Shown: positions 1 through 64,000, counted from the stretch's first letter. The stretch is DNA of 64,000 nt from Candidatus Latescibacterota bacterium (GCA_963707635.1 OY970173.1:2784001-2848000), one strand, 5' to 3'. Notes: a model not told the origin generated them from the letters alone. Program-made: numbers and translations.

Positions 1-358
1 GAACGCGGCGGACGGCGCCGCCACCATCGTGCTGCCGCCGTTGTCGCGCCGTCTGCCCTACCTGAACACGTTGGCCAACGTGGCCACGCTGCTGGGTCTG
101 CTCGGCACCATTTTCGGCCTCACGACGGCCTTCTCGGCGGTGAGCGCCGCCGACCCTGCGCAGCGTTCGTCGTTCCTTGCGGTGGGGATCGCGCAGGCCC
201 TGAACACGACCGCGTTCGGACTCATCATCGCCGTGCCGACGCTCATCCTCCACAGCTTTCTGGTGAGCAAGGTGGAAGGCGTCGTCGAGTGCATCGACGA
301 AGCGAGCGTTCGCTTGATCGACGCCGTGACCCGGAAGGGGTCGGCCAACGCGGCCTAG
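1..358 (+). CDS. MotA/TolQ/ExbB proton channel protein (5'-partial)
   Basis: Motifs 'LANVATLLGLLGTIFGL' and 'GIAQALNTTAFGLIIAVP'; followed by two ExbD-like genes. Confidence 0.92.
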   Translation, partial: NAADGAATIVLPPLSRRLPYLNTLANVATLLGLLGTIFGLTTAFSAVSAADPAQRSSFLAVGIAQALNTTAFGLIIAVPTLILHSFLVSKVEGVVECIDEASVRLIDAVTRKGSANAA

Positions 359-394
359 CGGCCCGACCGGCGGCAGTCTCAGCAGGAGAGAGCC

Positions 395-844
395 ATGCGA
401 AGCAGCACGCGACGGGGTTACCGTGACATCGTGGCGGACGACATCGAGTTGATGCCGCTCATGAACCTGTTTGTGGCAATGATCCCGATGCTCCTGATCT
501 CGGCCGTCTTTCTCAACGTGACCGTGATCGACATGAAGGCCCCCCCGGAGGCAGCGGACGCCGGCGCCGGCCAGAAGGACAGCATCGCGCTCGCAATCAC
601 CATCAAGGAAAACTACTACGTGGTCGAGGGGCGCGGGGTCGAGAAGCGGGTCATCGTGCGCGCCGACGCGGACGCGCAGGAACAGCTCGCGGACGCCCTC
701 GCCGGCGTGGTCGCCGAGCACCCGGACAACCAAGACGTCATCATCATCTCGGAGCAGGACACGCGGTACGGAGACATCGTCGCGGTCATGGACATCTCGC
801 GCGATTCCGGTCTGCCCGCGGTGTCGCTCCTCGGCGCCAACTGA
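395..844 (+). CDS. ExbD/TolR family biopolymer transport protein
   Basis: 'IELMPLMNLFVAMIPMLL' TM segment and 'YGDIVAVMD' C-terminal motif; N replaces the usual TM Asp. Confidence 0.85.
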   Translation: MRSSTRRGYRDIVADDIELMPLMNLFVAMIPMLLISAVFLNVTVIDMKAPPEAADAGAGQKDSIALAITIKENYYVVEGRGVEKRVIVRADADAQEQLADALAGVVAEHPDNQDVIIISEQDTRYGDIVAVMDISRDSGLPAVSLLGAN

Positions 845-862
845 CAGAAAGTCGGATTACGA

Positions 863-1354
863 ATGCGCAGACGAAGACGCCGGCAGATCAAGGTACGCAG
901 CGTGCATACGCCGTTGCGATTGACCTCCATGATGGACATTCTCACGACGCTCTTGCTGTTCCTCCTCAAGAGCTTCGTCGTGGAAGGCGAAGTCATCGCC
1001 CCGGTTCCCGGCGTTGATCTACCCGAGTCGTCCAGCACGACCGCGCCGCAGGCGTCGATCGTCGTGGCGATCTTCGACGACACGATCATGATGGACGGCG
1101 AAGTGGTGGCGCGGGTGTCGAAGGCGGGCGCGTCCGGCAACCTGCTCATCAGCCCGCTCGCAAGGCGGCTGGACCACGCCCGGGAGACGGCCACCGAGAT
1201 CGCACGCCTGCGGGGCGGCGACGAGGTGTTTCAGGGCAAGGTTTCGATCCAGGGCGATCGCGAGATCCCCTTCGCGATCCTCCAGCGCGTCATGTACACC
1301 TGCAGCGCGAGCGGTTACGAAGAAATCTCGCTCGCCGTGATCGGGAAGTCATAA
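863..1354 (+). CDS. ExbD/TolR family protein (AglS/AglQ-like)
   Basis: 'LTSMMDILTTLLLFLLK' TM with conserved Asp; 'IQGDREIPFAILQRVMYT'. Confidence 0.87.
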   Translation: MRRRRRRQIKVRSVHTPLRLTSMMDILTTLLLFLLKSFVVEGEVIAPVPGVDLPESSSTTAPQASIVVAIFDDTIMMDGEVVARVSKAGASGNLLISPLARRLDHARETATEIARLRGGDEVFQGKVSIQGDREIPFAILQRVMYTCSASGYEEISLAVIGKS

Positions 1355-2343
1355 TGCCGGCCGGAAGCCTCTCGCAGTACCAGCAGCCCCTGTGGGGGCC
1401 CGTCGATCGCACGCTCCGCAACTGTTTCATCGGCGCCTCTATCCTCGGCTTGCTGGTTCTGATCGTGGCGCTGGTGGCACCCGTGCTGCCCACCCGGCCC
1501 ATGACGGTGGAAGACGTTCCAGAGCGCATCGCGCGCCTGATCCTCGAGAAGCCCAAGGCGCCGGCGGCGAAAGCACCCGAATCCGTGGCCCTCGCCCCGA
1601 AGGTGGAACCGAAGGCGGACGCCCCGCCCAAGGTCGAACCCAAACCCATGCCCAAACGCGCGCCTGCACAGCCGCGCGTGTCTCCGGACAAGGGCGTCCA
1701 GGGTCGGCTGAAAGCCAGACAGGAAGTCACGCAAAACGTCGCGCAGGTCACCGGCTCGCTCGACAGGGTGCTCGACAACCTCTCGAAATCGCTGCCCGCA
1801 GCCACGAAGCCTTCCGGTGGCGGCGACACCGCCCGGCACCGCCGCTCGGTGCGCAGCGGACGATCGGGCAACCAGATTGCCTCGGTGGGTGGGGTGTCGA
1901 GTCTTTCGTCGGCGGACGTTGCCGGGTCCGCCATCGAGAGCAAGGGAATCAGCATCGCGGCCATCGCCGATCTCGACGTGCAGGGTGGAGGCGGCGCACC
2001 CGACGGCACGCCCGGCGCGCGCCCTTCCGCCCCTTCGAGCGGGCGCAACGACTACCGAAGCAACGAATCCCTCCTGGGCGTGATACGCCGTTACGCTCCG
2101 GGGATACAGTTCTGCTACGACAACGAGCTCAAGCGCAACCCCGGGCTGCGCGGCAAACTCGTGGTCAGCATGATCGTGCTGGCGAACGGCACGGTCAGCG
2201 AAGCCACCATCGTCGAAGACAGTTTGAAATCGCCCTCCGTCCGGGAGTGCGTGCTCGCGCAGATTCGGGGATGGCAATTCCCCGCCATTCCGTCCGGGAG
2301 CACGAGCTTCAAGACCCCGTTCGTGTTCACACCGCCCAACTAA
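1354..2343 (+). CDS. TonB-like energy transducer with AgmX/PglI-type C-terminal domain
   Basis: N-terminal TM, Pro/Lys-rich linker, C-terminal 'IQFCYDNELKRNPGLRGKL...ECVLAQIRGWQFP...PFVF'. Confidence 0.8.
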   Translation: MPAGSLSQYQQPLWGPVDRTLRNCFIGASILGLLVLIVALVAPVLPTRPMTVEDVPERIARLILEKPKAPAAKAPESVALAPKVEPKADAPPKVEPKPMPKRAPAQPRVSPDKGVQGRLKARQEVTQNVAQVTGSLDRVLDNLSKSLPAATKPSGGGDTARHRRSVRSGRSGNQIASVGGVSSLSSADVAGSAIESKGISIAAIADLDVQGGGGAPDGTPGARPSAPSSGRNDYRSNESLLGVIRRYAPGIQFCYDNELKRNPGLRGKLVVSMIVLANGTVSEATIVEDSLKSPSVRECVLAQIRGWQFPAIPSGSTSFKTPFVFTPPN

Positions 2344-2523
2344 CGCGTCCTGCGCGACCACGCTGCCGCACAAGCCCGTGCGCTCCCCGGCGCCCGGGTA
2401 GCTTTCCGAATTGCGCAGCGTCAGTCACCCGTGGTATGAATAGCGGTTATTAGGGTCGGATCATCCGTTGCCGCACGGCCGACCCACGCCAACCACGATT
2501 CCATCGATAACCGGCTGCAAGAA

Positions 2524-2931
2524 ATGAGGAACTCCCCGATGAGACAGCGAGTGTGGAGACTGGTCGTGCTGTGGATCGCCTGCGCCGTGCCCGACCTCGC
2601 GGTCGCACAGTCCGCAACCGAACACGCGAGCGCACCGATCGATCAGTGGTCGATGCTGTTCGTGTTCGTGCTGGCGACGTTCGTCGGCCTGGGTGTGATC
2701 GTCCGGGTGTCGCGCCTGCTGCACACGCCGCTCATGTCCATCACCAACGCCATTTCGGCCATCGCGGTGGTCGGCTCGATCATCGTCACGGGCTCCGACT
2801 ACCCGCGCAACATCCGCATCCTGGGCGCCATCGCGTTGTTCGCGTCCATGACCAACATCGTCAGCGGCTTCCTGATCACGGAGCGCATGCTGAAGATGTT
2901 CAAGACCACCGGTGAGGGGGGCAAGAAATGA
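2524..2931 (+). CDS. pntAB: NAD(P) transhydrogenase subunit alpha, membrane part (alpha2)
   Basis: 'LHTPLMSITNAISAI' and 'NIVSGFLITERMLKMF'; overlaps pntB start; start could be 2539. Confidence 0.92.
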   Translation: MRNSPMRQRVWRLVVLWIACAVPDLAVAQSATEHASAPIDQWSMLFVFVLATFVGLGVIVRVSRLLHTPLMSITNAISAIAVVGSIIVTGSDYPRNIRILGAIALFASMTNIVSGFLITERMLKMFKTTGEGGKK

Positions 2932-4331
2932 CGCACGCCATCGTCCAGCTGGCCTATCTCGCGGCGACGGTGCTGTTCGTCCTTTCGCTCAGCTGGATGA
3001 GCCACCCCAGGACGGCGCGGCGGAGCGTGCGCGCCGGTGTGGCCGCGATGCTGCTCGCCGTGGTGGCGACGTGGATCCAGCCCGAGATCATCAACGACGG
3101 GTGGATCATCCTGGCCATCATCGCGGGCTTCGTCGTGGGGGTTCCGCTCTCCCGCGTGCCGCTCACGGCGGTGCCGCAGCGAACCGCGCTCTCGCACGCG
3201 TTCGGCGGCCTGGCCGCCGGGCTGGTCGGAACCGCGAAGTACTACCTGTGGTCCAGTCATAGTCCCGAAGAACTCACCACCTTTCGGATGATCGCCATCG
3301 TGGCCGAGGTCATTCTCGGGTTCCTGACCCTGACCGGGAGTCTGATGGCGGCCGGGAAGCTGCAGGAAGTGAAATGGATCCCGCAGCGGCCCGTCACCTA
3401 CCCGGGTCAGAATTTCGTCAACCTCGGTTTGCTGGCGATCGCGGTGGTGATCGGCGCCGTGCTCGTGTTCCAGCCGCTCGGCCCGTATTCCCAGTTCATG
3501 TTCCCCGCGATCATCGTGCTCGCGCTCGCGTTCGGCGTGATGCTGGTGATCCCGATCGGCGGCGCCGACATGCCGACTGTCATCTCGATCCTGAATTCCT
3601 ACGCGGGGCTCTCCGCGGTGGCGATGGGCTTCGTGCTGGACAACAAGCTCCTGATCACCGCCGGGGCGCTGGACGGGTCCAGCGGTCTCATCCTGTCCAT
3701 CATCATGTGCCGCGCGATGAACCGCTCGTTCGCGAACGTCCTCTTCGGCGCGTTCGGAAAGGTGCAGGCGCGCGCCGCCGCGGGAGAAGAGAAGGTCTAC
3801 AAGCCCGAGACGGTCGAGGGCGCCGCCCAGGTGCTCGAGCAGGCGAGCCTGGTCGTCATCATTCCCGGTTATGGGATGGCGGTGGCGCAGGCCCAGCACC
3901 GCGTCCACGAGCTGGCCGAACAGCTCCACAAGCGCGGGATCACGGTCAAGTTCGCGATCCACCCCGTCGCGGGGCGCATGCCCGGGCACATGAACGTGCT
4001 CTTGGCCGAGGCCAACGTCCCGTACAGCGACCTGGTGGAGATGGACGACATCAACGCCGACATGGCGCAGTGCGACGTGGCGCTGGTGATCGGCGCCAAC
4101 GACGTCGTCAACCCGGCCGCGCGTTACGACAAGTCGAGCCCGATCTACGGCATGCCGATCATCGACGCCGACAAGGCCAAGACCATCTACGCCATCAAGC
4201 GCAGCAAGAACCCGGGTTTCGCCGGCATCGACAACGAGCTCTACTTCAACGACAAGACGTTCATGCTCTTCGGCGATGCCAAGGTGGTGGTGGGCGAGCT
4301 GGTGAAGCAGCTGGCGGGCGGCGGCCACTAG
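2928..4331 (+). CDS. pntB: NAD(P) transhydrogenase subunit beta
   Basis: 'IGGADMPTVISILNSYAG', 'PGYGMAVAQAQH', 'HPVAGRMPGHMNVLLAEA', 'GANDVVNPAA'. Confidence 0.97.
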   Translation: MTHAIVQLAYLAATVLFVLSLSWMSHPRTARRSVRAGVAAMLLAVVATWIQPEIINDGWIILAIIAGFVVGVPLSRVPLTAVPQRTALSHAFGGLAAGLVGTAKYYLWSSHSPEELTTFRMIAIVAEVILGFLTLTGSLMAAGKLQEVKWIPQRPVTYPGQNFVNLGLLAIAVVIGAVLVFQPLGPYSQFMFPAIIVLALAFGVMLVIPIGGADMPTVISILNSYAGLSAVAMGFVLDNKLLITAGALDGSSGLILSIIMCRAMNRSFANVLFGAFGKVQARAAAGEEKVYKPETVEGAAQVLEQASLVVIIPGYGMAVAQAQHRVHELAEQLHKRGITVKFAIHPVAGRMPGHMNVLLAEANVPYSDLVEMDDINADMAQCDVALVIGANDVVNPAARYDKSSPIYGMPIIDADKAKTIYAIKRSKNPGFAGIDNELYFNDKTFMLFGDAKVVVGELVKQLAGGGH

Positions 4332-4345
4332 GCTGCGGGACCGGG

Positions 4346-6935
4346 CTACTTGATGACGGTGAGCTTGACGGTGCGCACGCCCGCGTCGCCGGCGGCCCGG
4401 AGGAAATAGGTTCCGCTGGCTACGGGTTCGCCGGCATCGTTGCGCCCGTCCCAGACGAGCGACCGCGACGCGGCGCGCAGCGGGGCGTCCCAGAGCAGCC
4501 GCACGCGCCGGCCCGACACGTCGAAGACGGCCACGCGCATGCGCGCGCCGGCCCCGGCCTGGACGCGAATCGTCGTCGTCGGATTGAACGGGTTGGGGTA
4601 GGCCGAAATCGCGAGCTCTGCGCGCGGCGTCTCATCGCCCACCGCCGTCGTCCCCACCGGCACCACGTACCCGTCGCGGACCACGAACCCGAGCACCTGC
4701 TCATCATGGAGAACCTGGGTGATTCCGGAGTCCAAGAACCGGAAGTCCGCGTCCTCGCGATCCAGATGGATCGTGGATCCCGACACTTCGCAGGTCGCCG
4801 TTCCGCCGGTGATGGTCGCGTAGTCGGTTCCCCCGACGGCGAGCGAGCTCACCCCTGCCGCGAGATAGCCCGACACCGCACCGGAGGCCTCGCGCACCCA
4901 CGTCACGAGCGCGTCGGTCTCGATGTCGCCGTACGCCGCGCTCACGCCGGAATCGTTGCGGACGAACTGGTCGACGATCCCCCCGCTCCATTCGATGCGG
5001 CACGCGTACCCCCACGGGTAGGATGCGTTCGTCACATTCGGCGCCGGCGCGGTGTTCTCGCGCGGCAGCAGGAGAAATGAATATCGCGGGTTGACCGCGG
5101 TGCGCGTCACGCGCAGCACGGTGGAGTTGGGATCGAGGGTGTCGTTTTCGAACGGCTGCGTCGCGATCGACACCGAATCCAGCGGCGGATTGAGGAGGTG
5201 AACGTCCATTGTTGCGAGCGAACCCGCGATGGTGATCGGGTTTGCCGCGGCGTTGATCGTATTATTGAAATGCGTGTGCATGCGCCATTCGTACGTGTGG
5301 GGGGCGTCGTCCTTGTCGATGTCGTCCATGACCACGAAATAGGGCGCCATGGACTCCCCGTGCGCGACCAGGACGCGTCGCAACGCAAACTGCACCGGGT
5401 TCGCCCCCGAGTATCCCCAGGACCAGTCGGTGCCCGGGAACGGCTGGCCGGGCGCGTTGAACTCGCTGTAGGTGCCGTAGGCGGCGGTGGCGTCCCCGAC
5501 CAGGTAGTCGGCGGTGCCACCCAGGAGGTGTTCGGCGATCCGGCCGTCGGTGCCGATGGATGCGCCGGCGTTGTGCTGTCCCTGGCCGTCGATGAGCACC
5601 ATATTGTGCGACTCGCTCTCCTTCGCGGTCGAACCGGAGCCGTGGTCGATGGCGAATTTCTCGCCGTACGCGTACAGGGCAAACTGATTCTGATCCTCCT
5701 GCGCGTGACCGCCCTGGATACTTGCCCGAGTAGAAGCAAAACACGACGTCTCGGGAATTCGCGCCCGACTGCCAGCCGGTGCGGAAATGGTACAGCCCGC
5801 GCTGGAGCCACACCCGGTGCAGCGGCAGCACGGTGCCGGGCGGGACCAGCGGAACGCTTCGGTGCCACAGGACCCGCGCCACCTTGTCCGACTCGGTGCC
5901 GAAATCCACGCCGTACGCGCCGACGACATGCTCCCAGAGCCACGCCGAGAGGCCGCTGCCCCACTGGTGGATCGCCCAGTCCAGGTACGCCTCGTTGCGC
6001 GCAAACGGCGTCGTCCAATACGACGAATCGTTGAGGTTGTGGGACCGCCCCGATCCTTCGGGCAACAGCTCGTACGCGAGCCATTCCTCGAGGGCGCGCA
6101 GCCGCGGGTTGTCGCCGAGCTCGTGCCCATCGAAGCGCTGGCGCGCGTCGAAGTAGTAGACCAGGTTCATCGTGGTCCAGAGCGAATACAGACCTCCCTC
6201 GTTGTAGGCGCCGCCGGGGTCGAACTGGTACAGGAAGAGGTTGTCGACGATTCGATCCGCCATGGCCATCGCGTCGGAAAGCAGCGACGCGTCGGCCTCG
6301 CCCTGCAGCGCGATCGCCGCCAGCCCCAGCGCCGCGCCGAACATCGCGCTGTGGTTAGCGAGATAGGGCCGGTACTCGAACTGCTGGTATGCGGTGTACC
6401 AGGTCATCCTCTGGATATACAGCACCATCTCGTCGCGAATGCGCGCACGTTCGGTCTCGGTGGCGTCTGCAAAGAACATGTCATACCCGAGCGCGAGCGC
6501 CCGCAGCCGCATGCCCGAGCCGGCTTCGTCGAAGTCGGGGCCATACGTGTCCAGGATGTAGGTCGTCAGCATCTTGCCGAATGCCTTCGCGACGCTGTCC
6601 GCGGGGGACTCGACGTACCCCACCAGACCGGAGGCGGGAATCGACTGCAGGCCGTACCACTGCCCCAGCGTGAATCCGATGGGCTGCGACGGCCAGACCA
6701 GCTTCACCCAGGTGCGGAGATACAGGTACGCGGCGTCATCGGGCCCACCGTCCTGTATTTTCGACCGCAGCGCCGGAATCTCGGCGGGCGTGAACAGCAG
6801 GCGCGGGTGATGCGCGTGGTAGAGCGAGTCGGACAGGACGGGCTGCGACGACGACCGCCGGGTGTCGACCGCCAGCAGTCCCAGCAGAATCAACAACGGC
6901 AGTGCGTATCCTCGGGTGCGCGGCACGGGCTTCAT
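4346..6935 (-). pseudogene. Heparinase II/III-family (DUF4962-like) secreted lyase with FlgD-Ig CTD; frameshifted near 5717 (pseudogene or sequencing error)
   Basis: N-part: signal peptide, 'HPRLLFT', 'NHS', 'GAYNEGGLY'. C-part in another frame: 'GHAQEDQNQFALYAYG', 'HNMVLIDG', 'YPNPFNP...WDGRNDAG'. Removing one base in AAG TAT C CAG GGC joins the two. Confidence 0.8.
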
Positions 6936-7043
6936 TATACTCGATGCGCCGCGCGCCGTGGCGGCAGCCCGCGGTTGCCCATGCATGCGAACCCGTGCTA
7001 CAATCGCAACTTGGACGCCATTCATCGCGCGGAGTCAGGCGGT

Positions 7044-8087
7044 TTGTCCACGCATCTGCCAGGGAACCAGACGACCCGAGTCAAACTCGCATTCGTGGGC
7101 TGCGGAGCCATCACCCGCCAGGAGCACCTGCCGGCGGGGTTGCGGTCTCCGTTGGTGCACGTGTCGGCGCTGGTCGATTCGCAACTGGAGAGTGCGAAGG
7201 CGGTGGCGCGCATGTATGGGCTCGACACCGCGGTCGCGAGCGATGTTTCCGAGATCCTGGACCGGGCGCAGGGATTCGTCCTCGCCACCCCCAACGATAC
7301 GCACCACCCCATCGCCAGGCAAATCCTCGACCGCGGCAAACCGCTCCTGATCGAGAAGCCGATCACCACCACCTATCGCGACGCGCTGGAGCTGTGCGAG
7401 CTCGCCGACCGCCGCGGCACATTCATCTCCGTGGGCTACCGGTATCGATTCTTTCCCAGCGCGCGGCTCCTGAAAGACCTCCTCGACGACGGCTACTTCG
7501 GTCGGGTGTCGTCCTTCCGCTGCGAGATGGGTTCCCGCGGCGGGTGGGCGCCGCTGTCCGGATACAACCTCGACCGCGCCCGCTCGGGCGGCGGGGTCCT
7601 CGTCGTCAACGGCACCCACTTCCTCGACCTGGCGTTCTACTGGTTCGGCGAACCGGTGTCGTTCCGCTACCAGGACGACAACTATGGAAACGTGGAGGCG
7701 AACTGCAAAGGAGCCTGGTGCTATTCCGGCGCCCGCGGCGCGTTCGAAGGGAGCTTCTTCTTCTCCAAGTCGATCGCGCTCGCGAACCGCTTCGTCATCG
7801 AGACGGAAAACGGCCGGGTGGTGTGGTCGCCCGCCAACGCCGAATCCATCACCGTGGTCGACAAGCGACGCCCGGACCTCACCTCACAGTTGTCCGCGGC
7901 GCGCCGCTCGAACGAGCCGGCCGATTCCTTCCGCGACCAGCTGGAAGAGTTCTGCCGCAACATCGACCGCCCCGGCACCATCACCAGCGACGGACGCAGC
8001 GGAGCGAAGTCCATCAAGCTCATCGAAGAGATGTACGCGAGCGCGACGCGCCTCTCCGAGGACTGGCTGACCTACAAGAAACGATGA
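7044..8087 (+). CDS. Gfo/Idh/MocA family oxidoreductase
   Basis: 'LAFVGCGAI', 'LLIEKPI', 'SGGGVLVVNGTHFLDL'; TTG start is approximate. Confidence 0.9.
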   Translation: MSTHLPGNQTTRVKLAFVGCGAITRQEHLPAGLRSPLVHVSALVDSQLESAKAVARMYGLDTAVASDVSEILDRAQGFVLATPNDTHHPIARQILDRGKPLLIEKPITTTYRDALELCELADRRGTFISVGYRYRFFPSARLLKDLLDDGYFGRVSSFRCEMGSRGGWAPLSGYNLDRARSGGGVLVVNGTHFLDLAFYWFGEPVSFRYQDDNYGNVEANCKGAWCYSGARGAFEGSFFFSKSIALANRFVIETENGRVVWSPANAESITVVDKRRPDLTSQLSAARRSNEPADSFRDQLEEFCRNIDRPGTITSDGRSGAKSIKLIEEMYASATRLSEDWLTYKKR

Positions 8088-9280
8088 GCACGAACACGCC
8101 CAAACTCGCCATCCTCGGCGCGTCCGGCTTCGTCGGCTCCGCCCTGGTCGAGCGTTTGTACTTCGACGACGCCTGGCGGGACCGGTTCGAATTCACCGCC
8201 TTCATTCGCGGGTTCGGCAACGCGGCGCGGCTGGCGAGGCTGCCGATCCGGATCGAGCGGCTCGACCTGACCGACTACCCGCAGGTGCAGGCCGCGCTGT
8301 CGGGCTACGACTACGTCGTGAATTGTACGCGCGGCGATACCGCGCTCATGATGAACGGCCTGAAGAACACCGCGCGCGCGATGAAGACGCTCCGCACCCG
8401 GAAGTTCGTGCACCTCGGCAGCGTGGCGATCTACGGAGAGGACCCGCCGGCCGAGAGTGCCCGCGAGAACGCGCCGCCGAATCCGGTGCGCACGGAGTAC
8501 GGGAACATCAAGGCGGCGCAGGACGAGTTGGTGTTCGCCCTGCACCAACAGGGCGTTCCCTCGATGATTCTCTGCCCTTCGAACATCGGCGGCCCCTACT
8601 CCGATCTCATCCTGGACGCCGTCGCCAGGCTGTCAGCCGGCGAGATCGTGCTGGTCGACGAAGGCCGCTACCCCACCAACATCGTGCACGTCGACAACCT
8701 CGTCCAGGCCGTCCTGGCCGCGCTGGCGAGCGACACCGGCTGGGGCGAGCGGTATTTCGTCAACGAAACGGAGCCGACGACGTGGAAGCAGTTCTTTGAA
8801 GACCTCGTGTCGATGCTCGGCACCGAGTACGAGTTCGCCGGCGTTTCCCGCGAAGAGGTTGTCCAGCAGATGAGCCGTCAGAAGTCGCGGACGTCGGCAG
8901 GAATCAAGAGCCAGGTGGGAACGCTGGTCTCCAGCGAGTTTCGCGAAGCGGTCAGCGTGCTCCCCGCGTTCCGGGCCATGGACGACGGGGCCAAGCGACT
9001 GTTTCGCGGTCTTAGTCCGCGGATGCAGGAAAGAATCCGCCGCCGTCTGGCGCGGCCCATCGTCGTGCCGCAGGTCCGCAGTACGCGCAGCCTCGACCAC
9101 AAATTGATCACGGCCCAGATTCGCCGGGTCTACCATTCACCGCAGAAGGCGATGGACCGGCTCCAGTACGCCCCGCTGCTCGACTATCGGCAGGGCATGG
9201 ACACCACGCGGAAATGGCTCGAGTTCGCCAACCGGGTGCCGGTGCGGTCACATCCAGGTGTCGAGCCAGGTGTGAAATGA
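8084..9280 (+). CDS. NAD-dependent epimerase/dehydratase (extended SDR)
   Basis: 'ILGASGFVGS', 'HLGSVAIYG', YxxxK 'YGNIK', 'VHVDNLVQA'; ATGA overlap with the upstream gene. Confidence 0.9.
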   Translation: MSTNTPKLAILGASGFVGSALVERLYFDDAWRDRFEFTAFIRGFGNAARLARLPIRIERLDLTDYPQVQAALSGYDYVVNCTRGDTALMMNGLKNTARAMKTLRTRKFVHLGSVAIYGEDPPAESARENAPPNPVRTEYGNIKAAQDELVFALHQQGVPSMILCPSNIGGPYSDLILDAVARLSAGEIVLVDEGRYPTNIVHVDNLVQAVLAALASDTGWGERYFVNETEPTTWKQFFEDLVSMLGTEYEFAGVSREEVVQQMSRQKSRTSAGIKSQVGTLVSSEFREAVSVLPAFRAMDDGAKRLFRGLSPRMQERIRRRLARPIVVPQVRSTRSLDHKLITAQIRRVYHSPQKAMDRLQYAPLLDYRQGMDTTRKWLEFANRVPVRSHPGVEPGVK

Positions 9281-11137
9281 CGTCAGCGTAAACAGCTGGA
9301 AGCTGTCCGCGAGCCGCTCCTTCCCCATCAGCGGGTCGTGCCGGTAGCTGTACGACGACTCGAGCTTGCCCGTCAGGTAGTCACACACCTGCGCATTCAG
9401 CAGATTGCCGCCTCCCCCGCCGAATCCGATCTTGGGACGCGCCGCGTGCGCGGCCGAAATGTGCCGTTCGGCGAGCTGGCGCAGCACGTATTTCGGGGAC
9501 CCGTTCCGCTCCTTGAGACGATCGGACAGCGACAGGGCGAAGTTCATGACGTCGATATCGAGCATCGGCGCGCGTCCTTCGATACCGGACGTCATGGTAA
9601 AGTTGTCGATCCGGTTGAGCAGGAGCTCCGCCCACCGGAAGCTCGTGTTCCACAACACGCTCAAGGCCGACTTGCTGTAGGCCGCGGGATCGTCCACCCA
9701 GGAGGAGATGCTCGCGTTCAGGAGCGAAAACTTGGTGTCGCGCGGGCGGGCATGGTACTTCTTCCAGACAATGCGCTGCGCCTGATAATTGAAAAACGGC
9801 TCATAGAGAAAGTCGCGCAGGACGACCCCGCTCGCGGCCGTGTCCAGGTTGTCGGCCAGGTAGGAGAGCCGGCTCTTGCGCGTGTCGGGGGCGAACATGC
9901 GCGCCACCCGGGCGCACAGCGGCAGCATCGCGCCGGCCCGTTTCATGCGCTCCAGTTTCGCCCAGCCCGCGTTCAGGTACGACAGGTAGCCGTTGTAGCC
10001 CATGAACAACTCGTCCGCGCCCTCACCGGTTTCGACCACGATCACGCCGCTGGCCCGCGCCAGCTCGGAGAGCTTCGCCAGCAGCACCGACTCCGTCATC
10101 CCCAGCGTGCTGTTCGGCAGAACCACTTCGTCGAGAATGCGAGTGTACTCGGCGGTGTCAAGCTGGATGGAATGGTGGTTCGTGCGGTAGCGCTTCGCCA
10201 CCTCCGACGCCATTTCCGTCTCCCGTTTCGATTCCGCGGATTGCGCCAGGTCGATCGAGATGGTGTTGACGCGATCGGTGTGCTTCGACATGTAGTGCAC
10301 GATGAGGGCCGAGTCGATCCCGCCCGAAAGAAACACTCCGAACGGGACGTCGCTGATCATGCGCTTCTCGACCGCCTTGTCCAGCAGGCGGTCCAGCGTG
10401 TCGACCGCATCCTCGCGGTCGTTGAGCTCGGTCTTCTTCGTGAGCGCGAAGTCGAAGAACCGCGTCGCCGGGGCCGACGGCGAGAAGGTCGAGTCCACCA
10501 CGCGATAGGACCCGGGTTCGAGCTTATGGATGTCCTTGAAGAGTGAGTTCGGCGCGCTCACGCCTCCCATCGCGAGAATCGAGTACAGCCCGTCGATGCT
10601 GATCCCCTTGCGGTAGTCCCGGTCTTTGGAGATCACCCCGGGATCGCTCGCGATGACGAGGTTGCGGCCGATCAGCGCGTAGTAGAGCGGCTTTTTCCCG
10701 ACCGGGTCGCGGGCGATGATCGCGCGTTGCTTGTCGTCGTCGACGATGATCAGCGCGAACATGCCTTCCAGCATCCGCAGGCAGTCCGTGCCGTGCTGCC
10801 GGTACAGATGCAGGATCACCTCGGTGTCCGAGGTCGAAACGAAAGAGACGCCGCGCGCGGCCAGGTCGTCCCGCAGCCGCCGGTAGTTGTATATCTCGCC
10901 GTTGTAGCAAACGTGGGTCTTGCCGTCCGGGCTGCTCATGGGCTGGCTGCCCCGCTCGGACAGGTCGATGATGCACAGCCGGCGATGCGCGAGGATCCAG
11001 TCGCGGCGGGCGCCTTCCGCGTACCCGCTCGAGTCGGGACCCCGGTTGCGCATCATGTCGCGCAGCGCGAGGACTTCGTCTTGGGAGCGTCCCACCGGCT
11101 GGTGGTCGAGGTTGTAATACCCGAGGATTCCGCACAT
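9248..11137 (-). CDS. asnB: Asparagine synthase (glutamine-hydrolysing)-family amidotransferase
   Basis: 'MCGILG' Ntn start, 'RGPD', 'NGEIYNY', 'LSGGIDS', 'TGEGADELFMGY'. Confidence 0.92.
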   Translation of the reverse strand: MCGILGYYNLDHQPVGRSQDEVLALRDMMRNRGPDSSGYAEGARRDWILAHRRLCIIDLSERGSQPMSSPDGKTHVCYNGEIYNYRRLRDDLAARGVSFVSTSDTEVILHLYRQHGTDCLRMLEGMFALIIVDDDKQRAIIARDPVGKKPLYYALIGRNLVIASDPGVISKDRDYRKGISIDGLYSILAMGGVSAPNSLFKDIHKLEPGSYRVVDSTFSPSAPATRFFDFALTKKTELNDREDAVDTLDRLLDKAVEKRMISDVPFGVFLSGGIDSALIVHYMSKHTDRVNTISIDLAQSAESKRETEMASEVAKRYRTNHHSIQLDTAEYTRILDEVVLPNSTLGMTESVLLAKLSELARASGVIVVETGEGADELFMGYNGYLSYLNAGWAKLERMKRAGAMLPLCARVARMFAPDTRKSRLSYLADNLDTAASGVVLRDFLYEPFFNYQAQRIVWKKYHARPRDTKFSLLNASISSWVDDPAAYSKSALSVLWNTSFRWAELLLNRIDNFTMTSGIEGRAPMLDIDVMNFALSLSDRLKERNGSPKYVLRQLAERHISAAHAARPKIGFGGGGGNLLNAQVCDYLTGKLESSYSYRHDPLMGKERLADSFQLFTLTSFHTWLDTWM

Positions 11138-11186
11138 AGGGGGTGCTTCATGATAGCACTTTCCCGGCCGCGAGATATCCACATTG

Positions 11187-11543
11187 CTATTCAGTGCTCG
11201 TGAGGCCCTCCATCAGCGCCCACGTCATCATGGCCAGCGCGAGAATCATCGCGACGGGCGTGTGCGCGATGAGCGCTCCGATCCCGCTCGCCGCGATGGA
11301 GCTCAAGTGCTGCACTGCATTCTCCCGAATCCAGGAGCCGTTCCATACCAAGAGCACGAGGAGCTCGGTCAAGGCGACCCCGGCGAAGGCCGCCATCTGG
11401 AGCCGGCCCAGGCGTGCCCGGTGCGCCTGCTGCCGACCGTACTCCGCGTGCAGCCAGACCACCGAGTAAGGCGGCGGCGAAGGGGCTCCGTCGGCGGCTT
11501 GCTTTGCAACCAGATCCATCGCTTCAGTGATGGTGAGCTTCAC
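11187..11543 (-). CDS. Small membrane protein, putative anti-sigma factor
   Basis: Overlaps the ECF sigma stop codon; two hydrophobic segments. Confidence 0.55.
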   Translation of the reverse strand: MKLTITEAMDLVAKQAADGAPSPPPYSVVWLHAEYGRQQAHRARLGRLQMAAFAGVALTELLVLLVWNGSWIRENAVQHLSSIAASGIGALIAHTPVAMILALAMMTWALMEGLTSTE

Positions 11544-12046
11544 GGTGCGTCCTCCGATTCGATGCCCATGTGCCGCAGCAGCTCCACAAACCGCGCGCGC
11601 GCCCGAAACAGCAGGACCCGCACGCTCCTCTCTCCGACGTTCGTCATGCGCGCGATGTCGCGGTGCCCGTAGCCTTCGACGTGCGCGAGCCAGAGCAGCG
11701 CGCGCTGTTTCGGCGCGAGCCGCCCAAACGCCTCGCCCACGTCGAGGCCGAGATCAACGCGGTTGTGGCCCGGCGCCGGCTGCTGTTCTGCCGCTGAATC
11801 GTCGTCGTCCTGCACTTCGCGCGCGCCCCGGCGCCAGTGATCGTGCATGAGGTTGGTCGCAATACGATAGAGATAGGCCTTTGCTTCGGGAGTCCGGGAT
11901 CCGCGCTTCACGACCTGCAGCATGCGAATATACGCCTCCTGGGTGATGTCATCCGCCACCGCGGGCTCGCGGACGCCCCTGGCGACGTAGGCCCACAGCG
12001 GGCGATAGGTCGCTTCGTAGAAGGCGGCGAATGCGGACTCCTCCAT
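11540..12046 (-). CDS. ECF (sigma-70 group 4) RNA polymerase sigma factor
   Basis: 'ADDITQEAYIR', 'YLYRIATNLMHDHWRR', region 4 'EGYGHRDIA...VRVLLFRAR'. Confidence 0.92.
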   Translation of the reverse strand: MEESAFAAFYEATYRPLWAYVARGVREPAVADDITQEAYIRMLQVVKRGSRTPEAKAYLYRIATNLMHDHWRRGAREVQDDDDSAAEQQPAPGHNRVDLGLDVGEAFGRLAPKQRALLWLAHVEGYGHRDIARMTNVGERSVRVLLFRARARFVELLRHMGIESEDAP

Positions 12047-12055
12047 CGTTTCGCG

Positions 12056-12505
12056 TCAATTCCAGCGTTTCGACATGAGATGGGACACGGCCGCGCTGAC
12101 CAGCAGCGCTACCCCGCAGCTAATGAAGATCGTTCCCCAGTTGTTCAACCCGATCGCCTCGTTGACAAAATTGATATCGGTCATGCCACGATAGCGGAGC
12201 GCGTTCAGCATGAAGGCGCCACCCAGCGCGGCCAGAATGAATCCGCCCAGCACGAGCCGGCGCGCGCGCAACGCCGGGTGAGCCGGCGACGCCAGCGGGT
12301 CTTCCAGGAGCCGCCGGCCGGTTTCGGTCTGCAGGAAATCGATCAGCTCCCTGGCGGTTCCGAACTTGTCGATCAGACGGTTGAAGGTTTCGTTTCGCTG
12401 CATCCGGGCATGCACCTGGAGCTGGTGACGCTTGAACAGAAGCCACAGCACCCAGCCGGCCAGAAGCGGCGCAGCAGCGATCAGGATGACGTCTTCGAGG
12501 ACCAT
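12056..12505 (-). CDS. Hypothetical membrane protein (3 TM)
   Basis: Three hydrophobic segments; co-oriented between the S41 peptidase and the ECF sigma. Confidence 0.65.
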   Translation of the reverse strand: MVLEDVILIAAAPLLAGWVLWLLFKRHQLQVHARMQRNETFNRLIDKFGTARELIDFLQTETGRRLLEDPLASPAHPALRARRLVLGGFILAALGGAFMLNALRYRGMTDINFVNEAIGLNNWGTIFISCGVALLVSAAVSHLMSKRWN

Positions 12506-12544
12506 GGATTGTTCTCCCGTTCGGGTTGGTCGTTATCTATGGGA

Positions 12545-13669
12545 CTACTTGCCGCTCTGTGCGGTTTCATCTTTCATTTCGCCGATCAGCATGTTCAGAA
12601 ACTCCGCGCGCCGGCCCTCCGTGGTCTCCAGCAGCTTTTCGAGCGAGAGCCGGTGGGCCGTCCGAACCGCCACGTCGCTCGCCGCGGCCACATCGGGCGT
12701 GATTCCAACTCCCTCCCAGTTGGACCCGGTCAGCGGGCTGGTCGTGTTCCCGACCGGAATCATCACGGCGAAATGGCTGTCGACCTGAAAGATCTTTGCG
12801 AAGTGGGCGCCGCCGCGTGTCTGCTGACCGACGACCACGGCGCGGCCGGCTTTCTGCATGCTGTATGTGAACTGTTCGGCAGCCGAAAACGTTCGCTCGC
12901 CGGTCAGGATGAAGACCGGCTTGGAGACATAGCGTGGCCCCGGCACATACGGGAGCGTCCAGCTCTGGCTCGTCTCGCCGGAGAGGCGGTCGAAGAAATC
13001 TACAAGATGCATCGGTTCGCCGTCGAAGAAATAGCTGGTGAGCAACGTCACCATGTCTCCGCGCCCGCCTCCGTTGAAGCGCAGGTCGATCAGGAGCGCG
13101 TCGGTATTGGAAAGGAAGCGCATCGCCGCCGTGAGGGTCTCGCCCGCGATCGCGGGGTCTTCGAACTTGGTTAGCTTCAGGTAGCCGACGTTCCCGTCGA
13201 GGTGCTCGGCGCGCTCGATGCCGAAGTTCTGCCGGGTGGCGTCGAGGCGGCGCTGCGCCGTCTCCTCCGCGGACGGCTCGCCGGCCGTCTCCCGCAGCGG
13301 CCGCGGCTCGGCCGAGAACATCACTTTTAGATGCCGGTCCGGTGTGACGGCCTGCATATCCGCCGTCAGACGTGCCGCGAGGTCGGCCGCGCTCTTGACG
13401 TCGTCGTACGCCCCATCCTTGAAACGCTTCCGTATCGAGCGGGCAATCTCGGCGGCGAGGTCCGGAAAAACGTAGTTCGCGTCCGCAAACCCCGCGACCG
13501 CCTGGATCACGTTCGCGCGCAGCGCTTTGTCGACCGGGAGATCGGCTGCCGCCTGGGCGCGGGCGGGTGCGGCGGCAGCCAACAGGGCACATACGATGGC
13601 GCCCGCGGCAACCAGAAACCGGGTCCATGCGGGCAGTCGGCGCATCAGGGAATTGAACAGGGTGCTCAT
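12545..13669 (-). CDS. S41 family peptidase (IRBP/tail-specific protease-like), secreted
   Basis: 'GNVGYLKL', 'IDLRFNGGG', 'TFSAAEQF', 'VVGQQTRGGAH', 'WEGVGITPDV'; signal peptide. Confidence 0.92.
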   Translation of the reverse strand: MSTLFNSLMRRLPAWTRFLVAAGAIVCALLAAAAPARAQAAADLPVDKALRANVIQAVAGFADANYVFPDLAAEIARSIRKRFKDGAYDDVKSAADLAARLTADMQAVTPDRHLKVMFSAEPRPLRETAGEPSAEETAQRRLDATRQNFGIERAEHLDGNVGYLKLTKFEDPAIAGETLTAAMRFLSNTDALLIDLRFNGGGRGDMVTLLTSYFFDGEPMHLVDFFDRLSGETSQSWTLPYVPGPRYVSKPVFILTGERTFSAAEQFTYSMQKAGRAVVVGQQTRGGAHFAKIFQVDSHFAVMIPVGNTTSPLTGSNWEGVGITPDVAAASDVAVRTAHRLSLEKLLETTEGRRAEFLNMLIGEMKDETAQSGK

Positions 13670-14047
13670 GGACGGATCCTCTCTCAAGAAGGGTGAGGCA
13701 TGTGTTCGTTACACCATCGGGACGAAGGAGGGGGGCCAATGGTTAACACGCCCGTTGGACCCACGCGGACGTCCGCCGGTGCACGGAGCCGCCCATTGAT
13801 TCCCACGCCGGGAAGTGGTAAAGTCGGGCCCGCTTGGCGTCACGCTTGGGCCAGTCAGCCACACAAACCCGGTAGGGTACCCGCATGGAACGGCATCTCT
13901 GGCGGTGGCAGTCCCGGCAGTACTCATTCCACCTCCGCGGCAAGCACTCCTTGCCGATCGTTACACTTCACCGTGGTCCTCGATCGGATCATCCACGCCG
14001 CTCCTTTCCGGGCGGCTCTGCTCGTTCACATTAAGGAGGAATCCTTC

Positions 14048-17000
14048 ATGACACGCCCCCTGAAGTTTTGCTCGCCAGGTGTACTCGCGGCGTCAATCGC
14101 CGTCGTTGCGCTCCTGTTTGCTGCGGTCCCCGGCTTCGCGAACCCCGCGATGCAGGGGGTCATCAAGACATTCACACAGCCCGACCAGAGCCGGGTCGAC
14201 CTGCGGCTCTGGGGCGACGAGTACGCGAATGGGTGGGAGACGCTGGACGGATACACCGTCCTCCTCAATCAGGCGACGGGCTACTGGGAGTACGCCATGC
14301 GTGACCCCGACGGCATCCTCGCCCTGTCGGGGCAGCGCGTGGGACTCGATGCTCCTTCGCAGATGCTCCACCTGCGCCCGACCGAACAGTCGCTGAGCGA
14401 CGCCTACCGGACCAAGGGGGTCGTCGACTTTCCGACCATCCCCCGTCTTCCCATGGCCCCGCCCTGGGCGACCGGAAGCACGAACGTGCTGGTGATTCTG
14501 GTCCAGTTCCCGGCGGACGCGGGGGATCCCAACGGCGCCCAGCCGGCGGTGCCCGCGTCGTTCACCGCGGCCCAGGTTCAGGCCAACCTGTTCGGAGGCA
14601 CGTCGACCGGCCCCGGGAACATGACGGACTACTACAACGAGATCTCGTTCAATAACCTCAACCTGGTCGGCACGGTCGTGGGACCGTTCACGGTCGCGAA
14701 CGACAAGAACGACTACGACGACGGTCCGAGCAACGCGAAGGTCATGGTCGCCCAGGCGATCGCGCTGGCCGATGCGTCGGTCGACTTCGCCCCCTTCGAC
14801 AACGACGGGAATGGCGAAGTGGACATGGTCGCGATCGCGTACGCGGGCAACGGCCCCGACAACGGGCTTTACGACGGCGCGGATCCGGATGTCAACGACC
14901 TGTGGCCGCACGCGTCGTCGATCGGCTCGGTCAACGTCGACGGCGGCGCCCGTCACATCACCCAGTATTTCATCGCCCCCGAGTTGTCCAGCAACTTGCC
15001 GCGCCTGCGGACCATCGGCGTCTACTGCCACGAGTTCGGCCACAAGCTCGGCTTGCCGGACCTCTACGACACCGACGGATCCTCCGACGGCGTCGGGCAC
15101 TGGAGCCTGATGGGCTCCGGCAGCTGGTGCAGCAACACGCCCGGCTCCGAGAACGGCGAATCGCCCAGCCACATGGACCCCTGGTGCAAGTGGTGGGAGG
15201 GCTGGATTACGCCGGTGGACCGCACGGACGCACATGTCGCGCAGGCGCTCGCGCCGGCAGCGACCAACGCGGACGCGGTGCGCCTCCTGGCGAACTCCGG
15301 CGGCCCGAACGACTGGCCCGGCGGCTCGGGCCAGTATTTCCTGATCGAAAATCGCCAGCGGGTCGGCTTCGACCGGGGTATCGACGCGTGCGGCATTCTG
15401 GTCTGGCACGTCGACGAGTCGCTGACCCACAACAAGAACGAGGGACACACCTCGGGGTCCCACCGCCTCCTCGACCTCGAGGAAGCCCACGGCGGGACCC
15501 AGGACCTCGACAACGGCAACAATCGCGGCGATTCCGGCGACTCGTTCCCGGGATCGAGCAACAAGCTGCTATGGGACGATAGCACCGATCCGAGCGCCCG
15601 ACTTTACAACGGCGATCCCTCGGACCAGACCATGCGCATCGTCACTACGAGTTGCGGCGGGTCCATGACCGTCAGCTTCAACAACGCGCCCCCGGTGGCC
15701 GATGCCGGCACCGACATCACCGCCGAATGCACCTCGCCGACCACCACGCCGGTCCAGCTCAACGGCACCGGTTCCAGCGATCCGGACAGCGACGCGTTGA
15801 CGTATACCTGGTCCGCACTCGGCATCACGTTCGATGATATCCACTCGGCGACGCCGACCGGGCAGTTCCCGGACGGGTCGACAGTCGTGACCCTGACCGT
15901 TTCCGACGGGGCCCTGACGGATGACGACCAGGTGCTGGTCACGATCGAGGACACGACCCCGCCGGTGATTACCTGCCCCGGCGACGTCGTTGTCGAGTGC
16001 TCGAGTCATTGCGGGACGGTAAAGGAGGACCCGCAGCTGGTGCTGTTCTTCGCGGGCGCATCGGCCATCGACACCTGCGATCCGACCCTGACCATCACCA
16101 ACGACGCACCCCCCTGCTTCCCCGAGGGCGAGACCACGGTCACGTTCTCGACAAAGGACGACGACAACAACCCAGCGTCGTGCACGGCGAAGGTCACGGT
16201 CGTAGACACCACCCCGCCGGAAATCGACGTCGTGCTGAACCGTGACGTCCTCTGGCCGCCCAACCACAAGCTCGTCGAGGTCTGCGCCGAGGTAACGGTG
16301 ACGGACATCTGCGACGACAGCCCGACGTTCACCCTGTTCAGCGTCGAGTCGAGCGAGCCGGACAACACCAAGGGGGACGGCAACACGGTCGACGACATCC
16401 AGGACGACGACCTCGGGACGGCGGATGAGTGCTTCAAGCTCCGCTCGGAACGCATGGGCGGGGGCGACGGTCGCAAGTACACGGTGATCTATCAGGGGAA
16501 GGACGAGTCCAACAACGTCGCCTACGACACCGTGTGCGTCCGTGTGCCGCACGACCAGTCCGGCCATGCGCTGGCGTCACAGGGCTTCAGCGCGAATGGC
16601 AAGGCCCTGACCGGTTTGACGGACAAGGTGGCGGTGATCATTACGGCGAGTGCGGGCATGGATGTGGCGACGGTGGATGTCTCTGACATCTACCTGGGGA
16701 ACACGGACGGGGTGCTCAAGCCGATGGGCACGCGCACCGGGGACGCCAACAAGGATGGTTTGCCGGACCTGATCCTGTTCTTTGACGCCAATGGCGTCAC
16801 GCAGCGCCTCGCCGGTCCGGCGACTTCCGGCGGCGAAGGCATTGTGGGGATCAACGGAGCCCTGCGGAGTGGGCCTGTGGGTATCCACTTCGTCTCACCG
16901 GGTGAAGAGGATTACCTGATTGCGAACGTCTTCGCCCTGGGCGCTCCGGTGCCGCTGCCCTCGTTCGTCACCGAGCCTCCCGACCCACTCGGCCGGGGCA

Positions 17001-17299
17001 TACCGACGGTCCAGGTGGTACGGGAGACGGCGCTTTCGTCGATCCATCCCAATCCGTTCAATCCGCAAACGACGGTGGAGTTCGCCCTGTCGTCCCCGCA
17101 GCACGTGCGGATCATGATCTACGACGTGCGGGGCTCGCTGGTGCATCGACTGGTGGACCAGTCGATGGGCGCGGGCGAGCATCGCGCGGTGTGGAAAGGC
17201 GTCGACGATGCCGGACGGCCGGCGACGTCGGGTATCTACTTCGTGCGGATGGTCGCGGGGTCGTATGAACAGACCCGCAAGATCGTGATGCTGAAGTAG
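14048..17299 (+). CDS. M6 (immune inhibitor A-like) metalloprotease with PKD/HYR-like domains and FlgD-Ig CTD
   Basis: RBS AAGGAGG at 14033; 'GDE' propeptide; 'CHEFGHKLGLPDLYD', 'WSLMGSGSW', 'YFLIENRQ'; 'HPNPFNP...RKIVMLK'. Confidence 0.92.
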   Translation: MTRPLKFCSPGVLAASIAVVALLFAAVPGFANPAMQGVIKTFTQPDQSRVDLRLWGDEYANGWETLDGYTVLLNQATGYWEYAMRDPDGILALSGQRVGLDAPSQMLHLRPTEQSLSDAYRTKGVVDFPTIPRLPMAPPWATGSTNVLVILVQFPADAGDPNGAQPAVPASFTAAQVQANLFGGTSTGPGNMTDYYNEISFNNLNLVGTVVGPFTVANDKNDYDDGPSNAKVMVAQAIALADASVDFAPFDNDGNGEVDMVAIAYAGNGPDNGLYDGADPDVNDLWPHASSIGSVNVDGGARHITQYFIAPELSSNLPRLRTIGVYCHEFGHKLGLPDLYDTDGSSDGVGHWSLMGSGSWCSNTPGSENGESPSHMDPWCKWWEGWITPVDRTDAHVAQALAPAATNADAVRLLANSGGPNDWPGGSGQYFLIENRQRVGFDRGIDACGILVWHVDESLTHNKNEGHTSGSHRLLDLEEAHGGTQDLDNGNNRGDSGDSFPGSSNKLLWDDSTDPSARLYNGDPSDQTMRIVTTSCGGSMTVSFNNAPPVADAGTDITAECTSPTTTPVQLNGTGSSDPDSDALTYTWSALGITFDDIHSATPTGQFPDGSTVVTLTVSDGALTDDDQVLVTIEDTTPPVITCPGDVVVECSSHCGTVKEDPQLVLFFAGASAIDTCDPTLTITNDAPPCFPEGETTVTFSTKDDDNNPASCTAKVTVVDTTPPEIDVVLNRDVLWPPNHKLVEVCAEVTVTDICDDSPTFTLFSVESSEPDNTKGDGNTVDDIQDDDLGTADECFKLRSERMGGGDGRKYTVIYQGKDESNNVAYDTVCVRVPHDQSGHALASQGFSANGKALTGLTDKVAVIITASAGMDVATVDVSDIYLGNTDGVLKPMGTRTGDANKDGLPDLILFFDANGVTQRLAGPATSGGEGIVGINGALRSGPVGIHFVSPGEEDYLIANVFALGAPVPLPSFVTEPPDPLGRGIPTVQVVRETALSSIHPNPFNPQTTVEFALSSPQHVRIMIYDVRGSLVHRLVDQSMGAGEHRAVWKGVDDAGRPATSGIYFVRMVAGSYEQTRKIVMLK

Positions 17300-17329
17300 C
17301 CCGCGCGTCTCTTTGAGATTCTTCGATGA

Positions 17330-17369
17330 CCCGGCGTCGAGTGGGAGACTCGATGCCGGGTTTTCGTTT
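17330..17369 (+). terminator. Intrinsic terminator
   Basis: CCCGGCGTCGAGT-loop-ACTCGATGCCGGG hairpin followed by TTTTCGTTT, just after the M6 gene. Confidence 0.75.
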
Positions 17370-17493
17370 GTGAGGAAACAGATTCTTCAGCGGCGTGTCC
17401 AAAGAAGCACAATACCTTGCGATCTTCTATTGTGGTATACTCCGATGGATGTAAATAGCAACCCGGCCCTCGCCCACGCCGCGTGCGGTAGGA

Positions 17494-20385
17494 ATGATCA
17501 ACATCTCGACGCCCCTTGCGCGTACCCTCACGCACCTGCCGACGCTGGTGCTGCTCGTTGCCTTTCCTCAATTATCTGCCGGCCAGACCGCCCTCTCACC
17601 CACAAGAGACGTCACTCTCTTCGACCCGCAGTGTGAAAAAGCGAGCGGGTCCGGAGACTATTTGTTTGCGGGGAACACGAACGGACAGGGCCGGCGTCGC
17701 GCGTTGTTGCACTTCGACATTGCCGGGAGTCTGCCGCCCGGCGCCGTGATCCAGAGTGTCACGCTGACCTTGCACATGTCGCAGACCAATACCGGGACGC
17801 GCACCTTCACTCTCCACCGACTGCAGCAGGACTGGGGGGAAGGAGCCTCCAATTCGGGGTCTCCCGGAGGGGGCGGCGGCCCGGCCCTGAATAATGACGC
17901 GACCTGGTGCTACCGCTTCTACAACCAGGGTGATCCCGGCGCTTCTCCCGTGTGGTCGCCCTACGGCGGCGAGTTCGACACCACGGCGAGCGCGTCGGCG
18001 GGCGTGGACGGAGTCGACTTCTACTCATGGACGTCGCCGCAGATGGTCGCCGACGTGCAGAGCTGGCTCGACAATCCTGCCTCCAACTTCGGCTACATCC
18101 TGATCGGGCAGGAGGGCACCTTGCAGACCGCGAAGCGCTTCGACTCGCGCACGAACCCGACGATCAACCTGCGCCCCGTACTGCTGGTTGAGTACGGCCC
18201 CCCGCCCGCGCCACCGGAGGTCGCGGTGCTGTCCCCCAACGGAGGCGGAACGGTCACGGCCAACACGGGGACCCTCGCCCAGTGGACGGCAACCGACGCG
18301 AGCGGAATTGCCAGGATCGACCTGTACGTTTCGATCGACAACGGGCTCTCGTTCGACCGGGTTGCGATCGATCTTCCCCATACCGGATCGTACACATGGT
18401 TTCCCGCCAATCGCCCCACGACGCAGGCTCGGTTCCGTGTCGTCGCGACTGACAACACCAGTGTCAGCAATCAGGACGACAGCGATATGCCGTTCACCAT
18501 TCTCTCTCCGCCGGGCGGCATCGTGCCCACGACGCTGCGCGACTTCGATCAGCCCGGCACGCAGCCGTTCGACGCGGGCAAGCTCAAGGACCCCGAGAAC
18601 TGTGCCACCTGCCACAGCGGCTACGGACAGACCGCGGTGGAGCCCTACTACAACTGGCAGGGCAGCATGATGGCCAATGCATCGCTCGATCCCCTGTTCG
18701 AGGCAGCGCTGGCGATCGCGAACCAGGACGCACCGGATTCCGGCGATCTCTGCCTGCGATGTCACAACAGCCGCGGCTGGCTGGGCGGCCGCTCGATTCC
18801 GACCAGTGGGACGCAGATGGCCGACCAGGACAAGATTGGCGTTTCGTGCAACCTTTGTCATCGCATGGTCGACCCGATCGCCAACGCGGAGAATCCGGCC
18901 GAGGATGCCGCCGTCCTCGCCGCGCTCGATGAAGTTCCCGCCGAGTTCGGCACCGGCATGTACGTCGTCGACCCGAATGAGTCGGCTCGCCGCGGTCCTT
19001 TTGCCGATGCGGCCAGTGGTCACCCGATACTGGTTTCGCCGTTCCACCGCGAAGCGGCGCTGTGCGGAACGTGCCACAACGTCAGCAACCCGGCGTTCAC
19101 TCGCGATGCGGGCGGCAATTACGTGCCCAACGCGTTCGATACGCCCGCGCCCAGCTTCTCGCCGGACTCCATCATGGCGGTCGAGCGCACGTACAGCGAG
19201 TGGTTGTTCAGCGCGTACAACACCCCGGGCGGCGTGTACGCGCCCGAGTTCGGAGGCAACAAGACCTACGTCTCGACCTGTCAGGATTGCCACATGCGGG
19301 ATGTCACCGGCAAAGGCTGCAACAACGTCGCCGCGCCGGTCCGGTCGGACCTGCCGCTGCACGACCTGACGGGTGGAAGCACCTGGATACCCGGACTCCT
19401 GAGCACACTGCACCCGACGGTGGCCAACGACGCCGCGCTCCAGGACGGAATCATTCGGGCGCGCTACATGCTCCAGAACGCGACCGAGTTGTCACTCGTA
19501 TCGGCCGACTCACTGCTCAGAGTGCGCGTGACAAACCAGACGGGGCACAAGCTGCCAACCGGCTATCCGGAAGGCCGCCGCGTCTGGCTCAACGTGAAGT
19601 TCTACGACCAGTCCATGGCCCTCGTCGGCGAGTCCGGGGCGTACGACGCAAGTACCGGGGTACTCACGCATGATGCCGAAGCCAAGATCTACGAGATCGA
19701 GCCCGCCACGAATGGTATTCCCGGAGTTCCGGACGGCTCCCGGTTTCATTTCGTCCTGAACAACACCGTGCTCAAGGATAATCGCATCCCGCCGCGCGGT
19801 TTCACGAATGCTGCTTACGCTGCGTTTGGAGGCCCGCCGGTCGGACACGCCTATGCCGACAGCCAGTACTGGGACGACACGGAGTACGTCATCCCGACCG
19901 GCGCGGTGAAGGCCGAAGTGACGCTGTACTACCAGAGCACCTCGAAGGAGTACGTGGAGTTCCTGCGTGACCAGAACACCACGAACACCAGGGGACAGGA
20001 GATGTTTGACGTATGGAACAACAACGGCAAGTGCCCTCCCGAAGTAATGAACACCCTGTCGGTGGACTTCAACTTGACCGCGGTTGATGACAGCCCGGCG
20101 CCCGTGACGCGTCTGGGTCAGAATTACCCGAATCCGTTTAACCCGAGCACGTCGATCCAGTATTCCATCGGCGAACGAGGACACGTCACGTTGCGGGTGT
20201 ACGACGTGGCTGGACGGCTGGTGCGCACACTCGTGGACGCGGACCGCGCGCCCGAGGCCGGCTGGCTGAGCGTTACCTGGGACGGCAGGAACGATACCGG
20301 CGAGCCGGTGTCCAGCGGATTGTACTTCTACCGCCTGACGGTAAACGGCCACCGGGAAACCAGAAAGATGGTGCTTCTGCGATAG
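17494..20385 (+). CDS. Secreted multiheme (5x CxxCH) c-type cytochrome with N-terminal DNRLRE-like domain, Ig-like domain and FlgD-Ig CTD
   Basis: CATCH, CLRCH, CNLCH, CGTCH, CQDCH; 'GHKLPTGYPEGRR'; 'RRALLHFD'; 'NYPNPFNP...RKMVLLR'. Confidence 0.85.
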   Translation: MINISTPLARTLTHLPTLVLLVAFPQLSAGQTALSPTRDVTLFDPQCEKASGSGDYLFAGNTNGQGRRRALLHFDIAGSLPPGAVIQSVTLTLHMSQTNTGTRTFTLHRLQQDWGEGASNSGSPGGGGGPALNNDATWCYRFYNQGDPGASPVWSPYGGEFDTTASASAGVDGVDFYSWTSPQMVADVQSWLDNPASNFGYILIGQEGTLQTAKRFDSRTNPTINLRPVLLVEYGPPPAPPEVAVLSPNGGGTVTANTGTLAQWTATDASGIARIDLYVSIDNGLSFDRVAIDLPHTGSYTWFPANRPTTQARFRVVATDNTSVSNQDDSDMPFTILSPPGGIVPTTLRDFDQPGTQPFDAGKLKDPENCATCHSGYGQTAVEPYYNWQGSMMANASLDPLFEAALAIANQDAPDSGDLCLRCHNSRGWLGGRSIPTSGTQMADQDKIGVSCNLCHRMVDPIANAENPAEDAAVLAALDEVPAEFGTGMYVVDPNESARRGPFADAASGHPILVSPFHREAALCGTCHNVSNPAFTRDAGGNYVPNAFDTPAPSFSPDSIMAVERTYSEWLFSAYNTPGGVYAPEFGGNKTYVSTCQDCHMRDVTGKGCNNVAAPVRSDLPLHDLTGGSTWIPGLLSTLHPTVANDAALQDGIIRARYMLQNATELSLVSADSLLRVRVTNQTGHKLPTGYPEGRRVWLNVKFYDQSMALVGESGAYDASTGVLTHDAEAKIYEIEPATNGIPGVPDGSRFHFVLNNTVLKDNRIPPRGFTNAAYAAFGGPPVGHAYADSQYWDDTEYVIPTGAVKAEVTLYYQSTSKEYVEFLRDQNTTNTRGQEMFDVWNNNGKCPPEVMNTLSVDFNLTAVDDSPAPVTRLGQNYPNPFNPSTSIQYSIGERGHVTLRVYDVAGRLVRTLVDADRAPEAGWLSVTWDGRNDTGEPVSSGLYFYRLTVNGHRETRKMVLLR

Positions 20386-20662
20386 CCGTTGGCCGGGGTT
20401 GTTTTACCAGGTGCCGGCGCCTATCTCGATGACGTAGCGCAGCGTATCGATCTCGAAGAATCCGTTTCCCACAGCGTCGGAGATTAGCAGGAGCACGACG
20501 AGCGCGAGGAGAAAACAACCCCGGCGCGGGCGATATGACTGCGACCTCTGTCATGTCGATGAATCATGATCCGCGCGAGTCTAGCCGACCTGACCTGTAC
20601 GCGTGGAGAAACTTTGAAGATGACCCGGGACGGAGGCGTGCAACGGCGTCTATACTGCGGAC

Positions 20663-21453
20663 GTGACCCACACTCGTTCGATTGCCGCCGCCCAGACGAT
20701 ACCGGTCCGCGGTGACGTGGACACGAACATCGAGCGTCACATCCGACTGGTTCATGCCGCAGCGGAGGAGCGCGCGCGAGTTCTCGTCTTTCCTGAATTG
20801 TCGCTGACGGGCTATGAGCTCGATCTCGCCGGCGAGTTGGCCTTTTCGGAGAACGATCCACGCCTGGCCCCTCTCGTCGAGGCGGCGGCGTCCTGTGCCA
20901 TGACCCTCGTCGTCGGAGCGCCGGTGAGGATTGATACGCGGCTCTACATCGGGGCGTTCATCGTGTCTCCGGACCGCGCTCTCGACCTCTATACGAAGCA
21001 GCGCCTGGGGGCGTTCTCGGACAGCGCGAAAGTCGACGGCATCGTGCCGCCTGCCGAAGCGACCTTTTTCTTCCCGGTGACCGGAACCCACTCGTCCAGG
21101 TCGATGGTCATACCGCGGCGGTCGCGGTGTGCGCCGATACCGGCCGCCCGTCCCATCCGCAGGCGGCGGCGGATCGCGGTGCCAGGACCTACCTGGCGAG
21201 CATGTTCGTAATTCCGTCCGAGTTCGAAAGAGAGGCCGCCAACCTTGGCGCCTACGCCGCGCGGCACACGATGGCTGTCGTCTTCGCGAACTACGGCGGT
21301 CCATCGGGTGGACTCGCTTCCGGCGGACGAAGCGCCATCTGGTCCGAAAAGGGCGCACGGTTGGTTCAACTCGAGGCAAGCGGCGCCGGCGTCGCGGTCG
21401 CCACCGAAACTCCGGCGGGTTGGCGTGCCCGCACGATCACCATCGCACGATGA
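20663..21453 (+). pseudogene. Carbon-nitrogen hydrolase (nitrilase superfamily); frameshifted near 21073
   Basis: 'FPELSLTGY' and 'YTKQRL' in one frame; 'AVAVCAD', 'FANYGG...GRSAIW' in the -1 frame; one base is missing in TTTTTCTTCCCGGT. Confidence 0.82.
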
Positions 21454-21908
21454 CGCCGGAGGAAAAAGAGAGGGCCGGCCCGAACGGCGCCGGCCCTCGC
21501 ACGGCACGCGATTCGCGCGCGAACTCCTGCTATCGATACAGGCTCTTGACCTGACCCCACGTCGCCGGTTGCACGGGCAACGGGCCGGTCAGGTACTCCC
21601 CGCTGAGTGAACGTCCGCTGGATCGTCGAGTTGCACTTTCGCGACATCCCTGCAAACTAACGCCCTTCGATGGCCATCCCAAGCCTCCGATTCACGCCGA
21701 GGCCATCCCGGGCCCCACACCACCCGGCACAACGTGATATCCCGCTCCCCCGTGATCCCCGACCGCATCAACCTGGCACACGCCATGCGGCATTACCGGC
21801 GTTTGCCAAAATCACCAAACGCCGATGCGCCGGTTGATTCCACTCCGCCGGCGCTGGCTCACATGAAATCTGCTTGGTGAGTGTGTTCGCCAACAGGGGG
21901 ATAGCACG

Positions 21909-23201
21909 ATGAGCTTCAATGATCCCATGCTTCGCGCGATTGTGAGCGTCGTCGCGTTTCCAATGCTGTTTCAGAGTGCGCTCATAGCCTTCGCCTGGGG
22001 CGCCGGAGACGATACCTGGCTCCTGGTCGCCAAGCGGATATTCATGCTCCTTCCGGTTTCCGCGGTCGTGGTCGCGTGCTGGGCGAGCGTCCTCTCGGTG
22101 GTGTCCATCCCGGTCCGGAGCGCGCGCCAGGAGTTCACCACCGCGTTGTTCGTGACGTGGTGGGACCTCGGCAAGTCGGTGCTGTCGTTCTGGGGCGGCG
22201 CGTTTCGCTTCGCCGTGGAACTGCTGCTGGCTATCCTGGCGGTCGGACGTGTGGGTGCTTTCGCGGTGTGGGCGCTCATCCACGACATGCTCATGCTGCC
22301 GTTTGCGTTCCTGCGTCACGTGGCCGGCAACGTCGTACGCTCGCCGATACCGTGGATCGCGGTCACGCTGACGCTGGCCTGGTGCGCGATCGAGACGACG
22401 ATCTTCACCTACGTCATGTCGCCGGTGGTCATCGACACCTTCTCGAACATCACCGGTGAAACGTTCAAGGAAAGCTTCATACGCGTGCCGCTATTCCTGT
22501 TCCTGTTCTTCGTGGTCATGGGAAGCTATGCGGTGCTGTCGACCTTCGTCGATGCGATCAAGGGCCGGAGCTTCCAGCAGATCGCGGGCATCCTGGTCAT
22601 CGAGTGCGTCGTGATCTTCGTCGAGGTCATGTTCCTCTACCGCGAGTTCGTCGACGCGCTGGTGCCCTGGTTCGCCCAGTACTCGTCCAACTTCGAGCTC
22701 GGCATCTACGGCACCATCGGGATCGCGTGCTTCGCATGGTTCGGTATCCGGAGTCTTTCGTGGTTCCTGTTTGCCGCCCATGGCACGCCGACCATCATGG
22801 CGGTCATCCAGGGGCGCGGCCTTGAATCCTGGGAAGCCGTTGCGCCGCAGCGCGCGCGCATCTTCGAGATTACCAACGCGTACTGGACGCGGATGCATCA
22901 GGACGCAGCCTGGATCCGGCAGCGCGGCGACTCCCTGCTATCGTCGTTCATGCTGCCGCCGCTGCAGGTCGTGGCGGCCGCCATCAACTTCTGCACGCTC
23001 GCCTTGTTGAGCAAGCATCTGTTCTCCCTGCCGTTCGAGAATCTGAACGCGATCCGCTACTCGGAGACGATGATTCGCGACTTCAAGAAGCGCTCGGGCT
23101 TCCACGCTCCGTCGTCAACCACCACTCGCGGGCACGACGTGAGACGGCTCGATCCCGACATGGACCCGGATGCTGCCACGTTGACGGCAGGTCGCTCGTA
23201 A
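21909..23201 (+). CDS. Hypothetical polytopic membrane protein
   Basis: 430-aa ORF with many hydrophobic segments; GGGGG RBS-like site; codon usage matches the window. Confidence 0.75.
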   Translation: MSFNDPMLRAIVSVVAFPMLFQSALIAFAWGAGDDTWLLVAKRIFMLLPVSAVVVACWASVLSVVSIPVRSARQEFTTALFVTWWDLGKSVLSFWGGAFRFAVELLLAILAVGRVGAFAVWALIHDMLMLPFAFLRHVAGNVVRSPIPWIAVTLTLAWCAIETTIFTYVMSPVVIDTFSNITGETFKESFIRVPLFLFLFFVVMGSYAVLSTFVDAIKGRSFQQIAGILVIECVVIFVEVMFLYREFVDALVPWFAQYSSNFELGIYGTIGIACFAWFGIRSLSWFLFAAHGTPTIMAVIQGRGLESWEAVAPQRARIFEITNAYWTRMHQDAAWIRQRGDSLLSSFMLPPLQVVAAAINFCTLALLSKHLFSLPFENLNAIRYSETMIRDFKKRSGFHAPSSTTTRGHDVRRLDPDMDPDAATLTAGRS

Positions 23202-23233
23202 CGAACGTGGTTTCATCCAGCGGGAGGAAGAAC

Positions 23234-24013
23234 ATGAAGCGGAACTTCGCACTCATCGTCCCGATCGTGCTCCTTCTCGGCGTTGCCGCGTTGACCGGGT
23301 GTGACGTCGCCGGCGGGGCCGAGTCGGACACGCCGAGACAGTCGCTGTTCATCGGCGTCGACATAAGCGGCTCGTTCATGAATGGGGGAAACTTCAACGA
23401 CTCCCTCGAGTTTCTCTCCTATTACATCTACGGCCACCTCAACGGGGCCGGCGGCATGGAGCGCCCGAACGCGTTGTTCGTGAGCTCGATCGGAGGGGCA
23501 CGAGAGGGAGAGCCCAAGACGTTTTTCCCGATCCAGACCTTCGAGAACAAGTCCGTGGAGGAGATTCATGCGACGCTCCTTGACATGTTCCCGAAGGAGA
23601 GCCCCAATCCGTTCACGGACTACAACGCGTTCTTTGAACAGGTGGCGTTTACCGTTCGCAGCAAGAACCTGGTGCTTCGCCCGATCACGATCGTCATGGT
23701 GAGCGACGGCGTGCCGGACGTGTCGCGGGGCACGAAGTTCGAGTACGCAGCGGTCGAGCTCAAGCCGCTGGAGAGGCTGGCGAGGAACGTCACCGTGCGG
23801 CTGCTGTATACGGATGCCGTCGTCGGCAAGAGCTGGCAGACCGGAGTGAGCCGCAAGCGGGTCAAAGTCTGGACCCAGGACGCGGTGGTCATGCGCTCCT
23901 GGAAGGACCCGAAGATCATGGTCGCGGACGTTCCCTTCGGCGAACAGCCGCATTTCTTCGACTGGGTAGACGACAATGTCGACTTCGGGGTCCGATCACA
24001 CCGGGTGAACTAG
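23234..24013 (+). CDS. Putative lipoprotein with vWA-like domain
   Basis: GGAGG RBS; lipobox 'LTGC'; MIDAS-like 'DISGS'...'TD'...'SDG'. Confidence 0.7.
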   Translation: MKRNFALIVPIVLLLGVAALTGCDVAGGAESDTPRQSLFIGVDISGSFMNGGNFNDSLEFLSYYIYGHLNGAGGMERPNALFVSSIGGAREGEPKTFFPIQTFENKSVEEIHATLLDMFPKESPNPFTDYNAFFEQVAFTVRSKNLVLRPITIVMVSDGVPDVSRGTKFEYAAVELKPLERLARNVTVRLLYTDAVVGKSWQTGVSRKRVKVWTQDAVVMRSWKDPKIMVADVPFGEQPHFFDWVDDNVDFGVRSHRVN

Positions 24014-24054
24014 CGGGCGGGCGGCAACGCGGACCAGCCAGTAGATCCGTTTCT

Positions 24055-24927
24055 TCATTTCCGCAGCCGGCCATGGATGGCGCGCGCAAAGCGCCCCGGT
24101 GCTTCCGGATCCCGCGCTAGAAACATGAGTGGCTCGAAGACCTCCAGCTCCATCAGCAGGAATCTTCCGTCCTTCACCACGCCATCCACGCGGGCATAGA
24201 CCGGCAAGGCCGGGGCGTGCGCAATGCACACGCGAGCCTGTGCCACCAGCGCCTCACTGACCTCCACGTCTTCGTCGGTTCCCCCGTACTGAAATTGTAC
24301 CCGGTACTCACCCGCCCGGGGTCGCTTGCGCACCGCGTGGCTGTAGTCTCCGTCGAAGAACAGCAGTGACAGCTCGCCCTCGAAAATCTCCGGCAGGAAC
24401 GGCTGCACCAGTACACCACGATCTACCAGAGTCTGCGTAATGTCGTCCGCGTAGCGTGGGAGCTCATCCAAACGAAAGCGATATGTGCGATAGCCGCCGC
24501 CACCGATCGTGGGCTTGACAACGATCTCGTTCCACCCGCGTTCTCGGGCCAGGGTGGCGATGTCGGCCTGCTCCTGCCGTGCGATGCAAATCGTTGGCAC
24601 GAGCTCGACGCCCTTGCGCGCCAAGTCCTGCAGATAACTCTTGTCGAAATTCCAATCGAGAATCTCCCCCGAGTTGCACATCAAGACACCGCTCGCGATG
24701 CGGGCGTCGAGCCAGCTGCGGAACTCGGCCGCGCGTTCGAAATAATCCCAGGGCGTGCGCATGACCAGCGCGTCGAAGGACGTCCAGTCGATGTCGGCAC
24801 GGCTCCACACCGCGGGAACCGCGCTGATACCAATATCTTCGAGCGCGGAGACCAACAAGAGGTCATCCTCGTAGAGCAATGAATACTTCTCACAGGTCAC
24901 AAGGGCAACGCGAGGCTTGGACGCCAT
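24055..24927 (-). CDS. ATP-grasp ligase (glutathione synthetase/RimK-like)
   Basis: 'RTPWDYF', 'WNFDKSYL', 'VVKPTIGGG', 'LVQPFL', 'YARVDGV', 'LMELEVFEP'. Confidence 0.88.
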   Translation of the reverse strand: MASKPRVALVTCEKYSLLYEDDLLLVSALEDIGISAVPAVWSRADIDWTSFDALVMRTPWDYFERAAEFRSWLDARIASGVLMCNSGEILDWNFDKSYLQDLARKGVELVPTICIARQEQADIATLARERGWNEIVVKPTIGGGGYRTYRFRLDELPRYADDITQTLVDRGVLVQPFLPEIFEGELSLLFFDGDYSHAVRKRPRAGEYRVQFQYGGTDEDVEVSEALVAQARVCIAHAPALPVYARVDGVVKDGRFLLMELEVFEPLMFLARDPEAPGRFARAIHGRLRK

Positions 24928-24949
24928 TTGAGGGTGCTTCTGCGACAGG

Positions 24950-26014
24950 TTACTTGCGTGAAGTGCGATAGAGCGCCTTGATCTCGCTCATGGTTGCCGT
25001 CTTCGTCGCGACCGTCGCGATCGACCGGCGCCACAGCCCGTCTACGCGGGCTGCATACAGCATGTTATCGTGCGTGGCCAGGCCAAGTATAAAGGCAAAC
25101 GGCAGCACGTCGAGAATCTGCCAACTGGCGCCGTTGTCGTGACTGTACTCGATTGCGGCGAAGGTGGGCGTTCCGAAGGACGCCAACACATCGGGCTGCC
25201 GAATCGCGAACGCGACGTTAACGAGCGGACCGAGCCCAACATCCAAAAACGTCCACGGTGATTGCCCCTGGGGGCTGTGGAATACTCCCTTGTTTGTGCC
25301 GACCACCCATCGGCTTCCGGTCCATATCGCGGTGAATGCCGAGGTCCCTGGAGACAGCGCCACGTTCTTGAGCCAAGAGTCCGTCCAGTCGCTCTCGCCG
25401 GGATCGCGGAAGAACACCATGCCGTTGGAACCTGCGCAAGCGAGAAGCCGCGTTCCGCCCTCGGTTATGCTGCTCATGTTCGAGGCCTGATTCGGTTCGA
25501 ACACCTCTCCAAAGTGGCTCCACGATCCAGCACCGGCGAGGTTTCGCAACCACGGTCCGTCGCCCGCGGTCGCAGCGTACAGTTTGTTGTCGCTCACCAA
25601 GAGATCGACAATGAAAAGTTGCGTGTTGAGAATCCCGCCGACGAGACCCTGGTTGAACCCGAGCCACGTGTCACCAAGGTCGTCGCTGACGAACACACCC
25701 TGCCCGAAGGTCCCCGCATAAAGCCGTCCATTGCGCACTCGGGCTGCCTGCACCGACGTCACACCCGCCGCCACCACGGCGGAACCCTTCCACATGACAC
25801 CCCCGTCGGTGCTGACATAGACGACGCTGTCGGCGGTCGCGATGACGGTGTCGCCATTCGCCCACACCGAAAAGATGGTGGTGGCGGGCACCTCCGACAC
25901 GGGCGACCACTGGGCCGCGGCGGGCGCCGCCGCCGCGAGGAAGACGGCGGCAACGATGTTCCAACAAGTGACGAACCGAAGAAGAAGTGAGTTCTTCATT
26001 TGGTGCACAAACAT
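24950..26014 (-). CDS. Secreted beta-propeller (BNR/Asp-box-like) protein with C-terminal 'IKALYR' tail
   Basis: Signal peptide ending AAA-QW; 'STDGGVMW', 'SDDLGDTW', 'SHDNGASW' Asp-boxes; start could be 25999. Confidence 0.75.
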   Translation of the reverse strand: MFVHQMKNSLLLRFVTCWNIVAAVFLAAAAPAAAQWSPVSEVPATTIFSVWANGDTVIATADSVVYVSTDGGVMWKGSAVVAAGVTSVQAARVRNGRLYAGTFGQGVFVSDDLGDTWLGFNQGLVGGILNTQLFIVDLLVSDNKLYAATAGDGPWLRNLAGAGSWSHFGEVFEPNQASNMSSITEGGTRLLACAGSNGMVFFRDPGESDWTDSWLKNVALSPGTSAFTAIWTGSRWVVGTNKGVFHSPQGQSPWTFLDVGLGPLVNVAFAIRQPDVLASFGTPTFAAIEYSHDNGASWQILDVLPFAFILGLATHDNMLYAARVDGLWRRSIATVATKTATMSEIKALYRTSRK

Positions 26015-26026
26015 GGTTGGTGGCCG

Positions 26027-26515
26027 CTACGGGACCCAGCCGGGCAGGGCCGCCGCTTGCCGGATCCAGGTCGTCATCCGCGCCTCGTCGAGCGGGTCGT
26101 TCTCATGGATATCGAGGTAGCGCACTTCGTCGTGCTTGGACTTGCCGGGGGGCAAAGGACGCAGTGACGTGCCGCGGAAGAAAGCCACTTTGACGTACTT
26201 CGTGAAGCAATGAATGCTGAGGAACCAGCCCTGGCCCTCGATGCCATAGAAGGGCGAGTTCCACTTGACCGCCTTGCGCACGTTGGGGGCGGTGCGCACG
26301 ATGAGCGCGTCGAGCCGGCGCCCGACGTCGCGTTTCCAGCCCGGCATGGCCGCGATGTAGGCCTGCACCGGGGCGTCGCCGTCGGCCTTCGCGATCTGAG
26401 GGTTGCCGCCTGCAAGCAGGGTCGGCTTCGCGGCCCTGGTCGCCTTCGCAGCGCCCCGCGTGGCGGCAGCCTTCTTTCCGACCTTCGCGGACTTCCTGGA
26501 TGCCTTGCTCGCCAT
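26027..26515 (-). CDS. DUF1801 (YdhG-like) domain protein
   Basis: 'LLAGGNPQIAKADG', 'KAVKWNSPFYG', 'VAFFRGTSL'. Confidence 0.85.
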   Translation of the reverse strand: MASKASRKSAKVGKKAAATRGAAKATRAAKPTLLAGGNPQIAKADGDAPVQAYIAAMPGWKRDVGRRLDALIVRTAPNVRKAVKWNSPFYGIEGQGWFLSIHCFTKYVKVAFFRGTSLRPLPPGKSKHDEVRYLDIHENDPLDEARMTTWIRQAAALPGWVP

Positions 26516-26570
26516 TGTCTTTCCTCCCGGACTGCGGTGACTTCGACCTGCGCGAATTGCAGCTCAGAGT

Positions 26571-27065
26571 CTACCGTTTCTTCGCCGGCGGGCCGTTCAG
26601 GGCCACCGCGACTTTCACGAGCGCCTTGAACGCCGCGGCGTCGACCTTCTCCCCTTCGTGGATGTCGATCGCCCTTCGCGTGTTGCCTTCCAGGCTGGAA
26701 TTGAAGAGGCGCGATGGGTCCGGGATCCTGGCCCCCCGCGCGAACGTGAGCTTCACGACCTTCGTGTACATCTCCCCTGTACAGACGATGCCGTTGTGCG
26801 ACCAGACCGGGACCCCCGCCATCGCATTCGACGGCTTCCTCCATTTCTGTTCCTCGATCATGTCGGGGTCGGCCGCCAGGATCAGCGCCCGCATGCGGGC
26901 CAGGGTCTCCTCGCGCCAATCCCCCAGGTCGCCGGTCCGCCGGTCGATGACCCGGGAAGTGGGTTTTCGGGTCGCGCCTGCCTTGGGCGTAGCTTTGGGC
27001 TTGGTGGCCCGCTTGCGTGGTTGGCTTGAGCGCGACGTGCCACTCCGCCTTGGTTTTGGCGCCAT
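26571..27065 (-). CDS. DUF1801 (YdhG-like) domain protein
   Basis: 'DWREETLARMRALI', 'GVPVWSHNGIVCTGE', 'FNSSLEGNTRRAIDI'; AAGGAG RBS before MAPK. Confidence 0.85.
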   Translation of the reverse strand: MAPKPRRSGTSRSSQPRKRATKPKATPKAGATRKPTSRVIDRRTGDLGDWREETLARMRALILAADPDMIEEQKWRKPSNAMAGVPVWSHNGIVCTGEMYTKVVKLTFARGARIPDPSRLFNSSLEGNTRRAIDIHEGEKVDAAAFKALVKVAVALNGPPAKKR

Positions 27066-27170
27066 GGCCAATTCTCCTTTCGTGAGGGGGTGATACGGCC
27101 TTTCGTCATGCTCCGCCAGGTTCGCGCCCGAATCATACCACGTACAGCCGTTGCCACGGCGGGCACGGGA

Positions 27171-27245
27171 GCGGGAGCGCAACGAATCACGTGGGATGGC
27201 CGCAACGACGACTGGTTAGGCGTGGCGTCCGGCGTGTACTTACGC
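27171..27245 (+). pseudogene. Orphan remnant of a FlgD-Ig CTD
   Basis: Translates as 'AGAQRITWDGRNDDWLGVASGVYLR', matching the CTDs of other proteins in the window; no upstream body. Confidence 0.6.
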
Positions 27246-27251
27246 CGAGGA

Positions 27252-29783
27252 CTACCTCACGAGCGTCATCTTCCTCGCGTCGCTGAATTCGCCAGCGATC
27301 AACCGATAGAAATACACGCCCGAGCCTACCGTCGTTCCGCGATCGTTGCGACCGTCCCATTCGAGCGAGTATGACCCGCCTGGCCTCGATTCGTTCACCA
27401 GCGTGCGTACGGGCGTACCGCTCACGTCATAAACCACCAGCTCCACGTGCTCGCGTGACGCGATTCGATACCGGATGGTCGTCGACGGATTGAATGGGTT
27501 GGGATAGTTCGGCATGAGCTCGTACCGGGGAGGCACCGGTTCCGGGTCCGCCACGCTGTTCGTTATCTCGAACACATCGTCGAGCATTGCGCTGGCACCG
27601 CCCGGGTTGTAGACCACTACATCATAGAATCCATTGATCGCGCCCGTTGTGTTGAACGTCGCGCGAATCCGGTCCTTCCCCAGCCACGTGACCGATGTCG
27701 CCGCGAACGTTGCGTTGCCGCGCACCAACTCGACAGTGCCCGTCCTGGCAAACCCCGCGCCGTCGATTGTCAGAAGAACAGTCGGCACGGAGGTGTTGAC
27801 GGGAGTCACCGTCGCCGGTGCCGGCGGTGGCCAACCGCCCCGCATCGCAGCATTGATGGGATCGCCGCTGCCACTGGTGATGCGAATGCTCACGTGACTC
27901 GGCCCGCCATGTCCATTGCTGGAGGGAGTGCTGGTACCGCTAAACACGGTGCGGTTAGCCTCTCCCGGGTACGGATCTCCTTCATCACCGAGATTTTCGG
28001 CTCGCTCCAGGTTGAACAACCCGTCGGCCTGCTCGACCGCGACCCGGCGCGGGATGTTATTGCTCGCACCCCCCGTCTGGTTCCCGCTGTCAATGTGCCA
28101 GATCACAAGGCCGCCTCCACCCAGCACGTTGACATCCGTGCCGACCGGCTGACGGTTCTCCACCAGGAAGTACTCGATGGGGTTCGTCATGTCCTCCGCC
28201 CATCCATCCTCACGCGTTTCGAAATTCGTGGAATGCGCGACCCCTCCGCCGACCACCGAAATATCATCCAACACGAACGCTCCGCACGTAGTGGCATTGA
28301 CGCCGTCTTCGTCCGACCAATTCGCGTCCGACACAAACATGAACTTGATCGTGTAGGGCGTGCCGGCGATCAGGAAAGGCGTGATGTCCACCACTTCGGT
28401 GCCGGAGCCGGTTCCGTGGTAAGTCGCGAACGTGAAGGTCACGCCTCCCGTGATGACCTGGGCGAGCGTGTAGTCAAAGCTCGGTTCCGTTTCATGGGTA
28501 TACTTGTACGAGAGCGTGACGGTACCGTTGGTGTAGCCGAATTCCTGTGCCAGCGAATGCTTCCACCGGTTTCCGTAGCCAGCGCCAGAAATCCAGTTGC
28601 GCCGTGCCGCTTCGGAGGAGGTCAGCCCGCATCGCATCGAATATTTTCCGCTAATCGCGCAGGTTGCGCTACGGCGCCAGCGTTCGTACATGACGTCGAG
28701 ACGATAGACGTCACGGTTGGTCTCCACGTTGAAGATCGAGAACGGCGTGGGGACCGACGGGACTACGGTGACGTCCACCCACCCGAGCTGTGACTTTGAC
28801 CAGGCGCCCATGTGCGACGGGCTGCTGGCCGTGTACTCGCCTCCGTAACCCATCAGGCACCAGACCCCGACGCCTGCCGACCCGCCATCCGTATCGTACA
28901 GATCGGGGAGGCCGAAGGCGTGTCCGTACTCGTGGCAAGACACACCGATATTCTCGGTGTTCACTCCGCCGCAGGTGAAGGCCGGCTGGATCACGTAGTC
29001 GTCTACGATGATGCTGCCACCGCCGGTGCGCGGATCGTTGGTCACGTGACCCCCGCCGAGACTCGAATGATGAGACCAGATGCCCCCGGGCTGGCCGGTG
29101 CACTCCCCGCCCGGTTTCGCGTGCACGATGGAAACAAAGTCCACGTAGCCGTCGTCGTCACCCGAGTTGGGAATCCCGTCGGGACCGTCGTTGTCATACT
29201 GGCCGAAGTCGATCGCGGCATCATTCGCAGCGACGGTCGTGATGACCAGCTCGTGGACATTCGCAGCCCCACACCGCCCGTTGCATGTGCCCGGACCGGC
29301 GTAGTACGCGTCCGATTCGGGCAGCGTCGTCCAGCCGTAGACGGTGCCGGTGACGTTGAGATCGCCGTATGAAATCTCGCTGTAATACTCCGTCAGCGTG
29401 CGTGGTGAAAAGGGCCCGTCATATAGTTTCGTCTGCACGATCGACACCGGATACGGATCCGCGCCGGTGTTGCTGAACTTCACGCAGAACGTCGGCACAG
29501 CAATCGTGCCTGTGACAGCAAAGCGAGGACGTTCCGCCGCCTGGAGCAGATCACGTTTGTAGAATCCGTGATCCCGGATGAAGCGCTCGCGGTTATCACG
29601 GATGATGCGCGTCTTTTCGATCCATGCGTGCTCGAACTCGAACTGGCCGTTGTTGTCCTTGAGCGACTGACTCACAGAGGGGGAAACCTCCGAGCCCGGT
29701 TCGGGCCGGGAGACTTGCGCGCGGGACGTTGTAATGGCACCGACACCAAGAACCAACGCCAGAATGAGCGGTGCTCGTTGCAT
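27252..29783 (-). CDS. M6 (immune inhibitor A-like) metalloprotease with FlgD-Ig CTD
   Basis: 'CHEYGHAFGLPDLYD', 'WCLMGYG', 'YFLVENRQ', 'NYPNPFNP...RKMTLVR'; signal peptide from MQRAPL. Confidence 0.9.
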   Translation of the reverse strand: MQRAPLILALVLGVGAITTSRAQVSRPEPGSEVSPSVSQSLKDNNGQFEFEHAWIEKTRIIRDNRERFIRDHGFYKRDLLQAAERPRFAVTGTIAVPTFCVKFSNTGADPYPVSIVQTKLYDGPFSPRTLTEYYSEISYGDLNVTGTVYGWTTLPESDAYYAGPGTCNGRCGAANVHELVITTVAANDAAIDFGQYDNDGPDGIPNSGDDDGYVDFVSIVHAKPGGECTGQPGGIWSHHSSLGGGHVTNDPRTGGGSIIVDDYVIQPAFTCGGVNTENIGVSCHEYGHAFGLPDLYDTDGGSAGVGVWCLMGYGGEYTASSPSHMGAWSKSQLGWVDVTVVPSVPTPFSIFNVETNRDVYRLDVMYERWRRSATCAISGKYSMRCGLTSSEAARRNWISGAGYGNRWKHSLAQEFGYTNGTVTLSYKYTHETEPSFDYTLAQVITGGVTFTFATYHGTGSGTEVVDITPFLIAGTPYTIKFMFVSDANWSDEDGVNATTCGAFVLDDISVVGGGVAHSTNFETREDGWAEDMTNPIEYFLVENRQPVGTDVNVLGGGGLVIWHIDSGNQTGGASNNIPRRVAVEQADGLFNLERAENLGDEGDPYPGEANRTVFSGTSTPSSNGHGGPSHVSIRITSGSGDPINAAMRGGWPPPAPATVTPVNTSVPTVLLTIDGAGFARTGTVELVRGNATFAATSVTWLGKDRIRATFNTTGAINGFYDVVVYNPGGASAMLDDVFEITNSVADPEPVPPRYELMPNYPNPFNPSTTIRYRIASREHVELVVYDVSGTPVRTLVNESRPGGSYSLEWDGRNDRGTTVGSGVYFYRLIAGEFSDARKMTLVR

Positions 29784-29805
29784 GGATGCTCGGATCACCT
29801 GCTGC

Positions 29806-30393
29806 TCACTCGTCGCCTTCGTCTCCAAAGTGGGTCGCACGCGGCACTTTTCCCACCAGATCGGCGAACCGATAGGTCTGTGTGAGCCGTGCGAACTCTG
29901 GAGCACCGCGTACCTCGACGTAAAGATGTGCGGCGGGAATCCACGCGTTCTTGGCTCGATACCAACCTTCTCTGCTGGCAGTCGCATTGACAAGAACGCA
30001 TTCGAGCGTCGCGGCCACAACGAGCTCCGCAGGCCATCCAAGTTTCTTCGGGTCGAACCCGGTCAAGTCGATGTGGACACGGACCGTATCCCCAAAAAGG
30101 GCTTGTCCCTGGAAATGATAGGGATCCACCCACGTCTTGATCCCCGCGATGTTGGCTGCATTGCGATTCTCCGGTTTCCCAGCATCGTTCACGACGAAGC
30201 TTTCGTTGCAGGTGTAGTCCACAAGGCGTCCCCACGAGGCAATGTCATCGTATACAACGTACGTCACACGGCTGAGAACGATCCCGTCCTCAACGACGAT
30301 GGGCTGCGCAATCTCGATGGCACGTTCCTCGGAGGCAGACACGGTGCTGGCGATAGCCAGAAGGATCCAAGCGACGAGGGGTCGGGCTAACAT
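29806..30393 (-). CDS. Hypothetical secreted protein
   Basis: Signal-peptide-like 'MLARPLVAWILLAIASTVSA'; co-oriented and 22 bp upstream of the M6 gene. Confidence 0.55.
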   Translation of the reverse strand: MLARPLVAWILLAIASTVSASEERAIEIAQPIVVEDGIVLSRVTYVVYDDIASWGRLVDYTCNESFVVNDAGKPENRNAANIAGIKTWVDPYHFQGQALFGDTVRVHIDLTGFDPKKLGWPAELVVAATLECVLVNATASREGWYRAKNAWIPAAHLYVEVRGAPEFARLTQTYRFADLVGKVPRATHFGDEGDE

Positions 30394-30419
30394 GTGGCTC
30401 ACCAAAACACGAGCAGAAA

Positions 30420-30594
30420 TGGTGGAGGCGGCGGGAATCGAACTTTCAAGAAGATGAAACACTAACCTGATGATGGCGCTCGATTTCGGACGATAAGAAT
30501 TGAAACATCACAGGTTATACGAACGCCGCTTCTCCACCCCAGTCCTCTGCAGTCTACCGGAATCGACCCATGTCATGGAGACATTTTGGAGACG
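30420..30594 (-). mobile_element. att-like junction A: ssrA 3'-end duplicate (24 bp) plus conserved arm, 175 bp
   Basis: TGGTGGAGGCGGCGGGAATCGAAC is identical to ssrA 46533-46556; aligns without gaps to copies B and C; ends CATGGAGACATTTTGGAGACG. Confidence 0.85.
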
Positions 30595-30647
30595 AGAACA
30601 AGATATCGGGCATGCAGGACTTCATCCTCCAGCCTGGGTGCAACGGT

Positions 30648-31379
30648 TCAATTCCGGACGATCTTGCTGAGTTCTGCAAGCGTGGTCGCCCGGTAGCCCA
30701 TCTCATCGAGGCGCGGAAGTACCCGATCGAGAACCTCGATCGTCCGTTTGCGGTTCGGCCGCCCGTCGTGCAGGACGAGGACGGCGCCAGGGCGAACATT
30801 CTCGAGGAACTGTTTGACCGTCAGACCGACACTGGTCCTGAGATCCATCGGGTAGGCCGTGGCCGCCACCGGCGTGTACCCGTTCTTCCGCATGATCCGG
30901 GCGATCCTCTTCGTTATCATGCCGCTTCCCGGACGGCACCAGCGGGGCGATCCGAGAGGCTGGATCAGCCTGTCGGTCCTTTTCAGTTCCTCGAGAAACT
31001 CTTCGTCCGACAGTGACGCGCTCATCCGGTCGGTAAAGAGGTGGTTGGCAAGTTCGTGTCCGTCGGAGCGGATGGATTCGACCAGTTCGGGATGCGCCTC
31101 TGCGTAGGAACCGATGATGAAGAATGTGGCCCTGGTCCGATGCTCGCGCAGCACGCGAAGAATTCCCGGAGTCACCTCGGGATGCGGTGCGTCATCGATG
31201 GTCAGTGCAATCAGGCGTTCCGTGGTGTCGATTCGAAATACAACATCGGGGTCGAGGCTGGATACGCGTGCGAGCAGCCAGTCACTCGGACGTACGAGCG
31301 TCCACGCACCAAGGGCTGCCAGCAGCAGAACCACGCAGGCGATCAGGATGAGGGTCACGTCACTCGCCGTCCACGACAC
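30648..31379 (-). CDS. Polysaccharide deacetylase (NodB/CE4)
   Basis: 'ALTIDDAP', 'ATFFIIG', 'GHELANH', 'RPGSG', 'GAVLVLHDG'. Confidence 0.9.
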   Translation of the reverse strand: MSWTASDVTLILIACVVLLLAALGAWTLVRPSDWLLARVSSLDPDVVFRIDTTERLIALTIDDAPHPEVTPGILRVLREHRTRATFFIIGSYAEAHPELVESIRSDGHELANHLFTDRMSASLSDEEFLEELKRTDRLIQPLGSPRWCRPGSGMITKRIARIMRKNGYTPVAATAYPMDLRTSVGLTVKQFLENVRPGAVLVLHDGRPNRKRTIEVLDRVLPRLDEMGYRATTLAELSKIVRN

Positions 31380-31387
31380 TCACTTGA

Positions 31388-32581
31388 TCAGTAGATGAGG
31401 TGCTCCGATATGCTGCCGTACGGCGTCTGACGGCGGTTGTCGTAGTGGCGCTTGACGATCTGACCATTCTCACGCCGCAACAGACCCACTTCGTCCAGAA
31501 GGCCAGGAGCGTGCGATGGTATCACGGTGTGGTTGCTCATGAGCCAGTGCAGCGCCGCGGGCATGCGAAGGAGGGCCACCGTCCGGTTACCGGCTGCCAG
31601 CGCGGAAAGGAATTCCGGCATGGTCTTGGGTGAGATGCGGATCCGCTGCGGCTCCCCCAGTCCGGCTCGCTCGTGAATGCGCTGATTGGCCCAGTCCACC
31701 GACTGCAGCGCCATCGTGATGCACGACCGCTCCAGCAGCTGGTAGCGGACTTTCCCGTTGAGAATATCCTCGATCGGGTTCTCCGGAACCTCTGCTTTCC
31801 TCGACTCCTTGGCCAGAGTCTCCCAGTCCTCGAGTTCCGCAGCCGGATAGCCATCAGGCATCTTGCGGCCCTCCTTTATATGTTCTTCCATGATGCTCAG
31901 GGTCGTCTGCCGCGAGACGGCATCAGCGAGAACGAGACTCACATACAACAGCTCGTTCTTCGCATTCTCAACATCGGGCAGGTTCAGAGGGTAGCAATGC
32001 CAGGGGCGGTCGAGTACGGCGTCGGCCACGCAGCGCACCGGACCCGCAAAGCACCTTGGGGTCAGTGCATACGTCGACGGATCCAAGCCCGCCACGGGGT
32101 CGAATGACGAAAGCGGCGGTCGCCACGCCTCCCAGCTCACGACGATGTCGTCGAGGACGGAATCGTTGGTGAAGGGCTGCCCGTCCGCTCCCAGCACGAT
32201 CGGACGACGGTCCTCTCGGAAGGTGAAGCGTAGCATCCCGTGCCCCCCGGGCGATTCTCGGCCGGCAACCTTCGATATCACCATGACGAACTCGACGGAC
32301 TCGACGGATTCCGCCCAGACCTTGACCGTACTGAGAAGGGTGATCCCTTCCACCGGATTGTTGAGAACGTTGACGTTTCGAACCAGATAGTAATGTTCGG
32401 AACCAAAACCGGCCGACGAGGAGAGCCAACTGACGAACAGGGGCGCCATCGCCGCGGAAAGCCCGCTTGGGAGCTCGTCCTGCTGGGTTCTCACGCGAAG
32501 GACCGGACTGTAGGTGCGCTGCCACTTGAGAATATCGGCAGCAGTAACCACGCGACGTTTACTCGACGGCATTGTCATCAT
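31388..32581 (-). CDS. Hypothetical protein
   Basis: 397-aa ORF tightly packed between FtsH and the deacetylase; no family recognised. Confidence 0.7.
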   Translation of the reverse strand: MMTMPSSKRRVVTAADILKWQRTYSPVLRVRTQQDELPSGLSAAMAPLFVSWLSSSAGFGSEHYYLVRNVNVLNNPVEGITLLSTVKVWAESVESVEFVMVISKVAGRESPGGHGMLRFTFREDRRPIVLGADGQPFTNDSVLDDIVVSWEAWRPPLSSFDPVAGLDPSTYALTPRCFAGPVRCVADAVLDRPWHCYPLNLPDVENAKNELLYVSLVLADAVSRQTTLSIMEEHIKEGRKMPDGYPAAELEDWETLAKESRKAEVPENPIEDILNGKVRYQLLERSCITMALQSVDWANQRIHERAGLGEPQRIRISPKTMPEFLSALAAGNRTVALLRMPAALHWLMSNHTVIPSHAPGLLDEVGLLRRENGQIVKRHYDNRRQTPYGSISEHLIY

Positions 32582-32582
32582 C

Positions 32583-34580
32583 CTAGCTCGCGCGCCGTGT
32601 TTCGGTTCCCGCTTGCGGCGCGAATCCGGTCACCTTCAGAATCTCCGGTTCATCCAGCGTCTCCTGCGCGAGCAGAGCCGTTACCAGCCTGTCGAGCTGC
32701 TGGCGATGCTGGACGAGCAGGCGCGTTGCTTCTTCGTGGCATTCGGAGATGATGCGCTGCACCTCCGCATCGATGAGCCGCGCGGTGGCGTCGCTGATGG
32801 GCTTCTCGCCCATGTACGCCGGAGACCCGCCAAGGTACGGATTGCCGGCGGGCGCCAGCTGTACCAAGCCCAGCTGATCGCTCATTCCCCAGCGCGTCAC
32901 CATCATGCGCGTGATGTTGGTTGCCTGCTCGATGTCGTTCTCGGCGCCGGTGGTCCGGCTGCCGTACACGACTTCCTCGGCGGCGCGTCCGCCCAGCGTC
33001 CCGACGATACGCCCGCGCAGATACGACTCCGGATAGTTGTAGCGGTCGCTGATCGGCTGCTGGTACGTAACACCGAGCGCCTGGCCGCGCGGCACGATCG
33101 AGACGCGTTTCACCGGATCGGCCCCGGGAGTCACCAGCCCGAGGATGGTGTGCCCTCCTTCGTGGTAGGCGATGCGCTTGCGGTCTTCGCTGCTCAGCAC
33201 GAGTGGACGCGTGGGGCCCAGGATGATCTTTTCCAGCGCGTCGAAGAAGTCTTTCATGTGCACGTTGTCCTGGCCGCGGCGCGCGGCCTGCAGCGCCGCC
33301 TCGTTCACGAGATTCTTGATGTCTGCTCCGGAGAGCCCGGTCGTTGCTCCGGCGATCTCGGCCAGATCGACGTCAGTCGCCAGCGGCACCTTGCGCGTGT
33401 GTACTTTGAAGATTGCCTCGCGCCCTGTCTTGTCGGGAAGGTTGACGACCACGCGCCGGTCGAACCGGCCCGCGCGCAGCAGCGCCTTGTCCAGCGTATC
33501 CGGCTGGTTGGTCGCGGCGAGGACGATCACGCCTTCTCTGCTCGAAAAGCCGTCCATCTCGGAGAGGATTTGCTGCAGCGTTTGCTCCTGCTCGCCGACG
33601 CCGCCCATCACAACGGGACCACGCGCGCGACCAACCGCGTCGATCTCGTCGATGAAGATGATGGCGGGCGCGTGCTCGCGCGCCTGCCTGAACAGATCGC
33701 GCACGCGCGCAGCACCCACCCCGACGATCATCTCCACGAACTCGGAGGCACTCATGGAGAAGAATGGAACACCTGCCTCTCCCGCCACCGCCTTCGCAAG
33801 CAGGGTCTTCCCCGTGCCGGGCGCGCCGACGAGGAGTACCCCTTTCGGAGCGGTTCCGCCCAGGCGCGTGTATTTCTCCGGCGCCTTGAGGAAATCGACG
33901 ATCTCGACCAATTCGTTCTCGGCTTCGTCGATTCCCGCAACGTCGTCGAATGTCACTTTCGTGTCCGTGCTGGTGTCATATCGGCGAGCCTTGCTCGCGC
34001 CCAGACCCATGACGCCGCCCGCGCCGCCCTGGCGGCGGAGCATCCACGCGTAGAACGCGACTATCAGAATGGCCGGTCCGAACCCCAGGAGCATTGACAG
34101 CAACGGGTTGCCCTTTTGTATGGGCTCTGCGCTGATCTCCACGTCGTGGTCGATCAACAACGCCTCGAACCCAGGGTCCACGAAAGAAGGAAGCGTGGTC
34201 TTGAAATTGCGGCTCGCTCGTGCGCCACCGCCCCATGGCCGGTCCGGAGCAGCGCGGCTCGAATCCGCAGGAGGATAGGTCACCGGTTCTCGGAACCGGC
34301 CCTGGATGATCTCGCCTTTGCTGAAGACCTCTTCGACGTTGTCGCGCGCTACCTGCGTTTTGAAGAATGTGTAGGGAACCGTGGTGGCCGGTTCGGCACC
34401 AAGGAACACGCGCATCACGACGTAGTTGATGATCAGAAGGACCAGGAACGTGAGCCAGACTCGGCGCGGCGGCAGGCGTGGGCCGTCGCCCGACGAACCA
34501 CGCGGCCCGGTCCCCGGGGCTCCACCGCGGCGCGTGATGGCAGGGCGCTGGCGTTGTTGGTCCTGATTAACGGTTTCCAT
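32583..34580 (-). CDS. ftsH: ATP-dependent zinc metalloprotease FtsH (probably an accessory paralog)
   Basis: 2 TMs, Walker A 'GAPGTGKT', Walker B 'IIFIDEID', SRH '[10 protein letters not shown]', zinc motif 'HEGGH'; AGGAG RBS. Confidence 0.95.
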
Positions 34581-34678
34581 AATCACTCCTGTGCACCCGG
34601 CACTGTGAATCCCACCGCGTTCCTGCAATTCACCAGGCATGGCGACATCTTGGAGACGACCGCGACATCCAATCCATC

Positions 34679-35440
34679 TCAGCCCGCGTTGCGCGGTTTG
34701 GCCGCCCACTCGGATTTCTTGCCTTGCATGCCGGGAGGCAGCGCGAGCCCGACGCGGTGGCGTGCGAAAGTGTCATCGCGATCGAGGTGGGCGAGCATGA
34801 GCGCGGCCGCATCGGAGTACGGAACGATCATCTGTGGGATCCAGCTCGCAAAGATCGGTAGCAGCAACGGGTCGGGGAGCGCGTGAGCATCGACGGGAAC
34901 CTCGACCGGCAGTGTATCCACCGCAATCCGCAGCCGGTTCAGGCCCAGAGCCGGCTCCTCTACCATTGGCCCCGGACACAGCAGGCGCCAGTCCAGGCCC
35001 GACCGACTGAGACGTTCGAAATTGACTCGGTGCGGCCAGTACGTGGACTCGACTTTGGGCAGGTCCACTCCTTTGCGACCGGAAGGGCCGATGTCCAGGA
35101 TCGCCGCCCCCGCGAGGAACCAGCATACCGGTTGCGCGGGAGCCGGAAGTGACTCGACGGCGGTTACGAGACGGTCGACGAGGTCAACGAAGGTTTGACC
35201 CTCCGTGACCATGCCGGCGCAATTTATGAGCGCATCGTGTCCGCTGATGAGCGCTGCGATGTCAACGGGCGCGACTGTGGAGAGATCGCCCTGGTGCACT
35301 GCGACTTGAGCCTGAGCCTCGAGCGGCAGCCTGGAAGGGGTGCGGACGGAAACGGTGACCTCGTGCCCGGCGGCCAACGCCAGGCGAAGCACGTGGCTAC
35401 CCAGGGATCCCGTTGCACCAAAGATAACGAGACGAGACAC
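34679..35440 (-). CDS. NAD(P)H-binding protein (flavin reductase/NmrA-like)
   Basis: 'LVIFGATGSLG', 'GHEVT', 'LDWRLLCPG'; GTG start. Confidence 0.82.
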   Translation of the reverse strand: MSRLVIFGATGSLGSHVLRLALAAGHEVTVSVRTPSRLPLEAQAQVAVHQGDLSTVAPVDIAALISGHDALINCAGMVTEGQTFVDLVDRLVTAVESLPAPAQPVCWFLAGAAILDIGPSGRKGVDLPKVESTYWPHRVNFERLSRSGLDWRLLCPGPMVEEPALGLNRLRIAVDTLPVEVPVDAHALPDPLLLPIFASWIPQMIVPYSDAAALMLAHLDRDDTFARHRVGLALPPGMQGKKSEWAAKPRNAG

Positions 35441-35463
35441 TTTCGATCCTCCCGGCACCGCGC

Positions 35464-37164
35464 CTACGGGTTGATCTCGAACCGCACAGACCGGAACGAG
35501 CCGATACCGTGATCGCTCTTGTAGACCGCCACACCGAAGATGAGCCCGGCGTCGAGGCGGTACGTATTCTGAGTCCACCCCTGGTACCCGGTCAGACGCC
35601 GTTCGCCATCGATCCACAGGTCGGCAGTCTTCAGCGCCGGGTCATAGATGATCTCGTATCGGTGATAGCCGCCAACGGGACTCTGCATGAAGTCCATACC
35701 CCGAAACTCGGGAACGACCTGCGTGGGCAGGCGTACGATCTCCCGGTCGCCGTCCACAAATACCTGGACGGGAAATCCGAGGCCGCCACCACCGAATTCG
35801 GCCGCCGCATAGGCCGCACCCGCTTCTGCCCTCAGCACGGCAGTCAGCTTCCAACCCCGATCCATCGCGCGCCGCGTCTCCGAGCTGGTGAAGGGATGGA
35901 AGTACAGCCCCCGACTGGGCGTCTCAAGGCGCCAGCCATCGTAGCCCGTGTGTGTCGGATTCTCGGTGACGCCAGTTCGCACCACTTCTTCGCGCACCTC
36001 GAAGCCCTCGGTGAGTGGGTCGAAGGCACCCACCTTCTCCACGATTCGGACCGGCTCCGCCCGGTCGCGCAGGATCGTCCTCTCGATGGCCGCTGCGGCG
36101 GCAAGGGCGATCGCCAACAGCGCGACGCCCACGGCGGCGCGGCGCACGCGCCGGCGCCCCGGCCCGAGCGTACCGGCCAGCGACTCGCTCCAGGCCTGAA
36201 CGTCGGTGGGCCGCTCCTCCACCCGAAAAGCCAGCGCCGACTCCAGCGCCGCCCGGGTCTCGCGGCCCGTCGATGCGGGCAGCGCACGAACGTGCGGATA
36301 CCCGCCGAGCATCTCACAGGCCACCAGCGCCATTGCATAGACATCGGAAGCGATCGAGTGTTTGCCTTCGAACTGCTCCGGCGCCATGTAGCGTACCGTT
36401 CCGGCGATCAGCACCGCCGTCGTTTCGGGTTCCAAATCCGAGCGGTCGATCTTAGCGATCCCGAAATCGATGAGTCGCACGATGTCAGCGCCGTCGTTGC
36501 GTGGCTGCAACATGATGTTCCCCGGCTTCAGGTCCCGGTGCGCAACGCCGGCGGTGTGCGCCGCGCCAAGGGCGCTCCCCATCTGCCGCAGGATTTCGGC
36601 CGCACGCGCTGGCGGAATGGGCCCCTGTGACAACAGCTCGCTCAGGCTCACGCCTGGAACGTACTGGATTACCAGAAAAGGCGAGCCGTCCTCGAGCTCG
36701 CCGACGTCCAAGATGCCCACGACCCCCGAATGATCGATTCGCGCGAGCGCATGCATCTCCTGCTCGAAGCGCGCTTTCAGCCAGTGGGACCGGCGCCCTT
36801 CGACACGCATCACCTTGATCACGACCGGACGCATCGCCAGGTGCTGGTCATGCGCCAGGTAGACCAGCGCCTGCCCGCCCGTGGCGAGCTCCCGGTCGAT
36901 GCGGTAGCGATTCCCCAACACCTGACCGCTGGTCAGACGTGCGGCGCTCGTCAGACCCTCCACGACCGATTGCCCGAGAGGTGACCAGGGAGGATCCTCG
37001 AGAAATCCGTCATCCGGCGTGTCCCCCGAAAGCAGTGCCTCCACCTCCGCCCGCAGCGCGCCGTCGCCTTCGCAGGCCAGGGTCAGGAACGAATCTCGTT
37101 CGTCGCCGTCCAGCGCTCTCGCCGCCGTGAAGAGAGACGAGATCCGCTCCCACCGATCGTTCAC
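35464..37164 (-). CDS. Hanks-type Ser/Thr protein kinase with TM and extracellular domain
   Basis: 'WERISSLF...LRAEVEALL' N-terminus typical of ECF-associated kinases; 'VVIK', 'HRDLKPGN', 'DFG', 'YMAPE'. Confidence 0.92.
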   Translation of the reverse strand: MNDRWERISSLFTAARALDGDERDSFLTLACEGDGALRAEVEALLSGDTPDDGFLEDPPWSPLGQSVVEGLTSAARLTSGQVLGNRYRIDRELATGGQALVYLAHDQHLAMRPVVIKVMRVEGRRSHWLKARFEQEMHALARIDHSGVVGILDVGELEDGSPFLVIQYVPGVSLSELLSQGPIPPARAAEILRQMGSALGAAHTAGVAHRDLKPGNIMLQPRNDGADIVRLIDFGIAKIDRSDLEPETTAVLIAGTVRYMAPEQFEGKHSIASDVYAMALVACEMLGGYPHVRALPASTGRETRAALESALAFRVEERPTDVQAWSESLAGTLGPGRRRVRRAAVGVALLAIALAAAAAIERTILRDRAEPVRIVEKVGAFDPLTEGFEVREEVVRTGVTENPTHTGYDGWRLETPSRGLYFHPFTSSETRRAMDRGWKLTAVLRAEAGAAYAAAEFGGGGLGFPVQVFVDGDREIVRLPTQVVPEFRGMDFMQSPVGGYHRYEIIYDPALKTADLWIDGERRLTGYQGWTQNTYRLDAGLIFGVAVYKSDHGIGSFRSVRFEINP

Positions 37165-37172
37165 GCCTGCGC

Positions 37173-37739
37173 TCAAGCCTTCAGCCTCGCATGGAGCCAG
37201 GACCGCGCAATGGCCCAATCCCGGTCCACGGTTCTGGGGTTCACTCCAAGAGCGCTCGCCACTTCGGGCACACTGAGTCCCGCAAAATAGCGCAACTCCA
37301 CGACACGAGCCTGGCGGGGTGAGAGCTTCTCGAGATCCGAGAGCGCTTCGTCCAGGTCCAGCAGCTCCACCGACTGCTCCTGACTGAGGCTCAAAGCGTG
37401 ATCGAGCGAAAGCGCGGTTTGCTCACCCTCGCGCTTCTGTGCCTGCCGGTGGCGCGCGTGATCGATCAGGATCCTCCGCATGATGTTGGCGGCGGCGGCG
37501 TAGAAATGTGCCCGGTTCTCCCACGTGTGGTGTTCGTGGGCCACCAGCCGCATGTACGCCTCGTGCACCAGAGCGGTGGGCTGCAGATCGCGACCGGGAC
37601 GTTCGTGACGGAGCCGGGCTCGTGCCAGGTTTTTCAACTCGGGGTAGATCAGATCCATCAGTCGGGACGCGGCGGCGCCGTCACCCGGCCGAAACTCGCG
37701 CAGGAGAAGCGTCACCTGGGTGGCCCGTTCGCTGGTCAT
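37173..37739 (-). CDS. ECF sigma factor, kinase-associated type (TIGR02999-like)
   Basis: 'VTLLL', 'LQPTALVHEAYMRL', 'NRAHFYAAAANIMRRILIDHAR', 'TVDRDWAIARSWL'. Confidence 0.92.
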   Translation of the reverse strand: MTSERATQVTLLLREFRPGDGAAASRLMDLIYPELKNLARARLRHERPGRDLQPTALVHEAYMRLVAHEHHTWENRAHFYAAAANIMRRILIDHARHRQAQKREGEQTALSLDHALSLSQEQSVELLDLDEALSDLEKLSPRQARVVELRYFAGLSVPEVASALGVNPRTVDRDWAIARSWLHARLKA

Positions 37740-37890
37740 TGCCTGCCTCCCGTTTTCTTTTGACCCCAACAAGATAGCACGCGACCCCGCAGGATGTCGC
37801 GATTGCCTCCGCTGTCACGCCATGAAGGGTCGAGGGGTGAAGTGAAACAGGCCAAGTTGTCCGAAATGGACGGAGTGGAAGGAGACACAC

Positions 37891-38691
37891 ATGGATAAGT
37901 TCACAGTAGCGATTTTTCCGAACGAAGCCGCGGCCTATCAAGGGACACGCGTTTTCAAGGAACTGGACAAGGAACGCAGCCTGACGCTCTACGGCATGGC
38001 CGTGATCGCCAAGGACATGAATGGGAAAGTGACGATCAAGGAGGCCGCGGACCGGGGACCGCTGGGGACGGCGGTGGGCGGTCTGACGGGCGGACTGATC
38101 GGCCTGCTCGGCGGTCCAGTGGGAGCGGCGGTCGGGCTTGGAAGCGGTGCGCTGCTCGGGAGCCTGGTCGACCTTTCCAACCTCGGCGTGAGCACGAGCT
38201 TCGTGGACACCGTCCTGCAGGAAGTCACACCGGGCAAGGCCGCCGTCGTCGCCGAAATGGAGGAGGAATGGATCACGCCGCTCGACACGCGGATGGAGGC
38301 CATCGGCGGCGTCGTGGTACGTGAGCCGCGGGCTGATTTCGAGTACCTGCAGTACCAGGAGGAAGTCGTGGCGCTGAAGGATGAGCTCGCGGAACTCAAG
38401 GCCGAATTCGCCCAGTCCAAGGACAAAAACCGCGCGAAGTTGAAAGCGCGGATTGACCAGACAGAGAAGAAGCTCGAGGGCGCCTCTGCCAGAGCCGAAG
38501 CATGGATGGATCGCCGCCGGGAGGAGACGGAAGCGAAGGTCAAGGCGCTGCAGGCCCGTGCCGAAAAGGCAAGTGCCGAGACGAAGGCAAGAAACCAGAA
38601 GCGCGCCGCGGAGATTCGAGCCGAAAGCGAGCGCCGGTCGGCCCTGATGCAGCAAGCATCGACGCTGGTGAAAGAGGCGCTCAGACATTAG
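37891..38691 (+). CDS. DUF1269-like glycine-zipper membrane protein with C-terminal coiled coil
   Basis: 'GTAVGGLTGGLIGLLGGPVGAAVG'; E/K/A-rich tail. Confidence 0.78.
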   Translation: MDKFTVAIFPNEAAAYQGTRVFKELDKERSLTLYGMAVIAKDMNGKVTIKEAADRGPLGTAVGGLTGGLIGLLGGPVGAAVGLGSGALLGSLVDLSNLGVSTSFVDTVLQEVTPGKAAVVAEMEEEWITPLDTRMEAIGGVVVREPRADFEYLQYQEEVVALKDELAELKAEFAQSKDKNRAKLKARIDQTEKKLEGASARAEAWMDRRREETEAKVKALQARAEKASAETKARNQKRAAEIRAESERRSALMQQASTLVKEALRH

Positions 38692-38794
38692 CCGCGCGCT
38701 CGCGGTCCTGACCGGTGTCAGGTCGCTGGTCGCACAAAGGATCGGGGCCGTTCATGGGAACGGCCCCGCATCCGACGAGAAACGGGGGTCAGTC

Positions 38795-39502
38795 ATGTTT
38801 CCGCTGCGGGACGATATTCCATCGCGCCGCCGACCGGTGGTCGTCTGGGCGCTCGTCCTTCTGAACGCCATCGTCTTCCTGTACGAGATGCAGCTCTCCG
38901 AGGTCGAGCTAACGCAGTTCATCGAACGGTTCGCACTGACGCCGGCGGCGCTGACGGCTCCAAGCGGACTGCTCCACCACTGGACGACGCTCTTCACTCA
39001 CATGTTTCTGCATGGTGGCTGGCTTCACGTCATCGGCAACCTATGGTACCTGTGGATCTTCGGCGACAACGTCCTGGATCGCTTTGGCAGCGGGCGATTC
39101 CTGCTGCTCTATGTTGCGGGTGGGCTCGTGGCGGCTACGCTCCAGGTTTGTCTCAATCCCCAGATGCAGGCGCCGATGGTGGGCGCAAGCGGTGCGATTG
39201 CCGCCGTACTGGGTGCGTACCTCGTGCTCTATCCCAGGGCGCGCGTGATCACTTTCATTCCGATCTTTGTGTTCATCAAGCGGGTGAGTGTCCCGGCCGT
39301 CGTCTGGCTCGGGCTCTGGTTTGTAGAACAGTATCTCCTCGGAACGGGGTCTCGCTCCGATGCGACTGAAAGCGGAGGCGTCGCCTACTGGGCGCACGTC
39401 GGTGGTTTTCTCTTCGGGATCCTGGCCGGAATCTGGACGCGCGCGCGGGAAGCTGCGGGGAGAGGGCCGGCGCACGGTATCCGGCCCGCCTTGATGTCGT
39501 GA
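38795..39502 (+). CDS. Rhomboid intramembrane serine protease
   Basis: 'HMFLHGGWLHVIGNLWYLWIFGDN', 'GASGA', 'AYWAHVGGF'. Confidence 0.93.
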   Translation: MFPLRDDIPSRRRPVVVWALVLLNAIVFLYEMQLSEVELTQFIERFALTPAALTAPSGLLHHWTTLFTHMFLHGGWLHVIGNLWYLWIFGDNVLDRFGSGRFLLLYVAGGLVAATLQVCLNPQMQAPMVGASGAIAAVLGAYLVLYPRARVITFIPIFVFIKRVSVPAVVWLGLWFVEQYLLGTGSRSDATESGGVAYWAHVGGFLFGILAGIWTRAREAAGRGPAHGIRPALMS

Positions 39503-39596
39503 TCGTCGTCGGCGTTACGCCATAAATGTCGAAGGAAGAACAATCGTCGCCAGCCGGCGGAACCGTCGTCCGGCGACACAACCTGGGAGGTAGATC

Positions 39597-40313
39597 ATGG
39601 TGGAGATGCTGGCGCGCAACTGGGGATGGGTGCTGATGCGCGGGATCGCGGCGATACTGTTCGGCATGCTCACGCTCTGCAATCCGGGAATCGCACTGAC
39701 GACGCTCGTCATGCTCTTTGGCGCCTACGCGCTCCTCGACGGCGTCTTTATAGCGGTGTCGGCGGTCGCGAACCGGAAGGGCCAGTCGCGCTGGGTGGCA
39801 CTGCTGGTGGGCGGGATCCTGGGGATCGCGGTCGGCATCCAGACCTTCCTGATACCGAGCCTCACGGCGGCCGCTTTGGTAGCATTCATCGCGATCTGGT
39901 CAATCATCATCGGCATCACCGAGATCGTGGCGGCAATCACGCTGCGCAAGGTGCTCTCGGGCGAATGGATGCTTATGCTCGCCGGCCTGGCGTCGGCCGC
40001 CTTCGGCGTATTCCTCATCGCGCGTCCGTCGCTGGGGGCCCTGGCAGTGGTGCTTTGGATCGGCGCCTCGGCGATGGTATCGGGGATCCTGCTTATCGCG
40101 CTGGCCTTCCGACTGCGCAGCTGGGGCCGCAGTCCGGCCATCGCGGCACTCACCGCGCGCGCAGCAGCGTGGCGTGCCGGCGTAGTGTACAAACTCGCGA
40201 GCCCGCGGCCGCCACGGAGCGGCCGCGTCGCTTCCAGGCCGCGTGTGACGGCATTTCGCCGGCGGCCGCGAGGTTCATCGAGAGTCCCTCAGCACACGAA
40301 GGAGACTCATTGA
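39597..40313 (+). CDS. HdeD/DUF308 family membrane protein
   Basis: 'NWGWVLMRGIAAILFG...LFGAYALLDG'; six TMs; the basic C-terminal ~50 aa is uncertain. Confidence 0.85.
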   Translation: MVEMLARNWGWVLMRGIAAILFGMLTLCNPGIALTTLVMLFGAYALLDGVFIAVSAVANRKGQSRWVALLVGGILGIAVGIQTFLIPSLTAAALVAFIAIWSIIIGITEIVAAITLRKVLSGEWMLMLAGLASAAFGVFLIARPSLGALAVVLWIGASAMVSGILLIALAFRLRSWGRSPAIAALTARAAAWRAGVVYKLASPRPPRSGRVASRPRVTAFRRRPRGSSRVPQHTKETH

Positions 40314-40335
40314 GTAGCTCAAAGGAGGAACAATC

Positions 40336-40833
40336 ATGTACGGATTCAAAGCGTTCGTGTTCAATGGCAAGAAGACGGCCAGCAAGGCTTACGATACTCT
40401 CGAAGAGCACATGCCGGTCTACCCGTGGATTGATGACGCCGCCGTGGTGTCGAAGAACAAGCTCGGCTTCACCCGGGTTTACAGCACCTGGGCGCAGGAC
40501 GACACCGCGGTCGGCGTCGGAACCGGTCTCGGCGTAGTGACCGGTGCCCTGCTCGGAGCCATTCTGGGGCCCGGCGTCGCTGCGGCGGGAGCCGCGGTGG
40601 GTGGTTCAGTGGGCGCCGTGTCCGGCGCGGTCGGCGAAAGCGTCCTCAGCGACCCGCGCTTGGACGACTTTGCGGCGTCGCTCGCGAAGGACACCTCGGC
40701 GTTGATTCTGGTCGGCGAGAGAGCCTCGATCCTCGACTTCACCTCGGCGGTCGCGCCCTACGGTGGAAAGATCATCGAGACCAACCTCGACGAGAAGGAC
40801 GTCAAGGCCCTGAGGAAGTCTCTCAAGAAGTAG
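40336..40833 (+). CDS. DUF1269-like glycine-zipper membrane protein
   Basis: AAGGAGG RBS; 'IDDAAVV', Gly/Ala-rich hairpin, 'GGKIIETNL'. Confidence 0.78.
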   Translation: MYGFKAFVFNGKKTASKAYDTLEEHMPVYPWIDDAAVVSKNKLGFTRVYSTWAQDDTAVGVGTGLGVVTGALLGAILGPGVAAAGAAVGGSVGAVSGAVGESVLSDPRLDDFAASLAKDTSALILVGERASILDFTSAVAPYGGKIIETNLDEKDVKALRKSLKK

Positions 40834-40870
40834 GGAGCCGTCGATCCCGATGCCCGGCGGGAGCGATCTG

Positions 40871-40915
40871 GGGGCGACGCGCCAACACAAGGTTGGCCCG
40901 TCGCCCCTCTTTTTT
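40871..40915 (+). terminator. Intrinsic terminator
   Basis: GGGGCGACG-CGCCAAC...GTTGGC-CCGTCGCCCC hairpin followed by TCTTTTTT. Confidence 0.8.
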
Positions 40916-40979
40916 CGCGTCGGCGCGGCCCATTTAGGACGCAGAGCGCTTCATCATGAGCAGCGATGCCACAAAGGGT

Positions 40980-41050
40980 TGGTGGAGGCGGCGGCGAGCG
41001 AAGCGAAGCTCAGAGCCGACCTCTGGCTTGTGTTCTACACAAACAGAGTT
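40980..41050 (-). repeat. tmRNA-linked ~70-bp repeat unit (copy next to junction B)
   Basis: First 42 bp are identical to 46464-46505; tail TTGTGTTCTACACAAACAGAG resembles 46441-46461. Confidence 0.85.
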
Positions 41051-41225
41051 TGGTGGAGGAGGCGGGAATCGAACTCTGTCGATGGAGAAACTCTAACACG
41101 TTGATGGCGTGTGGTTTCGGATGCTACGAGTTGAAACATCGCCAGTTAGGTGACCGCTGCTTCTCCACTCCAGTCCTCTGCAGTCTTCTGGAATCGACCC
41201 ACGTCATGGAGACATTTTGGAGACG
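41051..41225 (-). mobile_element. att-like junction B: ssrA 3'-end duplicate (1 mismatch) plus conserved arm, 175 bp
   Basis: TGGTGGAGGAGGCGGGAATCGAAC ... CATGGAGACATTTTGGAGACG. Confidence 0.85.
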
Positions 41226-41248
41226 CCACGCAGCGTTCGCTCGGGACG

Positions 41249-42733
41249 TTAGTGCTGCGTGGGCAGATCTGAGGAATGTAGCAGCTCCACAACCAGCCGC
41301 TGCTCCTCGTTGCCTCCCTCGTCGTGCCACCGAACGCGCGTGATCTGGATGGACCGGTTCGTGATCCACAGCGGATCGGACACGGCCCATTCGGAGCCAT
41401 CGAGTAGGCACCACGAATCACCCGTCGCGGCGTCCGCAATCCACAGGTCGGCCGCAATGGTGTCGCCCACGTGGTGCAGCCGTGTCGGACGCGAGAATGC
41501 AATCCACCGCCCATCCCGGCTCCAGGAGAATTCATGCGACGCGCCCACCTTCAGACTGTCGATAACCGTTACTCGGGCATCGGGAACGGTGACAGTGTAG
41601 AGAAGGGCTCCGCTCCACTTGCGGGAGATGCCGCTTACTGCGATGGTGCGTGAGTCCGGCGACCACTTCGATTCAGTCCCGTCGGTGAGGTCGCCTTCCA
41701 TGACGATCTTGGACGCCGTCACGTCGACCACCGTCAATTGATAGGGATTCAGATGCGATTTCCAGACCACGCAGCTAAGGCAGCGGCCGTCCGGCGACCA
41801 TTGAGGCAAGGACGCCGGCGTCTCTAGCAAACGGCGCGATTCTCCAGTCGCGACATCGACGATCTCCACGTAACCCCTGCGCGAAACAATCACGACGCGT
41901 GCAACCAGAGAGTCCGGCCCAGGCACGTAGTTTCGGTCCGACGACGACCGGAGATAATCCGTTTTTGTTTCGAAGGGGACGTCGTCAGCCCACGGCTCTC
42001 GCAAAGCCACGACTTTCCACGGATTCACGGACGCGTGATTGCGGACTGCGCTGCACTTGACGGCAGTCAGGAGCAGACTTTCGTCGCCCGGCGCAAACTC
42101 TCCAACGGCGACATCGTCCAATCCGAAGCTCGCCCCGTTCTTCCCCACGACGCGGAAGCCAAACTGAACCTTCTTGCCGGCCCACGCCGACAGATCGACA
42201 AAACGTTCGCGGTAGATGAATGGATCCGCCGGTGACTCATTGCCAGTGATCGACCAGAGAGACGTCCAGCCTGTCGTACCCGCTTCACGAATGTTGAGCG
42301 ATCCATCGAGCACACTCGACCACTGCGTATTCCCGGACCAGGAAAACTTGATTGCCTTGTCGGTCGCTCCGAGCGCCACCACCGGCGTGATCAGCCACTC
42401 GTCGATAGCTCTCGGTGACTCGCTTCCGACATACGCCGCCGCGCTCCCGGTTCCAATGTTGTCGGGATCGGTGGTTCGGTGCCAGGCGTGCGGCAGAGGC
42501 AGGCCTGCGCTCTTCGTGCTCCAGCCCGGCGGCGGAAAGGTTGCGCCCTCGAATCCCTCCGCCAGTGTGGCTGGCGGTACACGTCCCGCCGGTACCGCCG
42601 ACTGGGATCGTTGGGAAGCAGCCAACGGCGTGCATTCTGGTACTCCGTGGGCGTTGCCGACGATGAACGTGGGAACGCTGAGGAGAAGCCCGGCAATAAA
42701 CGCCTTCATAAGGAGTGTCATGGGTCGCTTCAT
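41249..42733 (-). CDS. Secreted protein: cleaved-adhesin/choice-of-anchor-J-like domain plus TolB-like (PD40) propeller
   Basis: 'EGFEGATFPPPGW', 'DEWLITP', 'VDLSAWAGKKVQFGFR', 'LDDV'; then 'WSPDG', 'WSPDS', 'WSRDGRWIAF'. Confidence 0.72.
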   Translation of the reverse strand: MKRPMTLLMKAFIAGLLLSVPTFIVGNAHGVPECTPLAASQRSQSAVPAGRVPPATLAEGFEGATFPPPGWSTKSAGLPLPHAWHRTTDPDNIGTGSAAAYVGSESPRAIDEWLITPVVALGATDKAIKFSWSGNTQWSSVLDGSLNIREAGTTGWTSLWSITGNESPADPFIYRERFVDLSAWAGKKVQFGFRVVGKNGASFGLDDVAVGEFAPGDESLLLTAVKCSAVRNHASVNPWKVVALREPWADDVPFETKTDYLRSSSDRNYVPGPDSLVARVVIVSRRGYVEIVDVATGESRRLLETPASLPQWSPDGRCLSCVVWKSHLNPYQLTVVDVTASKIVMEGDLTDGTESKWSPDSRTIAVSGISRKWSGALLYTVTVPDARVTVIDSLKVGASHEFSWSRDGRWIAFSRPTRLHHVGDTIAADLWIADAATGDSWCLLDGSEWAVSDPLWITNRSIQITRVRWHDEGGNEEQRLVVELLHSSDLPTQH

Positions 42734-43033
42734 TGGATCATCGTGCGAGTGCGACAGGTCGCTGCATAACCTTCGCCATTTCACGACCAGAAGGGACCGC
42801 TGAAAGGTGCTGCAGAGGTGCGTTCAATGCAGAGTGTCCGCGGAGTAGTTAGCTAACGCGGCGATGCCACCCAAGCGACGACTAGATACGAAGCGGCGGG
42901 AACTGCGGAAACGCGGATTTCGTCATGGAAACGGCGAGCGGCATAAGTTGTTCACGCTTCAGCGGTTGGTTACAATGGCACGCAAGTCGCGCTTCGCGCG
43001 AGCACTCATAACTCTATACGAATACACAAGAAA

Positions 43034-43208
43034 TGGTGGAGGCGGCGGGAATCGAACCCTGTTGCGAACGAAACATTAACCTGATGATGGCGTGCGATTT
43101 CGGTTGTTGTGAGTTGAGAGATCGCAGGTTAGTTGACCGCCGCTTGTCCACTTCAGTCCTCTTGAGTCTACCGGACTCAACCCACGTCATGGAGACATTT
43201 TGGAGACG
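43034..43208 (-). mobile_element. att-like junction C: ssrA 3'-end duplicate plus conserved arm, 175 bp
   Basis: TGGTGGAGGCGGCGGGAATCGAACCC matches ssrA; ends CATGGAGACATTTTGGAGACG. Confidence 0.85.
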
Positions 43209-43402
43209 GGTTTGACCTTCGCCCTTGTGCGGAGTTACTTTTATGGTGAATTGCCAGTCGGTTCTCGCCCGTCTCCGGGCAAAGATGTGGGCTTGAAAGT
43301 GTCCACCGTTCGGATTACGCTGCCTGCATTCCGGCCCGGTGATTTCATTCCGGAGACCTCCTTTCTTGCGGTTAACTCCAGGCGGCCATCGGCCCAAGGA
43401 GC

Positions 43403-46324
43403 GTGACGCGCTTGCCAACTCCGCGCGATTTCATCCTGCACCGCAGTTTCTTCGCCATGCTCGTACTGGCGGTCCCGCTCTTCCCGGCGCTGCTCTCCGC
43501 GGCAGAGAACGCGACCTCGACGGCCGTTCCTGCTCCGGCCGCGCCCGTGCGCCATGCGCCGTCGATTGATCGCAACGCCATCCAGGCCGCCGTTCAGGAA
43601 TTCCAGTCTTCCCAGTCACCCCGCTGGACGGTGTCGTGGGACCCGGTGAGCGGTCTCCCTCGAATGCTGACTGGCCAGACCACGCGCTCCTACGGGGCCA
43701 CATCGGAAGCCGCCGCGCTGGCATTCGCTGGCGAGCATCGGATGCTTCTGGGCTTGATCGATGAGAAACACTCGGTGCGCCTGGTTGGAACGAAACTCAT
43801 GCGCACCCAATGGCGCGTAACGCTGCAACAACAATTCGCCGGGATCGACGTCCTCGATGGGACGATTCAGGTGGTCGTGGACGGGAAAGGCCGCGTCCTA
43901 TATGTGACAAACTCGGCGTGGCCGGTTTCCGCCGTCGATTTCTCGATCGATGTCGGTGAGAGCGCCGTACGCTCCTCGATCGCCCGGCGGTTCAGTGGCG
44001 AAGACGTCACCTACAATGACGGACCCCGCCGCGTGATCTACCCATCCGGGAATGGGCGGCTCGCGTATGTGGCGTACGTGCTCGCCGGCCCGCAGGGGCC
44101 GTGGCGCGTCCTCGTCGATGCGCGGACGGGCGGCATCCTGGAAGCGCGGCGGTTGGTGGTCGAGGAGAAGCAGGCCCCATCGCAGGATGCCGCGACGCAG
44201 CAGAATCCGTCGCGCCCCGCGGACGTCGCCGACGTCAATGATCCGTGTGCCCGCGAGTGGAACGAGATGGGGGGAGCCGCGGTGATCGAGGTCCCGGATC
44301 CTGCAGACCCGTACTATGTCGACGTAAAGGTTGGCGTGCCCGGTCTCGGCGAGTTTCAACCGCAGGGGATCGGGACGTCCGCTGCGGGGATCAAACTCTT
44401 TCCGTGCATTTATTACACAATCCAGGTCGACTACAACGTGCACACCTGGGGTGGCTGGAATACTCCCAACGGCTTCCGTGATGTCTTCTTCGTCAACGTC
44501 AACAACATGAACTGGTACTGGAATCTCGGGCTCATTCCGCAGGCGCAGCTGTTCTGTACGACCGCCTACAACGACATGGGACTGATTCTCCCCGGCAAGG
44601 CCTGGGTCGCCGGCGGGAATCGATGCGGCGACGGCCTCTTGTGCGATCTGGTGGGATCGTTCCAGTTCGACATCATCGAACCGAACAACACCAAAGAGCT
44701 CTATCTCTCGGTTGGGATGCAGCGGGTCTCAGTTTCGTGTCCGTCATGGGGGACCATCCGGGTCAAGATCATCGCGAAGTCCCGTGTCTTCGACCCCAAC
44801 CCGGTGACCACGCTGAACCAGCCCTTCACGGACCAGGATGACGCCAACGAAGCCGTTCCCTGCGACGCGTACATCGGCGTCGACCTTCCGAATCTTACCC
44901 CGCCGCCGCCCGGGCAACCCTGGACTCTCACGGGCGACTATTGCGAGATCGTGGACATCACGGCCCCTGCCAAAACGTACACCTCGGCGCGCGACCCGAA
45001 TTTCCCCTATCTGCGCCGGTGCGACATGTTCGAAGCGGTGAATGCCTACTACCACATCACGACCAACCAGCTCTACATCCAGTCTCTCGGTTTTACCGGC
45101 CTTTCCGGCATCAACAACCGCGCGCATCGCGTGGACCCGCATGGGATGGATCACGTGGACAACTCGCAATACGTCGGTAATCCCCCGGGACTTGGCTACA
45201 TCGAGTTCGGCGAGGCCTTTGTCGACGACGCCGAAGACGCCGACGTGATCCTCCACGAGTACGGCCACTCGATTCAGGACAACCAGACATTCGGCTATTA
45301 CCTCGGGACTGGCGCAGGCAACGGCTTCGGCAACGAGACGTGGGCGATGGGCGAGGGGTTCGCCGACTACTGGGCGTGCAGCAACTTTGCCGACGAGAGT
45401 ACCGCGAGCGGCTTCGACCCCGCCGCGTACGGCGAGTGGAACAAACAGAACATGACCGGGACCCGCAGGGTCGACAAGAACAAGATCTATCCGACGAATA
45501 TGGAAAGCGAAGAACACGCCGACGGAGAGATCTGGTCGCGCACGCTGTGGGACCTCTTTCAGGCAGTCGGGAAGACGACCTCTGACGTGCTCATACTGGA
45601 GAGTCACTATCTCGTTCCTTCACGTCCATTGTTCAGCGACGGCGCCAAGGCGTTGATTGCAGCGGACGCAGTTGCCAACGCGGGCGCCAACAAGAATACG
45701 ATTGTCGCCATCTACGTCGATCGCGGCATCTTCCGTAGTCTCGCCGTTGCATCGTCGCCCATCAACGGCGTGCCGATCACCGTGTCGAGGCAGGACGTAC
45801 GTGGCGATCAAAGTGATGCCACCGACTTCAACCGGACGTATGCGTGGGGGGACTCGGTATCGCTCGACGCACCGCCCTCGTTTGGCGACCGTACTTTCAC
45901 GCGCTGGGATGTGGACGGCGTCGCGGGTGCGAACGGCGACTTGACCGCCGTCGTGCGCATGGACGAATCGCCACCATTTCACTCGGCCATCGCTTACTAC
46001 GATACTCTCCCTGGCGACCCCGGCACGCCCGTCCGTGACATCCCGAAAGCCCTGGCGCTGCTTCAGAATCACCCGAACCCGTTCAACCCGACGACGACGA
46101 TCACGTTCACGTTGCCGAGGGAGATGGAGATCGAGCTTTCGGTGTTCGACGTGGCGGGCCGGCGGGTGGCCACACTCCGGAGCGGACGCGAACGGGCAGG
46201 CGTCTATGCCGTGGTGTGGGATGGACGGAGCGCGGCCGGTGAGACGGTGAGCTCGGGCGTGTACATCTACCGGTTGCGAGCGGGCCAAACGGTTCTGACG
46301 AGGAAGATGACACTACTCAAGTAG
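43403..46324 (+). CDS. M36/M4-like (fungalysin) metalloprotease with FTP/PepSY propeptide and FlgD-Ig CTD
   Basis: 'LQQQFAGIDV', 'VLVDARTGGIL', 'ILHEYGH', 'GEGFADYW', 'EEHADGEIW', 'NHPNPFNP...RKMTLLK'; start could be 43457. Confidence 0.88.
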   Translation: MTRLPTPRDFILHRSFFAMLVLAVPLFPALLSAAENATSTAVPAPAAPVRHAPSIDRNAIQAAVQEFQSSQSPRWTVSWDPVSGLPRMLTGQTTRSYGATSEAAALAFAGEHRMLLGLIDEKHSVRLVGTKLMRTQWRVTLQQQFAGIDVLDGTIQVVVDGKGRVLYVTNSAWPVSAVDFSIDVGESAVRSSIARRFSGEDVTYNDGPRRVIYPSGNGRLAYVAYVLAGPQGPWRVLVDARTGGILEARRLVVEEKQAPSQDAATQQNPSRPADVADVNDPCAREWNEMGGAAVIEVPDPADPYYVDVKVGVPGLGEFQPQGIGTSAAGIKLFPCIYYTIQVDYNVHTWGGWNTPNGFRDVFFVNVNNMNWYWNLGLIPQAQLFCTTAYNDMGLILPGKAWVAGGNRCGDGLLCDLVGSFQFDIIEPNNTKELYLSVGMQRVSVSCPSWGTIRVKIIAKSRVFDPNPVTTLNQPFTDQDDANEAVPCDAYIGVDLPNLTPPPPGQPWTLTGDYCEIVDITAPAKTYTSARDPNFPYLRRCDMFEAVNAYYHITTNQLYIQSLGFTGLSGINNRAHRVDPHGMDHVDNSQYVGNPPGLGYIEFGEAFVDDAEDADVILHEYGHSIQDNQTFGYYLGTGAGNGFGNETWAMGEGFADYWACSNFADESTASGFDPAAYGEWNKQNMTGTRRVDKNKIYPTNMESEEHADGEIWSRTLWDLFQAVGKTTSDVLILESHYLVPSRPLFSDGAKALIAADAVANAGANKNTIVAIYVDRGIFRSLAVASSPINGVPITVSRQDVRGDQSDATDFNRTYAWGDSVSLDAPPSFGDRTFTRWDVDGVAGANGDLTAVVRMDESPPFHSAIAYYDTLPGDPGTPVRDIPKALALLQNHPNPFNPTTTITFTLPREMEIELSVFDVAGRRVATLRSGRERAGVYAVVWDGRSAAGETVSSGVYIYRLRAGQTVLTRKMTLLK

Positions 46325-46388
46325 TCCGCGTCTGATCGAAGCGGCGCACAGAGCCAACGCATGGTCCTCGTTCGACGAGAACAGGGTT

Positions 46389-46532
46389 TGGCGGAGGCAG
46401 CGGCTGGCGCGGAACGCGCTGCTCAAAGCCCACCTCAGGTTTGTGTCTTACACAAACAGAGGTTGGTGGAGGCGGCGGCGAGCGAAGCGAAGCTCAGAGC
46501 CGACCGGAGGCTTACTGTTAGTAAGCATGGGT
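46389..46532 (-). repeat. Two tandem tmRNA-linked repeats (75 and 69 bp) directly downstream of ssrA
   Basis: Units start TGGCGGAGGCAGCG (46389) and TGGTGGAGGCGGCG (46464); each has small hairpins (GTTTGTGT/ACACAAAC; GCTTAC/GTAAGC). Confidence 0.8.
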
Positions 46533-46904
46533 TGGTGGAGGCGGCGGGAATCGAACCCGCGTCCGAAGAAGCAGCCGCAACGGTTACTACGTGTGTAGTC
46601 CGTGGTGATTTCTCATCTCCGTACCCACCGCGGACGAAAGTGTAACGGAGACCAGCCCGGTAGTTTCTCGCGCCTCAGCCCCAGACATAGCCTCGGCGCC
46701 AGCCCCCAGAGTATGACGCCCACTCACCGGCCCTGGAGACCCAGCCGGTGGGGACGGGAGCCTAAGCTAGCTTAGCTAGTTAGGCAGCCAGTGCGACGTT
46801 GTTGTCAGCACTTGAATTGGTGCCACCTGGTTTTACGAGGCTTGTGACCTGGCTCGACACGCAACCGGTACGCCCATCTTCCCCGTCGAGACCTGTTCGC
46901 CCCC
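46533..46904 (-). ncRNA. ssrA: tmRNA; tag peptide (A)ADNNVALAA encoded at 46809-46780
   Basis: 5' GGGGGCGAACAGGTCTCGACGGGG; 3' GGGTTCGATTCCCGCCGCCTCCACCA; acceptor stem with G3:U; tag ending ALAA-stop; 372 nt. Confidence 0.96.
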
Positions 46905-46932
46905 ATCGTGGAATAGACGCGGTTACCCCCAA

Positions 46933-46961
46933 ATGATAGCAAGAAGTTCGCCGCGGGACAA
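46933..46961 (-). promoter_or_regulatory. Sigma-70 promoter of ssrA
   Basis: TTGTCC-17 nt-TATCAT with an extended -10 TG. Confidence 0.65.
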
Positions 46962-47001
46962 ACACCTTGAGCACCCGCCACGCCGTCGCGTCTCGGAACA
47001 T

Positions 47002-47829
47002 CTAGTCGCGATAGAGTGCCTTGACCCCTCCCCACGAACGCGGCTCGGTGGAAATAGGACCGAAGCCACACGCCGGCATCAGGCCCTGGGATGCGTACGG
47101 CCCCTGCTGCACCCACGGTGCGATAGAGTAAGATGGGGTAAGGCCAGGAAAGAAGTTCGTCGTGCACCCGGGAATATCGCAGAACTGGGGACCGGAATCG
47201 TACACCCAAGGGGCAGAGCCTGCGGGCACCAGTTGAATTGGTGGGAGCCCTTCTACGCCCGTGTCGAGAGTCTTCACCGTTGAGGGAGTGGTGACGTTGG
47301 TGAAGGTGAACCGCGGCTGGACGAAGAAAACGGAATCGAACGTGCCACCGTTCGCATGTGTCTTTCGGATGGTCATGTTTCCAGGCGGTGGCGCGATGCT
47401 CGAAAGATCGACCTCGAGCCACCATGGGTCCGGAAACTGCCCCCCGTTGTAGGTGACCGTAATCGGCTGCACGCTGACCAGGTGCAGCGCGACGATCTCG
47501 ATCGGAACCACGTCCTGGCTACCGATCAAGGGTAGTTGAGCGTTGTCGAGCCGCCGGACAATCGTGTCCGTGCTCCCGAGGTTCCCGGCTCCACAAACGG
47601 GATGGGTCACCAGCGGAACGCCCTTGAGCTGCACATGCCCGGTGAAGGGGTCTGATCCCGGGCCGAAGAAGCCCACGGGGATCGTGTACGGTCCAATGAA
47701 ATTCTGATACGTCGGGGGGGAATCGGTCGCCAGGAAATCATTCCCAGCAATGACGTCCTGGGCCAGAGTCGGCACGGGGACCGCGACGAGTCCGAGAGCG
47801 ACCAGCATTCGCAAGGTACGCATATCCAT
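47002..47829 (-). CDS. Hypothetical secreted protein with C-terminal 'SWGGVKALYR' tail
   Basis: Signal peptide 'MRTLRMLVALGLVAVPVPTLA'; 'DTIVRR...VPIEIVALHLVS' body. Confidence 0.78.
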   Translation of the reverse strand: MDMRTLRMLVALGLVAVPVPTLAQDVIAGNDFLATDSPPTYQNFIGPYTIPVGFFGPGSDPFTGHVQLKGVPLVTHPVCGAGNLGSTDTIVRRLDNAQLPLIGSQDVVPIEIVALHLVSVQPITVTYNGGQFPDPWWLEVDLSSIAPPPGNMTIRKTHANGGTFDSVFFVQPRFTFTNVTTPSTVKTLDTGVEGLPPIQLVPAGSAPWVYDSGPQFCDIPGCTTNFFPGLTPSYSIAPWVQQGPYASQGLMPACGFGPISTEPRSWGGVKALYRD

Positions 47830-47957
47830 CACCTTCGATTTGGAGAAGACACGTGAGCGTGCGACTGACACCCCGTGGACTCAGGGGTGTCGAGAGGGTA
47901 TTCCACAGTCTTGCAACCGTCAAGTCAATGGTGACGAGGGCCGCAAAGAGGCGCGGA

Positions 47958-50347
47958 CTACTTCAGCAATAGCATCTTACGTGCGAGCGTCGCTCCGCTC
48001 GCGTTGAGACGGTAAAAGTAGATCCCGCTTCCCACGCGCCGGCCTTCATTATCGACACCGTCCCATTCCGCGACATAGGTCCCGGCACGGCGATGCGTGT
48101 CGAGTAGCGAACGGACGAGGGCGCCTCGCGCGTCGTAAATACGCAGCGAGACCGGGCCGTCGCGTTCCACGCCGTAAGAAATCCTGGTGGTGGGATTGAA
48201 CGGATTGGGGACGTTCTGATCCAGGTGGGTGCGAGCCGGCGTTGTGCCGGCGCCCGTCACCGCGCCCGGCGTGAGCAGCCGCAAAGGCGCTCTCGTTGTC
48301 GTGCAAATCGAACGCGCTGACCTTGTAGTAGTAGCCGCTCGAGGGTGTCCACGCGGGATCGAGGAACGACTCCGACGCCGGCGTTGCGATGCGATTACCC
48401 GCATCCGGGACAAAGCCCGCCGTGCTTCCCCGATACACGCCGTAATTCGCGAGATCGTGCTCGTCGTTTGGCTGCCACGACATCGAGAGTCCGGCAGGAG
48501 AATGTGATTGTGCACCCGCGAGATTCTGAGGCGCGGCCGGGGCAAGGTTATCGACCGAGTATCCGCTGTCTGGCGCGCTGTCGTAATACACCGACGGCGT
48601 CGTGGTCTGCGCCATTACGAAGTACACGTTGTACGGAGTGACCGCAACCGTCTGGTCAGCCTGCGTAGGTGCGAGCACGATGTAGTCGCTCGACTGCTGC
48701 CGCGCGGGAGCGCTCGCGACCGATTCCCACAACGCTGCTGTGGACACCGCATCCAGCGAGGGCTCGCGCCAGATCCGGTGACCTTCCCATTCGATAGCGC
48801 TCGACTTCCCTACCACGCCCTCGCTTTGGATCTGCGCAACGAGAGCTGCATTATCGATGCGCCGAAACACGTAGTACGTGAGCACACCCGGCGAAGCACT
48901 CGCGATGTCCTCTCCCGATCCCTGGAAGTAGACACGCACCCAGCCACCCTGATCTCCGGGCACATCGACGATGTTGTGAATCTCCGGCTTCTGGCGGCTG
49001 AATCGGGCGATGAAGATATCCTGGCCCGATGCTGTGAGATTGCTTCCCCCAAAATTGGTCGTACCGTTGACGTAGCCGGTCATGACGACATTGTTCGCCG
49101 GGTCGGTGACGACCCGGTTGGCATGCTGATCAGACGCGTCACCGTACGTCGCGTTGAACAGAAGATTCCCGTCGTTGTCGAATCGAACGAGAAAAATGTC
49201 GGTGCCACCGGCACTGGTGAGGGCTCCGGTTCCAAAATCCACGCTGCCCGCGTAGTAACCCGACCACGCCACCGCACCGCCGGCATCCACCGCGGGCCCA
49301 TTGGCGTTTTGCGCGCCGGCATCCCCGAAGCGTCTTGCTCCAGACATGATTGCCCGCGGCATCCAGCCTGGCGATGCAGATGTCGTTGCCACCTGCCGAC
49401 GTCAGCCCGCCGCCGCCGAAATCCACCGTCCCCTGGAATGTTCCCGTGACGAAGACGTTACCCGCCGGATCGAATCCGATTCCATTTCCGATCTGGCTGC
49501 TGGCATCCCCGAAGCGCTTGCTCCACACGTGCACGCCCGCGCTCGTGAACCGCGCAACAAAGATGTCGTTGCTTCCTCCGCTGGTAATGGTGCCACCACC
49601 GAAGTCGGCGCTGCCCGCCATGTTCCCCGCAATTCCAACGTCTCCGTCCGCACTAACTGCCACCCCGATCCCATTCTGGCCCCCAGTCGCTCCGAAGCGT
49701 TTGCTCCACAGATGATTTCCGGCGGGATCGAACTTCACCAGGAATATGTCGGCGCCGCCCCCGCTCGTGAGCGGCCCCCCACCGAAGTCCACGGTTCCAT
49801 TCATCAATCCGGTCATGTAGATGTTGCCGCTGCCGTCGGTGGCGATGCCGTTTGGAATCTGGTCGGTCGCGTCGCCAAATTGCTTGCTCCACTGATGCGC
49901 GCCGGCGGAGTTGAATTTACCGACAAAAATGTCGGTCAAGCCGGCGGAACTGAGGGTCGAACCTCCCAGGTTCACGGATCCTGACACTTGCCCGGCCAGA
50001 ACGACGTTGCCGGAAGGGTCACAGGCCAGTGCGGTGCCGTATTCGGACATTGTCGTGCTTTGGAAAAAGCCCACGCTGTAGAGATGGGTCCCGCCAGCGT
50101 TGAATTTGGCGAGATACGGTGCATCGTCCGTGCTTCCGACCGTGAAGTCCCCCCCGCCAAAATTGACCGTCCCCCGAAACATGCCCGTGATCCATACGTT
50201 GCCGCTCGGATCCACGGCAATTCCGCGGCCGTCCTGTGTGTTGACATCGCCAAAGATCTTGCTCCAGCTATGCTGGAGAGCCGGGGCAGCCTCGAGACGG
50301 ACGGAATTGAGGAGAAGAAGCGAGAGGACGACGGGACGGATTCGCAT
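47958..50347 (-). pseudogene. SBBP-type beta-propeller repeat protein with FN3-like domain and FlgD-Ig CTD; two frameshifts (49333 and ~48279)
   Basis: Repeats 'DPSGNVxxTG...GTVDFGGG...DIF..KF..AG.H.WSKRFG' span three ORF-track entries; removing one base at each site gives one continuous protein ending 'NVPNPFNP...RKMLLLK'. Confidence 0.85.
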
Positions 50348-50600
50348 GGGAGGCGCCCTTTCTGCACAGGTGGTCTTGTGCAATACGGGCGCCTCAAAGA
50401 GTCGCCAACGACGCCCGAGAGGGATTAACTATATCACAGATACGCGCAGGTTGGCACTGCAGCTGCGGGCACCGTCAAGTCAATGGTGAAGAAGAAAGGC
50501 CACCGCCGGGCAGCCAGCCGGGCCCGCCGGTGGTGTGATAGAATGCGCACGCCAGCGCATGCCGCATTCCCACGACAGGTGATCCCAAAGGCCGTGACCC

Positions 50601-51743
50601 ATGACACACTCCCCCGACGCGAGCCGTTCTCTTCCCGTTCTCCGAGCTTTGATCGACGCGGTGGACCACGAGGTCCTCGAACTTCTATCGCGGCGCAACG
50701 GACTGGTGGCCGAAATCGCCAGCTACAAGCGCCACCACCAGGTGGCCATCCGCGACCCGCGCCGCGAGAGCGAGATCATCGCCGACCGGCGCGCTCGATC
50801 TACGCCGCTGGGCCTCCAGCCCGACGTCGTCGAAAGCATCTACCGATTGATCCTGTGGGCGAGCCGCGACCGGCAGGCGTCGCTGCGCGCGCAGGTCCCG
50901 CTCGACGTGGAGACAAAGACCGTCGCGGTGATCGGCGGCCACGGGGCGATGGGGTCGTGCATGGCCGATCTCTTCGCCGACCTGGGCCACGCGGTCATGA
51001 TCGCCGACCTCGACACCGACCTCTCCCCCGAGGAAGCAGCCCGGGAAGCGGACGTGGTCGTGATCAGCGTCCCGATCGACGTCACGGCGGAGGTGATCCG
51101 GCGCCTCGGCCCGCTGGTCCGCAAGGACGCGCTCTTGATGGACGTCACGTCGGTGAAGACGACGCCGGTTCGCGCCATGCTCGAGGCGTCCAGGGCGGCG
51201 GTGGTCGGCACGCACCCCCTCTTCGGCCCGTCGGTGCATTCGCTCCAGGGGCAGCGCGTGGCACTCGTTCCCGGCCGCGGGGACGACTGGCTCGCATGGC
51301 TGCGGACGATGCTCGAGGCGAGGGGACTCAATGTGGTCGATACCACCGCGGAGGCGCACGACCGCGCCATGGCGGTGGTGCAGGTGCTGACCCATTTCAC
51401 GACCGAGGTCATGGGCAGTACGCTGGCCGGTCTCGGCGTGCCGCTCGAGGAGACGTTGCGTTTCACCTCGCCGGTGTACCTGATGGAGCTGCTCATGACG
51501 GCCCGGCACTTCGCGCAGTCGCCTGACCTCTACGCATCCATCCAGATGTCCAACCCGGAGTCGGGCCGCATTGCCGATGCGTTCCTCGAGACGGCGCAGC
51601 GGCTGCGCGAGAACGTAGCCCGCCGCGACCACGCCGCCTTCGAGACGGTGTTCCGCGAGGTGCACGACTATTTCGGAGACTTCACGGAACGGGCGCTCGC
51701 CCAGTCCTCGTTCCTGATCGACCGCCTGGTCGAACGGACGTGA
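50601..51743 (+). CDS. tyrA: Bifunctional chorismate mutase / prephenate dehydrogenase
   Basis: 'LRALIDAVD...LLSRR...RDPRRESEI'; 'IGGHGAMG', 'DVTSVK', 'HPLFGP', 'HDRAMAVVQVLTH'. Confidence 0.93.
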   Translation: MTHSPDASRSLPVLRALIDAVDHEVLELLSRRNGLVAEIASYKRHHQVAIRDPRRESEIIADRRARSTPLGLQPDVVESIYRLILWASRDRQASLRAQVPLDVETKTVAVIGGHGAMGSCMADLFADLGHAVMIADLDTDLSPEEAAREADVVVISVPIDVTAEVIRRLGPLVRKDALLMDVTSVKTTPVRAMLEASRAAVVGTHPLFGPSVHSLQGQRVALVPGRGDDWLAWLRTMLEARGLNVVDTTAEAHDRAMAVVQVLTHFTTEVMGSTLAGLGVPLEETLRFTSPVYLMELLMTARHFAQSPDLYASIQMSNPESGRIADAFLETAQRLRENVARRDHAAFETVFREVHDYFGDFTERALAQSSFLIDRLVERT

Positions 51744-51842
51744 GCACCTCCCAAAAAACTCGTGACGGATCCTGCCCCGGCACGTCTAACCGGGAAACGG
51801 GCTCCATGCCCGAAAGCCAGCCACCGAACCGGAGGGCCTCCC

Positions 51843-52847
51843 ATGTTTCGACGTCTCGTGCTCCTGACCGTGCTGACCCTGATTGCCGGCTTCCGCCCGG
51901 CACAGGCCGACATCACGACGGGCCTCATCGCCCGCTACCCGTTTGACGGCAACGCCAACGATATCAGTGGAAACAACAATCACGGCTCGTTGGTGGGTGC
52001 GGTGGCGTCCACCACCGATCGTTTCGGGTTGCCCGACCGGGCCTATGCGTTCAACGGCCTGAATACCTATGTGCTGGTCCCTGCCTCGGCCAGCCTGAAC
52101 TCGCCGACCACGGCTTGCACGCAGGCGGGATGGACGCTGCAATCCGGAGTGAGTAGTGTGGGATCGGGCTTCAATCCGCTCCTCATGAAGAGCAATAGCG
52201 GTGAGAATGCGTTCATGTACCGGATGATCACGAACCCCACCTACGTGGGCGCCGCATTCAACAACTGGAACACCGCCCAGAGCGCCGGGCAGGCGACACC
52301 GCTCAACGAGTGGCACCACTTCGCGACCGTGTTCAACGGCGCTACCGTCAGGTACTACTACGACGGCGCGTACATCGGGTCGCAGCCGATGGTGATGACG
52401 ATCACCCCGGACAACCGCCCGCTCACCATTGGCGCCGATGTGCCCGGTATTCTCGAGATCTTCAACGGCAAGATCGACGATGTGTCCATCTACAGTCGTG
52501 CACTCACCGACGAGGACATCGTCGAGCTCTACAATCAGGCGACGCCGACTGCCGTGTCCCAATCGACGCCGCCGTTTTCGCTGGGCTACAGCGTTCCCAA
52601 TCCCAGCGGCGGCGAAAGCAGCGTGGAGTTCACCCTCGACTCGGAGCAGTTCGTCCAGCTCGACGTGTTCGATGTGGCCGGGCGCCGCGTGCGCGTCATG
52701 GAATCCGGAGTTCGTTCGGCCGGAGTCCATCGCGCGACGTGGGATGGGCGCCGGGACAACGGGAGCCATACGCCGTCGGGCGTCTATTTCTTTCGTCTCC
52801 ACAGTGGAAACCACGTGCTGACGAGCCGAATCGTTCGGGTGCGGTAG
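51843..52847 (+). CDS. Secreted LamG-like jellyroll protein with FlgD-Ig CTD
   Basis: GGAGG RBS; 'YPFDGNANDISGN', 'WHHFATV', 'FNGKIDDVSIYSRAL', 'PNP...WDG...SGVYF'. Confidence 0.88.
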   Translation: MFRRLVLLTVLTLIAGFRPAQADITTGLIARYPFDGNANDISGNNNHGSLVGAVASTTDRFGLPDRAYAFNGLNTYVLVPASASLNSPTTACTQAGWTLQSGVSSVGSGFNPLLMKSNSGENAFMYRMITNPTYVGAAFNNWNTAQSAGQATPLNEWHHFATVFNGATVRYYYDGAYIGSQPMVMTITPDNRPLTIGADVPGILEIFNGKIDDVSIYSRALTDEDIVELYNQATPTAVSQSTPPFSLGYSVPNPSGGESSVEFTLDSEQFVQLDVFDVAGRRVRVMESGVRSAGVHRATWDGRRDNGSHTPSGVYFFRLHSGNHVLTSRIVRVR

Positions 52848-52859
52848 TTACGGCGGGGC

Positions 52860-52894
52860 AAAAAGAGAGGGCACCGGCTCGGCGGTGCCCTCTC
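52860..52894. terminator. Terminator hairpin between convergent genes
   Basis: GAGAGGGCACC...GGTGCCCTCTC preceded by an A-run (U-tract on the minus strand). Confidence 0.75.
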
Positions 52895-52916
52895 GTGACA
52901 ACGATGTCGGCAATGC

Positions 52917-54008
52917 CTATTTGCCGCCACCCTTCTTCCCCTGGTCGTGGGGAACGACCACCTCGACCCTGGTATCGGTAGCGTTGCCAGCGCTGTCCTC
53001 ACAACGAACCAGAACCGTGTAGATGCGGGACGACCCGCCGCCAGAGCGCTCGGCGCGGAGCTCGAGGCCCGTGTCACCCGTGATCAGCCAGTCGGGTTCG
53101 GTGTTGCCGTCGCCCGTGCCATTGACCGGCTCGTTGCTGGTGACTCCGAGAATCTTGCACGTCGGCGTGGAATCGCACTCATCCTCGGCGTCCACCGCTA
53201 TCCGGATGTTCCTCCACTTGTGGTTGGGCGGCCACAGGATTCCCGGTGTGGCAGTCACGCCGGTGATGACCGGCGGCTCCGTGTCCGTCCCGACGGTCAC
53301 GGTGAACGCGCACGTCGAGGTATTCCCCAGCGAATCGACGGCCGTGCAGGTGACCGCCGTCTCTCCCACCGGGAACGTGCTGCCGGAGGGCGGGTCGCAG
53401 GTCACGACCGGCAGCGGATCGCAGTCATCGATCGCGGTCACGCTGAATTCGACGACCGCACCATCGGCGCCGGCACAGGCGATGGTGGTATCGGCCGCGC
53501 AAGTGATCTCGGGCGCGGTCACGTCGGGCTGAAACACCGGCGGGTCGGGCAGGAATGCCTGACTGCGCTGTGTTTCCAGCGCCGCCTTCCACGAAACCAG
53601 TAGCGACGAGAGCCCGGTCAGGTAGCCCTGCCGCGGTGTGGTGGCGGGATCGAAATCGGCCACCGTATCGAGCACCGCGGATCCAAGCGCGCCGTTGATG
53701 GCGCCTTCCCACTGTTGCAGAGCCGGCACGAGTTCGTCGAGGTATCCGGCGACCGTGGACTCGTCCGTCCATGCCGGCGTGTCATCCAGACCGGCTCCAA
53801 GCCAGGTCTCGATCGAATCCTCCCAGACCGGGAGGACGGGCGAAAGCTGAAAGAGGTAGATGTACTCTCCGCACCCGGCCTGCGCCCGGAATGCCCTGCT
53901 CTTGAATTGCTCTGGACCCGCGGGTGAACCTTCGTGGTTTCCGCATCCATAAATGACGAACGTGGCGACGAGCGCCGCCACGCCGAGGCGAATGTTGAGT
54001 TTGATCAT
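52917..54008 (-). CDS. Putative lipoprotein with HYR domain and C-terminal 'WPPNHK' module
   Basis: Lipobox 'IYGC'; 'SGSTFPVGETAVTCTAVD..GN...C.FTVTV'. Confidence 0.8.
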   Translation of the reverse strand: MIKLNIRLGVAALVATFVIYGCGNHEGSPAGPEQFKSRAFRAQAGCGEYIYLFQLSPVLPVWEDSIETWLGAGLDDTPAWTDESTVAGYLDELVPALQQWEGAINGALGSAVLDTVADFDPATTPRQGYLTGLSSLLVSWKAALETQRSQAFLPDPPVFQPDVTAPEITCAADTTIACAGADGAVVEFSVTAIDDCDPLPVVTCDPPSGSTFPVGETAVTCTAVDSLGNTSTCAFTVTVGTDTEPPVITGVTATPGILWPPNHKWRNIRIAVDAEDECDSTPTCKILGVTSNEPVNGTGDGNTEPDWLITGDTGLELRAERSGGGSSRIYTVLVRCEDSAGNATDTRVEVVVPHDQGKKGGGK

Positions 54009-54153
54009 GTGATGCCCCCGCGAGGATGCATGAAAGAGGCGGCCGTATGCCTCAAAATTAGAGCTCCATTATACCACTACAACCCCGGTCGCCGTCTACC
54101 TCCGTGCGCGGTGTGATAGAATCCCGGAGCGTGATCGATACCCACGCTCCAGC

Positions 54154-54774
54154 ATGCCTTCCCTCGCCGAGATTCTCGCCACGCCGGGTCCCAAGTGCCT
54201 CGACCGCGACTTCGAAGGCACCGTCGCCGACTTGTTTCCGGCCCGGCAACCGCTCGAGATCGAAATCGGAGCCGGCCGCGGCCGCTTCCTGCTCGAACGC
54301 GCCGCCGTCCATCGCGACCGCAACTTTCTCGGCCTGGACTACCGCTGGCGGTTCCTGCGCGAGGGGTTCGAGCGCGCGGAGGCGCGCGGGCTGGACAACC
54401 TTTGCTTCTTCAGGTCCGAGGCGAGCGAAATCATCGAGCACCTGGTCCCGGACGCAAGCGTTGCGATCTTCCACATCTACTTCCCCGACCCGTGGCACAA
54501 GCGCAAGCACCACAAGCGCCGGCTGCTCACGCCGGATTTCTTCAAGCTGCTCCACCGGAGGCTGGAGCCGGGCGGACTCCTCGAGCTGGCGACGGACAAC
54601 TTCGACTACATGGTGAGGTTCAAGCTGGCGCTGGTCGAGGCGGGAGACACGCTCTGGTCGGCGACGCGCGAGGCTCGAAACGAGAGACTGATCGACCCGC
54701 ACCTCAAGACCCACTACGAAGCGAAGTACATGCGCCAGGGCCGGGAGCTTTATTATATAGAGCTGCTCAAATGA
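54154..54774 (+). CDS. trmB: tRNA (guanine-N7)-methyltransferase
   Basis: 'EIGAGRGRF', 'YFPDPWHKRKHHKRRL', 'ATD', 'THYEAKY'. Confidence 0.94.
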   Translation: MPSLAEILATPGPKCLDRDFEGTVADLFPARQPLEIEIGAGRGRFLLERAAVHRDRNFLGLDYRWRFLREGFERAEARGLDNLCFFRSEASEIIEHLVPDASVAIFHIYFPDPWHKRKHHKRRLLTPDFFKLLHRRLEPGGLLELATDNFDYMVRFKLALVEAGDTLWSATREARNERLIDPHLKTHYEAKYMRQGRELYYIELLK

Positions 54775-54811
54775 CGGAGGATGCCGGCAGAAGCACCCAT
54801 TGTATTCCTCT

Positions 54812-54841
54812 TTGAGCCTTCCGGAATGATCGCGCTATAAT
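54812..54841 (+). promoter_or_regulatory. Sigma-70 promoter of the peptide-ligase operon
   Basis: TTGAGC-18 nt-TATAAT, ending 9 nt before ATG 54851. Confidence 0.6.
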
Positions 54842-54850
54842 CCGCCCCGC

Positions 54851-55552
54851 ATGAAGAATCTCGACATCCACGCGCAGCCCGACGACATGAGCTGCGGGGC
54901 CACCTGCCTGCACGCGATCTACCGCCACCACGGCGACCGGATCGCCCTGGACGACGTCGTACGCGACGTCGAGCGGCTCGAGGAGGGCGGGACCCTCGGC
55001 GTGTATCTCGGCACCCACGCGCTGCGCCGCGGCTACAAGGTGAGCCTCTACTCGTACAACCTCCAGGTCTTCGACCCGACCTGGCGCGCGCTCGGCCGCG
55101 ACGAGCTGGTGGACCGGCTCGCGCGCCAGATGGCAGTCAAGCACCAGCGCAAACTCAAGATCGCGTCGCAGGCCTACATCGAGTTCATGCGCCTGGGGGG
55201 AGAGATTCGCTTCGCGGAGCTTTCGCCCAAGCTGATCCGCCGCCACCTCACCGGCAACGTGCCCATGCTGGCCGGTTTGAGCTCCACGTATCTCTATCAG
55301 ACCGCGCGCGAATACGGACCGCAGGGCGAGTACGACGACGTACGCGGTGTTCCCGGCGGGCATTTCGTGGTCCTGTTCGGCTACGACAACGAGTCGCGCG
55401 ACGTGCGCGTCGCCGACCCGTGGCAGCCCAATCCCGAGAAGGAGCGCTACTACGAGGTGGGAATCAACCGGCTCATCTGCGCGATCCTGCTCGGGGTACT
55501 CACCTACGACGCCAATCTGCTCGTCATATCGCCGAGCCGGAAGCGGGGCTGA
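54851..55552 (+). CDS. Peptidase C39-like (papain-fold) protein
   Basis: 'QPDDMSCGATCL', 'GHFVVLFGYD', 'VADP' (Q/C/H/D arrangement). Confidence 0.8.
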   Translation: MKNLDIHAQPDDMSCGATCLHAIYRHHGDRIALDDVVRDVERLEEGGTLGVYLGTHALRRGYKVSLYSYNLQVFDPTWRALGRDELVDRLARQMAVKHQRKLKIASQAYIEFMRLGGEIRFAELSPKLIRRHLTGNVPMLAGLSSTYLYQTAREYGPQGEYDDVRGVPGGHFVVLFGYDNESRDVRVADPWQPNPEKERYYEVGINRLICAILLGVLTYDANLLVISPSRKRG

Positions 55553-55554
55553 CC

Positions 55555-57012
55555 GTGTCGCGCCTGTTCGTCGTCAATAATCCGAAGAACTGGCCGCTCC
55601 ACGTCCCTGGCGTGGAGGTGGTATCGGCGCGGAGCTACCTCACCGACTCGGCGTACAGCGAAATCGAGAACGCCAAGGTATTCAACCTGTGCCGGTCGTA
55701 TCGATACATGAGCACCGGGTACTACGTCTCGCTCCTCGCCGAGGCCCGCGGCCATCGCGCCATCCCGAGCATCATGACGCTGCAGGACATGCGCCAGGAC
55801 GCGATTTTCCGGATCCGCTCCGAGGACCTGGACGAGCTGATCCAGCGCGCCATGTCGCACCTCAAGGCGGAGCGCTACCAGTTGAGCATCTACTTCGGCC
55901 GGCCGCTCGCGAAGCGCTATGAGCGCCTCGCGCAGCAGCTGTTCTCCTATTTTGAAGCGCCGCTACTGCGTGCGCACTTCGTCTATCGCAAGAAGTGGGA
56001 GCTGGACCAGATCGATCCGATCGCGGTCAAGGACATCCCCGACTGGCAGCGACCGTTCGTGGTCAACGCGGCCGGAGAGTACTTCCTCAAGCTCGAGCGC
56101 AGGCCGCGCCGGCACAAGACCTTCCGGTACGACCTCGCGATTCTCTACAACCCGGACGAGGCCGAGCCTCCCTCCGACCCGCGCTCGCTGCGGAAATTCT
56201 GCCGCGCCGCCGAACAGCTGGGCATGGATCCCGAGCTCATCACGCGCGACGACTACCGGCGTATCGCCGAGTTCGACGCGCTCTTCATCCGCGAGACGAC
56301 GGCGGTCAACCACCACACCTATCGGTTCGCGCGGCGCGCGGTCGCGGAGGGGCTGCCGGTCATCGACGACCCCGAATCGATTATTCGCTGCACCAACAAG
56401 GTCTACCTGGCGGAGATGTTCGACCGCTATCGCCTCGCCACGCCGAAGACGATGATCGTCCACCGCGAGAACGCGAGCCAGGTCGCGGAGACGCTGAATC
56501 TCCCCTGCATCGTGAAACAACCCGACAGCTCGTTCTCGCAGGGGGTGGTGAAGCTCAACACCCACAAGGAGCTCGACGACGAGATCGAGCGACGGCTGGA
56601 AAGCTCGGACCTCCTGATCGCGCAGGAGTTCATGCCGACCGACTTCGACTGGCGCATCGGCGTGCTGGAGGGCAAGGCGCTCTACGCCTGCCGGTATTTC
56701 ATGGCGCACAAGCACTGGCAGATCCTGAAGCGCACCTCGCGCGGCCGGCTGCGGAGCGGGCGCGTGGAATCGATCGCGGTGCCGCGCGCGCCGCGCGACG
56801 TGATCCGGCTGGGCGTGGCCGCAGCCGGCGCGGTCGGCGACGGGCTCTACGGCGTCGACATCAAGCAGCGCGGCGACGAGTTCTACCTGATCGAGGTCAA
56901 CGACAACCCGAGCATCGAGGCGGGCTACGAAGACAAGATCCTCGGCGACAAGCTCTATACCCGGATCATGAAGTCGCTCCTGCGACGGATCGTCGAGCTA
57001 AAGGGAGCGTAA
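55555..57012 (+). CDS. RimK-family ATP-grasp ligase with N-terminal RLAN domain
   Basis: 'NLCRSYRYMSTGYYVSLLAEARGH', 'ALFIRETT', 'CTNKVYL', 'YGVDIK', 'IEVNDNPSI'. Confidence 0.9.
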   Translation: MSRLFVVNNPKNWPLHVPGVEVVSARSYLTDSAYSEIENAKVFNLCRSYRYMSTGYYVSLLAEARGHRAIPSIMTLQDMRQDAIFRIRSEDLDELIQRAMSHLKAERYQLSIYFGRPLAKRYERLAQQLFSYFEAPLLRAHFVYRKKWELDQIDPIAVKDIPDWQRPFVVNAAGEYFLKLERRPRRHKTFRYDLAILYNPDEAEPPSDPRSLRKFCRAAEQLGMDPELITRDDYRRIAEFDALFIRETTAVNHHTYRFARRAVAEGLPVIDDPESIIRCTNKVYLAEMFDRYRLATPKTMIVHRENASQVAETLNLPCIVKQPDSSFSQGVVKLNTHKELDDEIERRLESSDLLIAQEFMPTDFDWRIGVLEGKALYACRYFMAHKHWQILKRTSRGRLRSGRVESIAVPRAPRDVIRLGVAAAGAVGDGLYGVDIKQRGDEFYLIEVNDNPSIEAGYEDKILGDKLYTRIMKSLLRRIVELKGA

Positions 57013-57018
57013 CCGGGC

Positions 57019-58287
57019 GTGTCGCTGCGGCTTTTCGAGGGTTTTGGGGTCGAGCTGGAGTACATGCTCGTCCACGCGGACTCGCTCGACGTCCTCCCCG
57101 CCACCGATCAGGTCATCCTCGCCGTCGCGGGAGACTTTATCGCCGAGGTCGAGCGCGGCGCGCTCGCCTGGTCGAACGAGCTGGTCAACCACGTCATCGA
57201 GCTCAAGACCAACGGCCCCGCGCCGCAGCTTCGCGGGCTCGACGATGCCTTCGCGCGCGACGTGGTCGAAATCCTCGCGTTGCTTCGCCCGCTCGGCGGG
57301 CGCCTGATGCCGACCGCCACCCACCCGTGGATGGACCCCGCCCGCGAGACCACGCTCTGGTCGCACGAGGAATACAACGAGGTCTATGAGGCGTTCGATC
57401 GCATCTTCGGCGTGCGGGGGCACGGATGGGCGAACCTCCAGTGCGTGCATCTCAACATTCCCTTCTACGGGGACGCCGAGTTTGCGCGGCTCCACGCCGC
57501 CATGCGTCTGCTCCTTCCGATCATCCCGGCGATCGCGGCGAGCTCGCCCATCCTGGACGGACGCCTCACCGGCCTCATGGACAGCCGGATGCATTTCTAT
57601 CGCGAGAACACGAGGAAGATTCCCTCCATCACCGGCAAGGTGATTCCCGAGCCGGTGTACTCGAAGCGCGAATACGAGGAGACGATCCTGGGGCGCATGT
57701 ACGCCGATATCGCGCCGCACGACCCGGAGGAGACTCTGCGCGACGAGTGGCTGAATGCACGCGGCGCCATCGCGCGTTTCGACCGGAGTGCCATCGAGAT
57801 CCGCATCATCGACATCCAGGAGTGCCCCACCGCCGACTTCGCCGTCATGCACGCGATCACCTGCGTCCTGCGCGCGCTGGTCGAAGAGAAATGGCAGCCC
57901 GCCGAGCGCCAGCAACGGTTCGACACCGACGCGCTGAATGCCGTTCTACTCGACACCACCCGCCACGCGGAAGAGGCGGCGATTCGGGATTCCGATTACC
58001 TCGCCGCGTTCGGCTTGCACGCAACCCCGGTGAAAGCCGGCGAGCTGTGGCAGCACCTGGTCGAAACCGTGGTGGCGCCCGATGCGGACTTCGGCGATCC
58101 GTGGTCGTCGGCGATGCGTACCATTCTGGACGAAGGCACGCTCGCGCGGCGGATCGTGCGCGCGGTCGCCCGCGAGAAGCCGGGAGCGGCGGCCCGGGCC
58201 GGCCTCGAGCGTGACACGCTCCACCGAGTCTACGCCTCGCTGTGCGACTGCCTGAAGTGGAACCGGGGCTTCCATGCCACGCCGTGA
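57019..58287 (+). CDS. Glutamate--cysteine ligase family 2 (GCS2/YbdK-like carboxylate-amine ligase)
   Basis: 'FGVELEYM', 'NELVNHVIELKT', 'HPWMDP', 'HLN', 'ASSP', 'IEIRIID'. Confidence 0.88.
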   Translation: MSLRLFEGFGVELEYMLVHADSLDVLPATDQVILAVAGDFIAEVERGALAWSNELVNHVIELKTNGPAPQLRGLDDAFARDVVEILALLRPLGGRLMPTATHPWMDPARETTLWSHEEYNEVYEAFDRIFGVRGHGWANLQCVHLNIPFYGDAEFARLHAAMRLLLPIIPAIAASSPILDGRLTGLMDSRMHFYRENTRKIPSITGKVIPEPVYSKREYEETILGRMYADIAPHDPEETLRDEWLNARGAIARFDRSAIEIRIIDIQECPTADFAVMHAITCVLRALVEEKWQPAERQQRFDTDALNAVLLDTTRHAEEAAIRDSDYLAAFGLHATPVKAGELWQHLVETVVAPDADFGDPWSSAMRTILDEGTLARRIVRAVAREKPGAAARAGLERDTLHRVYASLCDCLKWNRGFHATP

Positions 58288-58999
58288 CCGCGGCCGGCGC
58301 GACCTTGCGATCGTCGTGAGCTGCGAGCACGGCGGACATCGCGTCCCCGCGCACTACCGTTCGCTTTTCAAGGGCCACGAGCGCGTTCTAGCTTCGCACC
58401 GGGGGTGGGACCCGGGAGCGCTGGTGCTGGCGCGCGCGATCGCGCGCGTGTGCGGCGCCCGGCTGGTCGCCACCACGACCTCGCGCTTGTTGGTCGAATG
58501 CAACCGCTCGATCGGGCACCCGCAGCTCTTCTCCGAGTTCACGCGCCGACTCCCGCCCAACGAGCGCACACGCCTCCTGGAGCGCTACTACCGCCCCCAT
58601 CGCCGCGCGGTCGAAGAAGCGATCACCCGCGCGCTCGAGTCGCACAAACGCGTGTTGCACGTCGGCGTGCATACGTTCACGCCGGTCTTGAACGGCGTGC
58701 GGCGACGCGCCGACGTCGGCCTGCTCTACGACCCGAAGCGCCCGTTCGAGCACGCGGTGGCCGACTCCCTCGTCGTCCACCTCGGCCTGCGCGCGCCCGC
58801 GCTGGTTGTCCGCAGGAACTATCCGTATCGCGGCTGGTCCGACGGCCTGACCACGGCGCTGCGTTCGTGGCTCCCCCGCGGCCGCTACGCCGGCATCGAG
58901 CTGGAAGTGAACCAGGCGCTCGCCGCCGGAAACGCCCACGCCTGGTCGGCGACGCGGCGCCGGATCGCGGCGTCGTTTCGGGACGCCTTTCTGGACTGA
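58274..58999 (+). CDS. N-formylglutamate amidohydrolase family protein
   Basis: 'SCEHGG', 'HRGWDPGA', 'SRLLVECNR', 'YYRPHR', 'VHTFTP', 'NYPY', 'IELEV'. Confidence 0.88.
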   Translation: MPRRDRGRRDLAIVVSCEHGGHRVPAHYRSLFKGHERVLASHRGWDPGALVLARAIARVCGARLVATTTSRLLVECNRSIGHPQLFSEFTRRLPPNERTRLLERYYRPHRRAVEEAITRALESHKRVLHVGVHTFTPVLNGVRRRADVGLLYDPKRPFEHAVADSLVVHLGLRAPALVVRRNYPYRGWSDGLTTALRSWLPRGRYAGIELEVNQALAAGNAHAWSATRRRIAASFRDAFLD

Positions 59000-59011
59000 G
59001 TCCGGAAAAGA

Positions 59012-59042
59012 GCGAAGCCCGCCGGCGCACCGACGGGCTTCG
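59012..59042. terminator. Hairpin between convergent genes
   Basis: CGAAGCCCG...CGGGCTTCG inverted repeat. Confidence 0.55.
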
Positions 59043-59066
59043 TCGCACAGAGTCTCACCGGCGAGC

Positions 59067-59714
59067 CTAGATACCGACCCCGACCCCTACGCTCACAAAT
59101 GGTTCACCGCTATCGTACGGTGAGTTGTCGTCCTGGAGGACGTCGAAGAGCACTTCGACCGTCAACGCGGTGCGAGGGCTGATCCGCTGGACCACCCCCC
59201 CGCCGACCAGGAGAAATGGCACCCATGTGCGATCTGTCTCCTGGCCGGAGATCTGGTACTCATAGCTCATGTAGTCGAATTCGGCGTGCCCGTAGAAGCG
59301 CGGCACCGGAAAGAAACGGGCGAAGACACCGCCGCCGTAATTGCTCGCCGTGACCTTCTTGCCGTAACTTTCGTCTTCGACGTATTCGTATGTCGCCTCG
59401 ACGCCGACCGCCACTCGCGGCGTAAGCATCATGCCAATCATCGGTGAGATGCTGATGCTCGTGTAGTCACCAAACGTCGCGCCGACCGTTCCGCCGTAGA
59501 AAATGTCTCGCTTCTTCTTCGGCTTCTCCGCGGGCGGAGGCGCCTGGGTCGCCGCGGCGGTAGACGCAGCGGCGGGCGCCGGTGCGATGGCCGCCGGAGC
59601 GGCGGTCGAATCAACGATCGTCGAATCGACCGTCGCCGATTCCGTCTGGGCGGACGCGTTCGCGGCGAGCAGAATCGTGAACATGACCGGGACGAGCGCG
59701 ATTGATGACTTCAT
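59067..59714 (-). CDS. Putative outer-membrane beta-barrel protein
   Basis: GGAGG RBS; signal peptide 'MKSSIAL...ASA'; alternating aromatic/Gly beta strands ending 'VSVGVGVGI'. Confidence 0.7.
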   Translation of the reverse strand: MKSSIALVPVMFTILLAANASAQTESATVDSTIVDSTAAPAAIAPAPAAASTAAATQAPPPAEKPKKKRDIFYGGTVGATFGDYTSISISPMIGMMLTPRVAVGVEATYEYVEDESYGKKVTASNYGGGVFARFFPVPRFYGHAEFDYMSYEYQISGQETDRTWVPFLLVGGGVVQRISPRTALTVEVLFDVLQDDNSPYDSGEPFVSVGVGVGI

Positions 59715-59918
59715 GGTTCCTCCACCTTCTCGCATGAACATGAAAGGCCGGACAATCGCCACAGTACGCCGATACAGGGACCGAGTCACGACTTTTTCCG
59801 CGGGCCGTGGCCACAAGACCGCGACCCCATGCGACCCGCGTTTTTTCGTATTCCCTTTCATTTTCCCCTGTGATAAGTTTTCAACCGATTCGTGACTGTA
59901 ACCCTTGGAGGTCAACGC

Positions 59919-60359
59919 GTGAAACGCTTTTGCATTCTTGTCACTGGACTGTTTCTCGTCGCCACCGAAGCCGCGCCTGCATTTGCCGGCGTCGGGTTTC
60001 ACATCGGGGGAACGATCGACCCGGATATGTTCCTGATCGGCGCACGCTTCAGGAGCCGCCCCCTCGCAGAGGCGATTTACGTGGTCCCCAACGCCGAGGC
60101 GGGCTTCGGCAGCGACATCCTCATGATCGGCGGCAACCTGGACGGCTACTATTCCTTCAAGACCAGCTCTGAGCTCCGGCCGTATATCGGCGGCGGCATC
60201 ACGCTCAACTGGTTCGACTTCGACAACGGCGGGAGCGACACCGAGTTTGGCGGGAGCATTCTCGGCGGAATCTATGTCAAACCAACGCTCTTCTTCGAGA
60301 CCAAGTGGGGACTGGGAGACGTTCCCGACTGGAAGTTCTACGTCGGCTGGAACAAGTAG
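59919..60359 (+). CDS. Small outer-membrane beta-barrel protein (OmpW/OmpA-like)
   Basis: GGAGG RBS; signal peptide; 'LRPYIGGGI'; ends 'KFYVGWNK'. Confidence 0.72.
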   Translation: MKRFCILVTGLFLVATEAAPAFAGVGFHIGGTIDPDMFLIGARFRSRPLAEAIYVVPNAEAGFGSDILMIGGNLDGYYSFKTSSELRPYIGGGITLNWFDFDNGGSDTEFGGSILGGIYVKPTLFFETKWGLGDVPDWKFYVGWNK

Positions 60360-60401
60360 GCTGGCGTCCACCTGCTCCAGGGGTCCGATAAGCCCCGAGA
60401 C

Positions 60402-60444
60402 AAACGGCCCACGTCGAAGGACGCGGGCCGTTTCAGTTGGTGCG
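60402..60444 (-). repeat. Terminator hairpin plus tRNA 3' tip (CGCACCA); direct repeat of 61498-61541
   Basis: AAACGGCCCACGTC..GACGCGGGCCGTTTCAGTTGGTGCG versus AAACGGCCACGTC..GACGTGGGCCGTTTTAGTTGGTGCG. Confidence 0.78.
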
Positions 60445-60454
60445 TCCCCCAGCG

Positions 60455-61447
60455 TCAGCGATTGACGAGCCCCAGCATCTTCGGATCGTAGCGACCGCCC
60501 ACGACGGCGCCCTTCGGCGAGGCCTCTTCGATGCGCGCGATATCCGCGTCGCCGAGCTCGACATCGACCGCCGCTATGTTCTCTTCCAACCGCGCGATGC
60601 TGCTCGTACCCGGAATCGGGATGATGTCGTCGCGCCGGTGCAGCAGCCAGGCCAGGGCGAGTTGGGCCGGCGTGCAGCCTTTCTTCGCCGCCACTTCCCT
60701 TACCCTTTCGGCAATCGCCAGGTTCTTCGCAAAATTTTCGCCCTGGAACCGCGGGTTGTTGCGACGCCAGTCGTCGGGACTCAAGTCCTCGACCCCTCGA
60801 AAGCGTCCACCCAGGAATCCGCGGCCGAGGGGGCTGTACGCGATCAGCGCAATGCCTAGCTCCTCCAGGGTCGATAGCATCTCGAGTTCCGGGTCCCGGG
60901 TGAACAGAGAGTATTCATTCTGCACCGACGCCAGCGGATGAACCGCGTGCGCGCGGCGAGCCGTGGCTACCGACGGCTCCGACAATCCGATGTGCCTCAC
61001 CTTTCCCTCGCGCACGAGCTCTGCCATCGCACCGACGGTCTCCTCGATCGGCACGGACGTGTCGACGCGGTGCAACTGATAGAGATCGATGTATTCGACG
61101 CCCAGGCGTTTGAGCGAAGACTCGCACGCCTGGCGCACGTACTTCGCGCTGCCGTCGACGGGGCGCCCGGCGGCTGCCCCTCCGCGCGCGAAACCGAACT
61201 TCGTGGCGAGGATCACACGCTCACGCCGGCCCCTGATGGCCTTGCCCACCTTGAGCTCCGAGTCGCCGTAGATGTCGGCGGTGTCGAGGAACGTGAGACC
61301 CAGATCGAGGGCACGGTGAATGAGCGCCATGGCCTCATCGTCGTTCTTCACGCTGCTGGTATACGTATCCGCGATGCCAATGCTCATGCAGCCGAGACCC
61401 AGAGCCGACACCTCGGGGCCGCTGCGGCCGAGTTTTCGATGCTTCAT
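60455..61447 (-). CDS. Aldo/keto reductase
   Basis: 'SALGLGCM', 'DTADIYG', 'ATKFG', 'IDLYQLHR', '[10 protein letters not shown]', 'YSPLGRG', 'PIPGT'. Confidence 0.95.
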
Positions 61448-61534
61448 ATTGCTGCCTCCTGGTCACACGTATGATATCGGCACAGAATCGAAAATGCAAA
61501 CGGCCACGTCCGCGCCGACGTGGGCCGTTTTAGT

Positions 61535-61594
61535 TGGTGCGCCGCGAAAGACTCGAACCTTCAACCACCTGATCAAGAGTCAGATGCTCTACCA
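61535..61594 (-). pseudogene. 5'-truncated tRNA-Lys(CTT) (60-nt 3' fragment, att-like)
   Basis: Minus strand TGGTAGAGCATCTGACTCTTGATCAGGTGGTTGAAGGTTCGAGTCTTTCGCGGCGCACCA contains the anticodon arm, T arm and CCA; no contiguous 5' acceptor or D stem. Confidence 0.8.
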
Positions 61595-61758
61595 CGCACG
61601 CTGGCCCTCGGGCCTGCGTGCGTGATAGACTTATATCCAACGCGAGAGCCTCCTACCGACGCTCCCGCCTGATCGTCGACATCCGAACGTCGGCCGGGTG
61701 TAGTTATGTGTTCTTCGGCGGCCACCGACTCCGCCCCCGAATACGCAGGAGGCCGTCC

Positions 61759-64000
61759 ATGCGCTCGTTTCTCCTCTCCCTGTCGATCACTGTCAGCCTG
61801 TTTCCCGTCGCCGCGAGCGCCCAGTGGGGGCTCGACGGGGCTCCGATCTGCACCGCGTGGAACAGCCAGTACTCCCCGGACATTGTCTCCGACGGCGCGG
61901 GCGGAGCGATCATTGCCTGGTACGACTACCGTTTGAGCAGCCTGGATATCTACGTGCAGCGGGTAAACGCTCTAGGGATTCCGCAGTGGACAGCCAACGG
62001 TGTCGCACTGTGTTCGGCCGCCAACGAACAGTACTACCCGGTCGTCGTCTCCGACGGCGCGGGCGGAGCGATCGTCGCGTGGTACGACGGCCGCGGAAGT
62101 AGCTACGATATCTACGCGCGGCGAATCAACTCGTCGGGGGTTCCCCAGTGGGCAGCCGACGGCGTCGCCCTCACAACCGCGGCGAACGGCCAGTTCAGCC
62201 CCACCATAGTTTCCGATGGTGCCGGAGGAGCGATCGTCGCATGGTACGATTTCAGCAGCGGATCCGATTACGACATCTACGCGCGGCGGATCAACGCGTC
62301 GGGAACTCCCCAGTGGACCGCCAACGGTGTCGCCCTCTGCACCGCTCTTAACGACCAGGCCTATCCCAACCTCGTCTCCGACGGCGCGGGCGGAGCGATC
62401 GTCGTGTGGAGTGACTATCGATCCGGCGCAGGCGACATCTACGCGCGACGGATCAATGCATCGGGGACGCCGCAATGGACCGCCAACGGCGTCGCCCTTT
62501 GCAGCACGGTCGGAGATCAGGCGCACCCCGCCATCGCCGTGGATGGCGCGGGCGGAGCTATCGTGGCATGGGACGACCGTCGCGGCGGACCGAACTCGGA
62601 TCTCTATATCCAGCGCGTGAACGCGTCGGGAACGCCGCAGTGGGCCCCCAACGGCGTCGCCATGTGCACCGCCATGAACGATCAGGAGTACCCCGCCATC
62701 ACCCTCGACGGAGCGGGCGGTGCGATCGTGGCCTGGGAGGACTTCCGCAGCGGATTCGACCACGACATTTTCGCCCAGCGGATGGTCGCCTCGGGATCTC
62801 CCCAGTGGGCCGATAACGGCGTTGCCGTTGCCATCGCACCGAACTCGACATATCTGCCTACCATGGTTTCCGATGGCACCGGTGGTGCAATTCTAGCGTG
62901 GCAGGACGACCGCAACGGGTTCGACTTCTCCGACGTCTACATGCAACGGCTCGATGCGCTCGGGAACGCCCAGTGGACCCCCAACGGAGCCGTGATCTCG
63001 AGCGCGGTCGGTCACCAATACGACCTGGCGTTGATCACCGACGGTGCCGGAGGAGCGACGGTCGCCTGGACGGATGACCGCAGCAGTTTCTACAGCACCC
63101 ACATCTACGCCCAGCGAGTCGAAGATCACTATGGGTACTGGGGGCACCCGGAGCCCGTCGTCAAGTCGGTCGCCGACATTCCGAAAGACAACGGCGGAAG
63201 GGTCGCACTCAACTGGACGCCGAGTGGGCGCGACCTCTCGAACCCGCGCACGGTCGATCATTACACGATCTGGCGCGCGGTCGACGTCATCCCGGCCCCG
63301 GTCTCGAACGCGACCGCGGTCTTGACCGACATTGCGAATGTGGGCGAGACCGCGGACGGACCGGTGTACGCGGTACTTCCTTCTTTGTCCGGCTACTACT
63401 GGGAGCTGGTGGGAACGCAGTCCGCGAACGCCTGGTCCGGGTACTCGTTCTCCACCTCGACGCGTGCCGATTCGGTCGCCGGGAATTCGGGAACCGAGAC
63501 CTTCATGGTGGCGGCGCACCTCCAGTACGACTCCTATGTCGCGTTCCCGTCGAACGTGATGAGCGGCCACTCCGTCGATAACCTGGCTCCCGCCGCCCCG
63601 CTGATGCTCACAGCGCTGCGTGCCGGCGCCGACGTGCACTTGCAATGGAATCGCGTGCGCGTCCCTGACCTGCGCGACTACTCGCTGTATCGCGCCACGT
63701 CCACCGGTGTGACCCCCGTGCCGATCAACTTCCTCGCGTCGGCCGAGGAGACGTTGCTGGTCGACGCAGGCGCGCCGTCCTCCGCGCTTTACTACATCGT
63801 GACCGCTATCGACGTGCACCACAACCAGGGTCCACCGTCGAATGAGGCCAGTGTCGGTGCGCTGACTGGCATCGGAAACACACCACCGATCGCCGCCCTG
63901 ACCGTGCTCGAGAACGTGCCAAATCCGTTCAATTCCCGAACGACATTGCGCGTCGGCCTGCCGCGGGCGAGCGAACTGGAGGTCGAGGTGTACGACGTCT
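61759..64000 (+). CDS. Secreted 8-repeat beta-propeller protein with FN3-like domain and FlgD-Ig CTD (3'-partial; absent from the ORF track)
   Basis: AGGAGG RBS; MRSFLLSLSITVSLFPVAASA-QW; eight ~54-aa repeats 'SDGAGGAIVAW.D.R...DIYA.R....G.PQW..NGV'; same frame reaches 'NVPNPFN' at ~63913. Confidence 0.88.
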   Translation, partial: MRSFLLSLSITVSLFPVAASAQWGLDGAPICTAWNSQYSPDIVSDGAGGAIIAWYDYRLSSLDIYVQRVNALGIPQWTANGVALCSAANEQYYPVVVSDGAGGAIVAWYDGRGSSYDIYARRINSSGVPQWAADGVALTTAANGQFSPTIVSDGAGGAIVAWYDFSSGSDYDIYARRINASGTPQWTANGVALCTALNDQAYPNLVSDGAGGAIVVWSDYRSGAGDIYARRINASGTPQWTANGVALCSTVGDQAHPAIAVDGAGGAIVAWDDRRGGPNSDLYIQRVNASGTPQWAPNGVAMCTAMNDQEYPAITLDGAGGAIVAWEDFRSGFDHDIFAQRMVASGSPQWADNGVAVAIAPNSTYLPTMVSDGTGGAILAWQDDRNGFDFSDVYMQRLDALGNAQWTPNGAVISSAVGHQYDLALITDGAGGATVAWTDDRSSFYSTHIYAQRVEDHYGYWGHPEPVVKSVADIPKDNGGRVALNWTPSGRDLSNPRTVDHYTIWRAVDVIPAPVSNATAVLTDIANVGETADGPVYAVLPSLSGYYWELVGTQSANAWSGYSFSTSTRADSVAGNSGTETFMVAAHLQYDSYVAFPSNVMSGHSVDNLAPAAPLMLTALRAGADVHLQWNRVRVPDLRDYSLYRATSTGVTPVPINFLASAEETLLVDAGAPSSALYYIVTAIDVHHNQGPPSNEASVGALTGIGNTPPIAALTVLENVPNPFNSRTTLRVGLPRASELEVEVYDV

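Follow-up and report, generated by a model that had tools for sequence, protein, structure and literature searches.

Arm-bearing copies of the ssrA 3' end in a Latescibacterota genome, probable att scars of tandem islands that have lost their integrases

The region downstream of ssrA

The window, by which we mean the whole 64,000-nucleotide stretch analyzed here, comes from a genome assembled as a single contig of 3.2 Mb (G000; other G labels denote related genomes, and L labels denote loci returned by an arm-motif search). It contains an ssrA gene followed by three elements of 175 nt, each of which joins an arm of 150 nt to a copy of the end of ssrA (Table 1). A repeat search of the window returned these elements as one family of three co-oriented copies (30415-30594, 41046-41225, and 43029-43208; 79-82% identical), and pairwise global alignments gave 142/175, 142/175, and 143/175 identities with no gaps, or 81-82%. 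The overlap between element and ssrA spans 24 to 26 nt, from the T-loop to the CCA end. Both methods therefore confirmed what had been described in an earlier note made from the sequence, namely, three co-oriented 175-bp elements, each composed of about 24 nt of ssrA end and an arm of about 150 nt, gapless yet diverged. All three copies lie on the minus strand with ssrA, so that an intact target gene is accompanied by co-oriented direct repeats of its own 3' end, the arrangement by which tandem tRNA and tmRNA islands are recognized. When the arm was compared by BLAST with its own genome, a check that the note had proposed, these three full copies were the only ones found (E of 1.5e-42 or better), and a relaxed motif search added a single remnant at window position 34657.

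Identity among the three window arms is spread unevenly. Counted block by block, it amounts to 69/69 in the motif, then 103/123, 88/123, and 81/99, falling to 16/39 in the spacer and rising to 70/72 in the core, and the longest block identical among the arms measures 23 nt. Neither a recent local duplication nor uniform decay fits such a distribution, which suggests instead diverged variants of a site that may still be functional, and suggests that the arms were acquired separately rather than copied locally.

Table 1. Positions and supporting evidence for features of the window and of related loci
Feature	Sequence	Position	Strand	Evidence and remarks
ssrA (tmRNA gene)	Window	46533..46904	minus	ARAGORN and Rfam, 180.6 bits; tag ADNNVALAA
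Putative att core, final 24-26 nt of ssrA	Window	46533-46558	minus	T-loop to CCA
Three tandem 69-75-nt units	Window	46331..46532 (~46464-46532, 46390-46463, 46331-46389)	minus	Hairpin and partial copy (16 nt) of the ssrA 3' end in each; third degenerate
Island 1 cargo: secreted M36 (fungalysin-type) metalloprotease with C-terminal FlgD_ig/T9SS-type domain	Window	43403..46324	plus	Pfam
Arm A (150 nt) plus ssrA core, probable attR-type scar of island 1	Window	43034..43208	minus	E 2e-32, other-phyla profile
Island 2 cargo: 511-aa secreted PD40-repeat protein	Window	41249..42784	minus	Pfam; stop codon 23 bp from arm B
Arm B plus core, probable attR-type scar of island 2	Window	41051..41225	minus	E 5e-35, other-phyla profile; core with one G>T change
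Single 71-nt unit	Window	40980..41050	minus	Repeat search; behind core 41051
Island 3a cargo: DUF1269, DUF308, rhomboid, DUF1269, ECF sigma factor, Ser/Thr kinase, NAD-binding protein	Window	34679..40833		Pfam
Truncated fourth arm, ~60 nt	Window	34600-34659	minus	TCGTCTCCAAGATGTCGCCATG motif, then ~35 nt similar to the repeat block
Island 3b cargo: second FtsH paralogue, 397-aa protein without Pfam family, polysaccharide deacetylase	Window	30648..34579	minus	Pfam
Arm C plus core, probable attR-type scar most distant from ssrA	Window	30420..30594	minus	E 2.8e-33, other-phyla profile
ssrA	L112	15931-16285	minus	
Integrase ORF	L112	14659-15993	plus	PF00589, 7e-32
Arm plus core	L112	9849-10023	minus	Island of 5.9 kb
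Full-length integrase, directly after arm-core	L098, L102		opposite to arm-core	Tandem junction; target gene outside locus
Short remnant integrase ORF	L116			PF00589, 3.3e-11; target tRNA-Gly; arm plus core present
Short integrase-like ORF	L104			Home-made profile only, no Pfam match; target tRNA-Ser; arm plus core present

The cargo between these elements agreed in most respects with the earlier account. Gene content matched our ORF list and Pfam assignments, as did the distances of 23 bp and 53 bp between stop codons and arms, the latter being that from the final stop codon of the ten-gene stretch (30595-41050) to arm C. What did not hold was the treatment of this stretch as a single segment: the truncated fourth arm, which sits between the NAD-binding gene, whose stop codon is at 34679, and the probable start of FtsH (ATG at 34579, with AGGAG upstream), makes it composite. 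The M36 gene runs in the opposite direction from the other genes adjoining arms. The earlier note had listed integrases, transposases, relaxases, and phage genes as absent from the window, and this was borne out: Pfam returned none among 22 + 31 window ORFs, on which the negatives for transposases, relaxases, and phage genes rest, and a six-frame search of the window yielded no PF00589 match.

A second repeat accompanies the cores. The last 50 nt of the unit at 40980..41050 are 94% identical to the unit immediately behind ssrA, and units of 69 to 75 nt also occur in G008, G009, G012, and G013, where they follow ssrA or a core. These units, the truncated fourth arm, and the wide spread of the arm family were all absent from the earlier note.

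A family of arms and its integrases

To describe the arm, we aligned 18 copies from the order, in which mean column identity is 76%. The 5' end, CGTCTCCAAAATGTCTCCAnGAC, contains two GTCTCC repeats and is followed by GGGGAC/GGAC repeats, three or four in number and placed at intervals of about 10 nt, with two copies lacking exactly one repeat. The 3' part consists of a variable stretch, a conserved CCGAAATCGCnCGCCATCA..GTTAG box, some 13 unconstrained nt, and then the end of a tmRNA or tRNA from T-loop to CCA. By BLAST, the arm is present in 15 of 41 related genomes, G000 included, often as multiple copies 1 to 3 kb apart and usually just past a co-oriented gene.

The arm extends well beyond the order. 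Written as an IUPAC pattern, its 5' motif matched 116 stretches in a species-representative genome collection, and in 49 of 86 motif matches examined by script (79 loci, L049-L127) a T-loop lay some 150 nt further on and led into the 3' end of a tmRNA or tRNA. The taxa carrying the motif are Acidobacteriota (Vicinamibacterales and Terriglobia), Myxococcota, Planctomycetota, Eisenbacteria, and Krumholzibacteriia/Latescibacterota. When a profile was made from the order's 18 copies, it gave 117 matches in 101 of 114 loci; the reciprocal profile, derived from 34 arms belonging to other phyla, matched the three window arms end to end (E of 5e-35 to 2e-32). By these profile matches, the window arm is a member of an att-arm family that is spread across several phyla.

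Phage and viral sequence collections, against which the family was compared, matched it to no described system. The motif had no match in a collection of viral contigs, an arm of the Myxococcus type had none in 50,697 phage records, and the cognate integrase gave a single weak match in the phage records (32.7% over 41% of its length), so that these searches turned up no phage integrase accompanied by this arm. In phage Mx8, attP lies inside intP; as a relative of the arm family, Mx8 found no support in the phage and viral searches.

In canonical members of the family, a tyrosine integrase adjoins the target gene and is convergent with it, and the arm and core mark the opposite end of the island, as in L112 (Table 1). 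The last codons of the integrase (GDILET) are encoded by a second copy of the motif, CGTCTCC..GTCTCCA, located 42 to 45 nt past the core and here termed the P' motif. With this second copy located inside the 3' end of the integrase gene, the motif is present in both arms of the complete site, and we infer that the repeated motifs are putative arm-type sites bound by the integrase. Lambda-type attP and attR sites combine a core crossover region with a long arm that bears arm-type sites. The window arm resembles them in placing a core beside a long arm of conserved length, with short motifs at helical spacing, binding of which is putative here.

The integrase ORFs were sought with a home-made profile, which divergent integrases may escape. 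Nine of the ORFs were checked in Pfam: six matched PF00589 (one of them weakly, 6.6e-4), one carried other integrase domains, and two matched nothing. An integrase located between two inverted arms in G026 (G026:C1) was rejected as cognate, having neither an adjoining core nor a GDILET tail. The proposal that an arm should be found beside a tyrosine integrase held in L112, L098, and L102; within the order, a strict pattern of core plus P' motif had no match in 36 genomes.

Integrases, cargo, and arms among the relatives

The genome that holds the window contains three PF00589 matches by six-frame search, none of them in the window. Two are full-length tyrosine recombinases 8 kb apart, a pair that recurs as a pair in relatives and is thus Xer-like, and the third is a C-terminal fragment at 806 kb; serine recombinases (PF00239) had no match in the genome. 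A tblastn search of the window with five integrases of the family found no remnant at E<1, the only matches being to the ssrA core in translation. By six-frame PF00589 and tblastn together, the genome has no cognate integrase, and neither it nor the window holds one at the end of the target gene, where an integrative island is expected to have it. The P' motif follows none of the four window cores (0/4).

A trace of the integrase survives in the same genus. Directly behind ssrA in G012, in the canonical orientation and with a P' motif, we found an integrase remnant interrupted by stop codons, of which 49 codons are 61-67% identical to the L098 and L102 integrases and 139 codons are 39% identical to that of L112; its tail reads HLSPA…GEILET. 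The strict pattern missed this remnant because a 68-nt unit intervenes, placing it about 113 nt from the ssrA core and outside the gap that the pattern allows. Integrase-bearing islands did, by this remnant, enter ssrA in the genus. Integrase remnants, which the earlier note had named as a sign of ordinary decayed islands, are consequently missing from the window segments (six-frame PF00589; tblastn at E<1) and present once in a sister genome. Given that integrases accompany the arm in L112, L098, and L102, and that a remnant persists in G012, their absence here indicates that the window holds scars rather than intact members of the family. G009 has a further, weak remnant behind one of its cores (tblastn E of 0.08-0.46). 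Related integrases adjoin tRNA-Lys and tRNA-Thr in G028, G005, and G006, and G000 has 3'-end duplicates behind its own tRNA-Thr and tRNA-Lys as well; entry at RNA genes and subsequent loss of the enzyme seem to be general in this genome.

The genes behind ssrA differ among G000, G001, G012, and G013, which identifies the ssrA site as a hotspot of gene gain and answers the question, raised by the earlier note, of whether cargo downstream of ssrA varies among relatives. For the M36 protease, 15 of 16 congeners gave no match at E 1e-30 and the sixteenth gave only a partial one (35%); the best match, at 60%, came from another family (G034), and its locus has no arm within the 1.5-kb flanks. The PD40 protein has an orthologue in G013 (392/491 aa, or 80%; 155/223 fourfold sites identical), where it occupies the first island behind ssrA, compared to the second in G000. 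The arm behind this orthologue matches arm B at 132/179 positions with 8 gap positions and has a broken T-loop; it is no closer to arm B than are arms behind nonorthologous genes. At their left ends, the two PD40 cassettes have nothing in common past the start region of the gene. The deacetylase is common to G000 and G012 (188/197 aa; 100/110 fourfold sites), and the G012 copy is followed by an arm from which the first ~120 nt are missing. Across the order's loci and the window, 9 of 32 profile matches are partial, four of these being bare ssrA 3' ends, and a P' motif follows a single match of the 32, in G012. These observations favor the view that the elements are scars that would have eroded once fixed.

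Explanations of the array

Taken together, we consider it probable that the 175-nt elements are right-end att scars of tyrosine-integrase islands, stacked serially at ssrA and fixed by deletion of their left, integrase-bearing ends. Each incoming island would have entered at ssrA and displaced the older ones outward, which would make the M36 island the newest. Islands that retain an integrase and a left arm could excise and disappear, and so the units that accumulate would be those immobilized by left-end deletions; an excision sieve of this kind would account for arrays of integrase-less units with good right arms. The position of the PD40 gene, first in G013 and second in G000, together with an M36 gene lacking a full-length congener match, fits such additive growth. 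The array as it exists in this genome is probably no longer mobile. The same evidence supports what the earlier note had claimed of the array in general, namely, lambda-type att scars at the ssrA 3' end, stacked in tandem, with no integrase left and with cargo that varies among relatives. The kind of arrangement is already known and its mechanism is ordinary: tandem integrative islands minus their integrases, in a little-studied lineage.

Against this explanation, none of the four window islands shows a trace of integrase or P' motif, and in the order G012 alone does. So clean a loss is much to ask of random deletion. Arm arrays also recur: G033 has four arms within 7.5 kb and G030 two within 1.3 kb, and L102 and L104, from other phyla, each contain a pair. 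A spacing of 1 to 3 kb with one gene per arm in these cases could reflect a process more regular than decay. Metagenome-assembled genomes (MAGs) may lack plasmids or phages that carry the integrase.

An alternative that draws on these observations, and that we regard as unlikely, is that the units are nonautonomous cassettes, which an integrase acting in trans would excise by recombining one arm-core with another and insert by recombining arm-core with ssrA, in the manner of attC cassettes or cis-mobilizable elements. The window arms are full length, keep every conserved block, and score like the arms of integrase-bearing islands, and they would thus still be possible substrates. The units often consist of a single gene with a co-oriented stop 20 to 75 bp before the arm, integrase-less arrays recur within the order and elsewhere, and a circle composed of arm-core and cargo, recombining with the ssrA core, would yield exactly the order observed. 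However, canonical islands keep the P' motif inside the integrase 3' end and the window cassettes are without it, the left ends of the PD40 cassettes are unrelated in G000 and G013, and arms have been truncated or eroded in place. In addition, one segment spans about ten genes, the M36 gene is inverted relative to its own arm, the genome has no cognate integrase, and the core-plus-P' pattern is found in 0 of 36 genomes of the order.

The stronger form of this idea, in which the arm-core would be a lambda-type counterpart of attC and a trans-acting integrase would excise units and insert them at ssrA without a P' arm, appears decidedly unlikely to us. Integrons comprise IntI, attI, and attC cassettes; their units are mostly single genes, and the newest is nearest the anchor. 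The window is integron-like in having mostly single-gene units, each followed by an element that resembles a recombination site, with the putatively newest unit nearest the anchor. It departs from integrons where they are most distinctive: instead of an IntI with adjacent attI, there is no PF00589 match in the window and no core-plus-P' match in the order, and instead of a site conserved in structure, as attC is, the arms are conserved in sequence, with a consensus fold of only -5.77 kcal/mol and 0 compensatory pairs. A unit of about ten genes, an inverted gene, and an anchor that consists of an RNA gene's 3' end are further differences. The earlier note's view of the locus as an integron-like capture array is therefore not upheld, given that canonical relatives carry their own integrase beside the target gene, that one window arm is truncated, and that the arms form no conserved hairpin of the attC kind. 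Were it true, it would mean an integron-like capture array built on tRNA and tmRNA genes for Krumholzibacteria, Acidobacteriota, and other phyla.

We think it very unlikely that the array owes its present form to homologous recombination, by which islands made by integrases elsewhere would now be exchanged among strains through ssrA, arm, or unit anchors with no site-specific step. Conserved anchors of all three kinds do bracket variable cargo, the 94%-identical units (over 50 nt) behind ssrA and behind core 41051 bracket what would be the two newest islands, and the genome has no integrase. Against this, arms that are 81-82% identical and share no identical block longer than 23 nt would be a poor substrate, and the G012 remnant shows that islands bearing their own integrase did enter at ssrA in this genus. 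Least credible of all is the suggestion that the 175-nt element arose by local duplication or acts as a structured RNA, either a small RNA resembling a tRNA or a 3'-UTR element, and is not an att site: it has a tRNA-like T-loop, acceptor, and CCA ending and often follows a co-oriented gene, but the 5' strand of the T-stem is not preserved in the copies, RNAalifold on the 18 copies predicted 10 pairs with no covariation, ssrA is the sole significant Rfam match, arms co-occur with integrases in canonical islands, and the blockwise divergence of the arms speaks against a recent duplication, so we rejected the RNA reading.

Tandem islands at ssrA, the explanation we prefer, have precedents. The portion of the Dehalococcoides study on which we draw (McMurdie et al. 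2011, PMC3146451) describes several islands that follow the single-copy ssrA one after another and are delimited by repeats of its end, with an integration module in only 16 of 31 islands; the rest are discussed as possible cis-mobilizable elements or fixed remnants. The likeness to the window lies in the tandem placement behind ssrA and in the partial lack of integrases. The difference lies in the enzyme and the site: the Dehalococcoides islands, as that portion presents them, use a large serine recombinase (DsiB) and a 20-bp repeat with no long arm, whereas the family described here has a tyrosine integrase and a 150-nt arm with repeated motifs.

In Prochlorococcus, tycheposon islands are, in the portion of the preprint used here (Hackl et al., bioRxiv 10.1101/2020.12.28.424599), additive and located beside tRNA or tmRNA genes, with newer elements displacing older ones outward. 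Adjacent elements there are parted solely by partial tRNA copies, integrase fragments and additional partial tRNAs are scattered through the islands, and most islands lack an intact element. The host phylum is another one, and that portion describes no conserved 150-nt arm.

The CIMEs of streptococcal ICEs, in the definition quoted in PMC3146451, retain functional attL and attR. On that excerpt, CIMEs resemble the window elements in being att-flanked, in having lost recombination and transfer genes, and in lying in tandem with related elements, and the window indeed contains no recombination or transfer genes by Pfam, PF00589, and PF00239. They may differ in keeping both attL and attR, as the quoted definition has it: the window has full-length attR-type arms, and the P' motif of canonical attL sites is behind none of its four cores.

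The locus provides a clean, complete-genome case of a gene-gain hotspot behind ssrA in an uncultured lineage (relatives within Krumholzibacteriia/Latescibacterota), with cargo that consists mostly of secreted enzymes and surface proteins. Beyond this genome, in at least five phylum-level groups, the same 150-nt layout leads into the 3' end of a tmRNA or of one of several tRNAs and is paired with an integrase tail derived from the arm motif. The arm signature is the most reusable result, since it offers a ready marker for island boundaries in MAGs even after the integrase has been lost, and the integrases of the family form a candidate set with predictable sites for recombination assays.

Public reads, to which the earlier note had pointed for excised circles, gave a last, minor observation. 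Eight runs contained at most 0.12 of the sampled words, all as contigs, and the pieces from four runs were mostly 88-95% alike and came from relatives. At the joints in those contigs, the shorter flank measured 20 to 46 letters or additional letters intervened, and the joints were located at the repeated arms.

Short repeat units behind ssrA

Besides the 175-nt scars formed by arm and core, a second type of repeat, a hairpin joined to a partial ssrA end, lies behind ssrA, the tmRNA gene, and behind the core at window position 41051. The stems of these hairpins vary among copies, and their pairing is kept. In a genome of the same genus (G012), one such unit is interposed between the ssrA core and an integrase remnant. 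The distance from the pseudo-core of that unit to the P' motif, the integrase-side copy of the arm motif, is 44 nt, matching the canonical spacing; because of this agreement, the units may be secondary insertion sites, or else a left-end segment of the islands.

Coordinates of the features discussed
Feature	Location	Remark
Units, 69-75 nt	window 46331-46532	three, behind ssrA
Unit	window 40980-41050	behind core 41051
Unit	L031 (G012) 13988-14055	
Second FtsH (AAA + M41 protease)	window 32583-34579	island cargo
Two ORFs, 289 and 447 aa	window 47002-49392	upstream of ssrA
tRNA-Thr and 3'-end copies	G000:C1:1612062-1623280	outside window
tRNA-Lys and 3'-end copy	G000:C1:2848255-2849017	outside window
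Tyrosine recombinase, C-terminal fragment	G000:C1:806248-806385	outside window
Arm + upstream sequence	L037 (G033) 7259-7433	
Arm + upstream sequence	L038 (G033) 15137-15311	
Arm-flanked island	L043 (G026:C1) 3239-17765	

Arm copies in related genomes

In a complete genome from the sister family (G027:C1), ssrA lies at 3.36 Mb and its two arm copies are far off, at 3.87 Mb and 0.77 Mb; arms in this family are therefore not always beside ssrA. One MAG, G033, carries near-identical arms with their upstream sequence on two contigs, which diverge past CCCGCCGCC, a difference due either to variation between strains or to a rearrangement inside the core. Separately, two inverted arm copies in G026 flank a defence-like island that encodes a HEPN protein, a MazF-type toxin, two REase-ARP nucleases, two HTH+M78 regulators, a pPIWI-associated nuclease and a tyrosine integrase, with the integrase at the centre of a mirror arrangement of nuclease/regulator pairs.

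Other 3'-end duplicates and a recombinase fragment

Elsewhere in G000, the genome containing the window, the last 17 nt of tRNA-Thr recur in two more exact copies (2.4 and 11.2 kb downstream), and the 3' end of tRNA-Lys has one further exact copy 0.7 kb downstream. A search of the whole genome for the ssrA-type arm did not place it at either set of duplicates. In G028, as in the congeners G005 and G006, integrases adjoin tRNA-Thr and tRNA-Lys. The genome also holds a tyrosine recombinase fragment, with no tRNA gene within 30 kb, whose tail may resemble integron integrases.

Genes within the window

The FtsH of the window has a counterpart at genome position 745904. Its 708-aa ORF begins too early, the start having been overcalled; translation likely starts at the ATG at 34579, which has AGGAG upstream. 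When the window ORFs were searched against Pfam, neither ORF upstream of ssrA matched a family; the 447-aa ORF has several paralogues in G000, at 32-36% identity.
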